NCBI GenBank assembly: GCA_050943055.1
Contig: JBMNOL010000004.1
Coordinates: 3,262-67,261 of the forward strand
Reading direction: 5' to 3'
DNA: 64,000 nt
DNA from: Patescibacteria group bacterium
Lineage (GTDB): Bacteria > Patescibacteriota > Patescibacteriia > Patescibacteriales > UBA12465
Shown piece after piece: positions 1 to 64,000 of the stretch; position 1 is the first letter of the stretch; the number at the start of each line of letters is the position of its first letter. Both the position numbers and the translations under genes were made by a program. The notes below the pieces were generated by a model that saw only the letters and a program-made list of their open reading frames with translations, had not been told where the DNA came from and ran no database searches.

Positions 1-491
1 AAACTGGATAGTTCTAAAACTACCCAAGAATCTTTAGTTAACTTTTCCAGAAAAGAAAAAGGAGCGACGCCGATATTGCCGCCTAAGAAAACCTGGCGCC
101 GATCGGCTTTTAAAATTGCGGTAATTAAACTGGCCGTTGTCCCTTTGCCTTTGCTGCCGGTGACGCCGATAATATTTTTTGTCGGAGCTAGCTCTAAAAA
201 CAAATTCATCGCACTGCTAATTGTCACACCTTTTTTTTGCGCTGCTTTTATTTCGGGCAGAAACAGAGGTGCGCCCGGAGAACGAAAGACAATATCAAAG
301 GAGTTTAAATTTTTTAAATAATTTTTACCGCTGTGCCAAGCAACTCTTGTCGGTAATTTTTCTGGTTGCGGATGCGGGTCTAAAACCGTATAGTTGGCGA
401 CTAATTTTTGTTTTTTAAACCACGCCAATAAAGCTTGGTTTTCTAAGCCGTAACCTAAAAAAGCAATTTTTTTTCCGATCAAATCAGGCAT
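1..491 (-). CDS. murD: UDP-N-acetylmuramoylalanine--D-glutamate ligase (MurD), N-terminal part; gene runs off the left edge
   Basis: Absent from the ORF track because it has no in-window stop. Reverse-strand translation from the ATG (complement of 489-491) gives MPDLIGKKIAFLGYGLENQALLAWF...NIIGVTGSKGKGTTASLITAIL...VVLELSSF. That is a Rossmann-like N-domain, the Mur-ligase P-loop and the ELSSFQL-type motif typical of MurD. The + strand ORFs 76-321 and 221-418 are antisense artefacts. Confidence 0.65.
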   Translation of the reverse strand, partial: MPDLIGKKIAFLGYGLENQALLAWFKKQKLVANYTVLDPHPQPEKLPTRVAWHSGKNYLKNLNSFDIVFRSPGAPLFLPEIKAAQKKGVTISSAMNLFLELAPTKNIIGVTGSKGKGTTASLITAILKADRRQVFLGGNIGVAPFSFLEKLTKDSWVVLELSS

Positions 492-496
492 AGTTT

Positions 497-3274
497 TTAT
501 TTTAAGTCGGCCCAGCTGTCGCCGGTGCTAGATTCGACAACAATCGGAACGCTTAAACTTAAAGCCGACTCCATTAAATTTTTTAATTTTGGTAACCAGT
601 AATCGACTTGACCAGTTTTTATTTCAAAAATTAATTCATCGTGAATTTGCAGGAGTAAGCGAATTTCTTCTTCTTGGCCACTAATTTCCTGATCAATATT
701 TATCATCGCTATTTTGATCAAGTCGGCAGCACTCCCCTGAATTGGGGTATTAGTTGCCATTCTCTCGGCCGCCCGCCGGGCGATGGGATTGGAAGAATTT
801 AACTCCGGTAAGTAACGTTTTCGTCCGCCTAAGGTTTCTGTGTAGCCCCGTTCTTGCGCTTCGGCAATAAAACGATCCACCATTTCTTTAACTTTTGGAT
901 AAACAGCAAAGTACTTGGCGATAAAATCGCGCGCTTTTTGGTAAGAGATGTGGGCGTTTTGTGATAGACCATGCGGCCCTTGACCATAGAGAATCCCAAA
1001 ATTAATCGCCTTCGCCTCAAAGCGCATTTGTTTGCTTACTTCCTCTAAAGGAACTTCATTGATTTGGGCCGCGGTTGCTCGGTGAATATCTTGGTTATTT
1101 TTAAAGGCCGCCAATAATTTTTTATCGCCGGAAAAATGAGCGGCTAAACGTAATTCAATTTGTGAATAATCTAGGCTTAATAATTTATAGCCAGGAGTGG
1201 CGACAAAAGCGCGGCGGATTTCTTGTCCAGCTTTTTTGTGGGCGGGGATGTTTTGTAAGTTAGGTTCGGAAGAAGATAAGCGCCCGGTGGCGGCAACCGC
1301 CTGCTGGTAATTAGTATGAATGCGCCCGGTTTTCGGGTTAATCATTTTTGGCAGAGCGGTGGTATAAGTACTCAGTAATTTATTTAACTCACGGTATTCT
1401 TGGATGAGCGGCACAATCTGATGGGCAGCGGCAATTTTCTGTAGCTCTAAATCAGCAGTGGAATAACCACTTTTAGTTTTTTTAATTTCTTTAGTTTCTA
1501 GTTTTAATTTTTCAAATAAAATAATTTGCAGTTGCTTGGGAGAGTTGAGATTAAAATCTTCGCCCACTAAAGCCACGGCCTCCTTACGAATTTCTTTAAG
1601 GCGCTTTTCTAAAGTCGCTGTTAATTTTTCTAAGGGCTTGATTTCCACTTTGATGCCCGTTTTTTCCATTTTTCCTAAAATTATTGCTAAGGGTAATTCA
1701 ATTTTTTCTAAAACCTCAGTTAAGTTTTCGGCTTTTATTTTATGGGCTAAACTCTTGGCTAAGCGCCAAATAAGGGCGGTTTTTTCGCCGGCGAATTCTG
1801 ATTTTTTAACAGCGTCTACTTGGCTAAAGCTAATTTTATCTGTCCCTTTACCGAGCAGCTCGGTGACAGTTTTTTTCTCCCAGCCCAATTCTCGGAAGGC
1901 TAAAGTCTCTAAATCGTGGCGGCGATTATCGGGAGCCAATAAGTAATCAGCGAGAAAAGTATCAAAACTAATTCCGTTTAAATTGAGGCCGACTTCGCTT
2001 AATAGTCGCCAGGTGCGCTTGCTGTCGTGCGTAATTTTTTTAAGAGTGGTGTTTTCCAAGAAGGGGCGTAGTTTTTCTAAATAAGCTGGTGCCACGGTCT
2101 CGTTCTTTTGGTAATTAAATAAATCTAAATTTTGGGGGGCGCTGGTTTGCAAATCTAAGTAATAAGCCTCAGTCTTAGACCAACAAAAAGCCAGGCCTAA
2201 TAATTTATCCTCTTGCGCTTCTACATTGAGCGCCACTTCTTTTTGAAGAGCTAATTTTTTTAAAAATTTGTCAAAATCAGTTTCCGTTTTTAGCAACTGA
2301 TAATTTATTTTTTCTTTTGGTCGCGGCTTTAACTCTGTAATCTCAGAAACATCATTATTATCCCCACCGCTCACCAAGTTTTTAAGTTGCCTGAGGCGGC
2401 CGAGTAAAGAGCGGAACTCTAGGGCGGTAAACAGTTCAGTGGCTTTTTCTAAATCAAAAGAATCTAAGCGCAAACTTTCCCAATCGATTTCTAAATCAAC
2501 ATCGCATTTAATTGTTGCTAGCTCTTGGCTCAGCCAGGCGTCTTCTTGAGAGTTAATTAAAAGGGCAGCAACACGCGGTTTGAGGCGGGGATCATTTTTT
2601 TTGACAGCTTCATAGACACCCTTTAAGGTCCCAAAAGTTTGTAATAATTCGGTGGCTGTTTTTTCTCCTATCCCTTTAACGCCGGGAATGTTATCGCTTG
2701 GATCGCCGCGGAGCGCTTTATAGTCAACAATTTGTTCGGGGCGTAAACCATAACGTTCTTTTACGGTTGTCTCGTCATAAGTGACACTTTCGCTTAAGCC
2801 GCGGCTCATCGCATAAACAAAAGTCCTTGAGTTTACTAATTGCAAACTATCCATGTCGCCAGTAACGATATAACTATCCCAAGTTGTTTCCTTGGCTGCC
2901 CGGCTGACAATTGTGCCGATTAAATCGTCGGCCTCGAAACCAGATTTAGTAAAGATTGGAATATCTAGGGCTTTAGCGACCTCTTCAACTAAGGGGATTT
3001 GGTGATAGAATTCATCCGGGGCTGCTACTCTAGTCGCTTTATAATCGGCATATTCTTCATGTCTAAAAGTTGGTCCAGCACTATCTAAAGTTAGAACTAC
3101 ATATTTCGGCTTAAATTCCAGACAGGCTTTAAGTAAAAAGGAGCTAAAACCATAGACTGCATTCACAACCGTACCATCTTTTGTCGCTAGCGTAGTTGGC
3201 AGGGCATGAAAGCTGCGATGGATTAAGGCGTGGCCATCAATAACTAGTAATTTTGCTTTTTGATTTTTACTCAT
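497..3274 (-). CDS. polA: DNA polymerase I (5'-nuclease + exonuclease-like + polymerase domains)
   Basis: 925 aa. N-terminal 5'-nuclease signature LLVIDGHALIHRSF. Family A polymerase motif A DYSQIELRLAAH, motif B RFEAKAINFGILYG, motif C LQIHDELIFE. Confidence 0.95.
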   Translation of the reverse strand: MSKNQKAKLLVIDGHALIHRSFHALPTTLATKDGTVVNAVYGFSSFLLKACLEFKPKYVVLTLDSAGPTFRHEEYADYKATRVAAPDEFYHQIPLVEEVAKALDIPIFTKSGFEADDLIGTIVSRAAKETTWDSYIVTGDMDSLQLVNSRTFVYAMSRGLSESVTYDETTVKERYGLRPEQIVDYKALRGDPSDNIPGVKGIGEKTATELLQTFGTLKGVYEAVKKNDPRLKPRVAALLINSQEDAWLSQELATIKCDVDLEIDWESLRLDSFDLEKATELFTALEFRSLLGRLRQLKNLVSGGDNNDVSEITELKPRPKEKINYQLLKTETDFDKFLKKLALQKEVALNVEAQEDKLLGLAFCWSKTEAYYLDLQTSAPQNLDLFNYQKNETVAPAYLEKLRPFLENTTLKKITHDSKRTWRLLSEVGLNLNGISFDTFLADYLLAPDNRRHDLETLAFRELGWEKKTVTELLGKGTDKISFSQVDAVKKSEFAGEKTALIWRLAKSLAHKIKAENLTEVLEKIELPLAIILGKMEKTGIKVEIKPLEKLTATLEKRLKEIRKEAVALVGEDFNLNSPKQLQIILFEKLKLETKEIKKTKSGYSTADLELQKIAAAHQIVPLIQEYRELNKLLSTYTTALPKMINPKTGRIHTNYQQAVAATGRLSSSEPNLQNIPAHKKAGQEIRRAFVATPGYKLLSLDYSQIELRLAAHFSGDKKLLAAFKNNQDIHRATAAQINEVPLEEVSKQMRFEAKAINFGILYGQGPHGLSQNAHISYQKARDFIAKYFAVYPKVKEMVDRFIAEAQERGYTETLGGRKRYLPELNSSNPIARRAAERMATNTPIQGSAADLIKIAMINIDQEISGQEEEIRLLLQIHDELIFEIKTGQVDYWLPKLKNLMESALSLSVPIVVESSTGDSWADLK

Positions 3275-3340
3275 AATATATTCATTTTAACACAATCATA
3301 AGGCTTCTCCCAGATTAAGGACTAATGGACACAAAAGCAA

Positions 3341-3368
3341 AAAAAACAAGCCTCGGCTTGTTTTTTTT
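3341..3368. terminator. Intrinsic terminator hairpin (A-run / stem caagc-gcttg / T-run), usable in both directions
   Basis: aaaaaacaagcctcggcttgtttttttt lies directly downstream of tRNA-Ala on the minus strand and upstream of the polA start. Confidence 0.6.
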
Positions 3369-3374
3369 GGAAGG

Positions 3375-3447
3375 TGGACCTTAAGGGACTCGAACCCTTG
3401 ACCCCCTGCTTGCAAAGCAGGTGCTCTACCAACTGAGCTAAAGGCCC
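3375..3447 (-). tRNA. tRNA-Ala (anticodon TGC), no encoded CCA
   Basis: The reverse complement GGGCCTTTAGCTCAGTTGGTAGAGCACCTGCTTTGCAAGCAGGGGGTCAAGGGTTCGAGTCCCTTAAGGTCCA folds as a cloverleaf. Anticodon stem CCTGC/GCAGG, loop TTTGCAA, and the G3:U70 alanine identity pair. Confidence 0.93.
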
Positions 3448-3504
3448 AAAAATTTAACTTGGCTTTATTCTAGCGGCCCTTGGCCCTGGGGTCAAGTATT
3501 TTTA

Positions 3505-3759
3505 TTATAAATTAGGGTTGGCGGTTTTAATAAGTGGGGATAAGAGCCAGCCCCAGAATTCACCGCCACTGCCGGTCATCATTAAAATGCCGATGAAAAT
3601 AAAAATTATTCCCAAAAGTTTCCAGCCCAAGCGGGAGCCGCCAGAGCTACCTAACTTTTTATCAAAAAATTCAATCCGTCCAAAGTTTTGTAAAAACCAT
3701 TCAGTTTTAATTACAAAAAATGATCCCGCTACCGTTAAAAGAATGCCAATAATGATCAT
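3505..3759 (-). CDS. Small hypothetical membrane protein (two hydrophobic helices)
   Basis: 84-aa ORF with two clear hydrophobic segments (IIIGILLTVAGSFFVI, LLGIIFIFIGILMMTG). The overlapping + strand ORF 3518-3772 is Pro/Lys-rich with no features. No family recognised. Confidence 0.45.
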   Translation of the reverse strand: MIIIGILLTVAGSFFVIKTEWFLQNFGRIEFFDKKLGSSGGSRLGWKLLGIIFIFIGILMMTGSGGEFWGWLLSPLIKTANPNL

Positions 3760-3768
3760 AAAAATAAA

Positions 3769-5115
3769 TTAGCGAATATAATTAAGGGGGTTTTGGCGAA
3801 CGCCATTGACGATAACCTCAAAGTGAATATGGGGGCCAGTTGACCAGCCCGTTGATCCCATTGCCGCAATTTGCTCACCGCGCTCCACTTCGTCGCCAAC
3901 TTTAACGTATAGTTTGGAGGCGTGCGCATAACGAGTCTTTTTACCGCCACCGTGGTTAATTAAAACATTATAACCGTAACCGTTGTTCCAACCCGAGACT
4001 TCAACGGTCCCCGCTTCGGCGGCGTAGAGAGGAGTCCCGGTTTTATTGGCAATATCTAAACCGGTGTGGCGCCAAGAATAATATTGCGTAATTCGGCTAC
4101 CTTCAGTTGGCCAAGCCATAACAGCGCCTGAATCTTCAGCCTTAGCCGGGTTAACTAATTTTTCAATTACCGAGCCTACGCTGCCAGAACTAGGTTTACT
4201 GTTGGGGCGGGTAGCGACCGCCGTCACTATTTTTCTACCTCCCGGAATAATTAACTCCTGTCCAGCTTTTAAACCTGACTCTAAATCATTATATTCAAAA
4301 ATTTTATTTTCTTCAACGCCATAGCGGGAAGCAATTAAACTAACCGTATCACCCTTTTTGGCGGTATAAGTAACGCCGGTAACCGGCAAAATCGTGAGTG
4401 AATCACCGGGGCGAATTAAGCTGTAAGCGCCTAAATTATTAGCCCAGAGCACAGTATTAACGCTCACCTGGAAGCGGTTAGCGATTGAAGAAATTGTATC
4501 GCCGGCCTGAACTGTATATTGAACAATATTTTTTCGATTTTGGGGGACATCGGAAACATCCTCGGATTGGCCTTTGGTTTGATTTAAAGGGTTACGAATT
4601 ACTAAAGCAGAACCGTCATGATTCTCAGTTAGCAGCAAGCCATCATTTTTCCCTAAAGGTGTTTGACTCACTAAAGAATCGCCAAAGTTAGAGCTGATAT
4701 CTTCTTGATAATTGGCGTGTCGGTGCTCTTCAATCAGAATTGTATCTTCTGTCAGTAAGCTAAATTCGGTTCTGGCCAAATGAGCGGCAATTGTTTCTTT
4801 GCCTTGAGGTAATAAATTGTTGTTAACTCTGTTTAGGGTGATAACATTGTTAATTGCGACAATGATTGTTAGCGCTAAAACAGTCAGATGAACAGTTCTG
4901 GTTTTTAATAAATTTTGCCAAATAGTATCACCGCCTAAATATTTTTTAACCTTAAATAATAAATGGTAAAGGTGAATCAAGGGTTTGGTAAAGAGCAATT
5001 TAGCTAAACTAAAAATGGGCTTGAAAATAATTAACAAGAGCCCATGAAGGATGTTTTTGATAACAATCAAGATTTTGAGAAGGAGCATCAGGAAACCAAT
5101 CCCTAAGTTCTTCAA
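3769..5115 (-). CDS. Membrane-anchored LysM-repeat / M23 family metallopeptidase (peptidoglycan hydrolase)
   Basis: Two LysM repeats (YTVQAGDTISSIANRFQVSVNTVLWANNL; YTAKKGDTVSLIASRYGVEENKIFEYN). C-terminal M23 signature HTGLDIA...GYGYNVLINHGGG..TRYAHAS...GSTGWSTGPHIHFEV. The track start at 5115 is a TTG, so the true start is uncertain. Confidence 0.85.
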   Translation of the reverse strand: MKNLGIGFLMLLLKILIVIKNILHGLLLIIFKPIFSLAKLLFTKPLIHLYHLLFKVKKYLGGDTIWQNLLKTRTVHLTVLALTIIVAINNVITLNRVNNNLLPQGKETIAAHLARTEFSLLTEDTILIEEHRHANYQEDISSNFGDSLVSQTPLGKNDGLLLTENHDGSALVIRNPLNQTKGQSEDVSDVPQNRKNIVQYTVQAGDTISSIANRFQVSVNTVLWANNLGAYSLIRPGDSLTILPVTGVTYTAKKGDTVSLIASRYGVEENKIFEYNDLESGLKAGQELIIPGGRKIVTAVATRPNSKPSSGSVGSVIEKLVNPAKAEDSGAVMAWPTEGSRITQYYSWRHTGLDIANKTGTPLYAAEAGTVEVSGWNNGYGYNVLINHGGGKKTRYAHASKLYVKVGDEVERGEQIAAMGSTGWSTGPHIHFEVIVNGVRQNPLNYIR

Positions 5116-5216
5116 TTTTGCAGAAAAAGGTTTAATATGGTTTAATTACTATTGTTTTATACTATCATTCTTGTATTTTTATAGTCAAATGACTTTTTTA
5201 ATTTTTGAAAAATTTT

Positions 5217-6779
5217 ATGTCTGTTAAGCCAATAAATAAGCCGGTAGTGCTAGTAGTTTTAGATGGTTGGGGGAGCGCTAAGCCTTCAGTGAATAATGCG
5301 ATTACCCAAGCGTCGCCGCTTTTTTTTGATGAGCTAGTCGCTAATTATCCGGCACGCCGATTGGAAGCTTCAGGTGAAGCGGTCGGTCTGCCGGCCGGCG
5401 TTTTTGGAAATAGTGAGGTGGGTCATCTCAGTTTAGGTTCGGGTCGAGTTGTTTTTCAAGATTTACTTCGTATTGATCGGGCGATTGACGATGGTTCTTT
5501 CTTTAAAAACCCCGAGCTCTTAGCGGCCGCCACTAAGGTTAAAAAAAGCGGGGGCGCCTGGCATTTAATGGGCTTAGCTTCTAATGGCCGCGTTCATTCT
5601 TCATTGAATCACTTGTTTTCTTTACTTGATTTAGCGAAACGCTTAAAAATTAAAGAAGTTTATCTGCATTTATTTTTAGATGGTCGCGATACCCCTCGTA
5701 GCAGTGGGCGGAAGTTTGTTGCCGCTACCGAAGATTACTGTCGCCGCCTGGGGTTGGGGAAAATTGCTACTTTATCGGGGCGTTTTTATGCCCTGGACAG
5801 AGATAATCATTGGGAGCGCTTGGCCTTAGCTTATCAAGCAATGGTTAATCGTCAAGGCCCGGAGTACGACCGGGCAGCGAGCGCCTTAGAGGCTAGTTAT
5901 CAAGCTCAAGTTTATGATGAAGAATTTGTTCCGGCTTTAATTAAGGGCGGCGTCCCGATTCGTGACGGGGATGCATTGATATTTTTTAATTATCGGGCCG
6001 ATCGGGCGCGTCAATTAAGCCGCCTTTTCGTAGATAAAAAATTTCGCGTGCCGGAGCTGACTCCTAAAAAATTTAAAGATTTAAGTTTTGTTGCTTTTAC
6101 TGATTATGATTCCCATCTGCCGCTCAAGGTTGCTTTTCCTTCCGAAACGCCAAAAAAGTGCTTAGGAGAAGTTTTGGCGCAAAACAAACAGCGTCAACTG
6201 CGCGTTGCCGAAACAGAGAAATATGCTCATGTTACTTACTTTTTTAATGGTGGCCAAGAAAAACCTTTTGCCGGCGAAGATCGAATCTTGATTCCTTCGC
6301 CTCGGGTTGCTAGTTACGCGAAAAAACCTCAGATGTCCGCCGCCGCAATTGCCACGGTGGTAGTAGAGGCACTTAAGAGCCATAAATATTCTTTTATTTT
6401 AGTTAATTTTGCTAATCCCGATATGGTTGGGCACACTGGCGATTTGGCGGCGACCATTAAAGGAGTGAGGGCGGCCGATAAAGGTTTAAAGAAAATTGTT
6501 CAAGCGACCTTAAAAGTCCAGGGAACAATTTTGGTTACCGCTGATCACGGCAATGCCGATTCTCTCTATGACACCAGGCGGCGGGAAATTATTAAAGAAC
6601 ACACCCTTAATCCCGTCCCTTTTATTTTAGTTAGTCCAGATAATCGTTTGACTAAAGCTCGTCGTCAACCTTTGTATCGGGAAAAGCCTAGTGGCACCTT
6701 AGCCGATGTCGCACCGACCATTTTGCAAATTAAAGGCCTCTTGCCGCCTCCGGAGATGACTGGTAAAAGTTTACTTTAG
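5217..6779 (+). CDS. gpmI: 2,3-bisphosphoglycerate-independent phosphoglycerate mutase
   Basis: N-terminus VVLVVLDGWG, GNSEVGHLSLGSGR, C-terminal NFANPDMVGHTG and TADHGNA motifs of iPGM. The track start 5205 is a TTG; the first ATG is at 5217. Confidence 0.9.
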   Translation: MSVKPINKPVVLVVLDGWGSAKPSVNNAITQASPLFFDELVANYPARRLEASGEAVGLPAGVFGNSEVGHLSLGSGRVVFQDLLRIDRAIDDGSFFKNPELLAAATKVKKSGGAWHLMGLASNGRVHSSLNHLFSLLDLAKRLKIKEVYLHLFLDGRDTPRSSGRKFVAATEDYCRRLGLGKIATLSGRFYALDRDNHWERLALAYQAMVNRQGPEYDRAASALEASYQAQVYDEEFVPALIKGGVPIRDGDALIFFNYRADRARQLSRLFVDKKFRVPELTPKKFKDLSFVAFTDYDSHLPLKVAFPSETPKKCLGEVLAQNKQRQLRVAETEKYAHVTYFFNGGQEKPFAGEDRILIPSPRVASYAKKPQMSAAAIATVVVEALKSHKYSFILVNFANPDMVGHTGDLAATIKGVRAADKGLKKIVQATLKVQGTILVTADHGNADSLYDTRRREIIKEHTLNPVPFILVSPDNRLTKARRQPLYREKPSGTLADVAPTILQIKGLLPPPEMTGKSLL

Positions 6780-6780
6780 A

Positions 6781-6816
6781 AAAAGGCCTCGCCGGAGCGA
6801 GGCCTTTTGGTTTTTT
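6781..6816. terminator. Bidirectional intrinsic terminator between convergent genes
   Basis: aaaaggcctcgc-cgga-gcgaggcctttt is a 12-bp perfect stem flanked by A-run and T-run, immediately after the gpmI stop. Confidence 0.85.
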
Positions 6817-7735
6817 AATTTCCCGGAACAATTACGGTAAAAGGTTTTTTACTGCCATAAGCGCGGGGCCCGTCTTCCTGACAAAAGCGCTCAATATTTT
6901 GGCGAAAGTAATCAGGTTGGCTCTCTTGAATTTTACCGACTAAGTAATAAGTTAAAGACATCATTAGCGCGTAACCGGCCGCTTCTGGTAAATCAATTTT
7001 CCAGCGGCTACCGGGATCTCCAAAAAAATCATTGGCGCCAAAACTGATCACCAATTCTTTTGGATCGCGAATTACAAATTTAGCGTGTCGGGCCTCGCTG
7101 AAAGTAAAAGCCCGAAGTGATAATTTTGGACCAAAGAGTTCATGTCGCTTGATATCTAGCATCGGCACCAGGCCACTAAATTCATTAGGTAAAATAAAGG
7201 AATAAGCTTTGTAGTTGCCAAAATTTTTGGGGATCTCTAGGGCTGCTAACGCCTTTTTAATCTCAGTTACTTTTTCTCCCCCGGCGCTGAGAATTAAGCC
7301 GCAATAGGTAGAAAAATTATAAGTATAGGGCTCGGCTATTTTGCGGTAGGCCTTTACCTGATCCGCAATTTTGGCGGCTCCGGATTCTGCCGAACAAGTT
7401 AAGAGAGTAGTTTTTAGGCCAGCTGTTTGCGCGGCTTCAACTTGGTAAATAGAATCTTTTTCTCCGGAAGCGGAAATAACTACCGCCTCTCTTAAAGTGC
7501 CATTTTTAATTAAAGATTCGTAGCGCTTTAAACTTAAATCAAAATCACTTTCGTTAGCGTAGATAGCGGTTTTCTCAGCAAATAAAATTTTACCGGTGTG
7601 GTAAGCATTGCCACTACCGACGACTAAAGGGAAAACAAACTGGTTCGGGTCGAAATAAGGTGGCGGCGTCGTTTCAAAAAAATCTAGAGCTTCGGTAACG
7701 ATTGCTGCTAAAGATTTTATCGTCGATTTAGACAT
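6815..7735 (-). CDS. SIS-domain-like protein (putative sugar-phosphate isomerase/binding protein)
   Basis: 306 aa. VVGSGNAYHTG and VVISASGEKDSIYQVEAAQTAGLKTTLLTCSAESGAAKIA resemble the SIS-fold G-x-G-x-S / I-S-x-SG-x-T and T-x-x-x-S pattern. Specific function not recognisable. Confidence 0.4.
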   Translation of the reverse strand: MSKSTIKSLAAIVTEALDFFETTPPPYFDPNQFVFPLVVGSGNAYHTGKILFAEKTAIYANESDFDLSLKRYESLIKNGTLREAVVISASGEKDSIYQVEAAQTAGLKTTLLTCSAESGAAKIADQVKAYRKIAEPYTYNFSTYCGLILSAGGEKVTEIKKALAALEIPKNFGNYKAYSFILPNEFSGLVPMLDIKRHELFGPKLSLRAFTFSEARHAKFVIRDPKELVISFGANDFFGDPGSRWKIDLPEAAGYALMMSLTYYLVGKIQESQPDYFRQNIERFCQEDGPRAYGSKKPFTVIVPGN

Positions 7736-7868
7736 ATGGTTAGTTTAATATTTTACTTTATTTTATCGGTCTTTTTATTATAATTAATCTTGATTTTTAT
7801 TTCAATTTAATCTAAGCTAAAAATACTGGAAATTCAATTTTTTTGGATTTTTTCTTAATTTTTTATAT

Positions 7869-8585
7869 ATGTCAGGACATTCTAAATGGGCGACTACGCA
7901 TCGCCAAAAAGCCATTGTTGATTCTAAGCGGGGAACCGTTTTTACTAAATTGGCTAACAATATTACCATTGCTGCCAGAAAAGGTGGCGATCCGGCGGTT
8001 AATAGTAACTTGCGGGCCGAGATTGACAAGGCGCGCGCCGCTAATATGCCGAAAGATAATATTGAGCGCGCAATCAAAAGAGGAACTGGCGAATTGGCTG
8101 GGGCTCAGGTTGAAGAGTTATATTATGAAGCTCTCGGGCCGGGCGGCCTGCAAGTAGTTGTTAAAAGTGTGACTGATAATAAAAATCGATCGGCCTCCAC
8201 TATTCGTCATACCTTTTCTAAGGCGGGCGGCGCTTTTGGGTCCGTGCTGTGGAACTTTTCTCAAAAAGGAGTTTTCTTGTTGGCGAATGACCAGCTCGCG
8301 GCTCTTGACCGCGAAGAATTTATTTTAGAGCTGATTGATCAAGGAGCCACTGATGTGCAAAATGAAGCCGAAGGCCTAACTATTTATACTGACTTAGTTG
8401 ATTTTCAAAAGATGTCCGATTATTTAAGCAGTCAAAATTTAACTCCAGAATCGGCTGAGATTGCCTATGTCGCTTCTGAAAAAATAACTCTAAGTCCCGA
8501 AGATCAGGAAAAGGCTGATCGTTTACTGGCAGAGTTGGAGGATAACGAAGATGTTAGTGACTATTATTTAAATGCCGATTGGTAA
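7869..8585 (+). CDS. yebC: YebC/PmpR family DNA-binding transcriptional regulator
   Basis: N-terminus MSGHSKWATTHRQKAIVDSKRG and the overall 238-aa length are characteristic of the family. It lies upstream of ruvC, as in many bacteria. Confidence 0.9.
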   Translation: MSGHSKWATTHRQKAIVDSKRGTVFTKLANNITIAARKGGDPAVNSNLRAEIDKARAANMPKDNIERAIKRGTGELAGAQVEELYYEALGPGGLQVVVKSVTDNKNRSASTIRHTFSKAGGAFGSVLWNFSQKGVFLLANDQLAALDREEFILELIDQGATDVQNEAEGLTIYTDLVDFQKMSDYLSSQNLTPESAEIAYVASEKITLSPEDQEKADRLLAELEDNEDVSDYYLNADW

Positions 8586-8594
8586 TTTTTGCTT

Positions 8595-9083
8595 ATGGCG
8601 CGAACGCGAATTATTTTGGGGGTTGATCCCGGCATTGCCGATACGGGCTATGGCGTGATTGCTGTGAGCGGTAGCGTTGTGCGCTGTTTAGCTTATGGCT
8701 CAATAAAAACTAGCGCTAAGAGTAAGTTGCCCGGTCGTTTAGAGGCACTTCACCAAGAACTCTTGTTTATTTTGGATAAATATAAACCCGATCTGGTTTC
8801 GGTTGAAGAACTATTTTTTAGTAAGAATGTAAAAACAGCGATTATGGTCGGCCAGGCGCGGGGCGTAATTTTATTAACTTTACAAGAGCGGGGCTGTCCC
8901 TTGGTGGAATTTAAACCTAGCCAAGTAAAACAGGCCGTCGCTTGTTATGGCGCGGCCACCAAAGATCAAGTTCAGCGCATGGTTAAAGTAATTTTAGGCT
9001 TAAAAACTATTCCTAAACCCGATGATGCGGCCGATGCTTTAGCCCTCGCAATCTGTGCTCTTAATAAACCGCAAATTAAATAA
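8595..9083 (+). CDS. ruvC: Crossover junction endodeoxyribonuclease RuvC
   Basis: ILGVDPGIADTGYGVI (catalytic Asp), VEELFF, C-terminal PDDAADALALAIC motif. The track start 8589 is a TTG; the ATG is at 8595. Confidence 0.9.
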   Translation: MARTRIILGVDPGIADTGYGVIAVSGSVVRCLAYGSIKTSAKSKLPGRLEALHQELLFILDKYKPDLVSVEELFFSKNVKTAIMVGQARGVILLTLQERGCPLVEFKPSQVKQAVACYGAATKDQVQRMVKVILGLKTIPKPDDAADALALAICALNKPQIK

Positions 9084-9095
9084 TTCCTCGGGGTT

Positions 9096-9104
9096 TGCTA
9101 TAAT
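9096..9104 (+). promoter_or_regulatory. Extended -10 promoter element (TGcTATAAT) just upstream of ftsK
   Basis: tgctataat at 9096-9104. The hexamer ends 8 nt before the ftsK ATG (9113). Confidence 0.4.
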
Positions 9105-9112
9105 GGAACTAT

Positions 9113-11770
9113 ATGAGTGCGAAAAAAAGAAAAAAATCTGCCCCCGCCAGTAAAAATAATAATGGCGATTATCTGGCTTTGCCAAGCATCCAATTAAGTG
9201 ACTCGGCGCGCCGAAGTTTAGGGATTGTTTTAGTTTTTGCTTTGGCTTTTATTAGTTTACTGGGGTTATTTGATTTATCAGGAGTAGTCGGCCAATTCTT
9301 TTCTAAATGGCTAGCCCTTATTTTTGGTTTTGGTCGCTGGCTAGTACCGCTATTGCTTTTAATTTGGGGGATGCTTCTAGTCAGCAATAAAAAATATGAA
9401 GTTAAATTCACTGATTACTTGGGTGTCATTTTATTATTTATCTCAACGCAAACGCTCCTTCATTTTTTCTTAGAGAAAGATTTTTGGAAAGTGGCTGCCT
9501 CTGAGGGCGGCGGCGGCGGTTATGTTGGCTATTGGCTGAGTGAATGTTTTTTCTATCTCTTTGATTTTTGGGGCGGGGTTATAATCTTATTTTTATTATT
9601 CTTAAGTTCTTTAGTTTTAGTCTTTAATACTTCTTTATCAAAAATAATCGGCGGCGAAAGTTTCTTAGCTAAAATTTTTAGGCCGATTGTTAATTGGTTT
9701 AAAGGCGCTTTTGCTCGTGACGATAAGAAGGGCCATCAAGATTTAGGCGCGGAAACCGAGGAGGAAGAGGTAGAAGAGGAGGAAAGTTTTATTGAACAAG
9801 CACGCACTGAAGTTTTAGGTGCTTGGACTGCTAAAGAGTTGGCGGGTGAAAAAGAGGCCTTAGCTTCGACGGCCGCCGTCCGCAAAAAAGACACTCCGAA
9901 AGTTCAGGAAAAAATTACTTGGCCCAAGAAAAAAATAAAAATTGATTTGCCGATTGAATTATTGAATCATAAAACTGGTCAGGCAATCGGTGGTGATACC
10001 GAAGCAAATGCCAAAAAAATTAAGAAGACTTTGGAAAATTTTAGTATTGCGGTAGAAATGGGAGAGACAAAAGTTGGTCCGACGGTTACCCAATATACTT
10101 TTAAGCCGGCCGAAGGCGTTAAGCTCTCTAAAATTACTACTCTAACTAATGACCTTTCTTTGGCCTTAGCGGCGCATCCTTTAAGAATTGAAGCGCCGAT
10201 TCCCGGTAAATCCTTGGTCGGTGTTGAGGTGCCTAACAAAAGCAAAGCGATTGTCGGTTTGCGAGAGATTTTAGAGGATGATGTTTTCCGGAAGCGTAAA
10301 CACAACCTGATGATTGCTCTTGGCAAAGATGTCGCCGGCACTTCTTGGATGTATGACCTGACCCGCGCGCCGCACTTACTCGTCGCCGGGGCGACTAACT
10401 CGGGAAAATCTGTTTGTTTAAATACTATTATTATAAGTTTGCTCTATCAAAATAATCCCGAAGATTTACGTTTCATTATGGTTGATCCAAAAAGAGTAGA
10501 ACTTCCGGTTTATAATGGCATTCCGCATCTATTGGTTCCGGTGATTACTGAGGTTTCTAAAACGATTAATTCTTTAAAGTGGTGCTTGAACGAAATGAAT
10601 AACCGTTATGACTTATTAAATAAGAGTGGCAAGAAAAATATTCAAAGTTACAATGCGACCGCTTCTGAAAAATTACCCTACATTGTTTTCATTATTGATG
10701 AGTTGGCCGATTTTATGATGACCGCCGGTAAAGAGATGGAGGCGGCAATTATTCGCTTGGCGCAGATGTCGCGCGCCGTCGGCATCCACCTCATCTTAGC
10801 AACGCAACGTCCATCGGTGGATGTTATTACCGGTTTAATCAAGGCCAATATTCCGGCCCGGATCGCTTTCTCGGTGGCTTCAGTGGTTGATTCCAAAACC
10901 ATTTTAGATATGAGTGGCGCGGAAAAACTTTTAGGTCAAGGTGATATGCTTTTATCGACGGCCGAACTTTCTAAACCCAAAAGAATTCAGGGCGCCTATG
11001 TGAGCGATGAAGAGATCAATGACATTGTTAATTATATTAAGGAGCGCAGTGGCGAAGCCGAATATTTAGAAGGCGTTACCGATCGGCAAAAAGTTGGTGG
11101 CATTGCCGGCGTTGGTTTGGATGGCAATTATGGCGATGAAGATGAATTAATTGCCGAGGCTCGAGAAATTATTATGAATGCCGGGCGCGCCTCGACTTCT
11201 TTATTACAGCGCCGCTTATCAATTGGTTATGGCCGGGCGGCTAAGATTTTAGACTCTTTAGAGGAGCAAGGTTTTGTCGGATCCTCTAATGGTTCGAAAC
11301 CGCGCGAAGTCTTAGTGTCTAAGGAGCAATTTTCGCTTGGTGTCGCTGGTGTCAGTTTGCATGATAAAAAAACTAGCAATATTCCTGATTCCTATTTAGA
11401 TGAAGAAGAGGGCGATGATGGTGTTTTAGATTTTAGCGAAACCGAAGAGGAAGAGGCTGAAGAAGAACTTGAAGATAGTGAAGAGGTTGAAGAAATCATT
11501 GAAGCGGAAGCTGATATTCCGACTGAGACGCCAGCCTTTTTATTAGATGACGATGGTCCGGAAGATAAAATTACGAGTGAGGAAGAAATCTTAGATGAGA
11601 TTCGTGACCAAACGGAAAAAGGGGAAACCGAAGAAGTAGCCGCGGATTCCAATTCTGAGCCGGCATCGGAATCTTCGGCCTCTAATACTGACGGGACGGA
11701 GATTAAAAAAGAAAAAAATGAAGGGGCAACTTATCATCTTGATGACGATGATACTTTTTTTGCCCGCTAA
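9113..11770 (+). CDS. ftsK: DNA translocase FtsK/SpoIIIE with long acidic C-terminal tail
   Basis: N-terminal multi-TM region, Walker A GATNSGKS, Walker B FIIDELAD, LILATQRPS. Gamma winged-helix SLLQRRLSIGYGRAAKILDSLEEQGFVG. It is followed by a long Asp/Glu-rich extension. Confidence 0.92.
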   Translation: MSAKKRKKSAPASKNNNGDYLALPSIQLSDSARRSLGIVLVFALAFISLLGLFDLSGVVGQFFSKWLALIFGFGRWLVPLLLLIWGMLLVSNKKYEVKFTDYLGVILLFISTQTLLHFFLEKDFWKVAASEGGGGGYVGYWLSECFFYLFDFWGGVIILFLLFLSSLVLVFNTSLSKIIGGESFLAKIFRPIVNWFKGAFARDDKKGHQDLGAETEEEEVEEEESFIEQARTEVLGAWTAKELAGEKEALASTAAVRKKDTPKVQEKITWPKKKIKIDLPIELLNHKTGQAIGGDTEANAKKIKKTLENFSIAVEMGETKVGPTVTQYTFKPAEGVKLSKITTLTNDLSLALAAHPLRIEAPIPGKSLVGVEVPNKSKAIVGLREILEDDVFRKRKHNLMIALGKDVAGTSWMYDLTRAPHLLVAGATNSGKSVCLNTIIISLLYQNNPEDLRFIMVDPKRVELPVYNGIPHLLVPVITEVSKTINSLKWCLNEMNNRYDLLNKSGKKNIQSYNATASEKLPYIVFIIDELADFMMTAGKEMEAAIIRLAQMSRAVGIHLILATQRPSVDVITGLIKANIPARIAFSVASVVDSKTILDMSGAEKLLGQGDMLLSTAELSKPKRIQGAYVSDEEINDIVNYIKERSGEAEYLEGVTDRQKVGGIAGVGLDGNYGDEDELIAEAREIIMNAGRASTSLLQRRLSIGYGRAAKILDSLEEQGFVGSSNGSKPREVLVSKEQFSLGVAGVSLHDKKTSNIPDSYLDEEEGDDGVLDFSETEEEEAEEELEDSEEVEEIIEAEADIPTETPAFLLDDDGPEDKITSEEEILDEIRDQTEKGETEEVAADSNSEPASESSASNTDGTEIKKEKNEGATYHLDDDDTFFAR

Positions 11771-11840
11771 AAAAAGCGTAGCGAGAGCGCGCTTTTTTAA
11801 AATTTGCCAGATTGGTATATAATTGAGAAACTGCGAGCAT

Positions 11841-13259
11841 ATGAATTTCTTAAAAAAACTTATCCCCAAAAAAATATTTAAAGTGATTCAGCCTTTCTAC
11901 CATTATTTGATGGCGGTTTTAGCGGCTGCCTGGTATCGTTATCCGAGTCGTAACCTTATCGTCATTGGGGTTACTGGTACTACTGGCAAAACCTCAACCG
12001 TTTATTTGGTGGCTAAGGTTTTAGAATCGGCCGGCTATAATGTTGGCTATACCTCAACAGCCATGTTTGATGATGGCAAAAGAGAGTGGCTTAACGATAA
12101 AAAGATGACTATGCCGGGTCGCTTTTTTGTGCAAAAGATGCTTCGCCGCATGGTAAAAAATCGTTGTCAGTATGCAATCGTGGAAACAACTTCGGAGGGC
12201 ATTGTTCAGTTTCGCCATAAATTTATCAATTACGATACTTTAATTTTTACCGGTTTATACCCGGAGCACTTAGAAAGCCACGGCGGTTTTGAAAATTATA
12301 AAGAAGCTAAGGGCCGTTTATTTGCCACTTTAAAAAATAGTCGTCCCAAATACGTTGACGATCATAAGGGAATCGTTCACCCAACGTCGGCGCTTAAAAA
12401 ATTAGATTACACCCGCGTGAAGAAAACTGTTGTCATTAATGGTAATGATGAGTACGCTCCGTATTTTTTAAATTTTTGGAGCGAAGAGCAATTTATTTAT
12501 TCCTCTCAGAATTCACTGGACCCGGAATTATATGGCGGTTTAGATAGCAAAATTTTACACAATAGTCAGTTCTTTCAATATAAAGAAGTGGAGGAGAAAC
12601 CGGATGGGGTGTCTTTTTCCGTTGCTGATCAAAGAATAAATTTAAAATTACTAGGAGGCTTTAATGTTGAAAATGCCTTAAACGCTGCTTTAACAGCTTT
12701 AGGTCAAGGTGTTAGTTGGTTGGAAATTAAAAAAGGTTTAGAAGGAGTAACTTCCTTATCGGGAAAACTGGAGCGGATTGATTTGGGGCAAGATTTTACC
12801 ATTATTGTTGATTATTCTTTTGAGCCCCGCGCGCTACAAAAAATGTATAGCACCATTCAAATTATTCCTCACCAAAAAGTGATTCATGTTCTTGGTTCTT
12901 GTGGTGGCGGGCGCGATAAAGCGCGGCGACCAATATTGGGACGCTTAGCTGGGGATAATGCTGATTATGTGATTATTACCAACGAAGATCCTTATGATGA
13001 AGATCCGCGGGTGATTATTGAAGAAGTGGCCGCTGGATCCGAGGCTTCGGGAAAGGTCCGCGGCCAAGATTTGTTTTTAATTGACGATCGGCGGGAAGCG
13101 ATTAAAAAAGCCCTATCTTTAGCGGAAAAAGATGATTTAGTGTTAATCACCGGCAAGGGGGCGGAACAGTATATTTGTTTAGCGGATGGTAAAAAAGTTC
13201 CTTGGGATGACAGACGGATCGTTCGCGAAGAGTTTAATGCGCTTAATTTAGATAAATAA
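11841..13259 (+). CDS. murE: Mur ligase family protein, probably UDP-MurNAc-L-Ala-D-Glu:diamino-acid ligase (MurE-like)
   Basis: P-loop VIGVTGTTGKTST, central ETTSEG, DYSFEP (equivalent of DYAHTP), C-terminal ITNEDP and TGKGAEQY. The track start 11823 is a TTG; the ATG is at 11841. Substrate specificity not determinable. Confidence 0.65.
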   Translation: MNFLKKLIPKKIFKVIQPFYHYLMAVLAAAWYRYPSRNLIVIGVTGTTGKTSTVYLVAKVLESAGYNVGYTSTAMFDDGKREWLNDKKMTMPGRFFVQKMLRRMVKNRCQYAIVETTSEGIVQFRHKFINYDTLIFTGLYPEHLESHGGFENYKEAKGRLFATLKNSRPKYVDDHKGIVHPTSALKKLDYTRVKKTVVINGNDEYAPYFLNFWSEEQFIYSSQNSLDPELYGGLDSKILHNSQFFQYKEVEEKPDGVSFSVADQRINLKLLGGFNVENALNAALTALGQGVSWLEIKKGLEGVTSLSGKLERIDLGQDFTIIVDYSFEPRALQKMYSTIQIIPHQKVIHVLGSCGGGRDKARRPILGRLAGDNADYVIITNEDPYDEDPRVIIEEVAAGSEASGKVRGQDLFLIDDRREAIKKALSLAEKDDLVLITGKGAEQYICLADGKKVPWDDRRIVREEFNALNLDK

Positions 13260-13291
13260 AGCCACTGTGGATAACTTGTTTATTAGTATAA

Positions 13292-13320
13292 TTGACATAA
13301 GTTAGAAAGCATTCTATAAT
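13292..13320 (+). promoter_or_regulatory. Consensus sigma70-type promoter TTGACA-17 nt-TATAAT upstream of rpoB
   Basis: ttgaca at 13292-13297 and tataat at 13315-13320, exactly 17 nt apart. About 220 nt upstream of the rpoB ATG. Confidence 0.7.
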
Positions 13321-13480
13321 AGCTCTACAATTTTATTTAAAGCAAAAATGGATAGATACGGTGACACGGATAACAAAAGCTCCCAAACCGTTTTTTTTGC
13401 TGTTTTTTACATTATTTTGTAAAAATAATTTACAGCTATCACAGTGAGTTGCCTCTTCATCATCAATTAATTTTTTTAAA

Positions 13481-13516
13481 TCTTAAGCTCTGCCTTGTAA
13501 AGCTTGAGATTTTTTT
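13481..13516 (+). terminator. Terminator-like hairpin + T7 run inside the rpoB leader (possible attenuator)
   Basis: tcttaagct (13481-13489) pairs with agcttgaga (13501-13509), giving 9 bp with one G-U. The loop is 11 nt, followed by ttttttt (13510-16), 27 nt before the rpoB ATG. Confidence 0.5.
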
Positions 13517-13543
13517 GCTGTTAACTAATTTCTTGCCAATATT

Positions 13544-16500
13544 ATGCCTAAGACATCAAGCGTTGGAGAGCGCCTAGCCGCGCGCCGCTTTTTTAAGGAC
13601 CGTCAGGAGGTAATGCCGATGCCCGATCTGATTGAAATTCAGAAGGACTCCTATAAATGGTTTTTAGACGAGGGGCTAGCGGAGTTATTTGAAGAAATTA
13701 ATCCGATCACTGACTTTATCGGTCGTGATTTGGAGCTTTACTTCGAGGATTATTATTTAGATGACGCCAAGTTTAGCGAACAAGAAAGCCGGGCCAAAAA
13801 TATTACTTATGAGGCCCCGCTCCGCGTAAAAACTAGATTAGTTAATAAAAAAACTAACCAAGTCAGTAGCCAGGAGGTTTATTTGGGGGACTTTCCCTTA
13901 ATGACCGATCAGGGTACTTTTATTATTAACGGCATTGAACGTGTCGTTGTTTCGCAACTCATTCGTTCGGCCGGGGTAATGTTTACCGCCGATTTTATTA
14001 AAGGAAAAAAATGCTACGGAGCAAAAATTATTCCTAACCGCGGTGCTTGGCTAGAAATTGAAACGGATATCAACAAGGTTATTTGGGTTCGCATTGATCG
14101 TAAGCGTAAAGTGGCAGTTACTTCGCTCTTGCGCGCTTTTGGCTATGAAACCGACGAGGAACTACAAGCCTTATTTAAAGATGTTGATTTAGTAAAGAAT
14201 GATGACGAGGTAACCTTTATTCAGGCGACAATTGAAAAAGATGCCGCCACTAATGAAGCTGAAGGTTTACAGGAAGTTTATCGCCGCATTCGCCCCGGAG
14301 ATTTAGCATCCGTTGATAATGCTCGTCAATTGATTCATTCCATGTTCTTCCGTTTTGATCGTTATGATTTTGGTCGCGTTGGTCGCTATAAATTAAATCG
14401 CCGCTTCAACTTAAATTTAGAAAATAACCGCGAGAATCGAATTCTCCGCAAAGAAGATTTAGTTTTGATTGTTAAAGAGGTGATTCGTTTAAATATTACT
14501 AAGGAGCCGGAAGATGATATTGATCACTTAGGTAATCGCCGCGTTCGCGCTATCGGTGGCTTAATTCAAACTCGTTTCCGGGTTGGTTTAGCGCGCATGG
14601 AAAGAATTATTAAGGATAAGATGTCAACGACCGATATCTCCGCTTTAACGGCCACTAAATTGGTTAACGCTCGGCCGATAATTGGTGTGATTAAAGAGTT
14701 TTTCATGTCGTCGCAATTATCTCAGTTTATGGATCAAACCAATCCTTTAGCCGAATTGGAGCATAAGCGTCGTCTTTCGGCGATGGGGCCGGGCGGTTTG
14801 ACTAGAGAGCGCGCCGGTTTTGATGTTCGTGATGTGCACTCTACCCACTATGGGCGTATCTGTCCGATTGCCACTCCAGAAGGTCCGAATATCGGTTTGG
14901 TCGGACACTTAGCGACTTATGCTAAATTAAATAGTTACGGCTTTTTAGAAACTCCTTATCGCCGCGTTAATCATACTAAGAGCGGTAGTTTTGTTACTTC
15001 AGAGATTGTTTATTTAGATGCCTTTGAAGAAGAAAAATATATTACTGCCGATGCCACTTTGCCAATTGATGAGAAAGGCAAAATTTTAGTTTCCCGCTTT
15101 GAAGTGAGAAAAAATGGCAACCCGGGAATGATCGATGCGGATCAAATTGATTTTGTGGGTGTTGCTGCTAATCAAATTATTTCCGTGGCCACCTCCTTGA
15201 TTCCGTTTATGGAACATAATGATGGCCAAAGATCTTTGATGGGCACAAACATGCAACGTCAAGCCGTGCCGTTAATTAAGACGGAGGCGCCAATAGTGGG
15301 CACCGGTATTGAGGCGCGGGCGGCCCGTGACAGTGGGCATCTGATCTTAGCTAGTGAAGCGGGCACGATTATTCGCGCCGATGGTTTAGAAATTGATTTA
15401 CAAACTAAAAAGGGGCAGGTCATTAAATATCCTTTAGATAAATTTGTTCGTTCTAATTCTTCAACCTGTATTAATCAGCATCCGGTTGTTTCCGTGGGCG
15501 AGAAAGTCAGTGCCGGTCAAATTTTGTCAGATGGCCCCTCAATTGATAACGGAGAATTATCTTTAGGGCGCAATGTTTTAGTCGCCTTTATGACCTGGGA
15601 AGGTTATAACTATGAAGACGCCGTGATTATTTCCGAGCGTTTAGTCCGTGAAGATGTTTTCTCTTCCATTAATATTGAAAATTATACAATCGATGTTCGC
15701 GATACCAAACTTGGTCCGGAAGTGATTACTAATGATATTCCCAATATTAGTGAGGAAAAATTAAAGAACTTGGATGAAGACGGTATTATCCGGATCGGCG
15801 CCGAAGTTTCTTCTGGTGACATTTTAGTCGGAAAAATTACGCCCAAGGGAGAAACCACTTTATCGGCGGAAGAAAAATTATTACGCGCTATTTTTGGCGA
15901 AAAAGCTAAAGATGTTCGCGACTCTTCTCTTTACTTAGAGCATGGTGAGCATGGGAAAGTTGTCGATGTAAAAGTATTTTCTCGCGAGGATGGCGATAAA
16001 TTATCCGCCGGAGTTTTAAAATCTATTCAAGTTTCTGTCGCTAATCTGCGTAAAATTCAAGTCGGTGATAAGATGTCCGGTCGGCATGGTAACAAGGGGG
16101 TTATTTCTAAGATTGTGCCTGATGAAGATATGCCTTACCTAGAAGACGGCACTCATGTTGATGTTATTTTGTCGCCGCTGGGAATTATCTCTCGTATGAA
16201 CTTGGGGCAGCTACTGGAAACGCACTTAGGTTTAGCCGCTCATAAATTAGGCTATCGCGCGGCGACTCCCGCTTTAGATGGTATTTCGGAGACGCAGATT
16301 AAAGAAGAACTTAAAAAGGCAGGCTTGCCCGAGGATGGTAAAGTTGTTCTCTATGATGGTAAAACCGGTTTACCTTACGATAATGAGATTACCGTTGGTT
16401 ATAAATATATGCTTAAACTTAACCACATGGTTGAGGATAAGATCCACCAGCGCTCTATTGGCCCTTACTCTTTAATCACTCAGCAACCTTTGGGTGGTAA

Positions 16501-16900
16501 GGCACAATTCGGTGGTCAACGTTTTGGCGAAATGGAAGTGTGGGCCCTTGAAGGTTATGGCGCGGCGCACACGCTTCAGGAAATGTTAACTATTAAATCT
16601 GATGATGTTCCTGGTCGTTCTAAAGCTTATGAAAGTATTATTAAGGGCGAGACAATTGAAAAATTAAACGTACCGGAATCGTTTAATGTCTTGATTCGCG
16701 AACTGAAAGGCTTAGGTTTGGATGTGGAGCTCTTAAGCGAAGAAGGAACAGCTGATGAAGTGATTTCTTCGGAGGATGAATTTTTGGCGGCGACCGAACC
16801 GGCGAGTGAGACTGAAGAAATTGTCGCGGCCAAAGAAGAGTCAGAGTCGACTGACGCTCCGGCTGACGAAGAAAAAGAAGTCGCCGAAGAAGCGGCCTAA
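13544..16900 (+). CDS. rpoB: DNA-directed RNA polymerase subunit beta
   Basis: 1118 aa. Conserved blocks FFGSSQLSQFMDQTNPL-type (FMSSQLSQFMDQTNPLAELEHKRRLSAMGPGGL), NMQRQAVPL, GRHGNKGV, GEMEVWALEGYGAA. Acidic C-terminal tail. Confidence 0.98.
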   Translation: MPKTSSVGERLAARRFFKDRQEVMPMPDLIEIQKDSYKWFLDEGLAELFEEINPITDFIGRDLELYFEDYYLDDAKFSEQESRAKNITYEAPLRVKTRLVNKKTNQVSSQEVYLGDFPLMTDQGTFIINGIERVVVSQLIRSAGVMFTADFIKGKKCYGAKIIPNRGAWLEIETDINKVIWVRIDRKRKVAVTSLLRAFGYETDEELQALFKDVDLVKNDDEVTFIQATIEKDAATNEAEGLQEVYRRIRPGDLASVDNARQLIHSMFFRFDRYDFGRVGRYKLNRRFNLNLENNRENRILRKEDLVLIVKEVIRLNITKEPEDDIDHLGNRRVRAIGGLIQTRFRVGLARMERIIKDKMSTTDISALTATKLVNARPIIGVIKEFFMSSQLSQFMDQTNPLAELEHKRRLSAMGPGGLTRERAGFDVRDVHSTHYGRICPIATPEGPNIGLVGHLATYAKLNSYGFLETPYRRVNHTKSGSFVTSEIVYLDAFEEEKYITADATLPIDEKGKILVSRFEVRKNGNPGMIDADQIDFVGVAANQIISVATSLIPFMEHNDGQRSLMGTNMQRQAVPLIKTEAPIVGTGIEARAARDSGHLILASEAGTIIRADGLEIDLQTKKGQVIKYPLDKFVRSNSSTCINQHPVVSVGEKVSAGQILSDGPSIDNGELSLGRNVLVAFMTWEGYNYEDAVIISERLVREDVFSSINIENYTIDVRDTKLGPEVITNDIPNISEEKLKNLDEDGIIRIGAEVSSGDILVGKITPKGETTLSAEEKLLRAIFGEKAKDVRDSSLYLEHGEHGKVVDVKVFSREDGDKLSAGVLKSIQVSVANLRKIQVGDKMSGRHGNKGVISKIVPDEDMPYLEDGTHVDVILSPLGIISRMNLGQLLETHLGLAAHKLGYRAATPALDGISETQIKEELKKAGLPEDGKVVLYDGKTGLPYDNEITVGYKYMLKLNHMVEDKIHQRSIGPYSLITQQPLGGKAQFGGQRFGEMEVWALEGYGAAHTLQEMLTIKSDDVPGRSKAYESIIKGETIEKLNVPESFNVLIRELKGLGLDVELLSEEGTADEVISSEDEFLAATEPASETEEIVAAKEESESTDAPADEEKEVAEEAA

Positions 16901-16922
16901 AAAATAAAAAATTTATTATTAT

Positions 16923-19900
16923 ATGTTAAATCCGATTAAAACTAGCGACTTCGATGCCATCAGACTTAAACTCGCTTCTCCGGAAGAAATTTTAAGCTGG
17001 TCGCATGGTGAAGTTACTAAGCCGGAAACGATTAACTACCGCACTCAAAAACCAGAAAAAGACGGTTTGTTTTGTGAAAAGATTTTTGGTCCGACTAAAG
17101 ACTGGGAGTGTGCTTGTGGTAAGTATAAAAAGATCCGCTATAAAGGAATTGTTTGCGATAAGTGCGGCGTTGAAGTCACCCGCAGTGTTGTCCGCCGAGA
17201 ACGCATGGGGCATATTGAGCTCCAAATTCCTTGCACCCATATTTGGTTTTTACGCGGGATATCGTCTAAAATTGGTCTGCTTTTAAACCTGGGTATTCAG
17301 TCCCTAGAAAAAGTTATTTATTTTGCTAGCTTTATTGTTACGTCAGTTGATGAGGATTTAAAGGAGGCAACCATTGAACAGATTAAACAAGAGTACAAGT
17401 CTAAACGTAAGAATATTGATAGCGATTACAAGGAGGCCTTAAAAAGATTTAAGGAAGCTCCTAAAGACGGCGAAGATGAAAAAAGTTTGGCCGCGGCTCA
17501 CAATGATCGCATCGCGACTTTAGATGAAGATTTTGCGGCAACTTTAAAAGAATTAAAAGATTTAAAGCCGCTCTTAGTTATTTCGGAGCAACAGTATCAG
17601 AACTTAAGTTTAAAGTTTGGTCATATTTTTGAAGCCGGAATCGGCGCGGAAGCGATCAGAGAGCTGTTATCAAAAATAGATTTAGAAAAAAGTATCACTA
17701 AGCTAGAAGTGAAGTTTGAAACGGCTCTAGAATCTAAAAAGGAAAAGATGACTAAACGGCTTAAACTTTTAAAGAGTTTAGCCAATAATAATATCCGTCC
17801 CGAGTGGATGATCGTGACAATTTTGCCGGTGGTGCCACCGGATTTACGACCGATGGTCGCTTTAGATGGTGGTCGCTTTGCCGCTTCCGATTTAAATGAT
17901 TTATACCGCCGTGTTATCAACCGCAATAATCGCTTAAAACAATTGATGGATCTTAACGCTCCGGAAGTTATTTGTCGCAACGAAAAACGCATGCTGCAAG
18001 AAGCGGTTGACGCTTTAATTGATAACTCGGCTCGTCACAGTAAAACCGTGACCGCGTCGACCGGGCAAAAGCGCCAGTTAAAATCTTTAGCCGATACCCT
18101 TAAAGGTAAGCAAGGGCGCTTCCGCCAAAACTTATTAGGTAAGCGCGTTGACTACTCCGGTCGTTCTGTAATTGTGGTTAATCCGAAACTTAATTTAGAT
18201 GAGTGCGGTTTGCCGAAAATTATGGCTTTGGAATTATTTAAGCCTTATATTATTGCTGAATTAATTAAGCGCGAAGTGGTGCATAATGTTCGTAGTGCTT
18301 CTCGCTATATTGAAGCTGGTCACGATGAGGTTTGGGATATTTTAGAAGAAACGGTGGCTGATGCTTTCGTTTTATTAAACCGCGCTCCCACCTTGCACCG
18401 TCTCGGCATTCAGGCTTTTAAGCCGGTGTTAATTGAAGGTAAAGCGATTCAGATTCATCCGCTTGTTTGTACCGCTTTCAATGCTGACTTTGATGGTGAC
18501 CAAATGGCTGTTCACGTTCCTCTTACTAAAGAGGCGCGACGTGAAGCCGAAGAAATAATGTTATCCTCACATAACCTGTTAAAGCCGGCGACCGGTGAAC
18601 CGATTGTTACTCCATCGCAAGATATTGTTTGGGGTGCTTATTATATTACTTTTGAAGATAAGGAGTCGGCTAAGCGTCCGGACCAAGAATTGCGTTATTT
18701 TTATGATGCCGATGAAGCCAATTTAGCTTACAGTAATAACTATATTGGTTTACATGAAACAATTTTAGTTAATTGGTCGGGGCAACGTCTTCGCACTACC
18801 ATGGGCCGCTTAATCTTTAATTTAATTTTGCCGGAAAAATTACGCTTCGTGAATGAGGTGGTCAATAAAGGAAAAATTAAAGACTTGATTAAAGATTGTT
18901 TGCGTTGGTATAGCGAGGAAGAAACTGTTAAATTTATTGATGATTTAAAAAATCACAGCTTTGCCTTTATTACTAAATCTGGTCTTTCTTGGGGCTTCGG
19001 CGATTTGCCGGACATCAAAGAGAAGGATGTTTTAATTGAAGAGGCGACTAAAAAAGTTGACTTGATTCAGGAGCAGTATGAAGAGGGGTTGCTGACCGAC
19101 AGTGAACGCTACGCTAAAGTAATTGAAGAGTGGACTAACACTAAAGATCAGATTGCTGATATTTGTAAGGCCAGTCTTACTAATTCCTTACCGGTATTCT
19201 CCATGATTGATTCCGGTGCCCGTGGTTCTTGGGCGCAGCCGGTGCAAATTTTAGGTATGAAAGGGTTGGTAACTTCGCCTTCCGGAGCAATTATTGAATT
19301 ACCGGTTAAAGGTAATTTTAAGGAAGGTTTTGGTGTTTTGGAATACTTCTTTTCCACGCACGCCACCCGTAAAGGTTTATCAGATACTGCTTTAAGAACA
19401 GCTAACGCTGGTTATTTGACTCGTCGTTTAGTTGATGTGGCCCAAGATGTTATTGTGGCTGAAGAAGACTGTGGTGACACCGAAGGATTCTTAATTACCC
19501 GCGCGGAGGCTGATAAAAATGGTGAAGACTTTTTCAAAAAAATTGGTGGTCGTTATTTGGCTGCCGATCTTTTAGATAGTAAGGGGAAGAAAATTATTGC
19601 CGCTGGTGAAATTTTAGATGAAAAAGCTATTTTCTTAGCAAAGGAAAAGGGTGTTACCGAGGCTAAAATTCGCAGTGTTCTCAGTTGCCATCTCCATAAG
19701 GGGGTTTGCATTAAATGTTACGGCAATGACTTAGCTTACAATAAACCGGTTAAGTTAGGTGCTACGGTTGGTATAATTGCCGCTCAGTCTATTGGTGAAC
19801 CAGGAACTCAGCTCACGATGAGAACTTTCCATACTGGTGGTGTGGCCGGGTCTGATGATATTACTCAAGGCTTGCCTCGTGTTGAAGAAATTTTTGAGAG

Positions 19901-20849
19901 CCGAACACCGAAGAAAAAAGCTTTAATTTCCGATGTTGCCGGTAAAGTTAAGATTGAGTTTGATCAAAAAATAATTCGTGATAAGGATGGTAAAGAAATC
20001 CTCGTTGATAATCCGCAGTCCAAACTCTTGTCAATTACCTATCAAGGAACGGACAGTGATAAGTATTATTTTTCTGAGAAAATTAATGAGATCAAGTTGT
20101 CTTCTGGGGCGACCACTAAAACTGGAAAAAAGAAATTAGAAGTTAAGGTTTTAGTGACCGAAGGACAGGCCGTAAAGATTGGTGCCGAGTTATTTAAAGT
20201 CGGTGCCGAGGTGGTCAAAGCCAAAACTGCCGGCGTGGCTTCAGTTACTGATAAATATGTCGCTATAGTGAAAGAAGTAAAAAAAGTTAAAGAGCATCAC
20301 ATCTTAAAGGGCACGATGTTACTGGTTAAAGATGGCGAGGAGATCGAAATCGGTCAGCAATTAACTGAGGGTAGTTTAGACTTGCGCGAACTTTTTAAAT
20401 TGAAGGGGCGCTTAGAAACCCAAAAATACATCATCAAAGAAATTCAATATGTTTATTCTTCTCAAGGACAATTTTTAAATGATAAGCACGTTGAAATTAT
20501 TGCTCGCCAAATGTTCTCTCGTTATCTCGTTAAGGAGTCGGGTAAAACTAATCTGCTACCAGGAGAAACAGTGGAGGCGGAAGTCTTATACCGATCCAAT
20601 AAGGACGTCAAAAAGCCGGCCGTGGCCGACCGTCTCCTCATGGGCATTACCAAAGCATCTCTTACCACTGACAGTTTCTTGTCGGCAGCTTCTTTCCAGG
20701 AGACGCCCCGGGTATTAATTGAGGCGGCTGTTTCCGGAAAAGTTGATTACTTAGATGGCTTGAAGGAAAACGTGATTATTGGTCGTTTAATTCCGGCCGG
20801 TACTGGTTACCGAGGTAATCGGGAACGTCCGAAACTAGTGTCTAAATAA
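16923..20849 (+). CDS. rpoC: DNA-directed RNA polymerase subunit beta'
   Basis: 1308 aa. Zn-finger [23 protein letters not shown], catalytic [26 protein letters not shown]-terminal [14 protein letters not shown]. Confidence 0.98.
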
Positions 20850-20861
20850 AGAATCTTTTCA

Positions 20862-20891
20862 AGCGGCCCCGAGGGGGCCGCTTTTTTTTTT
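20862..20891 (+). terminator. Intrinsic terminator after rpoC
   Basis: gcggcccc-gag-ggggccgc is an 8-bp GC-rich stem followed by a 10-nt T-run. Confidence 0.9.
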
Positions 20892-20959
20892 AAAAAAACA
20901 AAGAAATTAATTGACTATTTTCGGTTGTCTTTTAAGTCTAAATAGCTTAAAATAACAGC

Positions 20960-22432
20960 ATGTCTTTATCACGTCGCCACTGTTTTTTCGGAGTCTTTTG
21001 GCTTATTTTAGCTCTCTTTATTTTAATGGCAAAAATTGTTCCCAGTGGTCGGGTTAGCTACGAAGTTGATTATCGCCACTTAAGTCGCCCTTTTGGGGGC
21101 AAGGGTTTTATTGGCCATCTAACTCCAGCGGAGAGAGTGAGCCAGGAAGCAAAAAAACCCGCTTTAATTAGCGGCGATCCGGTTTATTTTTCTGTTTTTA
21201 CGCCGCGAACTTTTTCTGAAGCGAAAGTGACAATTACTTATCGCGACGAACTCACTCCTGACACACCTGTAATTGAAGCCGGCATTTTGGTGGATAATTT
21301 AGTTTGGCGTTATTTAACTAAGCCCTTGGAGAATAAAACTCTAGATTCGCTAAAAGACTGGTCTTTGGTTTCTGACGGGGATTTATCTTTGTATCAAAAA
21401 AACCCCAACTTCTTTTCGGTGGCCCATTTTATTGAGACTGCTACTGAAAATCCTGAAGAAATTTGTTCAGACGGCAATCTTAATTCTTGTTTAGCTCTAT
21501 ATAATCCGCCCGCTCTAAATTTTTTACAAAAAAGAATTCGGGGGCCGCGGCAGGATTTTGTTCCTTGGACGATTCCTCTAAGAGGCACCCACCAATTTTA
21601 TTTTACCGCCCCCGCTAATCAGGAACTATTTTTTTCTTTTGAAGTGACAGACTTGAATTTAGATAAACGTGATGACCCTGTTCATTTAATAGTTTATGAG
21701 GGTAGTCAGATAATTTGTCAAAGTAAAATTGAGGATAATGATGGTGGCGAGGGGGAAGGCGAGGTCCAAACAAAAACCGTTACCCTTACTTGTCCGCCTT
21801 TATCAAGCCAAGAAACTTTAAAATTGGAAGTCAAAGGCAGTTCCGATTTGGTGATTAAGGAAATCAGCGCGGCGCCGGGGGCCTTAAATTTTGTAAGTCG
21901 GGTTTATCCGATAGAATCAGAAGTACGGCCTTTGGAATTTTGGACCGACCGCAATTTAATTAGCGTAACCACCGTCAATCCGGCCAGTCGACAAGAAATT
22001 ACTTTTGGTGATCAGCAATTTTCTTTAGCGGAGCCCTATGAACGTTATGAGTTTGCTAATCAAGACCCTGGTTTAAAAAAGGTTACTTTAACCAAGCCGG
22101 ATGTGATTTTAGAGACCGGTGGTGTTTTGGCGCCGCAGGCCGAGACTTTCTTCAATCCCGATTTTGATGTTTTGAGTCGTTACTTTTCTCCAAACGAAGA
22201 AACTACTTATATTCTCGCTGCTTATCAACCGCCGTTTCTTCGGGCGGATGGTTTAAAGGAGGCGACGGTGACTTTCAACACGCAAGCTGCTTATCGTGAG
22301 AATGGCAAATACAGTTTTATGATTTCTATTCCCGGTTTAGCACCAGCTGATTCGGGTCAATTAGTGATTGAAAAAATAAAAGTTGAATTTACCGGCCGCA
22401 GTCTACTAGAAAAACTAAGCGATTTCTTTTAA
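20960..22432 (+). CDS. Hypothetical N-terminally membrane-anchored extracytoplasmic protein
   Basis: 490-aa ORF with one N-terminal hydrophobic helix (FFGVFWLILALFILMA); the remainder looks beta-rich. No family recognised. Its stop is 1 nt from the next ORF. Confidence 0.6.
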   Translation: MSLSRRHCFFGVFWLILALFILMAKIVPSGRVSYEVDYRHLSRPFGGKGFIGHLTPAERVSQEAKKPALISGDPVYFSVFTPRTFSEAKVTITYRDELTPDTPVIEAGILVDNLVWRYLTKPLENKTLDSLKDWSLVSDGDLSLYQKNPNFFSVAHFIETATENPEEICSDGNLNSCLALYNPPALNFLQKRIRGPRQDFVPWTIPLRGTHQFYFTAPANQELFFSFEVTDLNLDKRDDPVHLIVYEGSQIICQSKIEDNDGGEGEGEVQTKTVTLTCPPLSSQETLKLEVKGSSDLVIKEISAAPGALNFVSRVYPIESEVRPLEFWTDRNLISVTTVNPASRQEITFGDQQFSLAEPYERYEFANQDPGLKKVTLTKPDVILETGGVLAPQAETFFNPDFDVLSRYFSPNEETTYILAAYQPPFLRADGLKEATVTFNTQAAYRENGKYSFMISIPGLAPADSGQLVIEKIKVEFTGRSLLEKLSDFF

Positions 22433-22433
22433 T

Positions 22434-22613
22434 ATGAGACGTTTAAGTTCCAAAACCCGCTCGCGATTAACCGATATTTTTATTTTTTTAAGTGGGGCGA
22501 TCATCTTAATGGTTTTTTTTGAATTAATCTGGCCTAATAGTGTGCTGGCTTTCTTTAACCTGAATTATGCCGTTTTGGCCTGGCTAATTTTGGGTCTAAT
22601 TCTTTTATTCTAA
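22434..22613 (+). CDS. Unannotated 59-aa two-helix membrane micro-protein
   Basis: Below the track's length cut-off. ATG 22434 gives MRRLSSKTRSRLTDIFIFLSGAIILMVFFELIWPNSVLAFFNLNYAVLAWLILGLILLF, stop 22611-22613. It exactly fills the gap between the 490-aa ORF and murJ, with identical TAATATG junctions at both ends. Confidence 0.45.
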   Translation: MRRLSSKTRSRLTDIFIFLSGAIILMVFFELIWPNSVLAFFNLNYAVLAWLILGLILLF

Positions 22614-22614
22614 T

Positions 22615-24279
22615 ATGAAGTTCTGGCGTCAAATTTTTCTTCCAAAAATATTTCAACAAAAAATTAACAGCATCACCGTGGCTGCCGCTTTAGTAGCGGT
22701 CTCTTCTTTACTCTCTCGCCTCTTAGGTTTGTTTCGCGATCGTATTTTGGCTAGTTATATTGGCCCAGGACCGGAGTTAGATATTTATTTTGCCGCTTTT
22801 CGTATTCCCGACCTGCTTTATAATTTAGTGGTTTTAGGTGCTCTCTCAGCCGGTTTTATTCCAATTTTCTCACGCCTGATTAAAGATTCTAATCCTAAAG
22901 GACCGGAAGATAATCGTGAAGCTTGGTCTTTGGTTAATAATGTTTTAAATGTTTTGAGCCTGGCTTTAATTGTCCTAGGTATTATCGGGGTTATTTTTGC
23001 GCCCGCGTTAATGAAATTAGTCGCGCCGGGATTTACTCCAGAAAATCAAGTCCGGGCGGCCGCTTTGACCAGAATTATGTTTTTGTCGCCCTTAATTTTA
23101 GGCATCTCCGGCATTGTTGGCGCGACCCTGCAATCTTTCAAGCGTTTTTTTGCTTATTCTCTGTCCCCAATTTTTTATAATTTAGGGATTATTATTGGCG
23201 CTCTGTGGCTAATTAATTATTGGGGGATCGCCGGCTTGGCTTGGGGTGTGGTTTTGGGCGCTCTTTTTCATCTTTTGGTGCAGCTACCAGCGTTATTTAA
23301 TCTCGGTTTCCGCTATCAACCACTTATAAATTGGCGTGATAAAAACTTAAAGCAAATCGGTCGCCTGATGGTGCCGCGCACCCTTAGCCTGGTTCTTGGC
23401 CAGATTGATCTTTTAGTAATCACTTCAATTGCTTCCGGTTTAACGGCGGGCTCCCTGACAATTTTTACCTTGGCTAATAATTTGCAATCTTTTCCGGTGG
23501 GAATTTTTGGTGTTTCTTTTGCGATTGCCGCTTTTCCGACTTTGGCCCAATACGCCAATGACAAGAAAAATTTAGAGGCTAGCTTTTCGGCGACCTTCCG
23601 GCGGATTTTATTTTTTGTGATCCCGTCGACTGTTTTATTAATTACTTTGCGCGCCCAAATTGTGCGGGTTGTTTTTGGCGCCGGCGTCTTTTCTTGGGAA
23701 GACACGGTTTTGACCATGAACGCTTTGGCTTTATTTTCTCTTAGTTTGTTCGCTCAAGCTTCAATTCCTCTTCTGGTACGAGTTTTCTACGCTCGCCAGG
23801 ATTCAAAAACGCCTTTCTTTATTAGTTTTTTAGCAACGGCGGTTAATATCATTCTGGCCCTCTTTTTATCGGGGCGTTACGGTGTTTTAGGTCTGCCATT
23901 GGCTTTTTCTATTGCCAGTATTTTTAACTTTCTCCTCCTTTGGTTTTATTTAATCTTTAAAGTCGGGAGTTTTGATTTATCACGAATCGCTGTTTCTGCT
24001 TTTAAATTTTGTTTGGCGGCTATCGGCGCCGGTGCCGCTATTCAGATTACTAAGCAAATAGTGGGCAGTTCGGTAGATATGACCACTTTTATCGGTGTCT
24101 TCATTCAACTTTGTCTGGCGGCATTGGCTGGGGTGGCGATTTATCTTTTAATCTGTTATCTCTTGCGCAGTGAGGAATTTTTTGGTTTACTGGATTCCTG
24201 GCGACAACGAGGTAAATTAAAACCTGCGCGAGTATCTGTTTCGGTGGCGGAGGCGGAATTAGAAAATCAACAAAAGTAA
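22615..24279 (+). CDS. murJ: Lipid II flippase MurJ (MviN family)
   Basis: 554 aa and polytopic. N-terminal LSRLLGLFRDRILASYIG..ELDIYFAAFRIPDLLYNL and later FPTLAQ / LLVRVFYARQDSKTP motifs typical of MurJ. Confidence 0.9.
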   Translation: MKFWRQIFLPKIFQQKINSITVAAALVAVSSLLSRLLGLFRDRILASYIGPGPELDIYFAAFRIPDLLYNLVVLGALSAGFIPIFSRLIKDSNPKGPEDNREAWSLVNNVLNVLSLALIVLGIIGVIFAPALMKLVAPGFTPENQVRAAALTRIMFLSPLILGISGIVGATLQSFKRFFAYSLSPIFYNLGIIIGALWLINYWGIAGLAWGVVLGALFHLLVQLPALFNLGFRYQPLINWRDKNLKQIGRLMVPRTLSLVLGQIDLLVITSIASGLTAGSLTIFTLANNLQSFPVGIFGVSFAIAAFPTLAQYANDKKNLEASFSATFRRILFFVIPSTVLLITLRAQIVRVVFGAGVFSWEDTVLTMNALALFSLSLFAQASIPLLVRVFYARQDSKTPFFISFLATAVNIILALFLSGRYGVLGLPLAFSIASIFNFLLLWFYLIFKVGSFDLSRIAVSAFKFCLAAIGAGAAIQITKQIVGSSVDMTTFIGVFIQLCLAALAGVAIYLLICYLLRSEEFFGLLDSWRQRGKLKPARVSVSVAEAELENQQK

Positions 24280-24300
24280 GTTTTAATAAATTATTTTTTC

Positions 24301-26100
24301 ATGGCTAATCTGGATAAAATTAGAAATTTTTGTATTATCGCTCACATTGATCATGGGAAGTCTACTTTGGCTGACCGGATGTTAGAGATTACCGAAACGG
24401 TGGACAAGCGAGAAATGAAGCAACAACTGCTTGATGGTATGGATTTAGAACGGGAGCGAGGCATTACTATTAAGTTGCAACCGGTCACGATGCAATATCA
24501 AGGCTATCAGTTGAATTTAATTGATACCCCCGGACATGTGGATTTTTCTTATGAAGTTTCTCGATCTTTAGCGGCTGTCGAAACTGCTGTTTTATTAGTA
24601 GATGCCACCCAAGGCATCCAAGCCCAAACTCTAGCTAATCTTTATTTAGCGCTAGAACAAAATCTGACAATTATTCCGGTAATTAACAAGATTGACTTAC
24701 CGGCGGCGGACATTCCCAAAACAAAAGCCGAGCTGGTTAAATTATTGGGTTGTCAACCAGAAGAAATTTTAAGTTGTTCCGGTAAAACCGGAGTCGGGGT
24801 GACCGAAGTTTTACAGGCGGTTATTAAAAACGGCGAGGCGCCGCGACCGGCAGTTTTAGCGTCGCCGCGAGCGCTAATCTTTGACTCTAAGTATGATGAA
24901 TATAAAGGAGTGGTGGCTTATGTTCGCATTTTTGACGGGGCTGTTAAAAAAGGAGATAGGATAAAACTTTTAGCAACCGGGGCGACTTCGGAAGTTTTAG
25001 ATATTGGCATTTTTAAACCCCGTTATCATTCTACCGATATTTTAGAGACCGGTAGTATTGGCTATGTGGTGACCGGCTTTAAGCAAGTTGATGATTGTCG
25101 CGTTGGCGATACAATGACAATCGTTAGTTCCGACAAGATTGCCCCCTTAGCCGGTTATAAAGAAGTAAAGCCGATGGTTTTTGCCGGTATTTTCCCGAGT
25201 GCGGGTACTGATTTACAAGATTTGCGCGAGGCCTTAGAAAAATTAAAACTTAATGATGCCGCTCTAGTTTACGAGCCGGAGCAATCCGATGCTATGGGCG
25301 TGGGTTTTCGCTGCGGCTTCTTGGGGCTTTTACATTTAGAAATTTTTCAAGAGCGTTTGCGCCGGGAATACAAGCTATCTTTGCTCGTCACTGTGCCCAG
25401 TGTTGCTTATAAAGCGGTTTTAAAAAGTGGCGAGGAAATGGTGGTCAGGACGCCGCAACGATTACCGGAACCTAATGTTTTAGAATCTATTGCCGAACCT
25501 TTTGTTTCTTTAGATATTGTCACGCCGCAAAAATATTTAGGCGGGCTAATGTCCTTAACTCAAGAAAAGCGTGGCATTTATAAAAATACTGAATACATTT
25601 CTGTGGGTGACGAAGAGGCGCGGGCGATTCTCCATTATGAGATCCCGATGTCGGCAATTTTAACGGATTATTATGATAAGATTAAAAGCGTTTCCGCCGG
25701 TTATGCTTCAATCAATTATGAATTTTTAGAATATCGTCCGGCTGATGTAATAAAATTAGAAATCATGGTCGCGGAGGAACCAGTTGAATCTCTAGCCACG
25801 ATTGTTTACCGTGATGAAGCTTATCGTCAGGGACGAGAAATAGTAGAAATTTTGAAGAAAAATTTACCGCGGCAGATGTTTGCTATTAAGATTCAAGCCG
25901 TCATCGGCGGGAAAATTATTGCGGCCGATCGAATTAGCGCTTTACGAAAAGATGTGACCGCTAAATTGTATGGCGGCGATTTAAGTCGCAAAACTAAACT
26001 CTTGGATAAACAGAAAAAAGGGAAGAAAAAGATGATGAGTTTAGGACGGGGGCGAGTAACAATTCCTCCGGATACTTTTATTAAAATTTTAAAGAAATAG
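24301..26100 (+). CDS. lepA: Translation elongation factor 4 (LepA)
   Basis: IRNFCIIAHIDHGKSTLADR (G1), DTPGHVDF (G3), NKID (G4). LepA-specific C-terminal region ending KLLDKQKKGKKKMM..G.V.IP. Confidence 0.95.
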   Translation: MANLDKIRNFCIIAHIDHGKSTLADRMLEITETVDKREMKQQLLDGMDLERERGITIKLQPVTMQYQGYQLNLIDTPGHVDFSYEVSRSLAAVETAVLLVDATQGIQAQTLANLYLALEQNLTIIPVINKIDLPAADIPKTKAELVKLLGCQPEEILSCSGKTGVGVTEVLQAVIKNGEAPRPAVLASPRALIFDSKYDEYKGVVAYVRIFDGAVKKGDRIKLLATGATSEVLDIGIFKPRYHSTDILETGSIGYVVTGFKQVDDCRVGDTMTIVSSDKIAPLAGYKEVKPMVFAGIFPSAGTDLQDLREALEKLKLNDAALVYEPEQSDAMGVGFRCGFLGLLHLEIFQERLRREYKLSLLVTVPSVAYKAVLKSGEEMVVRTPQRLPEPNVLESIAEPFVSLDIVTPQKYLGGLMSLTQEKRGIYKNTEYISVGDEEARAILHYEIPMSAILTDYYDKIKSVSAGYASINYEFLEYRPADVIKLEIMVAEEPVESLATIVYRDEAYRQGREIVEILKKNLPRQMFAIKIQAVIGGKIIAADRISALRKDVTAKLYGGDLSRKTKLLDKQKKGKKKMMSLGRGRVTIPPDTFIKILKK

Positions 26101-26104
26101 GTCT

Positions 26105-26206
26105 ATGAAGAAAAAAGAACGTACCCGTATTCTCTGGATAATAGTTTCTATAATTGTAATCACGTCAATGATTTTTTTATCTTTGGGGTCGATGCTCGCT
26201 TTTTAA
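26105..26206 (+). CDS. Possible 33-aa hydrophobic micro-ORF between lepA and recJ
   Basis: ATG 26105 gives MKKKERTRILWIIVSIIVITSMIFLSLGSMLAF. Its stop TAA (26204-26206) abuts the recJ ATG (26207). Basic N-terminus plus a single TM-like helix. No other support. Confidence 0.25.
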   Translation: MKKKERTRILWIIVSIIVITSMIFLSLGSMLAF

Positions 26207-28018
26207 ATGATGACTCCTAAAAGTTTAAAAAAACGGTGGCAATTAGAACCATTGGCACCAGCCGATTTTTTAGCCGCTGATTTTCCGGAGTCGGCGCTTT
26301 TGCGGCAACTTTTTTTTAATCGTGGTTTTAAAGATTCGGTCGCGGCTCAATCTTTTTTGACGGGGGTTTTGCCGGCCAATCAAGTTTTGGATATTGTCAG
26401 TGACAAGGAATTTTTATTTTATAATCCTTTTCTGTTTAAGGATATGGCGGTAGCGGTAGCTTTAATTATTAAACACTTAAAAGCTCGGAACAAAATTGTT
26501 GTCTACGGTGATTATGATGCCGATGGAGTAACGGCCGCCGCAATCTTAGTGGAGACTTTAAAAATTTTACACGCGGATGTTAGTGTTTATCTGCCCGATA
26601 GAATTAATGAAGGTTATGGTTTAAACTTACCCGCTCTAGAACGCTTAGCGGCTGAAGGCGTTAAGCTAGTGATAACGGTGGATAGCGGAATCAGAAATCG
26701 CGGCGAAATTTTGGCCGCTCAGGCCTTGGGTTTAGAAGTTATTGTCACTGATCACCACGTCTTACCGGAAGAACTCGCTGATCTGCCGCCTTGTCCGATT
26801 ATTAATCCCGCCAACAAAAATGATCAATACCCTTGGCCATTTTTGGCTGGCGTGGGGGTAGCTTTCAAATTAGCCAGCGCTTTAATTTTTAAAGCGGAAC
26901 TGCCGCCTCTTCAGAAAAAATTAATTTTAGAAAAAAGTTTGGATTTAGTGGCCGTGGGGACGGTGGCGGATATGGTTAGTTTATTGGGCGAGAATCGTTT
27001 GTTGGTGAAGTTGGGTTTAAATATTTTAAATCAGGGGAAGCGACTCGGTTTAACCGAACTAATTAAGGTTTCTCAAGGTCGCTCTAATTATCAAAAACCG
27101 CTGGAGTCTTGGAATTTAAGTTGGCAGTTGGCGCCACGTCTTAATGCGGCTAGTCGTTTGGCTCACGCTAATAGTGCTTTTTGTTTGTTGACGGCCACTG
27201 AAGAAATGGAAGCTAAGCGGCTAGCGGCTGAGTTAAATAATCGTAACCAGGAGCGCCAGCAAATTACGGAAATGATTGTTGCTCAAATGGAGAAGCAAAT
27301 TGACTGCGAAAATCTACCGGCTCTTATTATTGGGGTTGCGCCTGAGGGTGAGGACTGGAATGAGGGGGTTATTGGGTTAGTGGCTGGTCGAATCTGTGAA
27401 CGTTATTATCGACCGACTTTAATAATTTCCCGTCTTCATGATGAATTCGGGGCCACTTCTTTTAAGGGGTCGGGGCGTTCAATTAAGGAATTAAATTTAA
27501 TTGCCGCTTTAACAGCGCAAGAAAAATATTTAGCTAAATTCGGTGGCCATCCCATGGCTTGCGGTTTTTCAATCGCCACGGAGGCCGATTTACAGGAGTT
27601 TATTACTAGTTTAAGGGCGGCAGTAGCCGAATCTTTAGCAGGACAAGAACTTTTCCCACTTTTAAGAATTGAAGCGGAGTTACCTTGGGAAGACTTAAAT
27701 CTAGCTTTAGCTGAAAAATTAAAACAGTTAGAACCTTATGGACAAGATAACCCGCAACCGAAGTTTGTTAGTTATAATGTTTTAGTGTCTGATCTGATTT
27801 TTTTAGGACAAGAAAACCAGCATCTAAAATTGCGCCTGACCACGGCGGCTAAACCGCATTATCTTTGGGGTCTCGCCTTTAATTTGGCGCTTAGTTACCC
27901 GGATTTAGCTATTGGCGATAAAATTGATATTGTTTATACTTTAGAAGTTAATGAGTTTAACGGTCGGCGTGAAGCGCAATTAAAAATAATTGATTTACGC
28001 CCCAGCAGTAAAAATTAA
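26207..28018 (+). CDS. recJ: Single-stranded-DNA-specific exonuclease RecJ
   Basis: DHH-family motifs VYGDYDADGVT, ITVDSG, VTDHH, plus the DHHA1 motif GGHPMACG. Confidence 0.92.
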   Translation: MMTPKSLKKRWQLEPLAPADFLAADFPESALLRQLFFNRGFKDSVAAQSFLTGVLPANQVLDIVSDKEFLFYNPFLFKDMAVAVALIIKHLKARNKIVVYGDYDADGVTAAAILVETLKILHADVSVYLPDRINEGYGLNLPALERLAAEGVKLVITVDSGIRNRGEILAAQALGLEVIVTDHHVLPEELADLPPCPIINPANKNDQYPWPFLAGVGVAFKLASALIFKAELPPLQKKLILEKSLDLVAVGTVADMVSLLGENRLLVKLGLNILNQGKRLGLTELIKVSQGRSNYQKPLESWNLSWQLAPRLNAASRLAHANSAFCLLTATEEMEAKRLAAELNNRNQERQQITEMIVAQMEKQIDCENLPALIIGVAPEGEDWNEGVIGLVAGRICERYYRPTLIISRLHDEFGATSFKGSGRSIKELNLIAALTAQEKYLAKFGGHPMACGFSIATEADLQEFITSLRAAVAESLAGQELFPLLRIEAELPWEDLNLALAEKLKQLEPYGQDNPQPKFVSYNVLVSDLIFLGQENQHLKLRLTTAAKPHYLWGLAFNLALSYPDLAIGDKIDIVYTLEVNEFNGRREAQLKIIDLRPSSKN

Positions 28019-28022
28019 TTCT

Positions 28023-28430
28023 ATGGCTAAAAAAATTATTATTCATAGTGATGGCGGCGCCCGGGGTAATCCTGGGCCAGCGGGCATTGGTGCTGTTTTG
28101 ACTGACGAAGCGGGAGTCGTGTTGGCCGAGATTTCTGATTATTTAGGGAAAGCCACTAATAATCAAGCAGAGTATCGCGCCTTAATCGCGGCGCTTCAAA
28201 AGGCCCAAGAGCTAAAAGCCACGGAAGTTGATTGTTATTTAGATAGCGAATTAGTTGTTAGGCAATTAAATCGGGAGTATAAAGTAAAAAATGCCGATTT
28301 GGCTCCTTTATTTCTTAAAGTTTATAACCTTTCTTTAGGTTTTTCGCACTGTCGATTTTTTCATGTTCGGAGAGAACTTAATAAAGAGGCGGATAAATTG
28401 GCTAATCAGGCCATGGACCGGGTTTGTTAA
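28023..28430 (+). CDS. rnhA: Ribonuclease H (type 1 family)
   Basis: MAKKIIIHSDGGARGNPGPAGIG, ATNNQAEYRALI, DSELVVRQL and NKEADKLAN give the RNase HI DEDD-type catalytic pattern. The track ORF (27990) begins upstream inside recJ; the ATG at 28023 is preferred. Confidence 0.85.
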   Translation: MAKKIIIHSDGGARGNPGPAGIGAVLTDEAGVVLAEISDYLGKATNNQAEYRALIAALQKAQELKATEVDCYLDSELVVRQLNREYKVKNADLAPLFLKVYNLSLGFSHCRFFHVRRELNKEADKLANQAMDRVC

Positions 28431-28441
28431 AAAAGTTAATT

Positions 28442-28474
28442 AAAAAACCCGAATATTTATTCGGGTCTTTTTTT
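28442..28474. terminator. Bidirectional intrinsic terminator between convergent rnhA and the por-operon end
   Basis: aaaaaacccgaata-ttt-attcgggtcttttttt is a 9-bp stem with flanking A- and T-runs. Confidence 0.8.
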
Positions 28475-29633
28475 ACTTCCCAGTTGGTGACCAGTGCCAA
28501 GGCTCGCTTAAAATATTTGCGTAAAGACCGTTAGCGTTCATGCACTCTTTTAAGCCGCTATCCTCGTTATAAGCCCAGCTCATCTTTCCTTTAAGATAGT
28601 TAATATCAATTGCTTGCCCAGAGCCATGATTGGAACAGCAAGGCAGAGCGGCTTTACTGCCTCCTTCTTGTTCATATTTTAATCTTAGTTCGACCTGTCT
28701 TTTTGGGGATCGCCAAGCGTTATTAATCCCAAAAGGCAAATTGCCTCCATTTTTTTCTTTGACACATTCCATTGCTGATAGATAGGCGCTGAGAACAGAT
28801 TGCTCAATAAAAACAGTCGAGCCATTAATAGCCTTGGTTGTTGTTAGGCCCGCTGGTTGTGTTTCGCCTAAGGCCATACATAAAGAATAATCCCCTTTTT
28901 TGCTAGCCGCGCAAGCATCCTGGTAGGGGTTGGCGGCTTGGGCGGCTTCTCCTAATTCAGTAACATCGGTATCGGGGTTAATTTCTAGGGGTTCAATATA
29001 AGCAATTTCCAGACTTTTTAATTTTACTAAATCAGGGTTAATAAAACTTAAAATTAAATTAGCACTCACCAGGAGAATTAAGCCAGTGACACTGCCGGTG
29101 ATCATATTTTTGGCCGTGGCGATTTTTCCTTGGTCGCCACCAGAAACAATCCAAATTACACCCGCGGCCATTAAAATTAAAACCGCTAAAATGCTAGCAA
29201 TATTAAGGGCGAAACTATAGAGGCCAAAAGAATATTCAGAAATCCAGGGAATTTTACAGACACCATTAGAGCAGTCAACTTCACTTAATCTTTCTAAACC
29301 CGGAATTTCTACCTGCCAAGTATCTGAAGGGTTTGTAAATTTAGGCTCTCTAAGAGGGGCCTGTTCTTTAGTGCAGCAACAAAGATAGGTATAAGCGCCT
29401 TCGGTAGGTTTATCACCGACGCAAGCTGTTCCGTTAACAGTATTGCCTGGGCAAACAAAGCGGTCGTTACTTCCAGGGGTTATAACTGAGCCGACCGCGC
29501 CAGGAGTGCCGGAAATTCTTTCTGCTCGAGTCCAAACACAAACATCAGCTTGAGCGGGAAGAGCAATAAAAAAAGATATTCCTAAAAATAATAAGGTGAC
29601 CGCGATTAAATTTTTATTAGAGATTAATTTCAT
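28473..29633 (-). CDS. Secreted Cys-rich protein with VirB2/TrbC-type (T4SS pilin-like) hydrophobic hairpin fused to a C-terminal M15/VanY-like (LAS) peptidase domain
   Basis: Signal peptide ending ALPAQA-D, then a Cys-rich N-domain (CVW..CPG..CVG..LCCC..C..C). The pilin-like core is ILAVLILMAAGVIWIVSGGDQGKIATAKNMITGSVTGLILLVSANLILSFINPDL (nt 29028-29231). The C-terminus has SNHGSGQAID (nt 28605-28634) and SEPWHW, i.e. the SxHxxGxAxD and ExxH metal-binding motifs of the VanY/M15 family. Confidence 0.7.
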   Translation of the reverse strand: MKLISNKNLIAVTLLFLGISFFIALPAQADVCVWTRAERISGTPGAVGSVITPGSNDRFVCPGNTVNGTACVGDKPTEGAYTYLCCCTKEQAPLREPKFTNPSDTWQVEIPGLERLSEVDCSNGVCKIPWISEYSFGLYSFALNIASILAVLILMAAGVIWIVSGGDQGKIATAKNMITGSVTGLILLVSANLILSFINPDLVKLKSLEIAYIEPLEINPDTDVTELGEAAQAANPYQDACAASKKGDYSLCMALGETQPAGLTTTKAINGSTVFIEQSVLSAYLSAMECVKEKNGGNLPFGINNAWRSPKRQVELRLKYEQEGGSKAALPCCSNHGSGQAIDINYLKGKMSWAYNEDSGLKECMNANGLYANILSEPWHWSPTGK

Positions 29634-30502
29634 AACCGATATTTAGAGATATTTTGTTCAACAATTTTGGTAATTATTTTTAAATCGCCAGCGTTTAGAT
29701 TTTTAAAACGTCCTTGGCGACCTAAATAGTCGGCCAGTGGCGCCGCTGTGAACTTAGCCGTAATACTGGAAGCGGTTAGCTCCCCATTAGTGTATTCAAG
29801 TAAGGGGTAAAGACCTGTTTTAACCGCTAATTTTCCCATTTGTCCGGCTTCATTGTTTTTTATTTTCCAGCCCGGAATACAAGGTGCTAAAATCTGAACA
29901 TAACTAGGACCGTCTACAGCTAAAGCTTTTTTTATTTTGTTAGTAATGTCATCAGGAAAGCCGGCCGTACTTTGGGCGACATATTTTAAGCCGTGAGCCA
30001 AAGCGATCCCCAGTAAATCTTTTTTGTGAGTGGTGGCACCAGAAACACCTTGACCGCTAGGAGTGGTGGTGGTACTGGCCCCATAAGGAGTGGCTCCAGA
30101 AGCTTGAATGCCGGTGTTAGAATAGGCTTCAGTATCAAAGCAAATGTAGAGAATGCGTTCGCCGCGCTCCCACATCCCCGAAATTAGGCCCAGGCCAATA
30201 TCGTAGGTGGCGCCATCACCACCAATAGCGACCACCCGAGTTTTATTATCTCCTTTAGCTTTTAAGGCTGCTAAAACTCCCGAAGCAACGGCGGCGGCAT
30301 TTTCAAATAAGGAGTGTATCCAAGGTATCCCCCAAGAGCTTTCCGGAAAAGATGTCGTTGTCACTTCAATGCAGCCGGTGGCATTGGCGATGATTACCTC
30401 GGCCGGTAAGCCTCTTAGAGCCGCTTGCACGGCGGCTAGCTCGCCGCAGCCAGCGCAAGCGTTATGTCCCGGGCACAATTTTTGGTTTTTATAATTTGGC
30501 AT
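29630..30502 (-). CDS. porB: Pyruvate (2-oxoacid):ferredoxin oxidoreductase beta subunit (TPP-binding)
   Basis: N-terminal CPGHNACAGCGE, TPP motif GGDGATYDIGLG..., CFDTEAYSNTG. 2-oxoacid specificity cannot be fixed from sequence alone. Confidence 0.88.
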   Translation of the reverse strand: MPNYKNQKLCPGHNACAGCGELAAVQAALRGLPAEVIIANATGCIEVTTTSFPESSWGIPWIHSLFENAAAVASGVLAALKAKGDNKTRVVAIGGDGATYDIGLGLISGMWERGERILYICFDTEAYSNTGIQASGATPYGASTTTTPSGQGVSGATTHKKDLLGIALAHGLKYVAQSTAGFPDDITNKIKKALAVDGPSYVQILAPCIPGWKIKNNEAGQMGKLAVKTGLYPLLEYTNGELTASSITAKFTAAPLADYLGRQGRFKNLNAGDLKIITKIVEQNISKYRL

Positions 30503-30504
30503 AA

Positions 30505-31485
30505 TTATTTTTTTATTGTTCCGTCGGCATAAGCTTCACAGCAAGTGGAATTATCGCAATTCCGTCCACCGCTAGCCCAATCGCGGTTACAAGATTCACC
30601 ATCACTTAAGCTAAAGCAAAGGGAGCCCTCTTTGGTGCCGCAAGGCTCACCAACTGTTCCGGCTCCAGTATAAAGTTTCCCGTTAAAGCACCAATACTTT
30701 ATTTTATGTACTGCTGCTTGATCAGTTTCTTTTGCTTCCTCTCCATTTTTAACGCCAGCACAATTAGCGTCAGTAACACTAGCTCCATTACAAGCTGGTA
30801 GTTCGTTGCACTCTCCAGCACCAACAGACATATTAGATCCGGAACAATCCTTAGCAAGTTTTTTAGAGCAAGCTTTAACCAAATCTTTAGCGTCATTATT
30901 ATATTCAATGCAACAAATATAGGGTTCGCATTTTTCACCAGCCACTCCATAACCATCAGGATGAAAATCTTTTTCTTCGCAATTTTGGGAACTAATCATT
31001 TCCGCCTTACCACTCTTTAGGGCTTTATCGCAGCAGCCAAGATCTACGTACTCGATTGACCGCATCTCAATCGCCGGCAACTTTGTTAAATTGGGATTAA
31101 TGGTATTTAAAATAAAATAAGAACCAAGAAGTAAAAAACTTCCAAAAAGAGAACCACTGATCATTTTTTTAGCACTTTCAATCTTCTTGGTATTGCCACC
31201 GGAAATAATCCACTGCACACCTCCAGCCATCAAAATTAAAACAGCGAGGACGCCTAAAATATTTAAAGCGTAAATATAAAAAGATCTAATATAGTCAGCG
31301 AGTAAAGTACTGCTGGTAGTGCCATTTTTAGTTTCTCCAACTGAAATATTTTCCCCAACCTGAAACTCAGAGCCGGGAATTCCGACTTGAGGAGTAAAGG
31401 TAAATTCACGCTGAGCTGCCGCGGCGACAGTCCCAGTGCTTAAAAAAATAATCGTTACAAAAAAAATCGCTAATTTATTTTTCAT
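30505..31485 (-). CDS. Secreted protein with VirB2/TrbC-type pilin-like hairpin followed by a Cys-rich C-terminal domain (paralog of 28473-29633 core)
   Basis: Signal peptide (TGTVAAAAQ). Core LAVLILMAGGVQWIISGGNTKKIESAKKMISGSLFGSFLLLGSYFILNTINPNL is colinear with the core of the 386-aa protein. A C-terminal domain of about 190 aa has many Cys, including CC pairs. The ATG at 31485 lies inside the last codons of porA. Confidence 0.65.
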   Translation of the reverse strand: MKNKLAIFFVTIIFLSTGTVAAAAQREFTFTPQVGIPGSEFQVGENISVGETKNGTTSSTLLADYIRSFYIYALNILGVLAVLILMAGGVQWIISGGNTKKIESAKKMISGSLFGSFLLLGSYFILNTINPNLTKLPAIEMRSIEYVDLGCCDKALKSGKAEMISSQNCEEKDFHPDGYGVAGEKCEPYICCIEYNNDAKDLVKACSKKLAKDCSGSNMSVGAGECNELPACNGASVTDANCAGVKNGEEAKETDQAAVHKIKYWCFNGKLYTGAGTVGEPCGTKEGSLCFSLSDGESCNRDWASGGRNCDNSTCCEAYADGTIKK

Positions 31486-32611
31486 AGCGCTTGATTAAAT
31501 TTAAAATTTGTTTTTCCGTAACATCTTGTCCGCCCAATCCTAAAACTTCAGCATGTAAATCAATTTTTTCTCCCCATAGCGCCGCACTCAAATCTAATTT
31601 TAGGGGTGATTCGTGGCCCAGGCCATAACTTTTTTCCAAAACCAAAATATTTTTTACTCCCCGAAGAGCTTGTTTTATTTCGGTCGTCGGGAAGGGGCGG
31701 TAGCAGCGAATTTTTAATAAAGCTACTTTACTATTGTAATTATCTAAGACCTGCTTAATGGTGCCGCAAACTGTTCCCAGGGCGATAATAACTAGGGCTG
31801 CTCCTTTGACGCCGTAGTATTCAATTAAGCCATTATCAATTAAGACTCGCTTATCCTTAGGGGTCGGAAAGATTTTTTTCCAAGCAATATAATCTTTTTT
31901 TATCGTTTCCGAAGCGGCTAATAAATCTTTTTGTAGTTGACCGCGAAATTGAGGGTAAGTATCGGGTCCGCCAAAAACACCCATAGTTACTGGATGTTTT
32001 GGGTCAAGATATTCTCCGGCAACCAGGTTTCGTTTCGGAAGAAATTTTTTGATCGTTTGGGGATCGGGCAGATAACAGCTCGCAAAAGCGTGGGTTAAAA
32101 TAAAACCATCCACATTAACCAAAACCGGTAGATTCAAATTTTCGGCAACTTTGTAAGCTAAGACATGTTGATCAATTGCTTCTTGGTGGGTTTCGGCAAA
32201 AAGTAAAATAGCCCCACAATCTCGTAAAGCCATAATGTCGGAATGGTCATTCCAAATATTAATTGGTCCGGAAATTGCGCGGTTCGCCACCGTCATTACT
32301 ACCGGTAGACGCAGGCCGGAGAGGTTATATAAAACTTCCGTCATTAGCAGTAAACCTTGAGAGGAGGTAGCGCTATAGGTTCTCGCTCCGGTGGCGCTGG
32401 CCCCTAAAATAATTGAGGCCGCGGCGAATTCGCTCTCCGCTCGGACGTATTCATAGGTTGCTTTTTTGTCGACGGCTCGCTGGGCTAAATCCTCAACGAT
32501 GTGAGTTTGGGGAGTAATTGGATAAGCGCTAACTACTGTTGGCTTGATTCGGCTTACCACCTCCGCAATCGCCGCCGCTCCCTCTAAAAATTGTTTTTTT
32601 GTTACGCTCAT
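31475..32611 (-). CDS. porA: Pyruvate (2-oxoacid):ferredoxin oxidoreductase alpha subunit
   Basis: EGAAAIAEVVSRIKPTVVSAYPITPQTHIVE, EFAAASIILGASATGARTYSATSSQGL. The preferred start MSVTKK is at 32611, 1 nt after the porD stop; the track's longer ORF to 32662 overlaps porD. Confidence 0.88.
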   Translation of the reverse strand: MSVTKKQFLEGAAAIAEVVSRIKPTVVSAYPITPQTHIVEDLAQRAVDKKATYEYVRAESEFAAASIILGASATGARTYSATSSQGLLLMTEVLYNLSGLRLPVVMTVANRAISGPINIWNDHSDIMALRDCGAILLFAETHQEAIDQHVLAYKVAENLNLPVLVNVDGFILTHAFASCYLPDPQTIKKFLPKRNLVAGEYLDPKHPVTMGVFGGPDTYPQFRGQLQKDLLAASETIKKDYIAWKKIFPTPKDKRVLIDNGLIEYYGVKGAALVIIALGTVCGTIKQVLDNYNSKVALLKIRCYRPFPTTEIKQALRGVKNILVLEKSYGLGHESPLKLDLSAALWGEKIDLHAEVLGLGGQDVTEKQILNLIKRYEK

Positions 32612-32612
32612 A

Positions 32613-32915
32613 TTAAAAATCTTCAACCATCTTAATTGCCTTAACGGGGCATTCGGCGGCACACAGGCCGCAGCCTTTACAATAATCTAAATCGGTTTCC
32701 GGTTTTAATTTATTGTGGTGCTCTTTTTGCGCGACCATTTTTATACAAGCGTCCGGACAAAATTTGGCACATAAAGAACAGCCAATACAAGTATTGTAGT
32801 CAGTGACGGGTCGGTAAATCCGCCACGAGCCAGTTTTGTTGGTGGTAGCGCTGTTAGGCTGACTAATTGGCCGTCGCAATATTTTTGGCGCGGTCTTTTT
32901 TTCCTTAACTTTCAT
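32613..32915 (-). CDS. porD: Pyruvate:ferredoxin oxidoreductase delta subunit (2x[4Fe-4S] ferredoxin)
   Basis: Two CxxCxxCxxxCP motifs (CIGCSLCAKFCP, CKGCGLCAAECP) in a 100-aa protein located between the gamma and alpha subunits. Confidence 0.88.
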   Translation of the reverse strand: MKVKEKKTAPKILRRPISQPNSATTNKTGSWRIYRPVTDYNTCIGCSLCAKFCPDACIKMVAQKEHHNKLKPETDLDYCKGCGLCAAECPVKAIKMVEDF

Positions 32916-33486
32916 AAATTAAAGTAATTGCTTTTAAATTTTTATTAACAACATCTTTCCCTTTGGATTTTAATTTTTCCCGCACCGCTTCCTTTAGAGA
33001 GTCCAAAGAAAAGAGAGAACTATTTTTCGCCAGGGCCGCTAAAATAACGGTATTGACTATATTTTTTCCAATCACTTTTAAGGCGACAACTGTTGCCGGA
33101 GTACAAATAATATTTTTTTGGTGAATTTTTATCTTCGGGGAGGATTTTTTTAATTGCTGGAAAATTTCGGTATTACTTAGTGAAGTGTTAATAATAATTT
33201 TTGTTTGAGCGTGAGCGCCGGCCAGAATGTTTTTATCGCCAATTAAAGTTTCATCTTGAACAATTAAATAGTCGGGCCGGTAAATCTGTTCGCGAGTTTT
33301 TATCGGCGTCTTAGAGAGACGGGCAAAAGAAACCACCGGCGCGCCGCTGCGCTCGACGCCAAAAAAGGGGAAGGCCTGTGCTTCTTTGCCGTCCAAGGTG
33401 GCTGCCAAAGCTACTAACTCAGCGGCGGTTACTACTCCTTGGCCACCGCGGCCATGAACTCGTACTTGCGTTGTTAGGGAAGACAT
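32905..33486 (-). CDS. porG: Pyruvate:ferredoxin oxidoreductase gamma subunit
   Basis: VRVHGRGGQGVVTAAELVALAA...FPFFGVERSGAPV is typical of the gamma subunit. It overlaps the porD start by 11 nt. Confidence 0.85.
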   Translation of the reverse strand: MSSLTTQVRVHGRGGQGVVTAAELVALAATLDGKEAQAFPFFGVERSGAPVVSFARLSKTPIKTREQIYRPDYLIVQDETLIGDKNILAGAHAQTKIIINTSLSNTEIFQQLKKSSPKIKIHQKNIICTPATVVALKVIGKNIVNTVILAALAKNSSLFSLDSLKEAVREKLKSKGKDVVNKNLKAITLIYES

Positions 33487-33495
33487 AAAAAATAA

Positions 33496-34311
33496 CTATT
33501 CATTTAGAGTTTTTAAATAATTGTCGATCATTGTTATAAAAGCGGTATCCTCTAAATAGCCGGTCATCACCCGACCATTAATAAACCAGGATGGTGTTCC
33601 TTCAACTTGAAGAGTTATCGCGTCTTCTAAGTCAATAGCAATATTAGTAGTATACTTTTTCTCGGAGAAGCATTTATCAAACAGAGCGGCATTAATACCT
33701 AGGGTTCCGGCTAGATCATAAATAGTGCTTTTAAGTTCAGTATCAAGAGTCGTGAGGGCGCTTTGGTTGGCAAATAATTGATTATGCATTTCCCAAAACC
33801 TCCCTTGTTCGCCGGCACAACGGGCGGCTAAAGCTAAATCAATCGAGGTTTCGTGTAAAGGTAAGTCACGGTAAATGAATTTTACTTGATCGGGGTAGCG
33901 AGTATTTAGCTTTTCCGCAATTTTATAAGCTTTGGCACAGTAGGGACAGGCAAAGTCGGCAAATTCCACAATAGTGATTAGCGCATCGTCTGGACCTAGG
34001 GAATAATTAGTCCCCGGACCATAGATTGCTCGATCGAGATTTATTTCTTCGGGGTTAATCTTTTGCAAAAGTTCATTCTCTGAGTTGTTGATTAAAAGTT
34101 CCACCTCTTGACCATCAAGAATTCTGGTCGTGAGATTAGAGATATAAAATCCCGCTGCTACTAGCCCGACTAAAACTAAACCGAGGATAATAATTAGCAC
34201 TATTCCCCACCAGCGCTTATACCAAGGGGTTAATTTTTTCTTATATTTTTCTTTAAGAGCCAAATATTTAGTGCGCTCTTCCAGATTCAGATTTCCGAGA
34301 TTTTTTGCCAT
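33496..34311 (-). CDS. Membrane-anchored DsbA-like thiol:disulfide oxidoreductase (thioredoxin fold)
   Basis: N-terminal TM (WWGIVLIIILGLVLVGLVAAGFYI). Active-site FADFACPYCAKAY (CPYC), then GTPSWFING (cis-Pro loop region) as in the DsbA/Thioredoxin_4-like family. It lies 9 nt upstream of porG. Confidence 0.8.
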   Translation of the reverse strand: MAKNLGNLNLEERTKYLALKEKYKKKLTPWYKRWWGIVLIIILGLVLVGLVAAGFYISNLTTRILDGQEVELLINNSENELLQKINPEEINLDRAIYGPGTNYSLGPDDALITIVEFADFACPYCAKAYKIAEKLNTRYPDQVKFIYRDLPLHETSIDLALAARCAGEQGRFWEMHNQLFANQSALTTLDTELKSTIYDLAGTLGINAALFDKCFSEKKYTTNIAIDLEDAITLQVEGTPSWFINGRVMTGYLEDTAFITMIDNYLKTLNE

Positions 34312-34376
34312 AAATTGTCTCTTTTAGCTTTTTTAATTATACTTTTATTATACATAATTTAGTAAAAAATTACAGC

Positions 34377-35138
34377 ATGAAAATTATCTCTTGGAATGTT
34401 AATGGCATTCGGGCCGTTTTAAAAAAAGGCTTTCGGGAATTTTTAGAAACTGAACGTCCGGAAATTATTTGTTTACAAGAAATTAAAATTTCTGATGCCG
34501 CTAAGGCTGAAGCCGCCTTTGATTTTCCCGGTTATCGGGAGTATTGGAATTCGGCCCTTCGGCCGGGTTATAGCGGTACGGCGACTTTAGTCCGAGAAGA
34601 TATTGATCCGCCTCTTAGTATTAGCGGTTTAGGTCTTAAGGAATTTGACGATGAGGGGCGCACGCAGATTTTAGAATTTGCCGATTTCTATTTGGTTAAT
34701 TGTTATTTTCCCAATGCCAATGCCGAGTTGTCGCGCTTGGCTTACAAGTTAGTCTTTAATGAAGCCTTGCAGAAAAAGCTAAAAGAACTAGAGCTTAAAA
34801 AACCAGTTATTTTAACTGGCGATTACAATGTGGCGCATCGGGAAATTGACTTAGCGCGGCCTAAAGAAAATATTGGTAGCGCTGGTTTTACTTACGAAGA
34901 GCGCGCTTGGATGGATAGATTTTTAGCGGCCGGCTTTATTGATACTTATCGCGCTTTAAATGGTAACCGGATTCAATACACTTGGTGGAGTTATCGCGCT
35001 TACGCGCGCGCTCGCAATATTGGTTGGCGGATTGATTATTTTTGCGTTTCCGAAAAATTATTACCGAAAATAAAAACGGCGGCTATCTTAGATGAAGTCG
35101 AGGGCTCGGATCATTGCCCAATTTTGATAGTTCTTTAG
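34377..35138 (+). CDS. xth: Exodeoxyribonuclease III (AP endonuclease)
   Basis: MKIISWNVNGIRA, CLQEIK, GDYNVAH, SDHCPI motifs of the ExoIII/APE1 family. Confidence 0.93.
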   Translation: MKIISWNVNGIRAVLKKGFREFLETERPEIICLQEIKISDAAKAEAAFDFPGYREYWNSALRPGYSGTATLVREDIDPPLSISGLGLKEFDDEGRTQILEFADFYLVNCYFPNANAELSRLAYKLVFNEALQKKLKELELKKPVILTGDYNVAHREIDLARPKENIGSAGFTYEERAWMDRFLAAGFIDTYRALNGNRIQYTWWSYRAYARARNIGWRIDYFCVSEKLLPKIKTAAILDEVEGSDHCPILIVL

Positions 35139-35261
35139 GCTAAAAAACTGTCTACCGACTCTTTATCTTTTTGGCACTTAAAACCTTGCTTTTTAGCTGT
35201 TTTCTCGCTAAACTCCAAAAATGCTCAAGAAAAATTAGACTTTTTTCTTTAACTTATTTTT

Positions 35262-37715
35262 ATGTATAATTTTCAAAAAATTGAAGCTAAATGGCAAGAG
35301 AAATGGCGCGCGGCGGAGATTTTTAAAACTCCGGAAATTGATAATCGTCCTAAACGCTACATTTTAGATATGTTCCCTTATCCATCAGGGAGCGGTTTAC
35401 ATGTCGGCCATGTTGAATCATATACCGCCACCGATATTTATTCCCGTTTTTCGAGGGGACAGGGGTATCGCGTTTTGCATCCTCAGGGATTTGATGCTTT
35501 TGGCTTGCCAGCCGAAAATTATGCTATTAAGACGGGGGTGCATCCGGCGGAAACCATTAAAAATGCTGTCGCTACTTTTACTAAACAGATTGATAGTTTA
35601 GGCGTTTCCTATGATTGGGCACGACGGGTTATTACCAGCGATCCGAGCTATTACCGTTTTACCCAATGGCTTTTTTTACTGATGTATAAAAATGGTTTGG
35701 CTTATAAAAAGAAAGCCAAGGTTAACTGGTGTGAAAGTTGTCAAACAGTTTTAGCGCGCGAGCAAGCTGAAGGTGGCGTTTGCGAACGCTGCGGCAATAA
35801 AGTAATTCAAAAAGATTTAGAGCAGTGGTTTTTTAAGATCACCGATTTTATTGAAGATCAGGAGTATGAGGGGCGAAAAGTTTCCGGACTTTTATCCGGG
35901 TTAGATCATCTTGATTGGCCTGAATCTACTAAATTGGGGCAACGTCATTGGATTGGTCGTTCAGTTGGAGCAGCGGTAAATTTTACTTTGTTAACTTCTG
36001 ATCAAACTGAGTTTAAGGTCGAGGTCTTTACTACTCGTCTTGATACTATTTTTGGTTGTACTTATTTAGTTTTGGCGCCTGAACATCCTTTGGTGGCAAC
36101 GCTTTTGCCTCAGTTAGAAAATTCTGTGGCCGTGGCTGATTATTTAGAGCAGGTGACTAAAAAAACCGAGCTCGAGCGCACGGATTTAAATAAAGATAAA
36201 ACCGGTGTCCCCTTGGTTGGCCTCGAAGCGGTTAACCCTTTTAATCATCAAAAGATTCCGGTTTTTGTTGCGGACTATGTTTTAGCGGGTTATGGCACTG
36301 GGGCAGTGATGGCGGTGCCGGCTCATGATGAGAGAGATTATGCTTTTGCCCAAAAATACCAATTACCAATTACCACCGTTATTCAGCCAGAAATTGAAAC
36401 TTCGGCTCCGGAGGGAGTGTTTACGGAGGATGGCTTATTGATTGATTCTGGTGAGTATACCGGCTTAAACTCGGCTGTTGCCCGTCAGCGCATGTCCGAT
36501 TTTTTAGAACGCACCCGTCAGGGAGGGGAACAAATAAATTATCGTTTACGCGATTGGTTGGTCTCACGACAACGTTATTGGGGGGCGCCCATTCCTATTA
36601 TTTATTGTGAAAAATGCGGTGCTGTTCCGGTCCCGGAAAAAGATCTACCGGTTCTTTTGCCGGAAGATGTTGATTTTCGGCCGACTGGCGAATCGCCATT
36701 AAAAAATTCTTCCTCCTTCCATCAAGTCAAGTGCCCGAGTTGTGGCGCTTCGGCGCGTCGCGAGAGTGATACGATGGATACTTTTGTTTGTTCTTCTTGG
36801 TATTTCTTACGTTACGCTGATCCTAAAAATCAAGCTGTTTTTGCCGCTCCGGAAAAACTTAAAGAGTGGCTGCCAGTGGATTTATACTTAGGCGGCGCTG
36901 AACATACCGTTTTGCATTTATTGTACGCCCGCTTTTTTACCAAGGTTCTAAAAAAATATGGCTATCTTGATTTTGATGAGCCCTTCTTGCGTCTGCGTCA
37001 TCAAGGAATTATTTTGGGCGAGGACGGAAATAAAATGAGTAAGTCTAAAGGGAATGTTGTTAATCCTGATAGTTTAGTGGCTGTAAGCGGCGCCGATGCT
37101 GTGCGTTTGTACGAAATGTTTATGGGCCCCCTAGAGGAAATGAAGCCTTGGAGTAGTCAGGGAATAAGCGGTGTTTCCAGGTTTTTAGATCGTGTCGAAA
37201 GAATTTTTACTGGCTCTGCGGGGGTTGATGATGAGTCGGCGGTCGTGCTTTTACACCAAACCATAAAAAAAGTCACTGATGATATTGAAAGTTTTAAATT
37301 TAATACCGCTATTTCGGCGCTGATGATTTTTGTTAATCGCCTCTATGAGTTAAAAAATAAGACTGGCGAGTGGCCACTTAGCGCTGATAATTTAGGTAAA
37401 TTTTTACGTCTTTTAGAGCCCTTTGCTCCTCATTTAGCCGAAGAGCTTTGGGAACGCTTAGGGCACAGCGATTTTTTAGCTTTAAGTCCTTGGCCTCAAT
37501 ATGAACCGGAGTTAGTTAAAGCAGAAACTTTCACTTTGGCGGTTCAGATTAATGGCAAGTTGCGAGCGTCGCTCCTCGTGTCGGTAAATTTAACGACCGA
37601 TGACATTGTCGAGCTGGCCAAAGACGATCCGACTGTCTCGAAGTGGCTCGAGGGGGCAGAAATTATTCGTCAGATTTATGTTCCGGGAAAATTGCTTAAT
37701 TTAGTAATTCGCTAA
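35262..37715 (+). CDS. leuS: Leucine--tRNA ligase
   Basis: PYPSGSGLHVGHV (HIGH), KMSKSKGN (KMSKS), CP1 editing-domain motifs (TTRLDTIFG, AVPAHDERD), Zn-type CESC...CERCG. Confidence 0.97.
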   Translation: MYNFQKIEAKWQEKWRAAEIFKTPEIDNRPKRYILDMFPYPSGSGLHVGHVESYTATDIYSRFSRGQGYRVLHPQGFDAFGLPAENYAIKTGVHPAETIKNAVATFTKQIDSLGVSYDWARRVITSDPSYYRFTQWLFLLMYKNGLAYKKKAKVNWCESCQTVLAREQAEGGVCERCGNKVIQKDLEQWFFKITDFIEDQEYEGRKVSGLLSGLDHLDWPESTKLGQRHWIGRSVGAAVNFTLLTSDQTEFKVEVFTTRLDTIFGCTYLVLAPEHPLVATLLPQLENSVAVADYLEQVTKKTELERTDLNKDKTGVPLVGLEAVNPFNHQKIPVFVADYVLAGYGTGAVMAVPAHDERDYAFAQKYQLPITTVIQPEIETSAPEGVFTEDGLLIDSGEYTGLNSAVARQRMSDFLERTRQGGEQINYRLRDWLVSRQRYWGAPIPIIYCEKCGAVPVPEKDLPVLLPEDVDFRPTGESPLKNSSSFHQVKCPSCGASARRESDTMDTFVCSSWYFLRYADPKNQAVFAAPEKLKEWLPVDLYLGGAEHTVLHLLYARFFTKVLKKYGYLDFDEPFLRLRHQGIILGEDGNKMSKSKGNVVNPDSLVAVSGADAVRLYEMFMGPLEEMKPWSSQGISGVSRFLDRVERIFTGSAGVDDESAVVLLHQTIKKVTDDIESFKFNTAISALMIFVNRLYELKNKTGEWPLSADNLGKFLRLLEPFAPHLAEELWERLGHSDFLALSPWPQYEPELVKAETFTLAVQINGKLRASLLVSVNLTTDDIVELAKDDPTVSKWLEGAEIIRQIYVPGKLLNLVIR

Positions 37716-37717
37716 TC

Positions 37718-38560
37718 ATGGACCTCGCTCAACAAATGAAGGAATTATGTCGTATTTATGATCTCCACCCCAATCGTTCTAAGGGGCAGAATTTTTTAGT
37801 AACCGAAAGCGTTTATAATGATATCATCGCTGCCGGCGAACTAACTAAAAATGACACGGTTTTAGAGGTGGGGCCGGGACTTGGTTTTTTAACGGCCCGT
37901 TTAGCGAAAGCGGCGGGGCAGGTAGTAACAGTGGAGTTAGATGATAAGTTGGCTAATTTTCTGCAAACTGCTCTTGATTCACAGGCGGTAACCAACGTCA
38001 CTTTGCTTAATCAGGATATTTTACGTTTTAATCCCGATAATTTGCCGGCTGGTTATAAAATTGTTGCTAATTTGCCTTATAATATCAGTTCGATTTTTTT
38101 GAGAACTTTTTTGGAGCAAAAAAATGCGCCGGAACGAATGGTTTTGCTTTTACAAAAAGAGGTGGCGCAGCGCCTAGCCGCGAAACCGGGGGCAATGAGT
38201 CTTTTGTCGTTGTCGGTTCAGTTTTATAGCCAGCCTGAAATAATTCGCTTGGTTAAAGCGGGGAATTTTTGGCCGGAGCCCAAGGTTGATAGTGCTTTAG
38301 TCAGGCTGAAACTGAATTCTGGCCGTAGCAGTGCTTATAGCGCTCTTGAAAAAAAAGCTTTCTTTCGTTTAGCTCGAATTGGTTTTAGTGCTAAAAGAAA
38401 AATGCTCAAAAATAACTTAGCTGCTGGCCTAAATCTTGATTTAGCCACAGTAACGGAAATATTAAAGACTTCTAATCTGCCACCACAAATTAGAGCCGAA
38501 GAATTAAGTCTCGATGATTGGCAAAAACTGTTTGCGACGGCGCGGTCTTTTGTGTTATAA
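37718..38560 (+). CDS. rsmA: 16S rRNA (adenine1518/1519-N6)-dimethyltransferase RsmA/KsgA
   Basis: KGQNFL, SAM motif VLEVGPGLGFLT, ANLPYNISS. Confidence 0.93.
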   Translation: MDLAQQMKELCRIYDLHPNRSKGQNFLVTESVYNDIIAAGELTKNDTVLEVGPGLGFLTARLAKAAGQVVTVELDDKLANFLQTALDSQAVTNVTLLNQDILRFNPDNLPAGYKIVANLPYNISSIFLRTFLEQKNAPERMVLLLQKEVAQRLAAKPGAMSLLSLSVQFYSQPEIIRLVKAGNFWPEPKVDSALVRLKLNSGRSSAYSALEKKAFFRLARIGFSAKRKMLKNNLAAGLNLDLATVTEILKTSNLPPQIRAEELSLDDWQKLFATARSFVL

Positions 38561-38587
38561 TCAAGGCACAAATATTAGCAATAAATT

Positions 38588-39265
38588 ATGAGTCGAGACT
38601 CATCTCTAGGCCCCGTTTCTTCTCTGTCGTCTCGTCGCAAGAAGGCGGTTTTTAGTTTATCTTTTTTAGCAGTCGCTATTTTAGCGGTTTGGGTTTGGCA
38701 GTTTAATTCTCGTTTAACCCAGCCTTTTGCGCCTAGTAAGGAAGAAATGGCGCTCGCTCAGCAAGCAGCCAAAGAGCAAGAGGCGGCGGCTTTAGCCGAA
38801 AGAACTAAAGACACTGATGGCGACGGCCTAACTGATTGGGATGAAATTAATATTTATAAAACTTCTCCTTATTTAGTAGATACCGATGGCGATGGTCTCT
38901 CTGATTTTGATGAGGTTAGAAAAGGAGCTGATCCTCTCTGCGCGGAAGGGGCAAATTGTGGTTTGTTGGCCACCAATCCAGAAAGCATCATTACACCAGA
39001 AATAGAGACAACTGACACCACGCCAGCCAGTCTTATTGATCAAGAATTATTAATTTTAGCTTTGTCGGGAGAAGGGGATGCTGATACTATTCGTCAAATT
39101 TTACTTCAAGGTGGCGCTAACCCTGAGCAAGTAGAACTTTTAAGTGATGAGGATTTACTCTCAATGTATGAAGAAATACTGGCGGCGCAACTTCCCGAGG
39201 TTTCAATTAACAGTGAGGAGGCAGAATTAGGTGATTCATCAGAATTAGCTCCGCCGGAGGAGTAA
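38588..39265 (+). CDS. Membrane-anchored protein with two thrombospondin type-3-like Ca-binding repeats and an acidic C-terminus
   Basis: TM helix VFSLSFLAVAILAVWVW. DTDGDGLTDWDE (nt 38810-38845) and DTDGDGLSDFDE (nt 38879-38914) match the DxDxDGxxDxxE repeat. The C-terminal half is Glu/Asp-rich. Confidence 0.65.
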   Translation: MSRDSSLGPVSSLSSRRKKAVFSLSFLAVAILAVWVWQFNSRLTQPFAPSKEEMALAQQAAKEQEAAALAERTKDTDGDGLTDWDEINIYKTSPYLVDTDGDGLSDFDEVRKGADPLCAEGANCGLLATNPESIITPEIETTDTTPASLIDQELLILALSGEGDADTIRQILLQGGANPEQVELLSDEDLLSMYEEILAAQLPEVSINSEEAELGDSSELAPPEE

Positions 39266-39302
39266 TTTTTACTTTTTTAATTAGGCAATTTATTGCGATA
39301 AT

Positions 39303-42300
39303 ATGAAAAACTCATTGTCTTCAAAAATTAAAGCCGGCTCTTTGCTTTTACTGCTGCTGTCGGCTTTTTTTGTATTCAATTTAAATTTGCAGCCTGCCCA
39401 GGCGGTGCCGACCGTCACCGCTGAGGTTTCCTCTATTCCTCAAATACTGGCTGATACAAAATTAACCCTTAAAGAAAAATTGGCTAAAATTTGGAAGACT
39501 TTTGGTGCTAATTTAATTGGTACAACCGTACGCAATACTTTAAATCGGGTTGCCATTGATGCCGCTAAATATGTTGCTTCCGCTGGAGAGGGGCAAAAAC
39601 CAACTTATGTTGTTGAAGACTTTAGTGAGTATTGGAAAAATATTGGCGATGCCGCGGCTGGTGATTTTATTGATGGCTTAGGCCAGGCCTGGGAGGCGGA
39701 TCTTTGCCAGCCACCATCACCGAATATTCAGGCCAAAATTGGTTTAGGTTTAGTGCAGACTCTTTATCCCGATAAACCCGATTGTACTTTAAGTAATTTA
39801 GTTAATAATTACAGCTCGGCTTATGAAAAGTTAGCGGCGATGGAGAGCGGTGATTATTTAAAAGGTATTAAGGCTTCTTTTGATCCGGGCGGTAGTGAAC
39901 TATCAGCCGCTTTCACTCTTTTTGGGCGCGTTCAAGAGGTGAGTACTAAGGCGGAAGAAGATGAAAAAGATAAAAACACCATTACTCAGGGCTGGCTAGA
40001 TGTCAGAAATATTGCCGGTAAACTAGAAAGCGCTCCCGGCCAGGCCAGAGATGATTTAGAAGGAGCAAAAGATCTCCAACGGGAGAACCTTCTTAAAACT
40101 ACTGGTGATGCTTTGGTTGATGCGACCAATATTTTTCTAAACCAACTCGCCTATGAATCTTTTCAGCGAGTAATGCGAGAAATTAATAAAGGCAAAAGTA
40201 CCAGTCAGCCTTTAGATATTAGTCGATTTGATGATTTAAGAAGCAGCGGATTTGAATCTCTCGTGCAGTATGGCGAAACAATCGTTAGCGAAAAACTATC
40301 GAGCGTGGTCAAGCCTCGTTTTGATGTCCGTGGTGACTATAGTATTTTAGGAGAGTTGGTTGCTTGTCCAGATTTAAGTAATCCCGGACCTAACAACTGT
40401 GTGATTGATGATAAGTTTTCACAAGCCATTGCCAATAAATTAACTGTGGGGGAGGCTTTAAAAGAAGGGTACTTGCATGGAGACTGGCAAATTAGCGGCG
40501 ATCCTAAATCGGAAAGTACTTATAATACTCGCAGTGCTAGTATTTTACGAAAATATCGCATTGTCCCTATTACTTGGGAAGAGGCTTTTAATTATGTCGC
40601 TGAAAATAATGTTAAGGCTACTTTTCAAGATTTGGTTTCTTGTTTTGACGGTAGCGATGATTATAACCAGTTCTCCTCCGACTTTACCGATCGCAATGCC
40701 TCTTGGTGTCAAGGGAAAATTGACCCTAATTGGGTGCTTAAAGCCCCGCTTAATTATTGTGCCAAAGAAGGGGCCGGCAGTCAGATTCTTAGCAGTTATG
40801 TCAGCCCAGAGGTGGAAGGTGTATCATCGTTAATGATTTCTCGAGCTACTGATTACTGTGCGGATAACCAGACTTGTATTAAGGAAAAAGTAGATGGCTC
40901 GTGTGAATTATACGGGTACTGTAATGAAGAGCGGCGGACCTGGCGCTTTAACACTGATACTTGCGAACCCGTTTTTAATACCTGCCAAACCTTTACTAAT
41001 GCGACCGATAATCAAGCTCTGTCTTTTTTGGAGAATACTTTAGACTATAGTACTTGTGACGCCAATAATGTTGGTTGTCGCGAATATTATGCTCAGGGTT
41101 CTTATAATCCAACCAACGGTTCTTTTACTTGGGATAAGAATTATCCATTATTTCTAAATAATCGCGCTCCATCTTGTGAGGCGAGCGACGAGGGCTGCAC
41201 TCAATTTTTACGGGGTAAACCAGGCTGGGATGAGGTTAATTATGTCATGGATGGCGGCTTCTTATTGAATCAGGTGGGTGACACCAATAGTATTGTGAAC
41301 TGGCATTGGCCGCTTGAAGGAGCGTCTGTTGCTGGCGAAATTGTTAATGACGGCGGCAAAGCTTTGCAGGTTAGTGGCGGCAACGGTGTTATGCTTTATT
41401 CTGATGAAAAAGGTAGTGTGTTGCCTAAAAATATGACGGCGATTAGTAATTGGTCTTATACTCTTTCTGCGGATGTGAAAATTATTTCTGGAGATAAGTT
41501 GGTGTTGACTTTTGGCGGGCCAATTAAACAGGTGGAAACTAGTAGTCGTGATTGGGTGCGTCTTTCTATTACCCAAGAAAAGACAACGACGCTTAACTTC
41601 TATTTAACTGGTTATGGCAGTAATGTTAAATTTTTAGTCCGCAACTTAAAACTAACTCCTAATGGTCGTCAGACGGCTTTTAGTTATTATGGTAAATATC
41701 CAATTTATCAAAAACTATTACCAAACTATTTAGAATCACTTTGTTACACCTCTTCGGCTACTGGCAACTACACTTTAAAAGAAGGCGCGCCCGCAGTCTG
41801 TTCTGATTATGCCCGTAAATGTAACAAGGAAGACGTCGGCTGCGAATTTTTCCGTTCAGTCGGCGATAATTTTGAAGTAGCCGCTAAGGCTAACGAAAGT
41901 GATTATTGCGATTCGCAATGTGATGGTTACGATGTTTACATTGCTAAAGAGTCAAGTATTTTTTCTGCCAGTGCCGATAATGTTATCCCTGAATTAATGA
42001 CTGCTTGTGCCGCTTCTGAAGCCGGTTGTGCCAGCTTTACCAATCTTGATAAGGTGGAACAGGGTGGCGAAGGAATTGAGTATTATTCTCAACTTAAACA
42101 ATGTGTGAAGCCTCAAGAAGCTTCTTGTGGCGATTTCTATTCTTGGGATAATTCTCAGCTGGTGGTGATGTCTTTGCGACAGAATCCTAATGGTCTTCCT
42201 TACCTAATTGATTCCGACACTAGCGCTGATTGTAGTAAAGACATCTATAATTTGCCTCCTTCTGATCCTCGTTATAATCCTGATTGCCGAGAATTTTACA

Positions 42301-45300
42301 GTAAAGATGGGCGGATTACTTATCATCTAATTTCGGAAACAGTCACTTGTTCCAATAACTGTAACTCTTATCGTTTAAATACAAAAAATTACGACTCCAC
42401 TTTAAAGCAGTCAGAGTGTACCGGGGTCGATAAAAGTTGGGATGATTTTATTCGATCTTGCCAGGTTTGTAAAAATGGTGGACTTTGGGATCCGCAGCAA
42501 AAAGCCTGTGTTTACAAAGCAATTCCTCAAGAAGGAAAAACCTGTGGGGCGGCCAGTGTTGGTTGCCGAGAATATAATGGTAAGAAGGGGAATGCTTTGA
42601 GAATGGCTGAAACTTATACTTTTGAGGGTCAAACAGGGTTTAGCGGCGGTACGCTCAATTCAGATTCTATTTTTAAGGAAGGGCAATCACTGGCTGTCAG
42701 TGGTACCGCCTTTACTGATGCGGAAAATTATGCCAAAGAGGGTGCGGCTTATACTTTAAAATTCTTAGCCAAACCTCTAAATGCTGGTGCTAGTCTTCGC
42801 TTCTCTTTTGTAAATGCCGATAATGAGGTAGCGGTTTTTGGAGTAACACCAACTAATGATAGTGGCGATCTTAAATTAAACGGCGGCTGGCAAACTTATG
42901 AGTTGAGCTTAGGCGCCCTTGATCATCGTCCCGGGACGGAACGCTTGCGAGTGGAAACTACTGGTGGAGTTCTCTTGGATAATTTAGTTGTTAGCGAAAT
43001 TACTGATCGTTATTATTTAGTAAAGGGGTCAAGCGCTATTCCTGATGTTTGCTCTTATGACATCAATGATGTTTATCGGGGGCCAAATTATAATCTAGGT
43101 TGTGCCGGTTATGCGGATCGTTCCGGTGGTCTTCATTATTTACGCCAATTTAGTGAGCTTTGCCGGGACTCAGCCGTGGGTTGTGAACTCTTAGTTCAAA
43201 CTAATAATAATTCCAATTTCTTTAGCTTTACTTATAACCAAAAACCTAAAGATAGTAATTGGACTTCAGCTTGCGAAGAGGGGGCACCCGGCTGTCACTT
43301 GGTTCCAGGCAATGAGGCGGTTTATATGATTTTTGATCAGAGTAAGCAATGCAATCAAGCGGCTACTGGCTGTACTCGCCTCGGCACTATTCAAAATACA
43401 CTCGGAGTTTCTTCTTGGGGGCAAACCTTTAAGCGACTGCAGCCCGATTTGTATCGCGATAAAAACCGTAGCCCTCTTTGTCAGGTTAATGAGGTAGGTT
43501 GTGACGCTTGGCTTTACGAAAATGGTTCCGCTAGTTATTTCAAAAATCCAGGCACCAATACTTGTTTTTACCGCAATGGTAAATGGCTGCAAACTCCAGT
43601 TAAACGTTGCGATGCTAATAATAATGGTCAAATTGATAAAAATGAAAATACGGGAGTAGTTTGTGTTTCTAATGCCGACTGCGGCGGCTCCCAATGCTTA
43701 ACCGACGAAAATGATTATGAATGCTTGGTTGATTATGGTCGCACCTTAGGTCTAAATGGTAATTTAGTGCCCTCGCCGCGAAATAAAGTTGGTTTATGCT
43801 CGGCGGAAGCCTCAGGATGTACCGAATATATTGATCCGCTGAGCGAGCATGCGAGCAATTTACTTTATAATCCTACTGGCGGCAAAGTTGACGGCAACGA
43901 TCGTGATGGTTGGAGCTCAGGTTATCAAGAGGTAACCTTGAAGGCTAACCGCCTCTACACTATTTCTACAGACGGTAGTGTTTCGGGACTGCGGGTTGTG
44001 ATTGTGAGTGAAGGAGATGAGGAAAATGAGCTCCGGCCGCTTGATCAGCAAAACTTTTTAAGTGCTCCGACGAGAGAAATTGTTGTGTCAAATAATCAGG
44101 CCTTGTTCTATGTCCAGAATTTAATAAGTCCGGGTGGTTCAGTTCGCGTTCGTATTTATCGAAGTAGTTATGGGGCCTCGGTTTATTTACGGGAGGCGAT
44201 AATTAATTACCAGTTAAAAGCTCAATTAGATTTACAATCTTGTAATGGTCTTGTTGATGTCGATAATGGCTGTGTCCTCTTTAATGAGCGCAGTCAATCG
44301 GGAGCCAATGGCTTAAGAACGAATATTTATAGCGCTTTAGGAACCAAGAAGGGGCAAGCGCCGGCTTCCTGCTCCGGTAATGACTGTACCGCCAACCAGA
44401 TAATTAAAGTTGAGCCGGATCGGGTTTGCTCTAATTGGCTTTCTTGCCAAACCTATGTTGAAGATCCGGAAACAGGCGAGAGAACCTGTTATAAGATCGG
44501 CGAGTGTAATGAACTAGACGATAAAAATGAATGCTCTAGTTTTATCTCTCACACCAATTCAAATCGTGATCCAATGGATCCTAATAATAAAAATACTACT
44601 GGCTACGCCTTGTTGGATAATTATTATCTGGGGCAGATGAAAGAGGTGGGTGGTCACGCTGAAGCAACTTTCACTTTTGAGACTAACGCTTATAGTCTTT
44701 CCTGTCGTCGCGATATTGATGTCTCTAGCAGCTCCAAGTTATGGGCAGAAAGATCTCGTCCCTGTGTCTTTGATAAGGGAATTAGTGGTGATAGTTTAGT
44801 ATTAAGTCCGGATCAGGCCACCACCGACTATCCCGCTGAAGGTGTTGGTTATTTAAAAGTTTTAAACTATTATCAGATTTCTCCACATGCCGAAAACTCA
44901 CCCATCAGCGTCTCTAAGGGGAAAACTTACTTTATTAATTATTTAGTAAACACCAAAAACTCTAATGCCAGCGCCAAGTTAATCATTACTGATGATAAAA
45001 ATCAGGTTATTGCGACCTTTGTTGACCGGGCGGCCGAAGGCTGGGAAAGGAAGATTAAAAAATTTACGGCTCCTAGCTCTGGGCTGATTAAGATTTTCTT
45101 AACTTCAGACGCTGATAATTTAGCTCAAGGTTATGTTTATTTTGATGATATTTATATAGAACCGGTTTTACAGGTTGGTGATAATAAGTATATTGCTAAA
45201 GAGTGTCGTTTATATCCTGAGGGTGATAGTCTTTCTTGTCTATCAGTAAATAACAATGTTATCAAAGATGGTCTCTATGGTTATTGCTTAGAGCGCGATC

Positions 45301-47012
45301 CGGCCAACCCCAAAGTTTGCCAGCTTTGGTATCCAGTTGATCAGATTTCTCCGGTGGCCCGTGTTTATCAATCAGAGCTTGGTTATAACGGTAAATTCCC
45401 GCTCTACTATTGCACGGAAGTGGATGGAAATTTTTCTTTAGTTGAAAAAAGAGTGGGTAAATTCCATGCCTTTGGGGCTCGCGAAAACTACAGTGAATCT
45501 TGGCTTTATAAAGAATTAGGTTTTAGCGACGGAAAACCAAGTCTGCGAAAATGTAATAGCGCGGAGATAGTTAATGGCACTGACGGTTGCTTGTGTTCAA
45601 ATTCGGCCAGCGTTAATACAACTGCTTGCGGTGATGGATATACTGCCGTTTTTGCTGAAGCTTCCGGTAAATCATCGGGGCTCGATAGCGATTACATGGT
45701 CTTCATTTATTGCATTCCCAAGCAGTCAGAGCTAAAGATAAAAACTGAGCGTAAGCTGGTTAACACTCTTAGTTATTTAGTATATTCCGGCAGTTCTGCT
45801 AATTGTGACTTTGAATATTATGATGGCTGGGCACCCTATAATGATCTTTATAACAAGCCTTTTGTCTACGCAAGAGATCCCAGCACTGACGAGCAAAGCG
45901 AGTTTGATACCAATAATTTAGAAAATATTAATGAGAGTAAAAATGCAGAAGGGACAGAATTTAGTTCAATTATGGTTTTACCCTCCGGGCAAAGCGCGGA
46001 AGGCGCTCTAAAGCATGTGGCTAATAGTAACAATACTATTGACTCCTTTAAGATAACTTGCAATAAATTTTCTCAATTCGCTGGTGATCAAGGAGAGTCC
46101 GTTTCCTGGACTAATCGGATTAGTCGCAATACTCACTTTTCCGAAACGACCCCAACCTTTTTCTCTTCTATTTATAATTCCTTTGGACGCAATCGGGCCG
46201 ATGTTCCTTTTGGGTCAGCCGTACTTCCAGATGACTTTACTTTTGAGAAGAATGGAGCTGTTTATTTGCGTAATCAGTATTCACAAAAGAATAATGAAAC
46301 TATCTTTGCTGGCCGCCCTTATGGCTGTACCGGTTCCGGCTGTGCCAATATCGGTTATTGTGAATTAGACCCCAATGTTTATTGCTTGTACAAGAGTGGT
46401 GATACAGAATTTAACAAACTTACTTGTGCGGCCCGAGGAGGAGGAGCCTGTAAGCCTCTTTGGGGCTCTATTCCTAGCGAAGCGACAGCCATGACCCAAT
46501 TAAATAATTTATTTGTTAATCGCTATAACAACTGGATTTATAATAAAGCTAGCGATTCATACACGCTTAACAATTCGGGGGCGGCGTCTTTCGTTTTCGC
46601 TCGTCAAATGTCACCGATCGCTTACACCGATAATCATCCCAATAACCTTAGCCAAAAAGTTAAACCTAGTATTAACAATGTTAAACTTTCAGGTGTTAGC
46701 GGTGATAATATCTCTGTGAGCGGTGGGCGCTTAAATGTGGCTACGGGGCTTTATCGCCTCAATCTCAATACTAAAGTAAACTTAGAACAGCAGCCTCTAA
46801 AGAGAATTACAATTGATTGGGGAGATGGCACGGTTCAAACAGTCGGCGGTTTAGACTACAAGCCAGATCCTAATATTCCTCACACTTTCTACCATTATTA
46901 TTTAAAAAATAATTATCAAATAAAGATTAAAGCTGAGGATAATTGGGGGGCGTGGCAGTGTCTGGAAAGCAGCGGTTCCGGTTGGTCGGAAAACAGTAAT
47001 TGTGACCTCTAG
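39303..47012 (+). CDS. Giant (2569 aa) secreted cysteine-rich modular surface/adhesin-like protein
   Basis: Single uninterrupted ORF. Signal peptide MKNSLSSKIKAGSLLLLLLSAFFVFNLNLQPAQA (nt 39303-39404). A low-Cys N-terminal region of about 330 aa is followed by long Cys-rich stretches with a recurring C-x5-GC motif. Four beta-sandwich/CBM-like modules lie at approximately 41223-41660, 42609-43003, 43860-44215 and 44661-45164. The C-terminal segment is PKD-like: ITIDWGDGTVQTV...HTFYHYY...YQIKIKAEDNWG (about 46803-46965). No sortase or TM anchor. Confidence 0.85.
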   Translation: MKNSLSSKIKAGSLLLLLLSAFFVFNLNLQPAQAVPTVTAEVSSIPQILADTKLTLKEKLAKIWKTFGANLIGTTVRNTLNRVAIDAAKYVASAGEGQKPTYVVEDFSEYWKNIGDAAAGDFIDGLGQAWEADLCQPPSPNIQAKIGLGLVQTLYPDKPDCTLSNLVNNYSSAYEKLAAMESGDYLKGIKASFDPGGSELSAAFTLFGRVQEVSTKAEEDEKDKNTITQGWLDVRNIAGKLESAPGQARDDLEGAKDLQRENLLKTTGDALVDATNIFLNQLAYESFQRVMREINKGKSTSQPLDISRFDDLRSSGFESLVQYGETIVSEKLSSVVKPRFDVRGDYSILGELVACPDLSNPGPNNCVIDDKFSQAIANKLTVGEALKEGYLHGDWQISGDPKSESTYNTRSASILRKYRIVPITWEEAFNYVAENNVKATFQDLVSCFDGSDDYNQFSSDFTDRNASWCQGKIDPNWVLKAPLNYCAKEGAGSQILSSYVSPEVEGVSSLMISRATDYCADNQTCIKEKVDGSCELYGYCNEERRTWRFNTDTCEPVFNTCQTFTNATDNQALSFLENTLDYSTCDANNVGCREYYAQGSYNPTNGSFTWDKNYPLFLNNRAPSCEASDEGCTQFLRGKPGWDEVNYVMDGGFLLNQVGDTNSIVNWHWPLEGASVAGEIVNDGGKALQVSGGNGVMLYSDEKGSVLPKNMTAISNWSYTLSADVKIISGDKLVLTFGGPIKQVETSSRDWVRLSITQEKTTTLNFYLTGYGSNVKFLVRNLKLTPNGRQTAFSYYGKYPIYQKLLPNYLESLCYTSSATGNYTLKEGAPAVCSDYARKCNKEDVGCEFFRSVGDNFEVAAKANESDYCDSQCDGYDVYIAKESSIFSASADNVIPELMTACAASEAGCASFTNLDKVEQGGEGIEYYSQLKQCVKPQEASCGDFYSWDNSQLVVMSLRQNPNGLPYLIDSDTSADCSKDIYNLPPSDPRYNPDCREFYSKDGRITYHLISETVTCSNNCNSYRLNTKNYDSTLKQSECTGVDKSWDDFIRSCQVCKNGGLWDPQQKACVYKAIPQEGKTCGAASVGCREYNGKKGNALRMAETYTFEGQTGFSGGTLNSDSIFKEGQSLAVSGTAFTDAENYAKEGAAYTLKFLAKPLNAGASLRFSFVNADNEVAVFGVTPTNDSGDLKLNGGWQTYELSLGALDHRPGTERLRVETTGGVLLDNLVVSEITDRYYLVKGSSAIPDVCSYDINDVYRGPNYNLGCAGYADRSGGLHYLRQFSELCRDSAVGCELLVQTNNNSNFFSFTYNQKPKDSNWTSACEEGAPGCHLVPGNEAVYMIFDQSKQCNQAATGCTRLGTIQNTLGVSSWGQTFKRLQPDLYRDKNRSPLCQVNEVGCDAWLYENGSASYFKNPGTNTCFYRNGKWLQTPVKRCDANNNGQIDKNENTGVVCVSNADCGGSQCLTDENDYECLVDYGRTLGLNGNLVPSPRNKVGLCSAEASGCTEYIDPLSEHASNLLYNPTGGKVDGNDRDGWSSGYQEVTLKANRLYTISTDGSVSGLRVVIVSEGDEENELRPLDQQNFLSAPTREIVVSNNQALFYVQNLISPGGSVRVRIYRSSYGASVYLREAIINYQLKAQLDLQSCNGLVDVDNGCVLFNERSQSGANGLRTNIYSALGTKKGQAPASCSGNDCTANQIIKVEPDRVCSNWLSCQTYVEDPETGERTCYKIGECNELDDKNECSSFISHTNSNRDPMDPNNKNTTGYALLDNYYLGQMKEVGGHAEATFTFETNAYSLSCRRDIDVSSSSKLWAERSRPCVFDKGISGDSLVLSPDQATTDYPAEGVGYLKVLNYYQISPHAENSPISVSKGKTYFINYLVNTKNSNASAKLIITDDKNQVIATFVDRAAEGWERKIKKFTAPSSGLIKIFLTSDADNLAQGYVYFDDIYIEPVLQVGDNKYIAKECRLYPEGDSLSCLSVNNNVIKDGLYGYCLERDPANPKVCQLWYPVDQISPVARVYQSELGYNGKFPLYYCTEVDGNFSLVEKRVGKFHAFGARENYSESWLYKELGFSDGKPSLRKCNSAEIVNGTDGCLCSNSASVNTTACGDGYTAVFAEASGKSSGLDSDYMVFIYCIPKQSELKIKTERKLVNTLSYLVYSGSSANCDFEYYDGWAPYNDLYNKPFVYARDPSTDEQSEFDTNNLENINESKNAEGTEFSSIMVLPSGQSAEGALKHVANSNNTIDSFKITCNKFSQFAGDQGESVSWTNRISRNTHFSETTPTFFSSIYNSFGRNRADVPFGSAVLPDDFTFEKNGAVYLRNQYSQKNNETIFAGRPYGCTGSGCANIGYCELDPNVYCLYKSGDTEFNKLTCAARGGGACKPLWGSIPSEATAMTQLNNLFVNRYNNWIYNKASDSYTLNNSGAASFVFARQMSPIAYTDNHPNNLSQKVKPSINNVKLSGVSGDNISVSGGRLNVATGLYRLNLNTKVNLEQQPLKRITIDWGDGTVQTVGGLDYKPDPNIPHTFYHYYLKNNYQIKIKAEDNWGAWQCLESSGSGWSENSNCDL
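41055..43832 (+). repeat. Protein-level repeat: 10 dispersed copies of C-x5-G-C-x2-[YFLWV/T/G] inside the giant ORF
   Basis: All copies are in frame. CDANNVGCREYY 41055; CEASDEGCTQFL 41175; CNKEDVGCEFF 41820; CAASEAGCASFT 42006; CGAASVGCREYN 42543; CRDSAVGCELLV 43161; CEEGAPGCHLVP 43272; CNQAATGCTRLG 43350; CQVNEVGCDAWL 43479; CSAEASGCTEYI 43797. Confidence 0.8.
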
Positions 47013-47031
47013 TTTATTTACTAAGGAGCTC

Positions 47032-47064
47032 TCTAGCGAGAGCTCCTTTTTATTTATAATCAAT
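47032..47064 (+). terminator. Intrinsic terminator after the giant gene
   Basis: aaggagctctc-tagc-gagagctcctt is an 11-bp perfect stem followed by ttttattt. Confidence 0.85.
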
Positions 47065-47162
47065 GTTTTTATTTAAGAAAATTATAGTTTTTTAGTTTTG
47101 CCAAAGAGCCATTTTTATAGTAAAATTGAAAAGTAATCATTGTTAAATTTAATCACGGTTTG

Positions 47163-47171
47163 TGGTATAAT
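47163..47171 (+). promoter_or_regulatory. Extended -10 element (TGgTATAAT) ahead of the T4SS-like operon
   Basis: tgtggtataat places the TATAAT hexamer at 47166-47171, 17 nt before the ATG at 47189. A second weaker candidate, TTGCCA-17-TAAAAT, is at 47098-47126. Confidence 0.45.
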
Positions 47172-47188
47172 TTGATTGACTTAAGTTT

Positions 47189-47788
47189 ATGGGTGTTGAC
47201 GAAAAACTGTTGAATATTAACAGCGAAGCGGCGGAAAAAGCCGGAAGTCTACAGGCTGCTAAAAGAGAGACAAACTTAGGTGCTGCTTTGCCAGAAAGTG
47301 CCAGTTTGAGTTTACGCGAACAGGTTCAACTTAGTCGTCAAGAAGAGTTGCAGGCGACCGAAGAGCAAGAAAAAAATAAACCCTCAGAAACTAATCCCGT
47401 TCGACTCGCGACCGACTCCTTGCTAAAAGGGGCTTGGGCCAATTTAATTACCAGCTGGGGGTTAACGCTTTTGTATATTGATCTTCATGTTTTTTTAAAT
47501 AAAGTTTTAGGAGATAAATTTTTTGGTCCTTTGGGTGAAGAGTGGGTTCCGGCCAAAATAAAACATTTAGGCGGCACGGAAGTTAAAGAAGCTTCTGGAG
47601 GCCTAAAAATTACCGAGACTGCTGGTTGTGCTCTTCTTAATTTATTAGTGCTAGCGATTATTATTGGCATACTTGCTTTAGTTTCTTTAATCTATTCCTT
47701 TATTTCTGACCCGGTGGGAACATTCTGGGAAATGTTGACCGATTGGGTTTCTAAAAATCTCCCCGGTTTCGCTGCGATATTTAAATAG
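47189..47788 (+). CDS. Hypothetical membrane protein, first gene of the T4SS-like operon
   Basis: 199 aa. Hydrophilic Glu/Gln-rich N-terminus, then two hydrophobic segments (WANLITSWGLTLLYIDLHVFL; CALLNLLVLAIIIGILALVSLIYSFI). No family recognised. Confidence 0.55.
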   Translation: MGVDEKLLNINSEAAEKAGSLQAAKRETNLGAALPESASLSLREQVQLSRQEELQATEEQEKNKPSETNPVRLATDSLLKGAWANLITSWGLTLLYIDLHVFLNKVLGDKFFGPLGEEWVPAKIKHLGGTEVKEASGGLKITETAGCALLNLLVLAIIIGILALVSLIYSFISDPVGTFWEMLTDWVSKNLPGFAAIFK

Positions 47789-47806
47789 TGAAAATTACTA
47801 GCGGTC

Positions 47807-50749
47807 ATGAAAAAAATTAATTTTAAAAAATTACCGAAAAAATATTATTGGTTGTTTGGAGCCACTCTTTTGTTAATGGTTTTTTTCTTGGCGGAACCGG
47901 CTTTAGCTGCTTGGGATTGGGCCGCTGATATCGTTGGTGGTCTGATTGAAGTTTTAATTCGTGGTGTTTCCGCAATTTTAATCTTGCTGGTTAATGTCTT
48001 TATGGACATTGCGGCTTACAGCGACTTTATTAATTCGCCAGCGGTAGTTAATGGGTGGATAATCGTTCGTGATCTTTGCAACATGCTTTTTGTTCTGATC
48101 TTGTTAGTAATCGCTTTTGCTACTATTTTGGGTCAGGAAAAATACAGTGCCAAAAACATGCTGCCAAAATTAGTTTTAGCAGCGGTATTAATTAATTTTT
48201 CTAAATTAATTTGTGGTTTAACTATTGATATCGCTAATGTCGTCATGCTCACTTTTGTTAATGCTTTTGCCGCTATTGGTGCTGGCAATATTTTAAATAT
48301 TTTAGGAATTGAAAAAATAACCAAGCTTAGGGATGCCGCCGATGTTAATAATGCTACTCTGGTCACCTCCTACATTTTTGGCTTTCTCTATGTGCTTATT
48401 GCCACCGTGGTGGTCGCCTCAATGGTAGCTATGCTAGCTATTCGGGTAGTAATGATTTGGATTTTAACTGTTTTGTCGCCGGTCGCTTTTTTCTTGCAAG
48501 CTGTTCCGGGAAAAGGGGCTAGCTATGCCAGTAAATGGTGGGACGAATGGACGAAGAATTTACTGGTTGGCCCGATCCTTGCTTTTTTCTTATGGTTATC
48601 TTTTGCGGCCCTACAGACCGGCACAAATCCTATTCAGTCCAGTGACGCTGGTGATAAGGAGCTTGCGGCCAACTTGTCTGATCTAGATTCGGGGATTGCG
48701 ACTGAGGGTGGGCAAGTTTCCAACTTAGTTCAGTTTGTGATTGCTATTGGCATGTTAGTCGGGGGGATGACTATTGCCCAATCAGTTGGCGGTGCGGCCG
48801 GCGGCGCAATTGGCGCGGGCATGAAAAATCTTAATAAAGGTAAGGCGAAAGTTTTCGGCGCTGGAGCCGCAATTGGCGCGGGCGCGGTCGCCCTAGGAAA
48901 ATCCGGAGTTAAGAGTATTGGACGCGGTGCGGGCAGTCTGGCTTTGGATGCTGTTTCTCATACCGGTAAAACAGATGCGGCGGGGCAGCCAACTGGAAAA
49001 TTGCAAAAATTTGCGGCCACTTGGAACCAAGATTTGAAAAAAAGTCGTCAAGAGAAAAAGATTGCTTCCAGGCAAAAATATCTGGAAAAATTTGGTTTCG
49101 GTGAGGCATCGGCTCGGGCCGGGAAAGAGTTTGTTGATAGCGTAGGGGAAAAGAAATTACCCTCTTTCCTTAAAACTAAGGTAGCGCTGGCACCTAGCAA
49201 AGAAAAGGTTGAAATGGCTAAAGCGGATATAAAAAATTATGAATCTAATTTAGGCGCGGGCGGTAAAGCTTCTGATGAGGCCATGGTTCGAGATTTTTCT
49301 CGCCGAGCCAAGAATAATCCCAATTTAGTGATGACGGCGGCGGAAAAAGAAGCGCTAAAACGTAGTAAAGATTACCGAGAAAACCAAAATATTTTAGAAG
49401 CTTATAAGTATCGAAAATCTTTTGCCACAACCTCAAATGCTTTTGAAGCTTTTTATAAAGACAAAGATAAGGCCAAAGAAGAACGAAATCAGCGGCGCGT
49501 TGATAGGCTTGCTAAGTCAAAAAATCCATTTAAGGGAGAGAATTATTATGGAGATTATGGTTTAGATGCTGACAATAAAGCTGTTTTAGATGCCATGAAT
49601 AATGGTGCTCCAGGTGAAGCAGGCGCGGAATTGAGAGACAGGCTTATAGCTGGTCTAGATGGAAAAGACATAACTCACGAAGAAGCTGAAAAAATTAATT
49701 TAAGTCTTGAGGCTTATAAAAAGTCTGGTGAAAAATTGACGGGCTTAAAAGTTCTTGATGATAAGCTTAAGAATCTTGGGTTTAGCTCTAATGTTAATGC
49801 TAAAATTAATTTTAAAGATTATGACCCCGAGATAATGCGTCATCGTCCTGGTCAAGGCGGGTTAAAATATGATGCTTTTGGTAAAAATTCTCTTAAGGCT
49901 GCTAATCAGCGCAGTGCCGACAAAGATATAATGGAGCTATCTTTTGATCAATTGGATAAATATAACCAACAAGGCTCCTTAGGAGCGCCCATTTTGGGCA
50001 AAGCGGCGGGATCAGTTTTGACTGGAGATAATTTAAAGAAATCTTTGCCCGCTTTAAATAGTTTAATTGATAGCGAAGCCATCAAGATTAAAAATCAGGC
50101 CGGTTCTAATCCTAGCTCCGAACAGGCTGCCAAAATCAGCCAGTTAGAAGCCATTAAGAGTCGCCTTAGTGATGGCAGCTTGGATAAGTTAGAAATAAAG
50201 AACTCAGATATTGAATATTTAGGTGAAACCGACTCGGTTAAGAGAGCCCGTAGCTATAACACTACGCAGCATGAAAAAATTCATGGCGCCGGATTTACTG
50301 ATGAAGATTTAACCTACAAAGCGGCCGATCTCTTACAGGCTAATAAGCTGATTGGTAATATTCCTAATACTAATAAGCGTTATGATGAAGAATTGGGAAA
50401 AATGATGGCGAATATGTTGGCCGCAAAAATAGATAGTCAGCAAATAGAAGAGGCCATGATTAAGAAAATTGAAGACTGGCGCCTACCAGATGTGGATCGT
50501 GTTTTAGAAAGCGAAGCGGGCGTGCGCTCTAACTTAGTGAAAGAAACCGGCGGGTCATTAGACATTGATAAATTAACAGAAAAAATTGTTGACGGTTTTG
50601 ATGGTGTTCAAAGCGCTTTGTCAGAAAGACAGGTAGAGGAAATTAAAGAGATCACCGAGGAATCGCGAGTAACCAATGTTACTTTGGAAAAAATGGTCAG
50701 AGAGCAAGAAAAAAGAAGTCGAAACAATCTTAGAGGTTATCTAAGTTAA
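47807..50749 (+). CDS. VirB6/TrbL-like (TcpH / Tn916 Orf15-like) polytopic membrane protein with Gly/Ala-rich linker and long hydrophilic C-terminal extension
   Basis: 980 aa. A signal-anchor is followed by about 7 hydrophobic helices in the first 330 aa or so. A GGAAGGAIGAGMKN...GAGAAIGAGAVALG linker comes next, then a charged, Lys/Glu-rich region of about 600 aa. The architecture and operon position match VirB6-type channel subunits of Gram-positive conjugation systems. Confidence 0.6.
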   Translation: MKKINFKKLPKKYYWLFGATLLLMVFFLAEPALAAWDWAADIVGGLIEVLIRGVSAILILLVNVFMDIAAYSDFINSPAVVNGWIIVRDLCNMLFVLILLVIAFATILGQEKYSAKNMLPKLVLAAVLINFSKLICGLTIDIANVVMLTFVNAFAAIGAGNILNILGIEKITKLRDAADVNNATLVTSYIFGFLYVLIATVVVASMVAMLAIRVVMIWILTVLSPVAFFLQAVPGKGASYASKWWDEWTKNLLVGPILAFFLWLSFAALQTGTNPIQSSDAGDKELAANLSDLDSGIATEGGQVSNLVQFVIAIGMLVGGMTIAQSVGGAAGGAIGAGMKNLNKGKAKVFGAGAAIGAGAVALGKSGVKSIGRGAGSLALDAVSHTGKTDAAGQPTGKLQKFAATWNQDLKKSRQEKKIASRQKYLEKFGFGEASARAGKEFVDSVGEKKLPSFLKTKVALAPSKEKVEMAKADIKNYESNLGAGGKASDEAMVRDFSRRAKNNPNLVMTAAEKEALKRSKDYRENQNILEAYKYRKSFATTSNAFEAFYKDKDKAKEERNQRRVDRLAKSKNPFKGENYYGDYGLDADNKAVLDAMNNGAPGEAGAELRDRLIAGLDGKDITHEEAEKINLSLEAYKKSGEKLTGLKVLDDKLKNLGFSSNVNAKINFKDYDPEIMRHRPGQGGLKYDAFGKNSLKAANQRSADKDIMELSFDQLDKYNQQGSLGAPILGKAAGSVLTGDNLKKSLPALNSLIDSEAIKIKNQAGSNPSSEQAAKISQLEAIKSRLSDGSLDKLEIKNSDIEYLGETDSVKRARSYNTTQHEKIHGAGFTDEDLTYKAADLLQANKLIGNIPNTNKRYDEELGKMMANMLAAKIDSQQIEEAMIKKIEDWRLPDVDRVLESEAGVRSNLVKETGGSLDIDKLTEKIVDGFDGVQSALSERQVEEIKEITEESRVTNVTLEKMVREQEKRSRNNLRGYLS

Positions 50750-50766
50750 TTAAAGTTTTATTAAAA

Positions 50767-51816
50767 ATGGATCAAAATTATTTTAACTATTGCCTAGAGA
50801 AATTTAAAGACTTACCGGATCCGGTTAGAGAATTTTTAAATAGTCCGGACACGGCGGCCATAGTTAGGAAAATAGAAATTAAACATGAAGCCTCACTTAG
50901 TTTCTTGGTTGTCCTTGTTGCTATTGGTGAGTTAAGTTTTGAAGATATTCCTAGCTATCTCGAGAAAAAATATCAAATCGAGAAGAGTCGTGGAGAGCTT
51001 ATTGCCGCCGAAATTATTGATCAGGTTTTTGGTCCGCTCTTAAATAAGAAAGATTTAAGCGATGAGGCGGTTATCAACGATATTTTAGGGGAGGAGACCT
51101 TGACTTTAAAGCCCTTAGTTGAGCGTGATCTAGAAGAGCGGCGGCAAATAATTTTAGATATTTTTGAAAATGATTTAGTTTCAACGCTGAAAGCGGATAA
51201 TTCAAACTTAAAAGCTTTGAATTTAGCAATTTTTAAGACTTTTAACGATGATCCGGCTTTGGAAGACCAGGTGGAATCGCTACTTTATAATAATCAAGAA
51301 AAGCTAACTAAGGATAATTTAATTTTGGACGCTTATCCGGCTGCCCCCACCGTTGCCAATTGGTTAAAAGATTTTATTAAAATATACGGCAGTTCTTTTT
51401 TTAGCGATATTTCTTTGGCGGAGTATTTAGTTAAGGCCCCTAATCTAAAAAAATTAGCGAGTGCCGAAAAAGAGTTGGTACGTAAACTTTTAAAGCTTTA
51501 TCGCAATTTAGTTTTCTTTCCTGAAAGCATGGACGGAATTTTATTGGAAAATTGGGAGTTGTTTCCTTTAGAGATGGTGGCAAACGATTCTCTAGTTGAA
51601 ACAAATAAACTTTTAAAGATAGCTACTCCTGCTCCGGTAGAAAAGGAATCTCGCCCGGTTTCTGCTCCCGCTGAAACTAATACTTCCGCCGCTCCTGGTA
51701 ATGAAAAAGAGCAGCTGATTCAAAATTTAGAAAAAAGCTTGGTTAAATATTCTGTTTCCAGTTTAGAATATAAGGCTTTACAGCAAGAAATAAATCGTTT
51801 AAAGCGAGAAGATTAA
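50767..51816 (+). CDS. Hypothetical protein (shares N-terminal domain with the next gene)
   Basis: 349 aa, no TM. The N-terminal 90 aa or so align without gaps to the N-terminus of ORF 51827-53497. No family recognised. Confidence 0.6.
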   Translation: MDQNYFNYCLEKFKDLPDPVREFLNSPDTAAIVRKIEIKHEASLSFLVVLVAIGELSFEDIPSYLEKKYQIEKSRGELIAAEIIDQVFGPLLNKKDLSDEAVINDILGEETLTLKPLVERDLEERRQIILDIFENDLVSTLKADNSNLKALNLAIFKTFNDDPALEDQVESLLYNNQEKLTKDNLILDAYPAAPTVANWLKDFIKIYGSSFFSDISLAEYLVKAPNLKKLASAEKELVRKLLKLYRNLVFFPESMDGILLENWELFPLEMVANDSLVETNKLLKIATPAPVEKESRPVSAPAETNTSAAPGNEKEQLIQNLEKSLVKYSVSSLEYKALQQEINRLKRED

Positions 51817-51826
51817 TTTTTCCTTC

Positions 51827-53497
51827 ATGTTTGACTATTTGCAAAAATTTGATGGCCTGCCAGAGAAAATTCAGGCCAGTGTTTCCTCCCCGGCAGCAAT
51901 GGCGGTCATTTCTGATTTAGAAAAAAAGTATCAAGTCGATTTAGCGGCTTTAGTTATTAAAGTAGTGGTCAAAGATATTGCGTTGGCTGATCTGCCGGCT
52001 CATTTAGTTTCCGAATTTCAATTAAGTCCGGATAACGCTCGCCATTTGACGGCGGACCTAAAAGAGCGGCTCTTTTTTCCGATTGCCAATTACTTAGGCT
52101 ACAATCCTTCTTACTCAACAATTATTCCGGAAGCGAAACCCGTTTCTGATACTTTTTATTTAATTAAAAAGGTTATTCGTGAAGCCGGACTTAACTTCTC
52201 CGTCAGCGAGTTAAACCAACGTTTAGAAAATATTTTAAACACTTATTTTAAGGGCGTTCGCAGCCGCATTGATACTCGCCTAGCTTTAAATAAGGGGATA
52301 ACTAATGGCGGTTTGGGTTTGGACCATAAAATAATTGATCGCTTATTTTTGTTAATTGATCAAGCTCGTGAAAAACCGATCCTTACTCCCACTGCTGAGA
52401 CTGCGCCAGTAACAGATATAAAAAATGACGCGGTGTCTTTAGAAAAAGTGCGCGCGGCTTACCAAAAAGCTGGTACTGCTAGAGATATTCCCTATGATCT
52501 TAAGGCGGCCATCGCTAAGCGACAGGAAGCCGAGGCAGCTCCGCAAAAATTATTAAAAGATGGCGCGGAAACATCTTTAGCAGCGCCGCGATTAACACCT
52601 TTGGCCGTGCCGGTGAAAAAAGAAAAAGCTTCCGAAGTCTCAAAAAATGAGGCCTCTAAAGTTGCTCCCGTTACGTTCCCGACTTCGCCGATTCCACCAG
52701 TACCAGTTGCGCCGACACCAGCGCCGGCATCTCAGCCAGTGTCGGTACCGACGCCGACGCCAATATCAAAGCCAGCCCCGATATTAACTCCTAAGGTGGA
52801 GTCTGTTTTGGTGGCGCCTCTTTTACCAACCAAAGAAGGACTAAGAACCATTGAGCAACCGCCAAAAAAGAAGTCTAATTTCTTTAAAAAAATATTTTCA
52901 AAATCAGAGAAAGAGGTGGCGCCATTACCAACTACGCCAACTCCGAAGCCAACACTAGCTGGCTCGTCTTCAGTGGCGAGTTTAAGACAGCAGGCTCAGC
53001 AAAATATCAATAATCCTCATTTACGGCCCGATTCCATCTCTAGTGCTCCGTTAAAGGCGGGGAGTCAACAATCGGTGGCACCCATTAAGAGCACGCTGGC
53101 GCCTATTAAAAACGCGTTCACACCTCAGCCAACCCCGAGTCCGGTTGTGAATTCTTTAACTAGGCCAAAAACTTTGGGGCCGGTAGAGGAGCTCCATTAT
53201 TTAGAGTTAATCAACTTTCGTCGTTTAGGTGCTTCCCCTAAAGAAGCTGCTGCCAAGATAGAAAAAAAGATTCGTACTCTGGAGAGTGAAGGATATGATA
53301 AAATGGTTGAAGGAATTCTTGCTTGGCGTTCGGGAGAGATAAATAGTATTTATGTTAAAATGGCTAAAGAGGCTTTGAAATATCAGGTAACTTTGAAACA
53401 GATCGCTGATAAATATCAGGCCCAAAAAAATCCTCAATATTTAACCTGGGATGAGATTGAAGAATTGATTGCCCTTAACCATCGTTTAACTTTTTAG
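51827..53497 (+). CDS. Hypothetical protein with shared N-domain, Pro-rich linker and C-terminal helical domain
   Basis: 556 aa. The N-domain is paralogous to the preceding ORF. Pro-rich tracts PVTFPTSPIPPVPVAPTPAPASQPVSVPTPTPISKPAPILTP (about nt 52661-52800) and APLPTTPTPKPT. No family recognised. Confidence 0.6.
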   Translation: MFDYLQKFDGLPEKIQASVSSPAAMAVISDLEKKYQVDLAALVIKVVVKDIALADLPAHLVSEFQLSPDNARHLTADLKERLFFPIANYLGYNPSYSTIIPEAKPVSDTFYLIKKVIREAGLNFSVSELNQRLENILNTYFKGVRSRIDTRLALNKGITNGGLGLDHKIIDRLFLLIDQAREKPILTPTAETAPVTDIKNDAVSLEKVRAAYQKAGTARDIPYDLKAAIAKRQEAEAAPQKLLKDGAETSLAAPRLTPLAVPVKKEKASEVSKNEASKVAPVTFPTSPIPPVPVAPTPAPASQPVSVPTPTPISKPAPILTPKVESVLVAPLLPTKEGLRTIEQPPKKKSNFFKKIFSKSEKEVAPLPTTPTPKPTLAGSSSVASLRQQAQQNINNPHLRPDSISSAPLKAGSQQSVAPIKSTLAPIKNAFTPQPTPSPVVNSLTRPKTLGPVEELHYLELINFRRLGASPKEAAAKIEKKIRTLESEGYDKMVEGILAWRSGEINSIYVKMAKEALKYQVTLKQIADKYQAQKNPQYLTWDEIEELIALNHRLTF

Positions 53498-53500
53498 TTT

Positions 53501-53956
53501 ATGCAACAGTTTACCATTCCGCAATTTATTGATGTTGAAGACAAGATTATCGGGCCGATTACCACCCGTCAGTTTGTTATTTTGCTGGCCGGAGGCGTTC
53601 TGATTGCTATTTCCTACAGGCTTTTTGATTTTGCCGCTTTCATTTTTGTCGCTTTCTTAATTTTAGGGATTTCCGCTGTACTCGCCTTTGTCAAAATTAA
53701 TGGTCGTCCCTTCCATTTTTTTCTTCTTAATTTATTACAGACTTTCAGGCGCCCAAATTTAAGAGTTTGGAATAACCGCTACGGCTATCCTGCCGATGAT
53801 GATCATATTCCGACTTTAAAATTTGATAATACTAAAAATGCGAAGGAATATTTTGAGCGCTCCCGTTTGGCCGAGCTCGCTTTAATTGTTGATACTCAAG
53901 GAGAATATCGTGGTGCGCAGACAGAAGAGGATTTGCCCCTTATTGTTAATGATTAA
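53501..53956 (+). CDS. PrgI-family (VirB3-like) T4SS membrane protein
   Basis: MQQFTIPQFIDVEDKIIGPITTRQFVILLAGGVLIAISYRLF followed by a second TM. The N-terminal pattern (P..i..edKi.GpltlrQ) plus a two-helix hairpin immediately upstream of VirB4 is the PrgI/Orf17 arrangement. Confidence 0.65.
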   Translation: MQQFTIPQFIDVEDKIIGPITTRQFVILLAGGVLIAISYRLFDFAAFIFVAFLILGISAVLAFVKINGRPFHFFLLNLLQTFRRPNLRVWNNRYGYPADDDHIPTLKFDNTKNAKEYFERSRLAELALIVDTQGEYRGAQTEEDLPLIVND

Positions 53957-53959
53957 TTT

Positions 53960-54631
53960 ATGGCTAAGAAAAAACCGCAAGCTCCCGTTTCTACTCAGCA
54001 ATATTTAGACATTGCCGAGATTAAAGACGGCACGATTATTATGAAGGATGGTACTATTCGGGCCATTTTTTTAGCTTCCAGTATTAACTTTGCCTTAAAA
54101 AGTGAAGACGAGCAAAATGCGGTTATCGGTTCCTATGTTAGATTTTTAAATAATTTAAGGTTTACTTTGCAAATTGTTATTCAGTCGCGAGAATTAAATA
54201 TTGAAAATTATTTAATTTATTTAAAAGAAAAAGAAAAAGAACAGACCAATAAATTATTAAAATTACAGACAGCGGAATATATTGATTATATTCAGGAATT
54301 AACTTCTTTGGGGCAAATCATGAATAAGCGTTTTTATGTCGTCGTCCCTTATGATCCGCTCACCGATCAGCATAAAGGCTTTTTTGATTCTTTAAAGGAA
54401 GCGTTGCGCCCCGCCTCCTCAATTGTTTTAAAAGACAAAACTTTCCGTCGTTATCAAAAAAGTTTAGATTTACGCTTGGAAAGTGTGGCGACCGGACTGA
54501 CTTCTTTAGGAGTGAGCGTGGAACGTTTAAATACTCAGCAATTGATTGAATTATTTTATAACACTTATAATCCGGAAACGGCTAAGAATCAAAAGTTAGT
54601 GGATATTAAAAAATTACGCGTGGATTTATGA
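53960..54631 (+). CDS. VirB4 N-terminal-domain-like protein (separate ORF)
   Basis: STQQYLDIAEIKDGTIIMKDGTIRAIFLASSINFALKSEDEQNAVIGSYVRFLNNL matches the N-terminal pattern of Gram-positive VirB4 homologues (Tn916 Orf16/TcpF type). That pattern runs I..dG.i...dG.y...i....iN..L.s..eq..i...y..fLN. The stop overlaps the next ATG (ATGA at 54628-54631). Confidence 0.55.
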   Translation: MAKKKPQAPVSTQQYLDIAEIKDGTIIMKDGTIRAIFLASSINFALKSEDEQNAVIGSYVRFLNNLRFTLQIVIQSRELNIENYLIYLKEKEKEQTNKLLKLQTAEYIDYIQELTSLGQIMNKRFYVVVPYDPLTDQHKGFFDSLKEALRPASSIVLKDKTFRRYQKSLDLRLESVATGLTSLGVSVERLNTQQLIELFYNTYNPETAKNQKLVDIKKLRVDL

Positions 54632-56559
54632 TAGATTTTAGTAAACAAGATGATCGAAAAAAAATCGGTTTAGATACCGATATTCGCGATTTAAATTTTC
54701 GATCCCAATCTGATGATAACGAAAAACCGTTTATTCCCGATCTCTCGGCCGATGAAGCTAAAGACATTATTGAAGAAGAAAAAGCTTTTCGGCGCGGCGT
54801 TTTATCGGTTCGGGATTTGATTTCGCCGGCGGCTTTAAAGGCGGAAGCTAGGCATTTGGTTTTGGGCGGTAAATTTGTCCGAACAATTTTTATTATTGGT
54901 TATCCGCGTTATATTAGTGTGGGCTGGTTTGCCCCGATCATCAATTATAATCTTACTTTTGATGTTTCAATGTTTTTTTATCCGGTTAAGAGTGCAATTA
55001 TTTTAAAACAATTACAAAATAAAGTCGGTAGCATTAGCGCCCAAATTATTGCTGATGCTGAAAAGGGGGCGGCCCGCGATCCCCTACGAGAGACCGCTCT
55101 TCACGATATTGAATTTTTACGCGACTCCTTAACTCAAGGGACAGAAAAGTTTTTTCAATTTTCCTTATACATCACCATTTACGCTGATAACCTAGAAGAA
55201 TTGGATCGGGCCAGCGAACAGATTGAAGATATTTTAGGGTCACGTTTAGTTTATTCACGACGAGTTTATTTCCAATCGGAGCAGGGCTTTAATTCCACTT
55301 TGCCCCTAGGTAATGACGAGCTTTATATTACCTTTAACATGAATTCGTCGCCGATCGCCTCCTCTTTCCCTTTTATTTCCAGCGAGTTAACTAGTGACAA
55401 AGGCATTCTCTACGGCATTAATCGCCATAATAACAGCTTGATTTTGTTTGATCGCTTTTCTTTGCCGAATGCGAACTCTGTTGTTTTTGCTACTTCGGGC
55501 GCCGGTAAAAGCTATGCGATTAAATTAGAAGTCTTGCGATCATTGATGTTAGGCACCGATGTTATTGTGATTGACCCCGAGCATGAATACAAGCATCTCT
55601 CCGATGCGGTCGGCGGGACTTACATTAACATTTCTTTGTCTTCAGAAAACAAGATTAATCCTTTTGATTTACCGCGTTCCGTTGGTGGCGATAGCAAACC
55701 TAAAGATATTTTGCGCTCCGCGGTGATTACTCTTAAAGGTTTATTGCGATTAATGTTGGGTAAATTTAGTTACGAAGAAGATTCAATTATTGATCGAGCG
55801 CTTCTAGAGACTTATGCTAAAAAAGATATTACTCCCGATGTCGATCTTTCTAATATCAGCCCTCCCGTCATTAGTGACTTAGAGCAAGTTTTAGAGGGTA
55901 TGGAAGGGGGCAGTAATTTAGCTTTGCGTCTTAAAAAATATACCGAGGGAACTTTCTCTGGTTTGTTAAATAGCCCGACCAATGTCGAGATGAATAATCA
56001 GTTGGTTTGTTTTTCTGTTCGTGATTTGGAAGACGAATTGCGGCCGATTGGAATCTACACCATTATTAACTACATTTGGAATGTCGTCCGGAGTGAAACT
56101 AAGCGCCGAATACTGGTTATTGATGAGGCTTGGTGGATGATGCAATACGAAGACTCCGCTAAGTTTATTTTTGCTTTAGTTAAGCGCTGTCGTAAATATT
56201 ATTTGGGGATTACGACAATCACTCAAGATGTCAACGACTTTTTAAGCTCTCCTTACGGTCAAGCCATTGTCAATAATTCCTCTATGCAATTACTGCTCAG
56301 GCAATCACCGGCGGCCATTGATTTGGTGCAAAAAACTTTCTTATTGACTGAGGGAGAAAAGTATCTATTATTAGAGGGCGGTTTAGGGGAAGGGATTTTC
56401 TTCGCCGGCAATAAGCATGTGGCGATTAAAGTGGTCGCCTCTTATTCTGAGGATCAATTAATTACTTCCGACCCGCGCCAATTACTGGAAATTGCTGAGG
56501 CTAAGCGTCGCTTTGACGCTTCTCAAGCTTCAGGCAGGGTCGCTGATTTAGATATTTAA
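54628..56559 (+). CDS. virB4: VirB4-like T4SS ATPase (middle + ATPase domains)
   Basis: 643 aa. YPRYISVGWFAPII (the yP..l..gwl block), Walker A ATSGAGKS (nt 55489-55512), Walker B RILVIDEAWWMM (LVIDE at nt 56113-56127), TTITQDVNDF (sensor/arginine-finger region). Confidence 0.8.
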   Translation: MIDFSKQDDRKKIGLDTDIRDLNFRSQSDDNEKPFIPDLSADEAKDIIEEEKAFRRGVLSVRDLISPAALKAEARHLVLGGKFVRTIFIIGYPRYISVGWFAPIINYNLTFDVSMFFYPVKSAIILKQLQNKVGSISAQIIADAEKGAARDPLRETALHDIEFLRDSLTQGTEKFFQFSLYITIYADNLEELDRASEQIEDILGSRLVYSRRVYFQSEQGFNSTLPLGNDELYITFNMNSSPIASSFPFISSELTSDKGILYGINRHNNSLILFDRFSLPNANSVVFATSGAGKSYAIKLEVLRSLMLGTDVIVIDPEHEYKHLSDAVGGTYINISLSSENKINPFDLPRSVGGDSKPKDILRSAVITLKGLLRLMLGKFSYEEDSIIDRALLETYAKKDITPDVDLSNISPPVISDLEQVLEGMEGGSNLALRLKKYTEGTFSGLLNSPTNVEMNNQLVCFSVRDLEDELRPIGIYTIINYIWNVVRSETKRRILVIDEAWWMMQYEDSAKFIFALVKRCRKYYLGITTITQDVNDFLSSPYGQAIVNNSSMQLLLRQSPAAIDLVQKTFLLTEGEKYLLLEGGLGEGIFFAGNKHVAIKVVASYSEDQLITSDPRQLLEIAEAKRRFDASQASGRVADLDI

Positions 56560-56576
56560 AGATAAGATAAATTTAT

Positions 56577-57203
56577 ATGAAAAATCCTAAGAGAACGGGC
56601 TTAATCATTATTGTCATTTCCTTAATATTGCTAGCCGCCTTAATCTTTTTAATTATCTGGCAAAAAAATGCTCAGCCGGAGACTCCGGAAGTCATTCCGC
56701 CAATAGCAACTTCAACTTTGCCGCTCGCCGAGACTGATCCCGTTGAGACGCCAACCACAACTCCGGGCGACCGACCGCGCAACTATCAGTCTTATGATGT
56801 TTCTCAAGAACCGCCTTATCAAGTGGTCGCTTATGACGCTGAGAAAAAAGCCAAATTATTTGCTGAACGCTTTGGTAGTTTTTCCAACCAATCCAATTAT
56901 AGCAATATCGCTGATGTTACTATTTTAATGACGCCCGATATGCGAACCTGGGCGGAGAATTATTTAGCGGAGTTGCGCCGCCAACCTTATAGCGGTGATT
57001 ATTACGGTATTATCACGACCGCTATTTTTTCTGAAACCTTGGCTTATGACGAAGTTGCGGGAACAATTAATTTACTGGTGACCACCGAGCGGCAGGAAAC
57101 TAAAGGCTTGGAAGTCGGCCCGCTCTATGAACAAAAAATTGAAATTGATTTAATCAAGGAGGGTAACGATTGGTTAGTTGACCGCGCTCAATGGCGGGAG
57201 TAA
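56577..57203 (+). CDS. Hypothetical bitopic membrane protein, possible VirB8-like (NTF2-like) T4SS component
   Basis: 208 aa. N-terminal TM (GLIIIVISLILLAALIFLIIW), a Pro/Thr-rich spacer, then a globular domain of about 140 aa ending ...KEGNDWLVDRAQW. The topology and position after VirB4 are as for TcpC/PrgL/Orf13-type proteins. There is no sequence-level proof. Confidence 0.35.
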   Translation: MKNPKRTGLIIIVISLILLAALIFLIIWQKNAQPETPEVIPPIATSTLPLAETDPVETPTTTPGDRPRNYQSYDVSQEPPYQVVAYDAEKKAKLFAERFGSFSNQSNYSNIADVTILMTPDMRTWAENYLAELRRQPYSGDYYGIITTAIFSETLAYDEVAGTINLLVTTERQETKGLEVGPLYEQKIEIDLIKEGNDWLVDRAQWRE

Positions 57204-57215
57204 AGTATTGAAGTT

Positions 57216-58580
57216 ATGGCCAGTTTAAAAACAATTTATGTTTGTTCTAATTGCGACGCCCAATTTCCTAAATGGAGTGGGCGTTGTTCGGAATGCGGGT
57301 CCTGGGGAACTTTAACTGAAGAAATTAAGGATCAAAAAGAAGCGGCCAAAGCGGATTTGAGTAAAATCGCGGGCGCGGAACTCTTAGATTTGCGGGAAAT
57401 AAAAAGTGATCAGTTACCCCGTCTACGTACCAGTCTTAGTGAAGTTGATGGCGTTTTGGGTGGCGGTTTGGTACCGGGATCGCTAACGCTATTAGCGGGT
57501 GAGCCGGGTATTGGTAAGTCCACCTTAGTGGCCCAGATGGCGAGTGCTTTAGGGAAGACGGCCACTGATAAAAAATCACCGGCGGTTATTTATGCGAGCG
57601 GGGAAGAATCGGCTCGGCAAGTGAAGGATCGTTTTGATCGTTTAGGCAGTAGTTTAGATAATCTTCGTTTTATCAGTGAAACCAATATTGAAAAAATAAT
57701 TGCTACCGCCACTAAAGCAAACCCCCAGCTTTTAATTATTGACTCAATTCAGACGGTTTATTCCGCTTTAATTCCTTCGGAGGCCGGTAGTTTAAATCAA
57801 ATTCGGGCCGCCGCCGTAAAATTATTGGAGTTAGCAAAAGGCAATGGCGTCACCGTAATGATGGTTGGTCACATTACTAAAGATGGTCAAGTCGCTGGTC
57901 CTAAATCTTTAGAACATATTGTTGATACGGTGGTTTACCTGGAGGCCGAAAAAGCCAATAGTTTTTGCTTGTTGCGAGCGAGCAAAAATCGTTTTGGTGC
58001 TACCAGTGAATTAGGAGTTTTAGAAATGACTGGTCGCGGGTTTGAAACGGTTGTTAGCCCCAGTTCCGTTTTTATAGAAGGGATAAGCGGTGATATTTCC
58101 GGTTCCGTTGTTGGCTGTGTCTTAGAAGGTGCGCGCCCTTTTTTAGTTGACCTGCAGTCGTTGGTTTCAAAAACCGTTTTCGGTTATCCGCAACGAAAAG
58201 CGAGCGGCTTTGACCTGAACCGCCTGCAAGTTTTGGCGGCGGTAATTTCCAAACGCACTAAAATAAATTTAAGTAGCCAAGATATTATTTTAAATTTAGT
58301 TGGTGGTTTGCGCTTGGCTGATCCGGGTTTGGATTTAGCGGCTTGCGCGGCGATGATTTCCTCTTTTTATAATAAAAATTTTAATCGGCAAACGATTGTT
58401 ATTGGTGAGGTTGGTCTTGGCGGTGAAGTTAGGGCGGTTTCGCGCCTGGAACAGCGCTTAAAAGAGGCGGAAAAATTAGGTTTTAAGCAAGCGTTAATTC
58501 CGGATGTTCCTCTAAAGGCGACTAAGCTAAAATTAGTGAGAGTGAAGAATTTAAATGACTTAGTTGAGTTTATAAAATAA
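57216..58580 (+). CDS. radA: DNA repair protein RadA/Sms
   Basis: Zn-finger CSNCDAQFPKWSGRCSECGSWG, Walker A GEPGIGKST, KNRFG motif, C-terminal Lon-protease-like domain. Confidence 0.95.
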   Translation: MASLKTIYVCSNCDAQFPKWSGRCSECGSWGTLTEEIKDQKEAAKADLSKIAGAELLDLREIKSDQLPRLRTSLSEVDGVLGGGLVPGSLTLLAGEPGIGKSTLVAQMASALGKTATDKKSPAVIYASGEESARQVKDRFDRLGSSLDNLRFISETNIEKIIATATKANPQLLIIDSIQTVYSALIPSEAGSLNQIRAAAVKLLELAKGNGVTVMMVGHITKDGQVAGPKSLEHIVDTVVYLEAEKANSFCLLRASKNRFGATSELGVLEMTGRGFETVVSPSSVFIEGISGDISGSVVGCVLEGARPFLVDLQSLVSKTVFGYPQRKASGFDLNRLQVLAAVISKRTKINLSSQDIILNLVGGLRLADPGLDLAACAAMISSFYNKNFNRQTIVIGEVGLGGEVRAVSRLEQRLKEAEKLGFKQALIPDVPLKATKLKLVRVKNLNDLVEFIK

Positions 58581-58590
58581 GTAAATAAAT

Positions 58591-58627
58591 AAAAAAGCCT
58601 GAGCATTATGCCAGGCTTTATTTTTTC
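58591..58627. terminator. Bidirectional intrinsic terminator between radA and the convergent 126-aa ORF
   Basis: aaaaaagcctg-agcattatgc-caggctttatttttt has stem agcctg/caggct with flanking A and T runs. Confidence 0.7.
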
Positions 58628-58630
58628 ATT

Positions 58631-59011
58631 TTAAATATCTACTGTAGATAATATATCCACGGTGATCTTTTCTTCTACCTCTACTCTTTGATAGCGAGGT
58701 TTTTTTGGTTTTTCTTTTTGGAATTTTTTAGAGATAATCTTAAATTCCTTCGTGATAAATTTAAGGTACTCTTCATCTTCGGGGTGCTGGAGTTTTATCT
58801 GACGCAGAGAAACGTACTGATTGCTGCCTTCTATTAAAGCGCGGACTTCACCGGTGCCGGTTATAAATAATTTGTCAAAATTGACTAATACTTTCTTCCC
58901 GTCCTTGATGGTGCAATACAACTTTTTGTAAGTTTTTGTTTTACAGCAAAACTGTCTGCCGTCTTTTGTCTCAATTCTTGCCATGCTTTTTATTTTTTTA
59001 AAGTTCAACAT
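58631..59011 (-). CDS. Hypothetical small basic protein
   Basis: 126-aa Lys-rich ORF (alternative start MARIETKDG at 58984). No family recognised. Confidence 0.45.
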   Translation of the reverse strand: MLNFKKIKSMARIETKDGRQFCCKTKTYKKLYCTIKDGKKVLVNFDKLFITGTGEVRALIEGSNQYVSLRQIKLQHPEDEEYLKFITKEFKIISKKFQKEKPKKPRYQRVEVEEKITVDILSTVDI

Positions 59012-59081
59012 CTACTAGGTTTTCAGTTTAGCATTAAACTAATAACTTGTCAAATAATGCTAATTATGGTAGTTTTCAAAT

Positions 59082-60287
59082 ATGATTAAAACCGATTTTA
59101 ATTACCTTTTTTCTCCAAAATTTTCAGCTGATTATCAGAAATATCAATCTTTTAGCGACCAGGAGCTAGATCGCTTGATTTTAAGCTCCAAAATCTCGCC
59201 CACCTTAGCCACCCAAATCAAGAATCGCCGGCGCGCGGCCAAGCGTTTTTCGCGTGCCGCCGAACTGTTTTTTACGAGTTCTGGTCTTGAGCAGGCTAGC
59301 AGTGAGGCGGTGGCCGCTTGTATTGCCGCCCGCGCCGCTAAGTTTCCGAAAATAGTTGATTTAGGCTGCGGTTTAGGTTTTAATAGTATTTTTTTAGCGG
59401 CCGCTGGCGCTTCAGTGTTTGCCGTGGAGCGTGACTTGGAACGCCTTTATTTGGCCCGGGCCAACGCCAAAGTTTATCAAGTAGCTGAGAAAATTAAATT
59501 TTTGGCAGGAGATTTTTTAGAACCATCTTTTGCCGATTTTTATAAGAATAATTTTCCGGTCTCAGACTCCGTGCCGGCCTTTTTTCTGGACCCGGCCCGT
59601 AACCTAGCCTCAGGAGTAAAAACTCGCAGTTTACTAAATTCTCAGCCGAATCTCTTTGAGTTATTACCCCAAATTTTGGAGTTTACCGAGAATGTAGCGG
59701 TTAAGATATCACCGGCTTTTGACTACCGGGAATTAGAGCAACTTCCTGGCGATCCGGAAGTAGAAGTTATTTCTGATAATGGCGTTTGTAAGGTGGCCAT
59801 GCTTTGGTTTGGCGCCTTTAAAGAAACTAAGCGTCGGGCGACGGTTTTAAAAGCTGGTCAAAAGATATTTTCTTTAAGATCCGGTCCGGAATCTTTGGCG
59901 TTTAGCTTGCCGACTGGCTATCTTTATCTTCCCGATAAAGCGCTGGCGCGTGCGCAACTGACACTTACTTTTGCGGCCGCTTATGACTTAAAACCTATCA
60001 GCCCCACCAACCCGCTTCTAAGTAGTGCTGATTTTAAGAATGTCCCGGCCAGTCGTTATTTTAAAATTATTTCGCAAGGTCGCTTTTCTCTAAAATCTTT
60101 AAAGCGCCTTTTAAAAGAAGAGAAGTTAGAGCGCGCCGAGCTGGTGGTTAAAGGGGTAAAAATAAGCGCCGAAGAGTTGCGTACTCGTCTCAAGCTCAAA
60201 GAGGGAGGCGGGCAAACAATTTTTATTTTTCCCTATGAAAGGAGGGGGAATTATTATATTTGGGCAGAAAACATCCAAAATCTTTAA
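59082..60287 (+). CDS. Class I SAM-dependent methyltransferase with C-terminal THUMP-like/RNA-binding-like region
   Basis: SAM motif I VDLGCGLGFNSIFLAAAG, followed by FAVERD and FLDPAR motifs. Target unknown. Confidence 0.65.
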   Translation: MIKTDFNYLFSPKFSADYQKYQSFSDQELDRLILSSKISPTLATQIKNRRRAAKRFSRAAELFFTSSGLEQASSEAVAACIAARAAKFPKIVDLGCGLGFNSIFLAAAGASVFAVERDLERLYLARANAKVYQVAEKIKFLAGDFLEPSFADFYKNNFPVSDSVPAFFLDPARNLASGVKTRSLLNSQPNLFELLPQILEFTENVAVKISPAFDYRELEQLPGDPEVEVISDNGVCKVAMLWFGAFKETKRRATVLKAGQKIFSLRSGPESLAFSLPTGYLYLPDKALARAQLTLTFAAAYDLKPISPTNPLLSSADFKNVPASRYFKIISQGRFSLKSLKRLLKEEKLERAELVVKGVKISAEELRTRLKLKEGGGQTIFIFPYERRGNYYIWAENIQNL

Positions 60288-60316
60288 GGCTCATAATTTC
60301 CCTAAACTAAGCCTAT

Positions 60317-60345
60317 TTGACAATATCTCATAAATCTGCTATAAT
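60317..60345 (+). promoter_or_regulatory. Consensus sigma70-type promoter TTGACA-17 nt-TATAAT
   Basis: ttgaca at 60317-60322 and tataat at 60340-60345 with a 17-nt spacer, 37 nt upstream of the ATG at 60383. Confidence 0.7.
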
Positions 60346-60382
60346 TCATTCAGAGTTATTTAACAATTAAATATCAAAAATC

Positions 60383-60661
60383 ATGAAGGAATTAAAACTT
60401 TGCTTAGCATTGCAGGGTGTAATCCTTTTACTATACTTCATCCTTATGTATTTAGGGGTTATAGTAGCGGTTATTCTCATTTTTACTGGTAATTCCGGGG
60501 CGATGTTTTTTCTTCGCCCAGCGATCGATGCTTTATTAGCACCACCTTGGTTACACCTAATTCTAGGTACGATTTCATTTTTCTCTATCGTTTATTTCCA
60601 TAACGATGATAATGGGGAGTACTTAGAAAAAATAATTAATGAAAAATTAACACAAAAATAG
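60383..60661 (+). CDS. Hypothetical small membrane protein
   Basis: 92 aa with two to three hydrophobic helices, preceded by a consensus promoter. Confidence 0.5.
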   Translation: MKELKLCLALQGVILLLYFILMYLGVIVAVILIFTGNSGAMFFLRPAIDALLAPPWLHLILGTISFFSIVYFHNDDNGEYLEKIINEKLTQK

Positions 60662-60667
60662 TAGAAC

Positions 60668-60934
60668 ATGGAAAAAATTAAAAACATTTTTGGAGTAATC
60701 GGAATTTTAATGCTTGGCATTTTCATAATCATCGGCTTAATACACTTATGGGGTTTTATATCTTATGTCTTAGATGGCGGTTACCCCGACTATGGCGCCA
60801 GAGATATGTTTGAAACTATTATCAGTTGGCCCTGGTATGTACTAGTGATTTTAGCCGTTTGGTCCGCCTTTGGTGTCTATCGCTTCCATCTCTGGAACAA
60901 GGAGCAAGATATAGAAGACCTAAGCGAGGACTAG
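60668..60934 (+). CDS. Hypothetical small membrane protein
   Basis: 88 aa with two hydrophobic helices and an acidic C-terminus. It lies 6 nt after the previous ORF and is followed by a terminator. Confidence 0.5.
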   Translation: MEKIKNIFGVIGILMLGIFIIIGLIHLWGFISYVLDGGYPDYGARDMFETIISWPWYVLVILAVWSAFGVYRFHLWNKEQDIEDLSED

Positions 60935-60954
60935 CAATTAGCCTTGCTAAAAAA

Positions 60955-60988
60955 ATAAAAGACTTCGCAATGAAGTCTTTTTTCTTTG
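60955..60988. terminator. Bidirectional intrinsic terminator between convergent small-membrane-protein operon and recG
   Basis: aaaaaagacttc-gcaat-gaagtcttttttc. Confidence 0.75.
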
Positions 60989-60997
60989 GGAAAAATG

Positions 60998-63076
60998 TTA
61001 TTCCAAATGTAAATTTTTCTCCCACTCGCCTAAGCGCGCCTTTATTTGTGGATGCTCATTTAAATCGGGGTCCGAGTTTATTAGTTTTACTGCTTCGGCC
61101 CGAGCGGCTTTTAAAAAGGGAAGATTAAAAATGGTGCCTAGCTGCCAGTCTTTGAAGCCGCTTTGTATTTGGCCAAATAAATCACCACTGCCGCGCAGCT
61201 CTAAGTCTTTTTCGGCCAGTTTAAGGCCGTTGTTAGTTTCGGTCATTATTGTCAGTCTTTCTAGAGTTTTCGGATTTTTTATATTTTCTTGACTGGGGAT
61301 TAGGAAACAATAGGAAGCGGCTGTCCCCCGTCCCACCCGGCCGCGGAATTGGTGCAACTGCGCTAAACCAAAGCGATCGGCGCCTTCAATAACCATGACT
61401 GTGGCATTGGGAAAATCAATGCCGACTTCGATTACGGAAGTTGAAACTAAAATATTTAGTTCGCGGGCGGCAAATCTTGCCAAAACTTCTTCTTTGTCTT
61501 TGGCTTTTAAACGTCCATGAAGTAGTCCTACTTTATACTCCGGAAAAACTTCTTCTTGAAGACGGCGCTGTTCTGTTTTCGCCGATTTAACTTCAAGCCG
61601 GTCCGAGTTTTCAACTAGGGGGCAAATTACAAAAACCTGTCGACCGGCCTCAATCTCTTGACGGAGGCGCACCTCCATTGCTCTTCTTTGTCCGCTGGCG
61701 ACTAAGAAAGTTTTTATTTCTTGCCTCCCGGCTGGTTGCTCGGTGATGATTGATAAATCTAAATCACTATAAATAGTTAAGGCCAGTGAGCGGGGGATGG
61801 GCGTAGCTGTCATTGAGAGAAAATGCGGCGCCCAATTTTCTTCTTGGCCTAAAATTTTATGACGCTGGTTAACGCCAAAACGATGTTGTTCGTCAACTAC
61901 CGCTAAAGCCAAGCGTGGAAAAGAAACGCCCGGTTGAATCAGAGCTTGGGTACCGATAATTAAATCGGCTTCTTGTCGCAATAATTCTTTTTTATCTTTA
62001 TTACTTAATTTCGGATCGATGGCAAAATTAGCTTTTTGGTAGCTAGCCGTCAGTAGGACCACTTTAAAATTTTGGTCTTTAAAAAATTGGCTAAATGTTT
62101 GGTAGTGTTGGGTTGCTAAAACTTCAGTCGGAGCCATGAGTGCCCCTTGCCGGCCGGCCAGAATAACATTTAAAAAAGCCATGGCGACGACGACCGTTTT
62201 GCCGCTCCCGACATCGCCTTCTAAAAGCCGGGACATGGGCTGGTTCTTCCCTAAATCGCCGATAATTTCCCAGGCCGATTTACGCTGGTCATTAGTTAAT
62301 TTAAAGGGTAGCTTCGCCACAAAATCTTGGGTGGCTTTTTCTTGAAACGGAATGGCGGGGGCTTTTAAGTAAGCCAATTCTTTTTTAATCGTTTGCGATT
62401 TTAATTGGCGCAAAAATAAATCACTAAAAGCTAAGCGTTGGCGGCTGGCGCTAATTTCCGCCTCGCTTGCCGGTTGGTGAATATAGCGCAGTGCCGTCGC
62501 TAGATCTAATAAATTAAGGCGCTCGCGAATTTCAGCCGGTACCCAGTCACCAACTTTTTTGGCCAGAGGTAAGACTTGACGAACAGCTTGGCGAATTTGC
62601 TTTTGTGATAATTTAGCGATGCTCGGATAGTGGGGGACTAAACCGCTAGTATTGATTAGTTCCGCTTGGGTGACCTTTTCATAATCAGGTGAGACCATTT
62701 GCGGGGTGCCGTTATCGCTTTGAACGCGGCCAGCCACCGAAATTTGGTCGCCCACTTTTAAATTACGCGTTAAAAAACTTTGGTTAAACCAAATTAATTT
62801 TAAAAAGCCACTGTCATCACGCAAAAGCGCCTCAGTAATCTGGAGGCGGCGCCCGTGGCTGCGGCGACTTTGGATTAAATCAATAACCCCAATAACATTA
62901 GCGGTTTCGCCAATTTTTAAAGCGTTAATACGGCGACCGCTGGAAAAATTGTCATAACGGAATGGAGTATAGAACAATAAATCCCCGGCGGTATTAAGGC
63001 CGAGTTTGGCAAATTGTTTAGCGGTGACTTCGCCCACGCGGTAAAGAGTGGATAGTGGGCTGCTAAATTTTAACAT
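60998..63076 (-). CDS. recG: ATP-dependent DNA helicase RecG
   Basis: N-terminal wedge/OB region, Walker A GDVGSGKT, DEQHRFG (motif II), TATPIPR, QLHQFRGRVGRG (motif VI). Confidence 0.95.
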   Translation of the reverse strand: MLKFSSPLSTLYRVGEVTAKQFAKLGLNTAGDLLFYTPFRYDNFSSGRRINALKIGETANVIGVIDLIQSRRSHGRRLQITEALLRDDSGFLKLIWFNQSFLTRNLKVGDQISVAGRVQSDNGTPQMVSPDYEKVTQAELINTSGLVPHYPSIAKLSQKQIRQAVRQVLPLAKKVGDWVPAEIRERLNLLDLATALRYIHQPASEAEISASRQRLAFSDLFLRQLKSQTIKKELAYLKAPAIPFQEKATQDFVAKLPFKLTNDQRKSAWEIIGDLGKNQPMSRLLEGDVGSGKTVVVAMAFLNVILAGRQGALMAPTEVLATQHYQTFSQFFKDQNFKVVLLTASYQKANFAIDPKLSNKDKKELLRQEADLIIGTQALIQPGVSFPRLALAVVDEQHRFGVNQRHKILGQEENWAPHFLSMTATPIPRSLALTIYSDLDLSIITEQPAGRQEIKTFLVASGQRRAMEVRLRQEIEAGRQVFVICPLVENSDRLEVKSAKTEQRRLQEEVFPEYKVGLLHGRLKAKDKEEVLARFAARELNILVSTSVIEVGIDFPNATVMVIEGADRFGLAQLHQFRGRVGRGTAASYCFLIPSQENIKNPKTLERLTIMTETNNGLKLAEKDLELRGSGDLFGQIQSGFKDWQLGTIFNLPFLKAARAEAVKLINSDPDLNEHPQIKARLGEWEKNLHLE

Positions 63077-63091
63077 AAGGTCATTATATCA

Positions 63092-63128
63092 AAAAAGCTT
63101 CGCCAAAATAAGGAGAAGCTTTATTTTC
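63092..63128. terminator. Hairpin terminator between tRNA-Arg and recG
   Basis: aaaaaagcttc-gccaaaataagga-gaagctttatttt has stem aagcttc/gaagctt, with a T-run on both strands' 3' sides. Confidence 0.55.
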
Positions 63129-63203
63129 TGGTGTCCCCGCTAGGAATCGAACCTAGATTACGGGCTCCGCAAGCCCGTGTTCTATCCATTAAACTACGAG
63201 GAC
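63129..63203 (-). tRNA. tRNA-Arg (anticodon GCG) with genomically encoded CCA
   Basis: Reverse complement: GTCCTCGTAGTTTAATGGATAGAACACGGGCTTGCGGAGCCCGTAATCTAGGTTCGATTCCTAGCGGGGACACCA. Acceptor GTCCTCG/CGGGGAC, D-stem GTTT/GAAC, anticodon stem CGGGC/GCCCG with loop TTGCGGA. T-arm CTAGG-TTCGATT-CCTAG, discriminator A, 3' CCA. Confidence 0.85.
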
Positions 63204-63218
63204 CTAAAGACCATTAAA

Positions 63219-63743
63219 TCACAGTTTAAACAGCTTCGTCAACTGTTCCGAGATTGGCGGTGCTACTCGTTCCAAATCTTCATTCAAGTGGCGCTTCAAA
63301 AAATTCCTTATTTCAATCGGGTCCTCGTCGTATAAATTGATCGATAAGCGCGGGTATCTAAGACCATTTTTAAACTCAAAATAAAGACGTTTTAGATCTT
63401 CATTCGGTTTATAGAGGATACAAAAATTACTGATAAGATCATAATCATAGAAATGATCACCAACCGTTACCCCGGTCGGTCCTAAGGTGCAGTCTAAAAT
63501 ATTCGGTTCGCGGCCTTCATTCATAATGTAGAGAATGGCCGAGGCAATTAGGATTAAGGGGAAGATAAAATTGGAATTAGCTCCTAAAAAAACAATTTTC
63601 CAATTGATAATCTCAAAGAAAGAAAAAAATAGACAGACTAAAAAGAATAGGGTGGCTAATATATACCAATTGCGGTTGCGCTCTCGAATCTCAAATTCCG
63701 GAATTTTCCAGGTAATTGAAGTAGTTAAGTTATTTTCGGACAT
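63219..63743 (-). CDS. Hypothetical membrane protein
   Basis: Two adjacent TM helices (WYILATLFFLVCLFFSFFEII, FIFPLILIASAILYIM) followed by a soluble domain. The track start 63776 is a TTG; the ATG (MSENNL) is at 63743. No family recognised. Confidence 0.5.
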   Translation of the reverse strand: MSENNLTTSITWKIPEFEIRERNRNWYILATLFFLVCLFFSFFEIINWKIVFLGANSNFIFPLILIASAILYIMNEGREPNILDCTLGPTGVTVGDHFYDYDLISNFCILYKPNEDLKRLYFEFKNGLRYPRLSINLYDEDPIEIRNFLKRHLNEDLERVAPPISEQLTKLFKL

Positions 63744-63832
63744 ATTTTTAGAAAAATAGCGCTTTTTGATTGACAAGATGAAGCGTTTTTTATATATTTG
63801 ATTTAGTCATTATAACACAAGAAAGCAAAAAA

Positions 63833-63922
63833 GGAGAGATGGCCGAGCGGCTGAAGGCGGCAGGTTGCTAACTTGCTATAGGAGTTTACCTCCTATCCAG
63901 GGTTCGAATCCCTGTCTCTCCG
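63833..63922 (+). tRNA. tRNA-Ser (anticodon GCT), type II with long variable arm, no encoded CCA
   Basis: GGAGAGATGGCCGAGCGGCTGAAGGCGGCAGGTTGCTAACTTGCTATAGGAGTTTACCTCCTATCCAGGGTTCGAATCCCTGTCTCTCCG. Anticodon stem GCAGG/CTTGC, loop TTGCTAA, variable arm TAGGAG-TTTA-CCTCCTA, discriminator G. Confidence 0.92.
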
Positions 63923-63926
63923 CAGG

Positions 63927-63968
63927 AGCTAAATTAAAAACCGGCTTCAGCCGGTTTTTAATTTAGCT
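63927..63968. terminator. 19-bp perfect inverted repeat / terminator after tRNA-Ser
   Basis: agctaaattaaaaaccggc-ttca-gccggtttttaatttagct. The GC core ccggc/gccgg is followed by a T-run. Confidence 0.75.
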
Positions 63969-64000
63969 TCTTGTAAAGAAGCCGGGATTCGAACAGGTTG

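What the first reader, a model, noticed from the sequence alone, without database searches (positions are those of the whole stretch)
41055..43832. Ten-fold recurrence of an exact-spacing C-x5-G-C-x2-hydrophobic motif inside the giant ORF
Ten in-frame occurrences share identical spacing: CDANNVGCREYY, CEASDEGCTQFL, CNKEDVGCEFF, CAASEAGCASFT, CGAASVGCREYN, CRDSAVGCELLV, CEEGAPGCHLVP, CNQAATGCTRLG, CQVNEVGCDAWL and CSAEASGCTEYI. Their coordinates are in the repeat feature.

The copies are dispersed, not tandem, and the flanks are not conserved at the DNA level. This suggests an old, selectively maintained structural unit rather than recent duplication. It could be a small disulfide-closed loop or a metal-binding knuckle that punctuates the protein between larger modules. 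I do not recognise it as a named repeat family.
Basis: seen in the sequence. Interest (0 to 1): 0.55.

Follow-up and report, generated by a model that had tools for sequence, protein, structure and literature searches.

The report
Conserved two-cysteine loops in giant protein
A 2,569-residue secreted protein of an ultra-small (Patescibacteria) bacterium carries ten copies of an eight-residue loop bounded by two cysteines; the loops are almost perfectly conserved in hundreds of relatives and are most likely small disulfide staples that stiffen a surface protein encoded beside the cell's type IV secretion genes.

Summary
C-x5-G-C-x2-hydrophobic occurs exactly ten times, in frame, at the stated coordinates in ORF 39303-47012. 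Shuffles give a mean of 0.07 matches for the full pattern and 0.23 (maximum 4) for the core.

It is not chance. Nine of the ten cysteine pairs are 99.6-100% conserved in 264 homologues with about 40% identity. The seventh pair is present or absent as a unit: both 181, neither 82, one only 1.

The conserved signal covers only about 11 residues, so this is a mini-motif and not a domain repeat. Copies 2, 5 and 10 may share a lead-in to CBM4/9-like beta-sandwich modules.

The protein has a signal peptide. Most homologues have an even cysteine count. A membrane-anchored DsbA-type oxidoreductase with a CPYC site lies in conserved synteny. No extra metal ligands are conserved around the motif. An intramotif disulfide is therefore the best reading and a metal knuckle is unlikely.

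The sulphur-sulphur geometry could not be checked. The AlphaFold models were poor at the motifs and no coordinates were returned.

The host is an unannotated family of about 2,500-2,800-residue proteins (about 1,270 representatives, Falkowbacteria/ABY1-type Patescibacteria). It sits in the gene string ksgA, small TSP3 protein, giant, four unknowns, prgI, virB4. No named family or solved structure matches the motif.

It is a new variant of a known kind and of moderate interest.

The parts
39303..47012 (+). Giant ORF of 2,569 aa. It has an N-terminal Sec-type signal peptide (MKNSLSSKIKAGSLLLLLLSAFFVFNLNLQPAQA|VP) and 86 Cys. It has no Pfam or NCBIfam hit.
   Evidence: 100% identical to P0001 (NCBI MAG 'Patescibacteria group bacterium', hypothetical protein)
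40962..40994 (+). Degenerate eleventh copy, CEPVFNTCQTF (aa 554-564). It has the same C-x6-C-x2-F spacing but no Gly. Both Cys are 100% conserved.
41055..41087 (+). Copy 1, CDANNVGCREY (aa 585-595).
   Evidence: Cys and Gly 100% conserved and Tyr 97% in 264 homologues
41175..41207 (+). Copy 2, CEASDEGCTQF (aa 625-635). It lies upstream of beta-sandwich module 1.
41277..41669 (+). Beta-sandwich module 1 (aa ~659-789), a CBM4/9- or CBM22-like jelly roll.
   Evidence: (pLDDT 77-90)
41820..41852 (+). Copy 3, CNKEDVGCEFF (aa 840-850). It is fused to a preceding C-x6-C loop (CSDYARKC).
42006..42038 (+). Copy 4, CAASEAGCASF (aa 902-912).
42543..42575 (+). Copy 5, CGAASVGCREY (aa 1081-1091). It lies 11 aa before the first strand of module 2.
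42597..43004 (+). Beta-sandwich module 2 (aa ~1099-1234). This is where homologues hit Pfam CBM_4_9 above the cut-off.
43161..43193 (+). Copy 6, CRDSAVGCELL (aa 1287-1297).
43272..43304 (+). Copy 7, CEEGAPGCHLV (aa 1324-1334). This is the only dispensable copy: both Cys are present in 181 homologues, both absent in 82, and one only in 1.
   Evidence: pLDDT ~76 in model 2
43350..43382 (+). Copy 8, CNQAATGCTRL (aa 1350-1360).
43479..43511 (+). Copy 9, CQVNEVGCDAW (aa 1393-1403).
43797..43829 (+). Copy 10, CSAEASGCTEY (aa 1499-1509). The Glu at +9 is 100% conserved. It leads into the next module.
33496..34311 (-). Membrane-anchored DsbA-like thiol:disulfide oxidoreductase with a CPYC active site. 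It is the candidate oxidant for the loops.
   Evidence: same position in L001 and L002
38588..39265 (+). Small membrane-anchored protein with TSP3-type calcium-binding repeats, immediately upstream of the giant gene and co-conserved with it.
   Evidence: present in 36 of 38 loci
47189..53497 (+). Four conserved genes of unknown function (199, 980, 349 and 556 aa) between the giant gene and prgI.
53501..56559 (+). Core genes of the type IV secretion system: PrgI/VirB3-like, TraC-like and a VirB4-like ATPase.

Best explanation
Each C-x5-G-C-x2-hydrophobic element is probably a small loop closed by a disulfide between its own two cysteines (Cys i to Cys i+7). The Gly allows the turn. The second Cys and the hydrophobic residue three positions later begin a beta-strand.

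The loops would act as covalent staples. They would stiffen and protect the cysteine-rich connecting regions, and at least three of them would cap the entry into CBM4/9-like beta-sandwich modules.

The protein that carries them is a 2,569-aa, Sec-exported surface protein. It belongs to a large unannotated family of Falkowbacteria/ABY1-type Patescibacteria and always sits at the head of the chromosomal type IV secretion gene string.

What is shown:
- the motif and its statistics;
- near-absolute conservation of the cysteines;
- gain and loss of one copy as a unit;
- the module context;
- the conserved gene order;
- the presence of a DsbA-type enzyme.

What is inferred:
- the intramotif disulfide;
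- the stapling role;
- more speculatively, that the giant protein is the host-contact or adhesin partner of the secretion system.
For: - Statistics: ten copies against 0.23 expected and a maximum of 4. Spacing 7 is the commonest Cys-Cys gap, and Gly precedes the second Cys in 10 of 12 such pairs.
- Conservation: in 264 HMM-aligned homologues, 18 of the 20 motif Cys are 99.6-100% conserved, Gly 77-100% and the +10 hydrophobic residue 81-98% in most copies. The loop residues vary.
- Pairing logic: C1324 and C1331 are both present in 181 homologues, both absent in 82 and singly present in 1. No other Cys is lost together with them. 34 of 64 homologues without copy 7 keep all 47 other Cys of the segment, and the even/odd ratio of total Cys is unchanged, 49/16 against 130/34. 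These two cysteines therefore do not need partners elsewhere.
- Parity: the Cys count is even in 179 of 229 full-length homologues, p 3e-18.
- Export and oxidation: a signal peptide is read from the sequence. A DsbA-like protein with a membrane anchor and a CPYC site lies 5 kb upstream, at the same place in L001 and L002.
- No extra ligands: information content is confined to about 11 residues, with no conserved His or Cys in the flanks.
- Secondary structure: the second Cys starts a predicted strand in 6 of 10 copies (model 1) and 4 of 5 copies (model 2).
- Context: CBM-like modules. In 38 species-level loci the neighbouring genes are conserved: KsgA 37, small TSP3 protein 36, p199 30, p980 32, p349 28. 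prgI, traC-like and virB4 lie downstream.
Against: - No structural confirmation. Both AlphaFold models are poor at the motifs (pLDDT below 50 for nine of ten, about 76 for copy 7). The tool returns no coordinates, so S-S distances were not measured.
- Copy 7 is lost as a deleted segment, so its co-loss is weaker evidence than independent substitutions would be.
- 22% of homologues have an odd Cys count.
- The organism carries pyruvate:ferredoxin oxidoreductase and probably lives anaerobically, where exposed disulfides may be less stable.
- No DsbB or VKOR partner was seen in the window.
- The link to type IV secretion rests on gene order only.
Confidence: 0.68

Rival explanations
1. The motifs are metal-binding half-sites. 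Two C-x6-C motifs would come together to form a Cys4 zinc (or iron) centre that clamps distant parts of the protein.
For: Cysteine pairs with invariant spacing and an adjacent Gly recall zinc knuckles. There are ten copies, an even number, in this protein. Copies 7 and 8 are only 26 aa apart.
Against: - Each unit supplies only two ligands, and no further Cys or His is conserved within 20-30 residues.
- The spacing is C-x6-C, not the C-x2-C or C-x4-C of known knuckles.
- The protein is exported (signal peptide), and a DsbA-type oxidase is conserved nearby.
- 82 of 264 homologues lack copy 7 but keep all nine others. That leaves an odd number of half-sites.
- No zinc-ribbon or zinc-knuckle family was hit.
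Confidence: 0.07
2. The motif is the only surviving trace of an ancient internal duplication of a larger domain. On this reading the ten copies mark ten diverged homologous modules, not an independent mini-unit.
For: In profile-profile comparisons of 80-aa windows, copies 2, 5 and 10 align in register over about 40 columns, covering the motif plus the lead-in to a beta-sandwich. Probabilities are 90-96% and the best E-value is 8e-10. Modules 1 and 2 align in register over 135 columns, though weakly.
Against: - For the other pairs the in-register match covers only the 12-20 motif columns.
- Averaged over copies, the flanks carry no shared information.
- With longer windows and 28 sequences the probabilities fall to 4-56%.
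- Spacings between copies range from 26 to 215 aa, and the predicted contexts differ.
- This reading complements the disulfide-staple reading for three copies and does not compete with it.
Confidence: 0.15
3. The loops are functional display loops, for example ligand- or host-binding loops or protease-inhibitor-like canonical loops. The disulfide would present the five variable residues to a target.
For: Residues x1-x5 of the loop vary between copies and between orthologues, while the frame (C, G, C, hydrophobic) is fixed. This is the pattern seen in disulfide-constrained display loops. The protein is probably on the cell surface of an epibiont.
Against: - Within one copy the loop residues are moderately conserved and small or acidic (A, S, D, E, V). 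They are not hypervariable and not like known reactive-site loops.
- No match to inhibitor families.
- Several copies sit right at module boundaries, which suits a structural role.
Confidence: 0.07
4. The recurrence is a chance by-product of a cysteine- and glycine-rich composition.
For: The protein has 3.35% Cys and 8.1% Gly.
Against: - 20,000 shuffles never exceeded 4 core matches or 2 full matches, against 10 observed.
- Every copy is positionally conserved across 264 homologues.
- In 318,651 aa of ORF stretches outside the giant ORFs recognised by the scan, across 82 related loci, the pattern matched in six stretches: four single matches in hydrophobic stretches and two fragments of a split giant gene in L079.
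Confidence: 0.01

Closest known systems
Short-range cystine-stapled loops or hairpins of extracellular cysteine-rich proteins (generic class; e.g. the small disulfide loops within EGF-like, furin-like or TNFR-type repeats)
   Same: Two invariant cysteines a few residues apart, a Gly at the turn, variable loop residues, an extracytoplasmic location, and many copies per protein.
   Different: Those repeats are 30-40-residue domains with 4-8 cysteines in a fixed pattern. Here the conserved unit is about 11 residues with only two cysteines, the copies are scattered at irregular spacing (26-215 aa), and no profile of such families matches. The comparison rests partly on general knowledge.
CBM_4_9 (PF02018) / CBM22 carbohydrate-binding beta-sandwich modules
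   Same: The confident modules between the motifs have this fold. Foldseek matches CBM22 4xup chains C and E at TMt 0.64-0.66, and the binary-toxin receptor-binding domain 9mui at TMt 0.67. 12 of 18 homologues hit PF02018, best E 1.3e-11.
   Different: The window protein itself gives no Pfam hit. The C-x5-G-C loop is not, to my knowledge, part of the CBM_4_9 definition. Sugar binding is untested.
PrgB / aggregation-substance-type adhesins of monoderm conjugation systems (pCF10 prgA-prgB-prgC upstream of prgD-prgL)
   Same: A large exported surface protein gene sits directly upstream of the prgI (VirB3) and virB4 channel genes of an MPF-FATA-related system. PMC12102498 relates the Patescibacteria system to MPF-FATA and reports that no PrgB-like adhesin was detected.
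   Different: No sequence or profile similarity. No LPXTG anchor is visible. The resemblance is positional only.
Zinc knuckles / zinc ribbons
   Same: Paired cysteines with an adjacent glycine.
   Different: The spacing is C-x6-C rather than C-x2-C. There are only two ligands per unit and the protein is exported. No family was hit.

Membership tests
Intramotif disulfide-stapled loop (structural class, not a curated family) | Both cysteines are conserved and are gained or lost together | tested here: met
   18 of 20 motif Cys are 99.6-100% conserved in 264 homologues. For copy 7: both 181, neither 82, one only 1. No other Cys is co-lost.
Intramotif disulfide-stapled loop (structural class, not a curated family) | Extracytoplasmic location and a thiol oxidase available | tested here: met
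   A signal peptide with an AQA|V site is read from the sequence. A TM-anchored DsbA-like protein with a CPYC site is in conserved synteny. No signal-peptide predictor was available.
Intramotif disulfide-stapled loop (structural class, not a curated family) | Sulphur-sulphur distance and geometry compatible with a bond between Cys i and Cys i+7 | not testable with these tools
   The models have pLDDT below 50 at nine of ten motifs, and the tool returns no coordinates.
Zinc knuckle / zinc ribbon | Four Cys/His ligands in two closely spaced pairs (typically C-x2-C ... C-x2-C) | tested here: not met
   There are only two Cys per unit, at C-x6-C spacing. No Cys or His is conserved in positions -20 to +29. 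The number of units is odd in 82 homologues. No Pfam zinc family was hit.
CBM_4_9 (PF02018), for the modules between the motifs | Profile match above Pfam's gathering score | tested here: inconclusive
   The window protein has no hit at E <= 1. Homologues P0084 and P0029 score 33.9 and 34.5 bits against a cut-off of 25.9 at the aligned module. 12 of 18 homologues hit.
CBM_4_9 (PF02018), for the modules between the motifs | Jelly-roll beta-sandwich fold | tested here: met
   Modules have pLDDT 77-92. Foldseek matches CBM22 4xup chains C and E at TMt 0.64-0.66 and E about 2e-6.
EGF-like / furin-like / TNFR-type cysteine-rich repeats | A domain of 30-40 aa with 6-8 cysteines in a fixed pattern, detectable by profile | tested here: not met
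   No Pfam or NCBIfam hit in the window protein or in 18 homologues. The conserved unit is 11 aa with 2 Cys. Foldseek of the Cys-rich region gave a best E of 0.4.
PrgB-type conjugation adhesin | Sequence or profile homology to PrgB / aggregation substance | tested here: not met
   No Pfam, NCBIfam or PDB sequence hit. PMC12102498 also reports that no PrgB homologue was found in Patescibacteria.
PrgB-type conjugation adhesin | Gene placed next to the T4SS channel genes | tested here: met
   The giant gene lies 6.5 kb upstream of prgI, traC-like and virB4, with four conserved genes in between. The same order is seen in L001 and in up to 32 of 38 loci.

The most novel reading that the evidence does not exclude
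The C-x5-G-C loop is the signature of an undescribed, family-specific cystine staple. It holds together a roughly 2,600-residue surface protein that is the missing host-contact or adhesin component of the Patescibacteria (ABY1/Falkowbacteria-type) type IV secretion apparatus. This component was reported as undetectable by homology (PMC12102498). The staples would let a long, modular, CBM-bearing stalk survive outside the cell of an epibiont.
Probability: 0.3. Interest if true: 0.65.

Novelty: new variant of a known kind. Interest (0 to 1): 0.42.

Why it matters
Patescibacteria make up a large share of bacterial diversity and appear to live attached to host cells. In Saccharimonadia, type IV secretion genes were identified as essential for epibiotic growth (abstract of PMC12102498). 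No adhesin has been recognised for the Patescibacteria type IV secretion system (PMC12102498).

This analysis shows three things about the motif and its host protein.
- The motif marks a very large protein family: about 1,270 cluster representatives, found in 113 species-level genomes by one pattern scan.
- No source gives the family a name, and it has no solved or recognisable fold in its cysteine-rich parts.
- The gene is locked in order with the secretion genes and with a DsbA-type oxidase.

The motif gives a simple, highly specific sequence handle for finding the family. It also gives a concrete hypothesis that can be tested: ten or eleven intramotif disulfides.

On its own, the motif is a structural detail and not a new mechanism.

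Tried and rejected
- Pfam and NCBIfam scans of the giant protein gave nothing.
- A full-length family profile against PDB sequences gave only a marginal CBM-like hit, 4d0q at E 0.8.
- A 20-column motif profile against PDB sequences gave only single chance matches in cytosolic branched-chain aminotransferases, E 0.3-0.5.
- An AlphaFold model of aa 470-1560 with 29 sequences had mean pLDDT 53.7, with all ten motifs in stretches below 50.
- A second model of aa 1240-1520 with a 49-sequence trimmed alignment had mean pLDDT 62. Only copy 7 lay in a moderately confident stretch.
- Foldseek of that second model gave no match, best E 0.4.
- The weak DUF4141 hit in P0084 maps to aa 30-71, the signal-peptide region, and is below the cut-off. 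I rejected it as evidence.
- The idea that every copy marks a diverged homologous domain was tested with hhalign. It holds at most for copies 2, 5 and 10.
- High-probability hhalign hits between neighbouring copies (585/625, 840/902, 1287/1324, 1324/1350, 1350/1393) come from overlapping windows and were discarded.
- In the synteny check my 'giantC' query was out of frame, so it says nothing.
- Literature searches for giant cysteine-rich Patescibacteria proteins found no description of this family.
- I ran no further search on the 20-residue motif profile, because candidates selected by shared words would be swamped by members of this same family.

Full report
**Observation**

The window is about 41-42% G+C and is densely coding. 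The finding lies inside one ORF, 39303-47012 on the + strand. It encodes 2,569 aa with 86 cysteines.

The regular expression C.{5}GC matches exactly ten times, at aa 585, 625, 840, 902, 1081, 1287, 1324, 1350, 1393 and 1499. All ten have Y/F/L/V/W three residues after the second Cys.

Shuffles that preserve composition (20,000) gave a mean of 0.23 and a maximum of 4 for the core. For the full pattern the mean was 0.07 and the maximum 2. Shuffling only the Cys-rich part gave a mean of 0.20 and a maximum of 3.

A spacing of 7 is the commonest gap between consecutive cysteines (12 observed, 2.3 expected). Ten of these 12 carry Gly just before the second Cys, p 7e-10.

At the DNA level nothing is repeated except 45 nt at 71% identity between copies 1 and 5. 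None of the other 37 ORFs of the window has the motif.

One is an eleventh copy without the Gly (CEPVFNTCQTF, aa 554). The other is a second class of six C-x5-C loops.

**Conservation**

The protein is 100% identical to an NCBI MAG protein annotated only as hypothetical, from a 'Patescibacteria group bacterium'. It has hundreds of full-length relatives of 2,500-2,800 aa.

A scan of aa 470-1560 against 1.84 billion cluster representatives found 1,271 proteins at E <= 1e-3 and 1,037 at E <= 1e-30. Most of the 150 listed are 2,000-3,000 aa long, and the shorter ones look like fragments.

In 73 aligned orthologues with 42-79% identity, all 49 cysteines of aa 470-1560 are essentially invariant.

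In 264 diverse homologues aligned to an HMM, nine of the ten motif pairs are 99.6-100% conserved. The Gly is 77-100% conserved. The hydrophobic position is 81-98% conserved in most copies. The five loop residues vary.

The seventh copy is the exception, and it is informative. Both cysteines are present in 181 homologues, both absent in 82, and only one present in a single case.

No other cysteine is lost together with them. 34 of 64 homologues without copy 7 keep all 47 other cysteines of the segment. The even/odd ratio of total cysteines is the same with the copy (130/34) and without it (49/16). These two cysteines therefore need no partner elsewhere.

Overall the cysteine count is even in 179 of 229 full-length homologues, p 3e-18.

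**Size of the unit**

I averaged the ten copies and their orthologues. Information content is high only from the first Cys to the hydrophobic residue: C-[NSD]-[AS]-x-[EAD]-[VA]-G-C-x-[EQR]-[YFLV]. Positions -20 to -1 and +11 to +29 carry no shared signal, and no His or further Cys is conserved there. This is a mini-motif of about 11 residues, not a domain repeat.

Profile-profile comparison of 80-aa windows mostly aligns only the 12-20 motif columns. Copies 2, 5 and 10 are different. They align in register over about 40 columns, with probabilities of 90-96% and a best E-value of 8e-10. With longer windows and fewer sequences this signal is weak.

These three copies lie upstream of beta-sandwich modules, so they may belong to a duplicated unit of loop plus module.

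**Structure**

An AlphaFold model of aa 470-1560 had mean pLDDT 53.7. It was confident only for two jelly-roll modules (aa ~659-789 and ~1099-1234) and for aa ~939-1069. All ten motifs fell in stretches with pLDDT below 50.

Foldseek matched the confident modules to CBM22 (4xup chains C and E, TMt 0.64-0.66) and to binary-toxin receptor-binding domains. Pfam CBM_4_9 is hit in 12 of 18 homologues, best E 1.3e-11. The hit is above the cut-off in P0084 and P0029 at the position of module 2. The window protein itself gives no hit.

A second model of aa 1240-1520, built with a 49-sequence alignment, reached mean pLDDT 62. Only copy 7 lay in a moderately confident stretch, about 76. Foldseek of this model found nothing, best E 0.4.

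In both models the second Cys is the first residue of a predicted strand in most copies: 6 of 10 and 4 of 5. Coordinates are not returned, so the sulphur-sulphur distance could not be measured. This is the main gap.

Neither a full-length family profile nor a 20-column motif profile finds any solved structure.

**Context**

The N-terminus reads as a Sec signal peptide.

Five kilobases upstream lies a DsbA-like protein with a membrane anchor and a CPYC active site. Further upstream, two cysteine-rich proteins with a T4SS_pilin domain are interleaved with pyruvate:ferredoxin oxidoreductase subunits.

Directly upstream of the giant gene are leuS, ksgA and a small anchored protein with TSP3 calcium-binding repeats. 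Downstream are four conserved genes of unknown function, then prgI (VirB3-like), a TraC-like gene and a VirB4-like ATPase, followed by radA and recG.

The same order is found around distant homologues: P0084 in L001 and, partly, P0052 in L002. A pattern scan found the family in 113 species-representative genomes. Among 38 of those loci with full flanks, KsgA is present in 37, the small TSP3 protein in 36, p199 in 30, p980 in 32 and p349 in 28.

Records that name an organism call it Candidatus Falkowbacteria, Patescibacteria or Parcubacteria.

PMC12102498 describes the Patescibacteria type IV secretion system as related to the monoderm conjugation machinery. It notes radA and recG next to it in class ABY1, as seen here, and states that no adhesin such as PrgB was detected.

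In 82 related loci the scan recognised 82 giant ORF stretches with three or more motif copies (mode 9). Two further fragments of a split giant gene in L079 also carry four copies each. The remaining 318,651 aa of ORF stretches gave only four single matches, all in hydrophobic stretches.

**Interpretation**

The most likely reading is that each motif is closed by its own disulfide and acts as a covalent staple in an exported, modular surface protein. I put confidence in this at about 0.68.

The metal-knuckle alternative is unlikely. Each unit has two ligands only, the spacing is wrong, the protein is exported, and many homologues have an odd number of units. Chance is excluded. An ancient domain duplication may explain three copies and is compatible with the staple reading.

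That the giant protein is the host-contact partner of the secretion system is an inference from gene order and CBM-like modules only.

**Comparison and novelty**

Short disulfide-closed loops in extracellular cysteine-rich proteins are a familiar kind of feature. This particular 11-residue unit, its dispersed arrangement and its host family match no curated family or solved structure that I could test.

I rate it a new variant of a known kind, of moderate interest. The value lies less in the loop itself than in flagging a very large, unannotated protein family linked to type IV secretion in Patescibacteria.

Noticed in passing
window 28473-29633 (-) and 30505-31485 (-): Two secreted, cysteine-rich proteins (14 and 18 Cys) with a T4SS_pilin (PF18895) domain are interleaved with the subunits of pyruvate:ferredoxin oxidoreductase. 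The same odd interleaving is seen in L001, and partly in L002 (where the gene in the second pilin position has no Pfam hit). They lack the C-x5-G-C motif.
   Followed up: partly
window 33496-34311 (-): A membrane-anchored DsbA-like thioredoxin-fold protein with a CPYC active site sits at the same position relative to the giant gene in distant homologues. No DsbB or VKOR partner is visible in the window.
   Followed up: partly
window 38588-39265 (+): A small anchored protein with two TSP3-type calcium-binding repeats (DTDGDGLTDWDE, DTDGDGLSDFDE) and a C-x5-C loop lies immediately upstream of the giant gene. It is co-conserved in 36 of 38 loci and may be a partner of the giant protein.
   Followed up: partly
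window 43560-43740 (+), aa ~1420-1480 of the giant protein: This is the only confidently modelled part of the Cys-rich region (pLDDT ~84-93). It is a small domain with six cysteines and a DANNNGQID stretch that looks like a calcium-binding DxNxNGxID loop. It has no fold match in the PDB.
   Followed up: partly
window ~46800-47009 (+), C-terminus of the giant protein: The C-terminal ~70 residues (IDWGDGTVQ...PHTFYHYY...AEDNWG) resemble a PKD-type domain by eye and are strongly conserved in the family. Pfam does not report it.
   Followed up: no
window 40857-40877, 40902-40922, 43662-43682, 44427-44447, 44487-44507, 46341-46361 (+): There is a second class of short cysteine loops, C-x5-C (CADNQTC, CELYGYC, CVSNADC, CSNWLSC, CYKIGEC, CANIGYC). 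Six were observed against 2.4 expected, and they are largely invariant in the family.
   Followed up: partly
window 47189-53497 (+): Four conserved genes with no Pfam hit (199, 980, 349 and 556 aa) lie between the giant gene and prgI. The 980-aa product has an N-terminal hydrophobic stretch. They are probably unrecognised components of the secretion system.
   Followed up: partly
window 57216-58580 (+) and 60998-63076 (-): radA and recG lie next to the virB4 cluster, the arrangement reported for class ABY1 in PMC12102498. This places the window in that class.
   Followed up: partly
loci L004-L007, L012, L019 and others: Many genome records that carry this Patescibacteria-type gene are titled 'uncultured Gammaproteobacteria bacterium' (TPA assemblies), and one is titled 'Bacillota bacterium'. 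These titles look like placeholder or wrong taxonomic labels.
   Followed up: no
window 43266-43694 (-): A 142-aa ORF lies on the opposite strand inside the giant gene. It is most likely spurious.
   Followed up: no

Follow-up and report, generated by a model that had tools for sequence, protein, structure and literature searches.

The locus described here encodes, in our reading, the motor module of a chromosomal Patescibacteria (CPR) T4SS from a bacterium that is probably Falkowbacteria-like, in which a PrgI/VirB3-like protein, a TrsD-like protein and a VirB4 core are the products of three adjacent genes (Table 1). We assign a probability of roughly 0.8 to this reading, under which the TrsD-like protein would join the VirB4 core non-covalently. 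The locus lies in a 64,000-nucleotide stretch of DNA from a Patescibacteria group bacterium, which we refer to as the window. The two genes of principal concern, ORF1 and ORF2, are real genes and not chance ORFs, because ORF1 has 5118 homologues in the database and ORF2 scores above the cut-off of the CD1110 VirB4 model.

Table 1. Positions of the motor-module genes and of their junction in the window.
Feature	Coordinates	Strand	Description
PrgI-family (VirB3-like) small membrane protein	53501..53956	+	151 aa; Pfam PF12666
ORF1	53960..54631	+	223 aa, ATG start, intact; TrsD-like
ORF2	54628..56559	+	643 aa, ATG start, intact; VirB4 core
ATGA stop/start overlap of ORF1 and ORF2	54628..54631	+	read off sequence

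A first-pass annotation of the window, made from the sequence alone, had described the pair as two intact plus-strand ORFs that share an ATGA, and the ORF list and the sequence bear this out. At the junction, gtggatttATGAtag, the ATG of ORF2 occupies positions 54628-54630 and the TGA of ORF1 positions 54629-54631, and the reading frame of ORF2 is -1 relative to that of ORF1. Genes in this cluster lie close together, only 3 nt apart at 53497/53501 and at 53956/53960. Same-strand neighbour ORFs overlap by 4 nt at one further place in the window (29630-29633, minus strand), and the ATGA overlap is therefore not unusual.

ORF2 carries the ATPase. With the CD1110 VirB4 model NF045971, whose curated cut-off is 325 bits, ORF2 scores 354.8 bits (E 9.5e-106, profile positions 178-734 of 752), and it also matches Pfam P-loop_TraG (1.4e-30), the VirB4 C-terminal domain in PDB entry 4ag5 (7.7e-48, residues 254-613) and, by sequence, TrwK (1.4e-4). 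The translation shows a Walker A motif, ATSGAGKS, and a Walker B motif, ILVIDE. The CD1110 and 4ag5 matches uphold the earlier assignment of the VirB4 middle region and ATPase to this ORF. The complete N-terminal region of a single-chain VirB4 of ~800 aa is, by the starting points of both profile and BLASTP alignments, missing from ORF2: the match to the VirB4_plasma model begins at profile position 276 of 894, the BLASTP alignment with PrgJ of pCF10 (796 aa, 1e-38) begins at ORF2 residue 59 and PrgJ residue 222, and that with TrsE of pSK41 (4e-43) begins at ORF2 residue 63 and TrsE residue 36. From its N-terminus, ORF2 consists of a poorly conserved leader of ~58 residues, the second part of the VirB4 N-terminal region and the C-terminal ATPase domain. 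As judged from these alignments, ORF2 is a VirB4 ATPase from which some 220 residues at the start of the single-chain protein are missing.

The region absent from ORF2 is the one that ORF1 resembles. A peptide, IKDGTIIMKDGTIRAIFLASSINFALKSEDEQNAVIGSYVRFLNNL, that corresponds to residues 21-66 of ORF1 had been quoted as a VirB4 N-terminal pattern, and three VirB4 profiles now substantiate that observation. ORF1 matches NCBIfam NF045975 (VirB4_plasma) with an E-value of 1.6e-9 at profile positions 103-233 of 894, NF041427 (TrsD/TraD) at 1.2e-7 over positions 28-200 of 201, and NF045971 (CD1110 VirB4) at 7.6e-4 over positions 7-92 of 752. Since its NF041427 score is 31.8 bits against a curated cut-off of 200, ORF1 is a remote homologue of plasmid TrsD and no member of that family at the NCBI threshold. 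The profile positions matched by ORF1 in the CD1110 and VirB4_plasma models precede those at which the ORF2 matches start, and the two proteins are thus complementary, with no duplicated domain. They are collinear with single-chain VirB4, in agreement with the earlier remark that the two add up to 866 aa, close to a full VirB4.

We extended these comparisons to the family as a whole. The first-pass annotation had allowed that ORF1 might lack profile similarity to VirB4 N-domains, but all 84 diverse ORF1 relatives matched VirB4_plasma; the TrsD model NF041427 was matched by 75 of the 84 (E<=1e-3), CD1110 VirB4 by 56 and TIGR00929 by 27. When aligned with hhalign, the ORF1 family matched TrsD of pSK41 end to end (E 1.8e-5, residues 9-205 against 31-217). 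With PrgJ, entered as a single sequence, the family gave no significant hhalign match (E 0.12); the best placement fell on the N-terminal motif at PrgJ 47-94, in a collinear position. The best 120 of the 5118 ORF1 homologues are all 221-231 aa long, and among the best 150 representatives of clusters at 50% identity, which range from 132 to 478 aa, none is VirB4-sized. A Pfam family, PF26593, is precomputed in the database for every ORF1 homologue; it did not reappear in a local Pfam-A scan. Searches of PDB sequences with ORF1 alone, or with the family profiles A1 and A2, gave no meaningful match, the best being a designed protein (9k80).

The predicted fold of ORF1 is consistent with the profile results. 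An AF2 model computed from a diverse alignment (pLDDT 90.3, pTM 0.80) took the place of a first model, for which the alignment had been shallow (sequences of 71% identity or more; pLDDT 61, Foldseek E 7.8e-3). In a Foldseek search of the PDB with the replacement model, the top 14 matches were all TrwK/VirB4 of R388, at a probability of 1.00, and the next match stood at 0.23; among solved structures, no fold other than TrwK/VirB4 (PDB 7O41, 7O42, 7O43, 8RTB, 8RTD) was confidently matched. The query-normalised TM-scores are modest, 0.33-0.51, and refer to aligned TrwK residues that the search does not report. TrwK is a Gram-negative single chain of 823 aa, with 8-18% identity to the ORF1 model in the structural alignment, and the system in the window lacks the outer-membrane components of the R388 machine. 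ORF1 has no hydrophobic segment, and it has the attributes of the TrsD type, namely a soluble protein of ~220-230 aa whose gene is flanked by one for a VirB3-like protein and one for a shortened VirB4. By profile matches and modelled fold, ORF1 is a separate protein homologous to the ~220 residues at the N-terminus of single-chain VirB4.

As the first-pass annotation had proposed, we compared orthologous loci. The comparison set comprised 80 related species-representative loci at 61-91% identity, and the close relatives of ORF1 belong to Patescibacteria and Falkowbacteria. Two separate genes are present in 80 of the 80 loci – an ORF1 of ~226 aa that ends in a stop codon, and an ORF2 of ~633 aa that starts with ATG – and a continuous single ORF was found in none of them. 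The length of ORF1 is 222-238 aa, save in one locus cut by a contig end; that of ORF2 is 624-649 aa, save in L050 (187 aa) and in seven loci cut by contig ends. The ORF2 orthologues always begin with ATG at a conserved N-terminus, M-[IVL]-[ND]-F. The junction itself varies: the genes overlap by the 4-nt ATGA in 7 loci and by 8 nt in 1; in 68 they stand 1-27 nt apart and in 4 they stand 87-106 nt apart, such that most orthologues have a true intergenic spacer containing stop codons. Relative to ORF1, ORF2 is in frame 0 in 27 loci, +1 in 20 and +2 in 33. The ATGA overlap is confined to the sub-lineage of the window (8 of 81 loci, the window included), and because both junction and relative frame vary among loci we regard it as a local detail and not as a conserved feature. 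The first-pass annotation had leaned on the clean ATGA junction as an argument for coupling, which fails with this overlap in only 7 of the 80 loci; it is the conservation of the split that decides the matter.

These data bear on two explanations under which the split would not be a stable gene arrangement. The ORFs lie in different frames, overlap by 4 nt only and add up to nearly a full-length VirB4, as would be seen had a sequencing or assembly indel, or recent pseudogenisation, interrupted a single-chain virB4. We give this explanation practically no chance, since the same two-gene structure, with similar lengths, recurs in every one of the 80 independent species-level genomes, most orthologues have a real spacer with stop codons, free-standing ORF1 homologues of ~225 aa number in the thousands, and ORF1 is strongly conserved (mean column identity 83% over 72 clusters). 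Alternatively, programmed -1 ribosomal frameshifting at an A-run might yield a fused full-length VirB4, alone or beside the two products. In the window, ORF2 is indeed in the -1 frame, a run of AAAAAA (54608-54613) lies 15 nt before its ATG, and the ORF2 frame is open from 54610 on, preceded by a TAA at 54607-54609. Yet ORF2 occurs in all three frames relative to ORF1 among the 80 loci, where ORF1 is always terminated by a stop codon, usually followed by a spacer, and ORF2 always has its own ATG at the conserved N-terminus. Most of the other ATGA-overlap loci lack the A-run (it is missing from L011, L015 and L022, and L052 has only four A's); a conserved slippery heptamer with a conserved -1 frame relation was not found across the 80 loci. 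Such frameshifting is accordingly very improbable. Because the loci are uniformly two-gene, their junctions varied and all three frames represented, we consider sequencing error, recent pseudogenisation and programmed frameshifting to be excluded; of the three readings that had been offered, the genuine two-gene VirB4 stands and the other two fall. The split is, on this comparative evidence, an ancient gene fission kept by selection.

The third member of the module is the first gene of a conserved prgI-trsD-virB4 triad. Its product matches Pfam PF12666 (PrgI) with an E-value of 2.1e-8 and 35 bits (cut-off 27), and has two neighbouring hydrophobic segments within residues 19-56. A PrgI homologue lies immediately 5' of the ORF1 homologue in 79 of the 80 related loci, the remaining one being cut by a contig end. 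The triad is chromosomal, with the housekeeping genes LeuRS, KsgA, RadA and RecG around it, and we saw neither a relaxase nor a coupling protein in the examined part of the window. Pfam and NCBIfam searches with the neighbour ORFs at 39303-53497 and 56577-57203 returned no family, and assignments of VirB6, VirB8 or pilin to these ORFs are therefore guesses only.

The first-pass annotation had taken Gram-positive VirB4 to be a single chain of about 800 aa throughout, but pSK41 of Staphylococcus aureus (pGO1/pSK41 subclass of MPF_FATA), in which TraD and TraE correspond to TrsD and TrsE, encodes it in two parts. The gene order, VirB3-like, TrsD, VirB4, is the same as in the window; trsC, trsD and trsE encode 135, 227 and 672 aa, compared with 151, 223 and 643 aa here, and the pSK41 breakpoint lies within about 30 residues of that between ORF1 and ORF2. 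The two differ at the junction, where 14 nt lie between trsD and trsE but ORF1 and ORF2 overlap, and in their setting: pSK41, a conjugative plasmid, carries a relaxase and a coupling protein close by, whereas the genes of the window are chromosomal; the similarity of the TrsD-like proteins is remote. Among single-chain Gram-positive VirB4 proteins, with which Orf16 of Tn916 is grouped, PrgJ of pCF10 (CD1110 family) has an ATPase core and middle region homologous to ORF2, and PrgI is immediately upstream in both systems, but the first ~220 residues of the PrgJ chain are in the window a separate gene product. A more distant parallel is the SCO6880 family, which we take to be actinobacterial proteins that combine VirB3 with the VirB4 N-terminus and are encoded beside a separate ATPase. 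Its profile (477 positions) weakly matches PrgI at 13-79, ORF1 at 249-292 and the ORF2 N-terminus at 363-476 (E 1e-5 to 0.04); from these coordinates and general knowledge, we presume that the break there comes later, after the whole N-terminal region, and that VirB3 is fused. TraD of pELF (PMC13492992) we set aside as irrelevant, as it is a VirD4 homologue.

We propose that TrsD folds as an N-terminal module split off from VirB4 and binds the ATPase core non-covalently, so that the VirB4 N-terminal domain would be restored. In R388, the solved structure shows this domain holding VirB4 protomers together as dimers and touching VirB3 and VirB8 at the membrane (PMC12857230). Tight operon adjacency – a 4-nt overlap in the window, and elsewhere a spacer mostly below 30 nt – would lead to co-expression in roughly matched amounts; translational coupling of ORF1 and ORF2 by termination and reinitiation is plausible, but the model does not require it. 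The short distances between the two genes across the 80 loci would fit such coupling but are not diagnostic of it.

A different role for TrsD may also be considered, in which it shares ancestry with the VirB4 N-terminus but acts as an independent accessory protein: a chaperone, substrate adaptor or regulator. The Gracilibacteria homologues of TrsD are not beside virB4 (PMC12102498), and so TrsD can be genetically uncoupled from it. In addition, one third of the ORF1 cluster representatives are extended at the N- or C-terminus by 60-220 aa that belong to no detectable family: for TrsD-like representatives of 280-478 aa, BLASTP and Pfam searches with the extensions gave nothing, and no partial fusion with the VirB4 core or PrgI was found. 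Against this role, what ORF2 misses is precisely the part of VirB4 to which ORF1 is similar, none of the 80 loci departs from the gene order or from the adjacency with PrgI and VirB4, and the very high conservation of ORF1 goes hand in hand with that of ORF2. We therefore judge an accessory role unlikely and favour the non-covalent VirB4 module.

The arrangement had been implied to be novel, but it is already in the literature. With the CONJScan/MacSyFinder TrsD HMM (MPF_FATA), TrsD homologues have been reported in 2,221 Patescibacteria assemblies, with 1,664 of 2,272 homologues adjoining virB4 (Quinonero-Coronel et al. 2025, PMC12102498). The system described there and that of the window are one and the same, with TrsD directly upstream of virB4, together with PrgI/VirB3 and on the chromosome, and the window shows nothing substantively different. 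The same study credits the homology of TrsD and VirB4 to Guglielmini 2014 (PMC4027160); the word TrsD is absent from the main text of that paper, and the homology is presumably given in a figure or supplement. The locus in the window is an ordinary further orthologue of a published, very widespread arrangement, and adds no new principle. For annotation, the ORF1/ORF2 pair should not be marked as a frameshifted pseudogene, and the 223-aa gene is best labelled TrsD-like (VirB4 N-terminal module).

The Patescibacteria T4SS is reported to be essential for the epibiotic lifestyle (PMC12102498, PMC12857230), and the TrsD homologue of Ca. Southlakia epibionticum (ML1) is listed as essential (PMC12102498). 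It is conceivable, though we think it a long shot, that the fission is functional and not neutral, with the VirB4 ring docking on and released from a PrgI/TrsD membrane platform, or with a stoichiometry other than 1:1. If true, the motor of this essential Patescibacteria T4SS would be regulated or exchangeable, as is impossible for systems with a single-chain VirB4. The natural split of VirB4 also provides a handle on the roles of the N-terminal module, such as membrane/VirB3 anchoring and dimerisation, apart from ATP hydrolysis.

The first-pass annotation had described an intact pair of ORFs joined by an ATGA overlap, and both the ORF coordinates and direct reading of the junction (...gtggatttATGAtag...) bear this out; the peptide it quoted corresponds to residues 21-66 of ORF1. 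The pair lies in a dense cluster of genes, all on the same strand, with 3-nt gaps preceding both ORF1 and the gene before it, and gaps of 17 nt and then 12 nt downstream of ORF2. Because a second 4-nt overlap occurs in the same window, we regard the ATGA junction as an ordinary operon feature.

Coordinates of the VirB4 gene pair and of neighboring features, in window positions
Feature	Position	Strand	Description
Second 4-nt overlap	29630-29633		
225-aa ORF	38588-39265	+	N-terminal hydrophobic segment
2,569-aa ORF	39303-47012	+	Giant ORF; one N-terminal hydrophobic segment; no Pfam match; directly upstream of T4SS cluster
199-aa ORF	47189-47788	+	Two adjacent C-terminal hydrophobic segments; no family match; flanks motor genes
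980-aa ORF	47807-50749	+	At least 9 hydrophobic segments in first ~320 residues; no Pfam or NCBIfam family
556-aa ORF	51827-53497	+	Directly upstream of PrgI; long Pro/Thr/Ala-rich low-complexity middle region; no family match
PrgI	53501-53956	+	VirB3-like membrane protein, 151 aa
ORF1	53960-54631	+	TrsD-like, 223 aa, ATG start
A-run	54608-54613		
ATGA overlap	54628-54631	+	ORF2 ATG 54628-54630, ORF1 TGA 54629-54631
ORF2	54628-56559	+	643 aa, ATG start, -1 frame relative to ORF1
208-aa ORF	56577-57203	+	One N-terminal hydrophobic segment; no family match; flanks motor genes
RadA	57216-58580	+	Zinc ribbon, AAA_25/KaiC-like ATPase and Lon-like C-terminal domains

ORF2 is a VirB4 ATPase, as judged from its profile matches and motifs. 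It scores 354.8 bits against the CD1110 VirB4-like family model (curated cut-off, 325), matches Pfam P-loop_TraG at 1.4e-30 and aligns over residues 254-613 with 4ag5, a solved VirB4 C-terminal domain (7.7e-48). Its Walker motifs are ATSGAGKS (A) and ILVIDE (B). Its matches begin well inside the longer models: at position 178 of 752 in the CD1110 profile, at 276 of 894 in the Mycoplasma-type VirB4 profile, and, by BLASTP against the single-chain pCF10 PrgJ (796 aa), with ORF2 residue 59 opposite PrgJ residue 222. The first ~58 residues align with neither PrgJ nor TrsE and resemble a charged linker or leader segment.

The suggestion that the 223-aa ORF resembles a VirB4 N-domain was upheld by both profile and fold comparisons. 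ORF1 matches positions 103-233 of 894 in the VirB4_plasma model (E 1.6e-9) and 7-92 of 752 in the CD1110 model (E 7.6e-4), and it covers nearly all of the TrsD/TraD model (positions 28-200 of 201, E 1.2e-7). In individual scans of 84 diverse relatives sharing 35-50% identity with ORF1, every one matched VirB4_plasma, 75 matched TrsD, 56 the CD1110 VirB4 model, and 27 the general VirB4/CagE model. An AF2 model of ORF1 built from an alignment of diverse relatives was confident (pLDDT 90.3, pTM 0.80), and its top 14 matches in the PDB were all R388 TrwK/VirB4 chains at probability 1.00 (E 7e-4 to 7.5e-3, query-normalised TM-score at most 0.51, ~170-220 aligned columns), followed by a next-best match at only 0.23. 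Precomputed database annotation assigns all ORF1 homologues to Pfam PF26593, a family absent from the results of a local Pfam-A scan of ORF1 even at E<=1.

Since ORF2 is N-terminally short and ORF1 matches the absent part, the two are complementary, collinear pieces of VirB4. The weak matches to the 375-position N-terminal model TraC_F_IV (131-179 for ORF1, 275-373 for ORF2) agree with this and place the break within Pfam's single N-terminal domain. We considered a full VirB4 accompanied by a duplicated domain and rejected it, as the two ORFs cover different, collinear parts of VirB4.

We then rebuilt the junction in 80 loci, each from a separate GTDB species representative and with 61-91% identity to ORF1. 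In all 80, a stop codon closes the ORF1 homologue (median 226 aa, range 222-238 apart from one cut by a contig end) and the ORF2 homologue has its own ATG start (median 633 aa); a PrgI homologue lies directly upstream in 79, the exception being cut by a contig end. The genuine two-gene VirB4 first proposed is therefore correct in substance. A sequencing indel or recent pseudogenisation is refuted by the same two-gene structure in 80/80 loci, and its probability is vanishingly small. A programmed frameshift, by which the two frames would yield one chain, is likewise excluded and very improbable: ORF2 lies in relative frame 0, +1 or +2 in 27, 20 and 33 loci, and the A-run near the junction is unconserved. 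The clean ATGA had been offered as support for the two-gene reading, but that support comes from elsewhere; the 4-nt overlap occurs in just 7/80 loci, is limited to the window's closest relatives, and is not the conserved feature. The genes are otherwise separated by 1-27 nt (68 loci) or 87-106 nt (4 loci), and one locus (L062, ~6677) has the sole 8-nt overlap and a divergent ORF2 N-terminus. In another (L050, 1562-2125), the ORF2 homologue stops after 187 aa; a frameshift or a pseudogene in this MAG could account for that. Many of these Patescibacteria-type loci (L001, L003, L006, L012-L014 and others) are in records titled "uncultured Gammaproteobacteria bacterium", and L054 is in one titled "Planctomycetota bacterium"; the organism names in these source records look to be placeholders or errors.

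More widely, a 5.8-billion-protein collection contains 5118 ORF1 homologues at E<=1e-3; each of the best 120, from Patescibacteria and Falkowbacteria, is 221-231 aa long. A library of 50%-identity cluster representatives yields 2278 matches; the best 150 span 132-478 aa and include no VirB4-sized protein. Mean column identity of ORF1 is 83% (72 clusters at 90% identity), and ORF2 identity across the fetched loci is 77-93%. Gene fission, complementarity, a conserved prgI-trsD-virB4 triad and strong purifying selection are all demonstrated.

It is unlikely, in our estimation, that TrsD is instead an autonomous accessory factor sharing VirB4 ancestry. TrsD has no assigned function, Gracilibacteria provide an exception, and some TrsD relatives carry variable extensions, all of which favor that view; ORF1 is, however, exactly complementary to ORF2, and the synteny is invariant. 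About one-third of the TrsD-like cluster representatives listed (P0122-P0267) are 280-478 aa, with an additional 60-220 aa at the N- or C-terminus that resemble neither the VirB4 core nor PrgI and fall into no Pfam family.

A split VirB4 of this type is already known, and the novelty implied for it was mistaken. A single chain of ~800 aa describes PrgJ and not Gram-positive VirB4 in general: Staphylococcus aureus pSK41 encodes, consecutively, a membrane protein in the VirB3 position, trsD (annotated as TrsD/TraD family) and a DUF87 ATPase, TrsE/VirB4. Gene order is common to pSK41 and the window, with sizes of 135/227/672 aa and 151/223/643 aa, respectively. Alignment of the ORF1 family with pSK41 TrsD is nearly full-length (9-205 opposite 31-217, E 1.8e-5), and because the ORF2 alignment with TrsE (4e-43) starts with residue 63 opposite residue 36, the breakpoints agree within ~30 residues. 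TrsD is reported to be the most abundant T4SS component found in Patescibacteria, with 2,272 homologues in 2,221 assemblies, 1,664 of the homologues being associated with virB4; a list of essential genes includes the homologue of Ca. Southlakia epibionticum ML1, and the Patescibacteria VirB4 clade falls within MPF_FATA (PMC12102498, Microbial Genomics 2025). Given that published association, the arrangement has been described, and the window adds one more orthologue.

The T4SS cluster is chromosomal, between LeuRS and KsgA upstream and RadA, a THUMP-domain methyltransferase and RecG downstream. RadA starts just 12 nt past the last cluster gene on the same strand, and the secretion genes appear embedded in a housekeeping operon context. 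Pfam and NCBIfam gave no family assignment for the ORFs between 38588 and 53497 or for the 208-aa ORF, some of which, including the polytopic 980-aa protein and small bitopic proteins, are candidate T4SS parts by their features. The 980-aa ORF fits, in position and topology, a channel protein of the VirB6-like kind that carries a large additional domain; the scans showed no homology to VirB6. The 199-aa and 208-aa ORFs are candidate pilin-like and VirB8-like components, and the 2,569-aa ORF might encode a surface protein, or an adhesin-like one, tied to the secretion locus. The 225-aa ORF weakly matches repeat regions in MtsD and CglD, myxobacterial cohesion and gliding proteins (E 2e-7 and 7e-6).

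In R388, the VirB4 N-terminal domain links the protomers of each VirB4 dimer, is located at the membrane, and touches VirB3 and VirB8 (PMC12857230). No hydrophobic segment was found in ORF1, a soluble protein; PrgI has two and could act as the membrane anchor. TrsD probably binds the ATPase core, an association that would reconstitute the VirB4 N-terminal domain, and co-expression from adjacent cistrons would provide matched amounts of the two. Translational coupling by termination-reinitiation is plausible because the distances between the genes are short, and any such coupling must work independently of the ATGA overlap itself.
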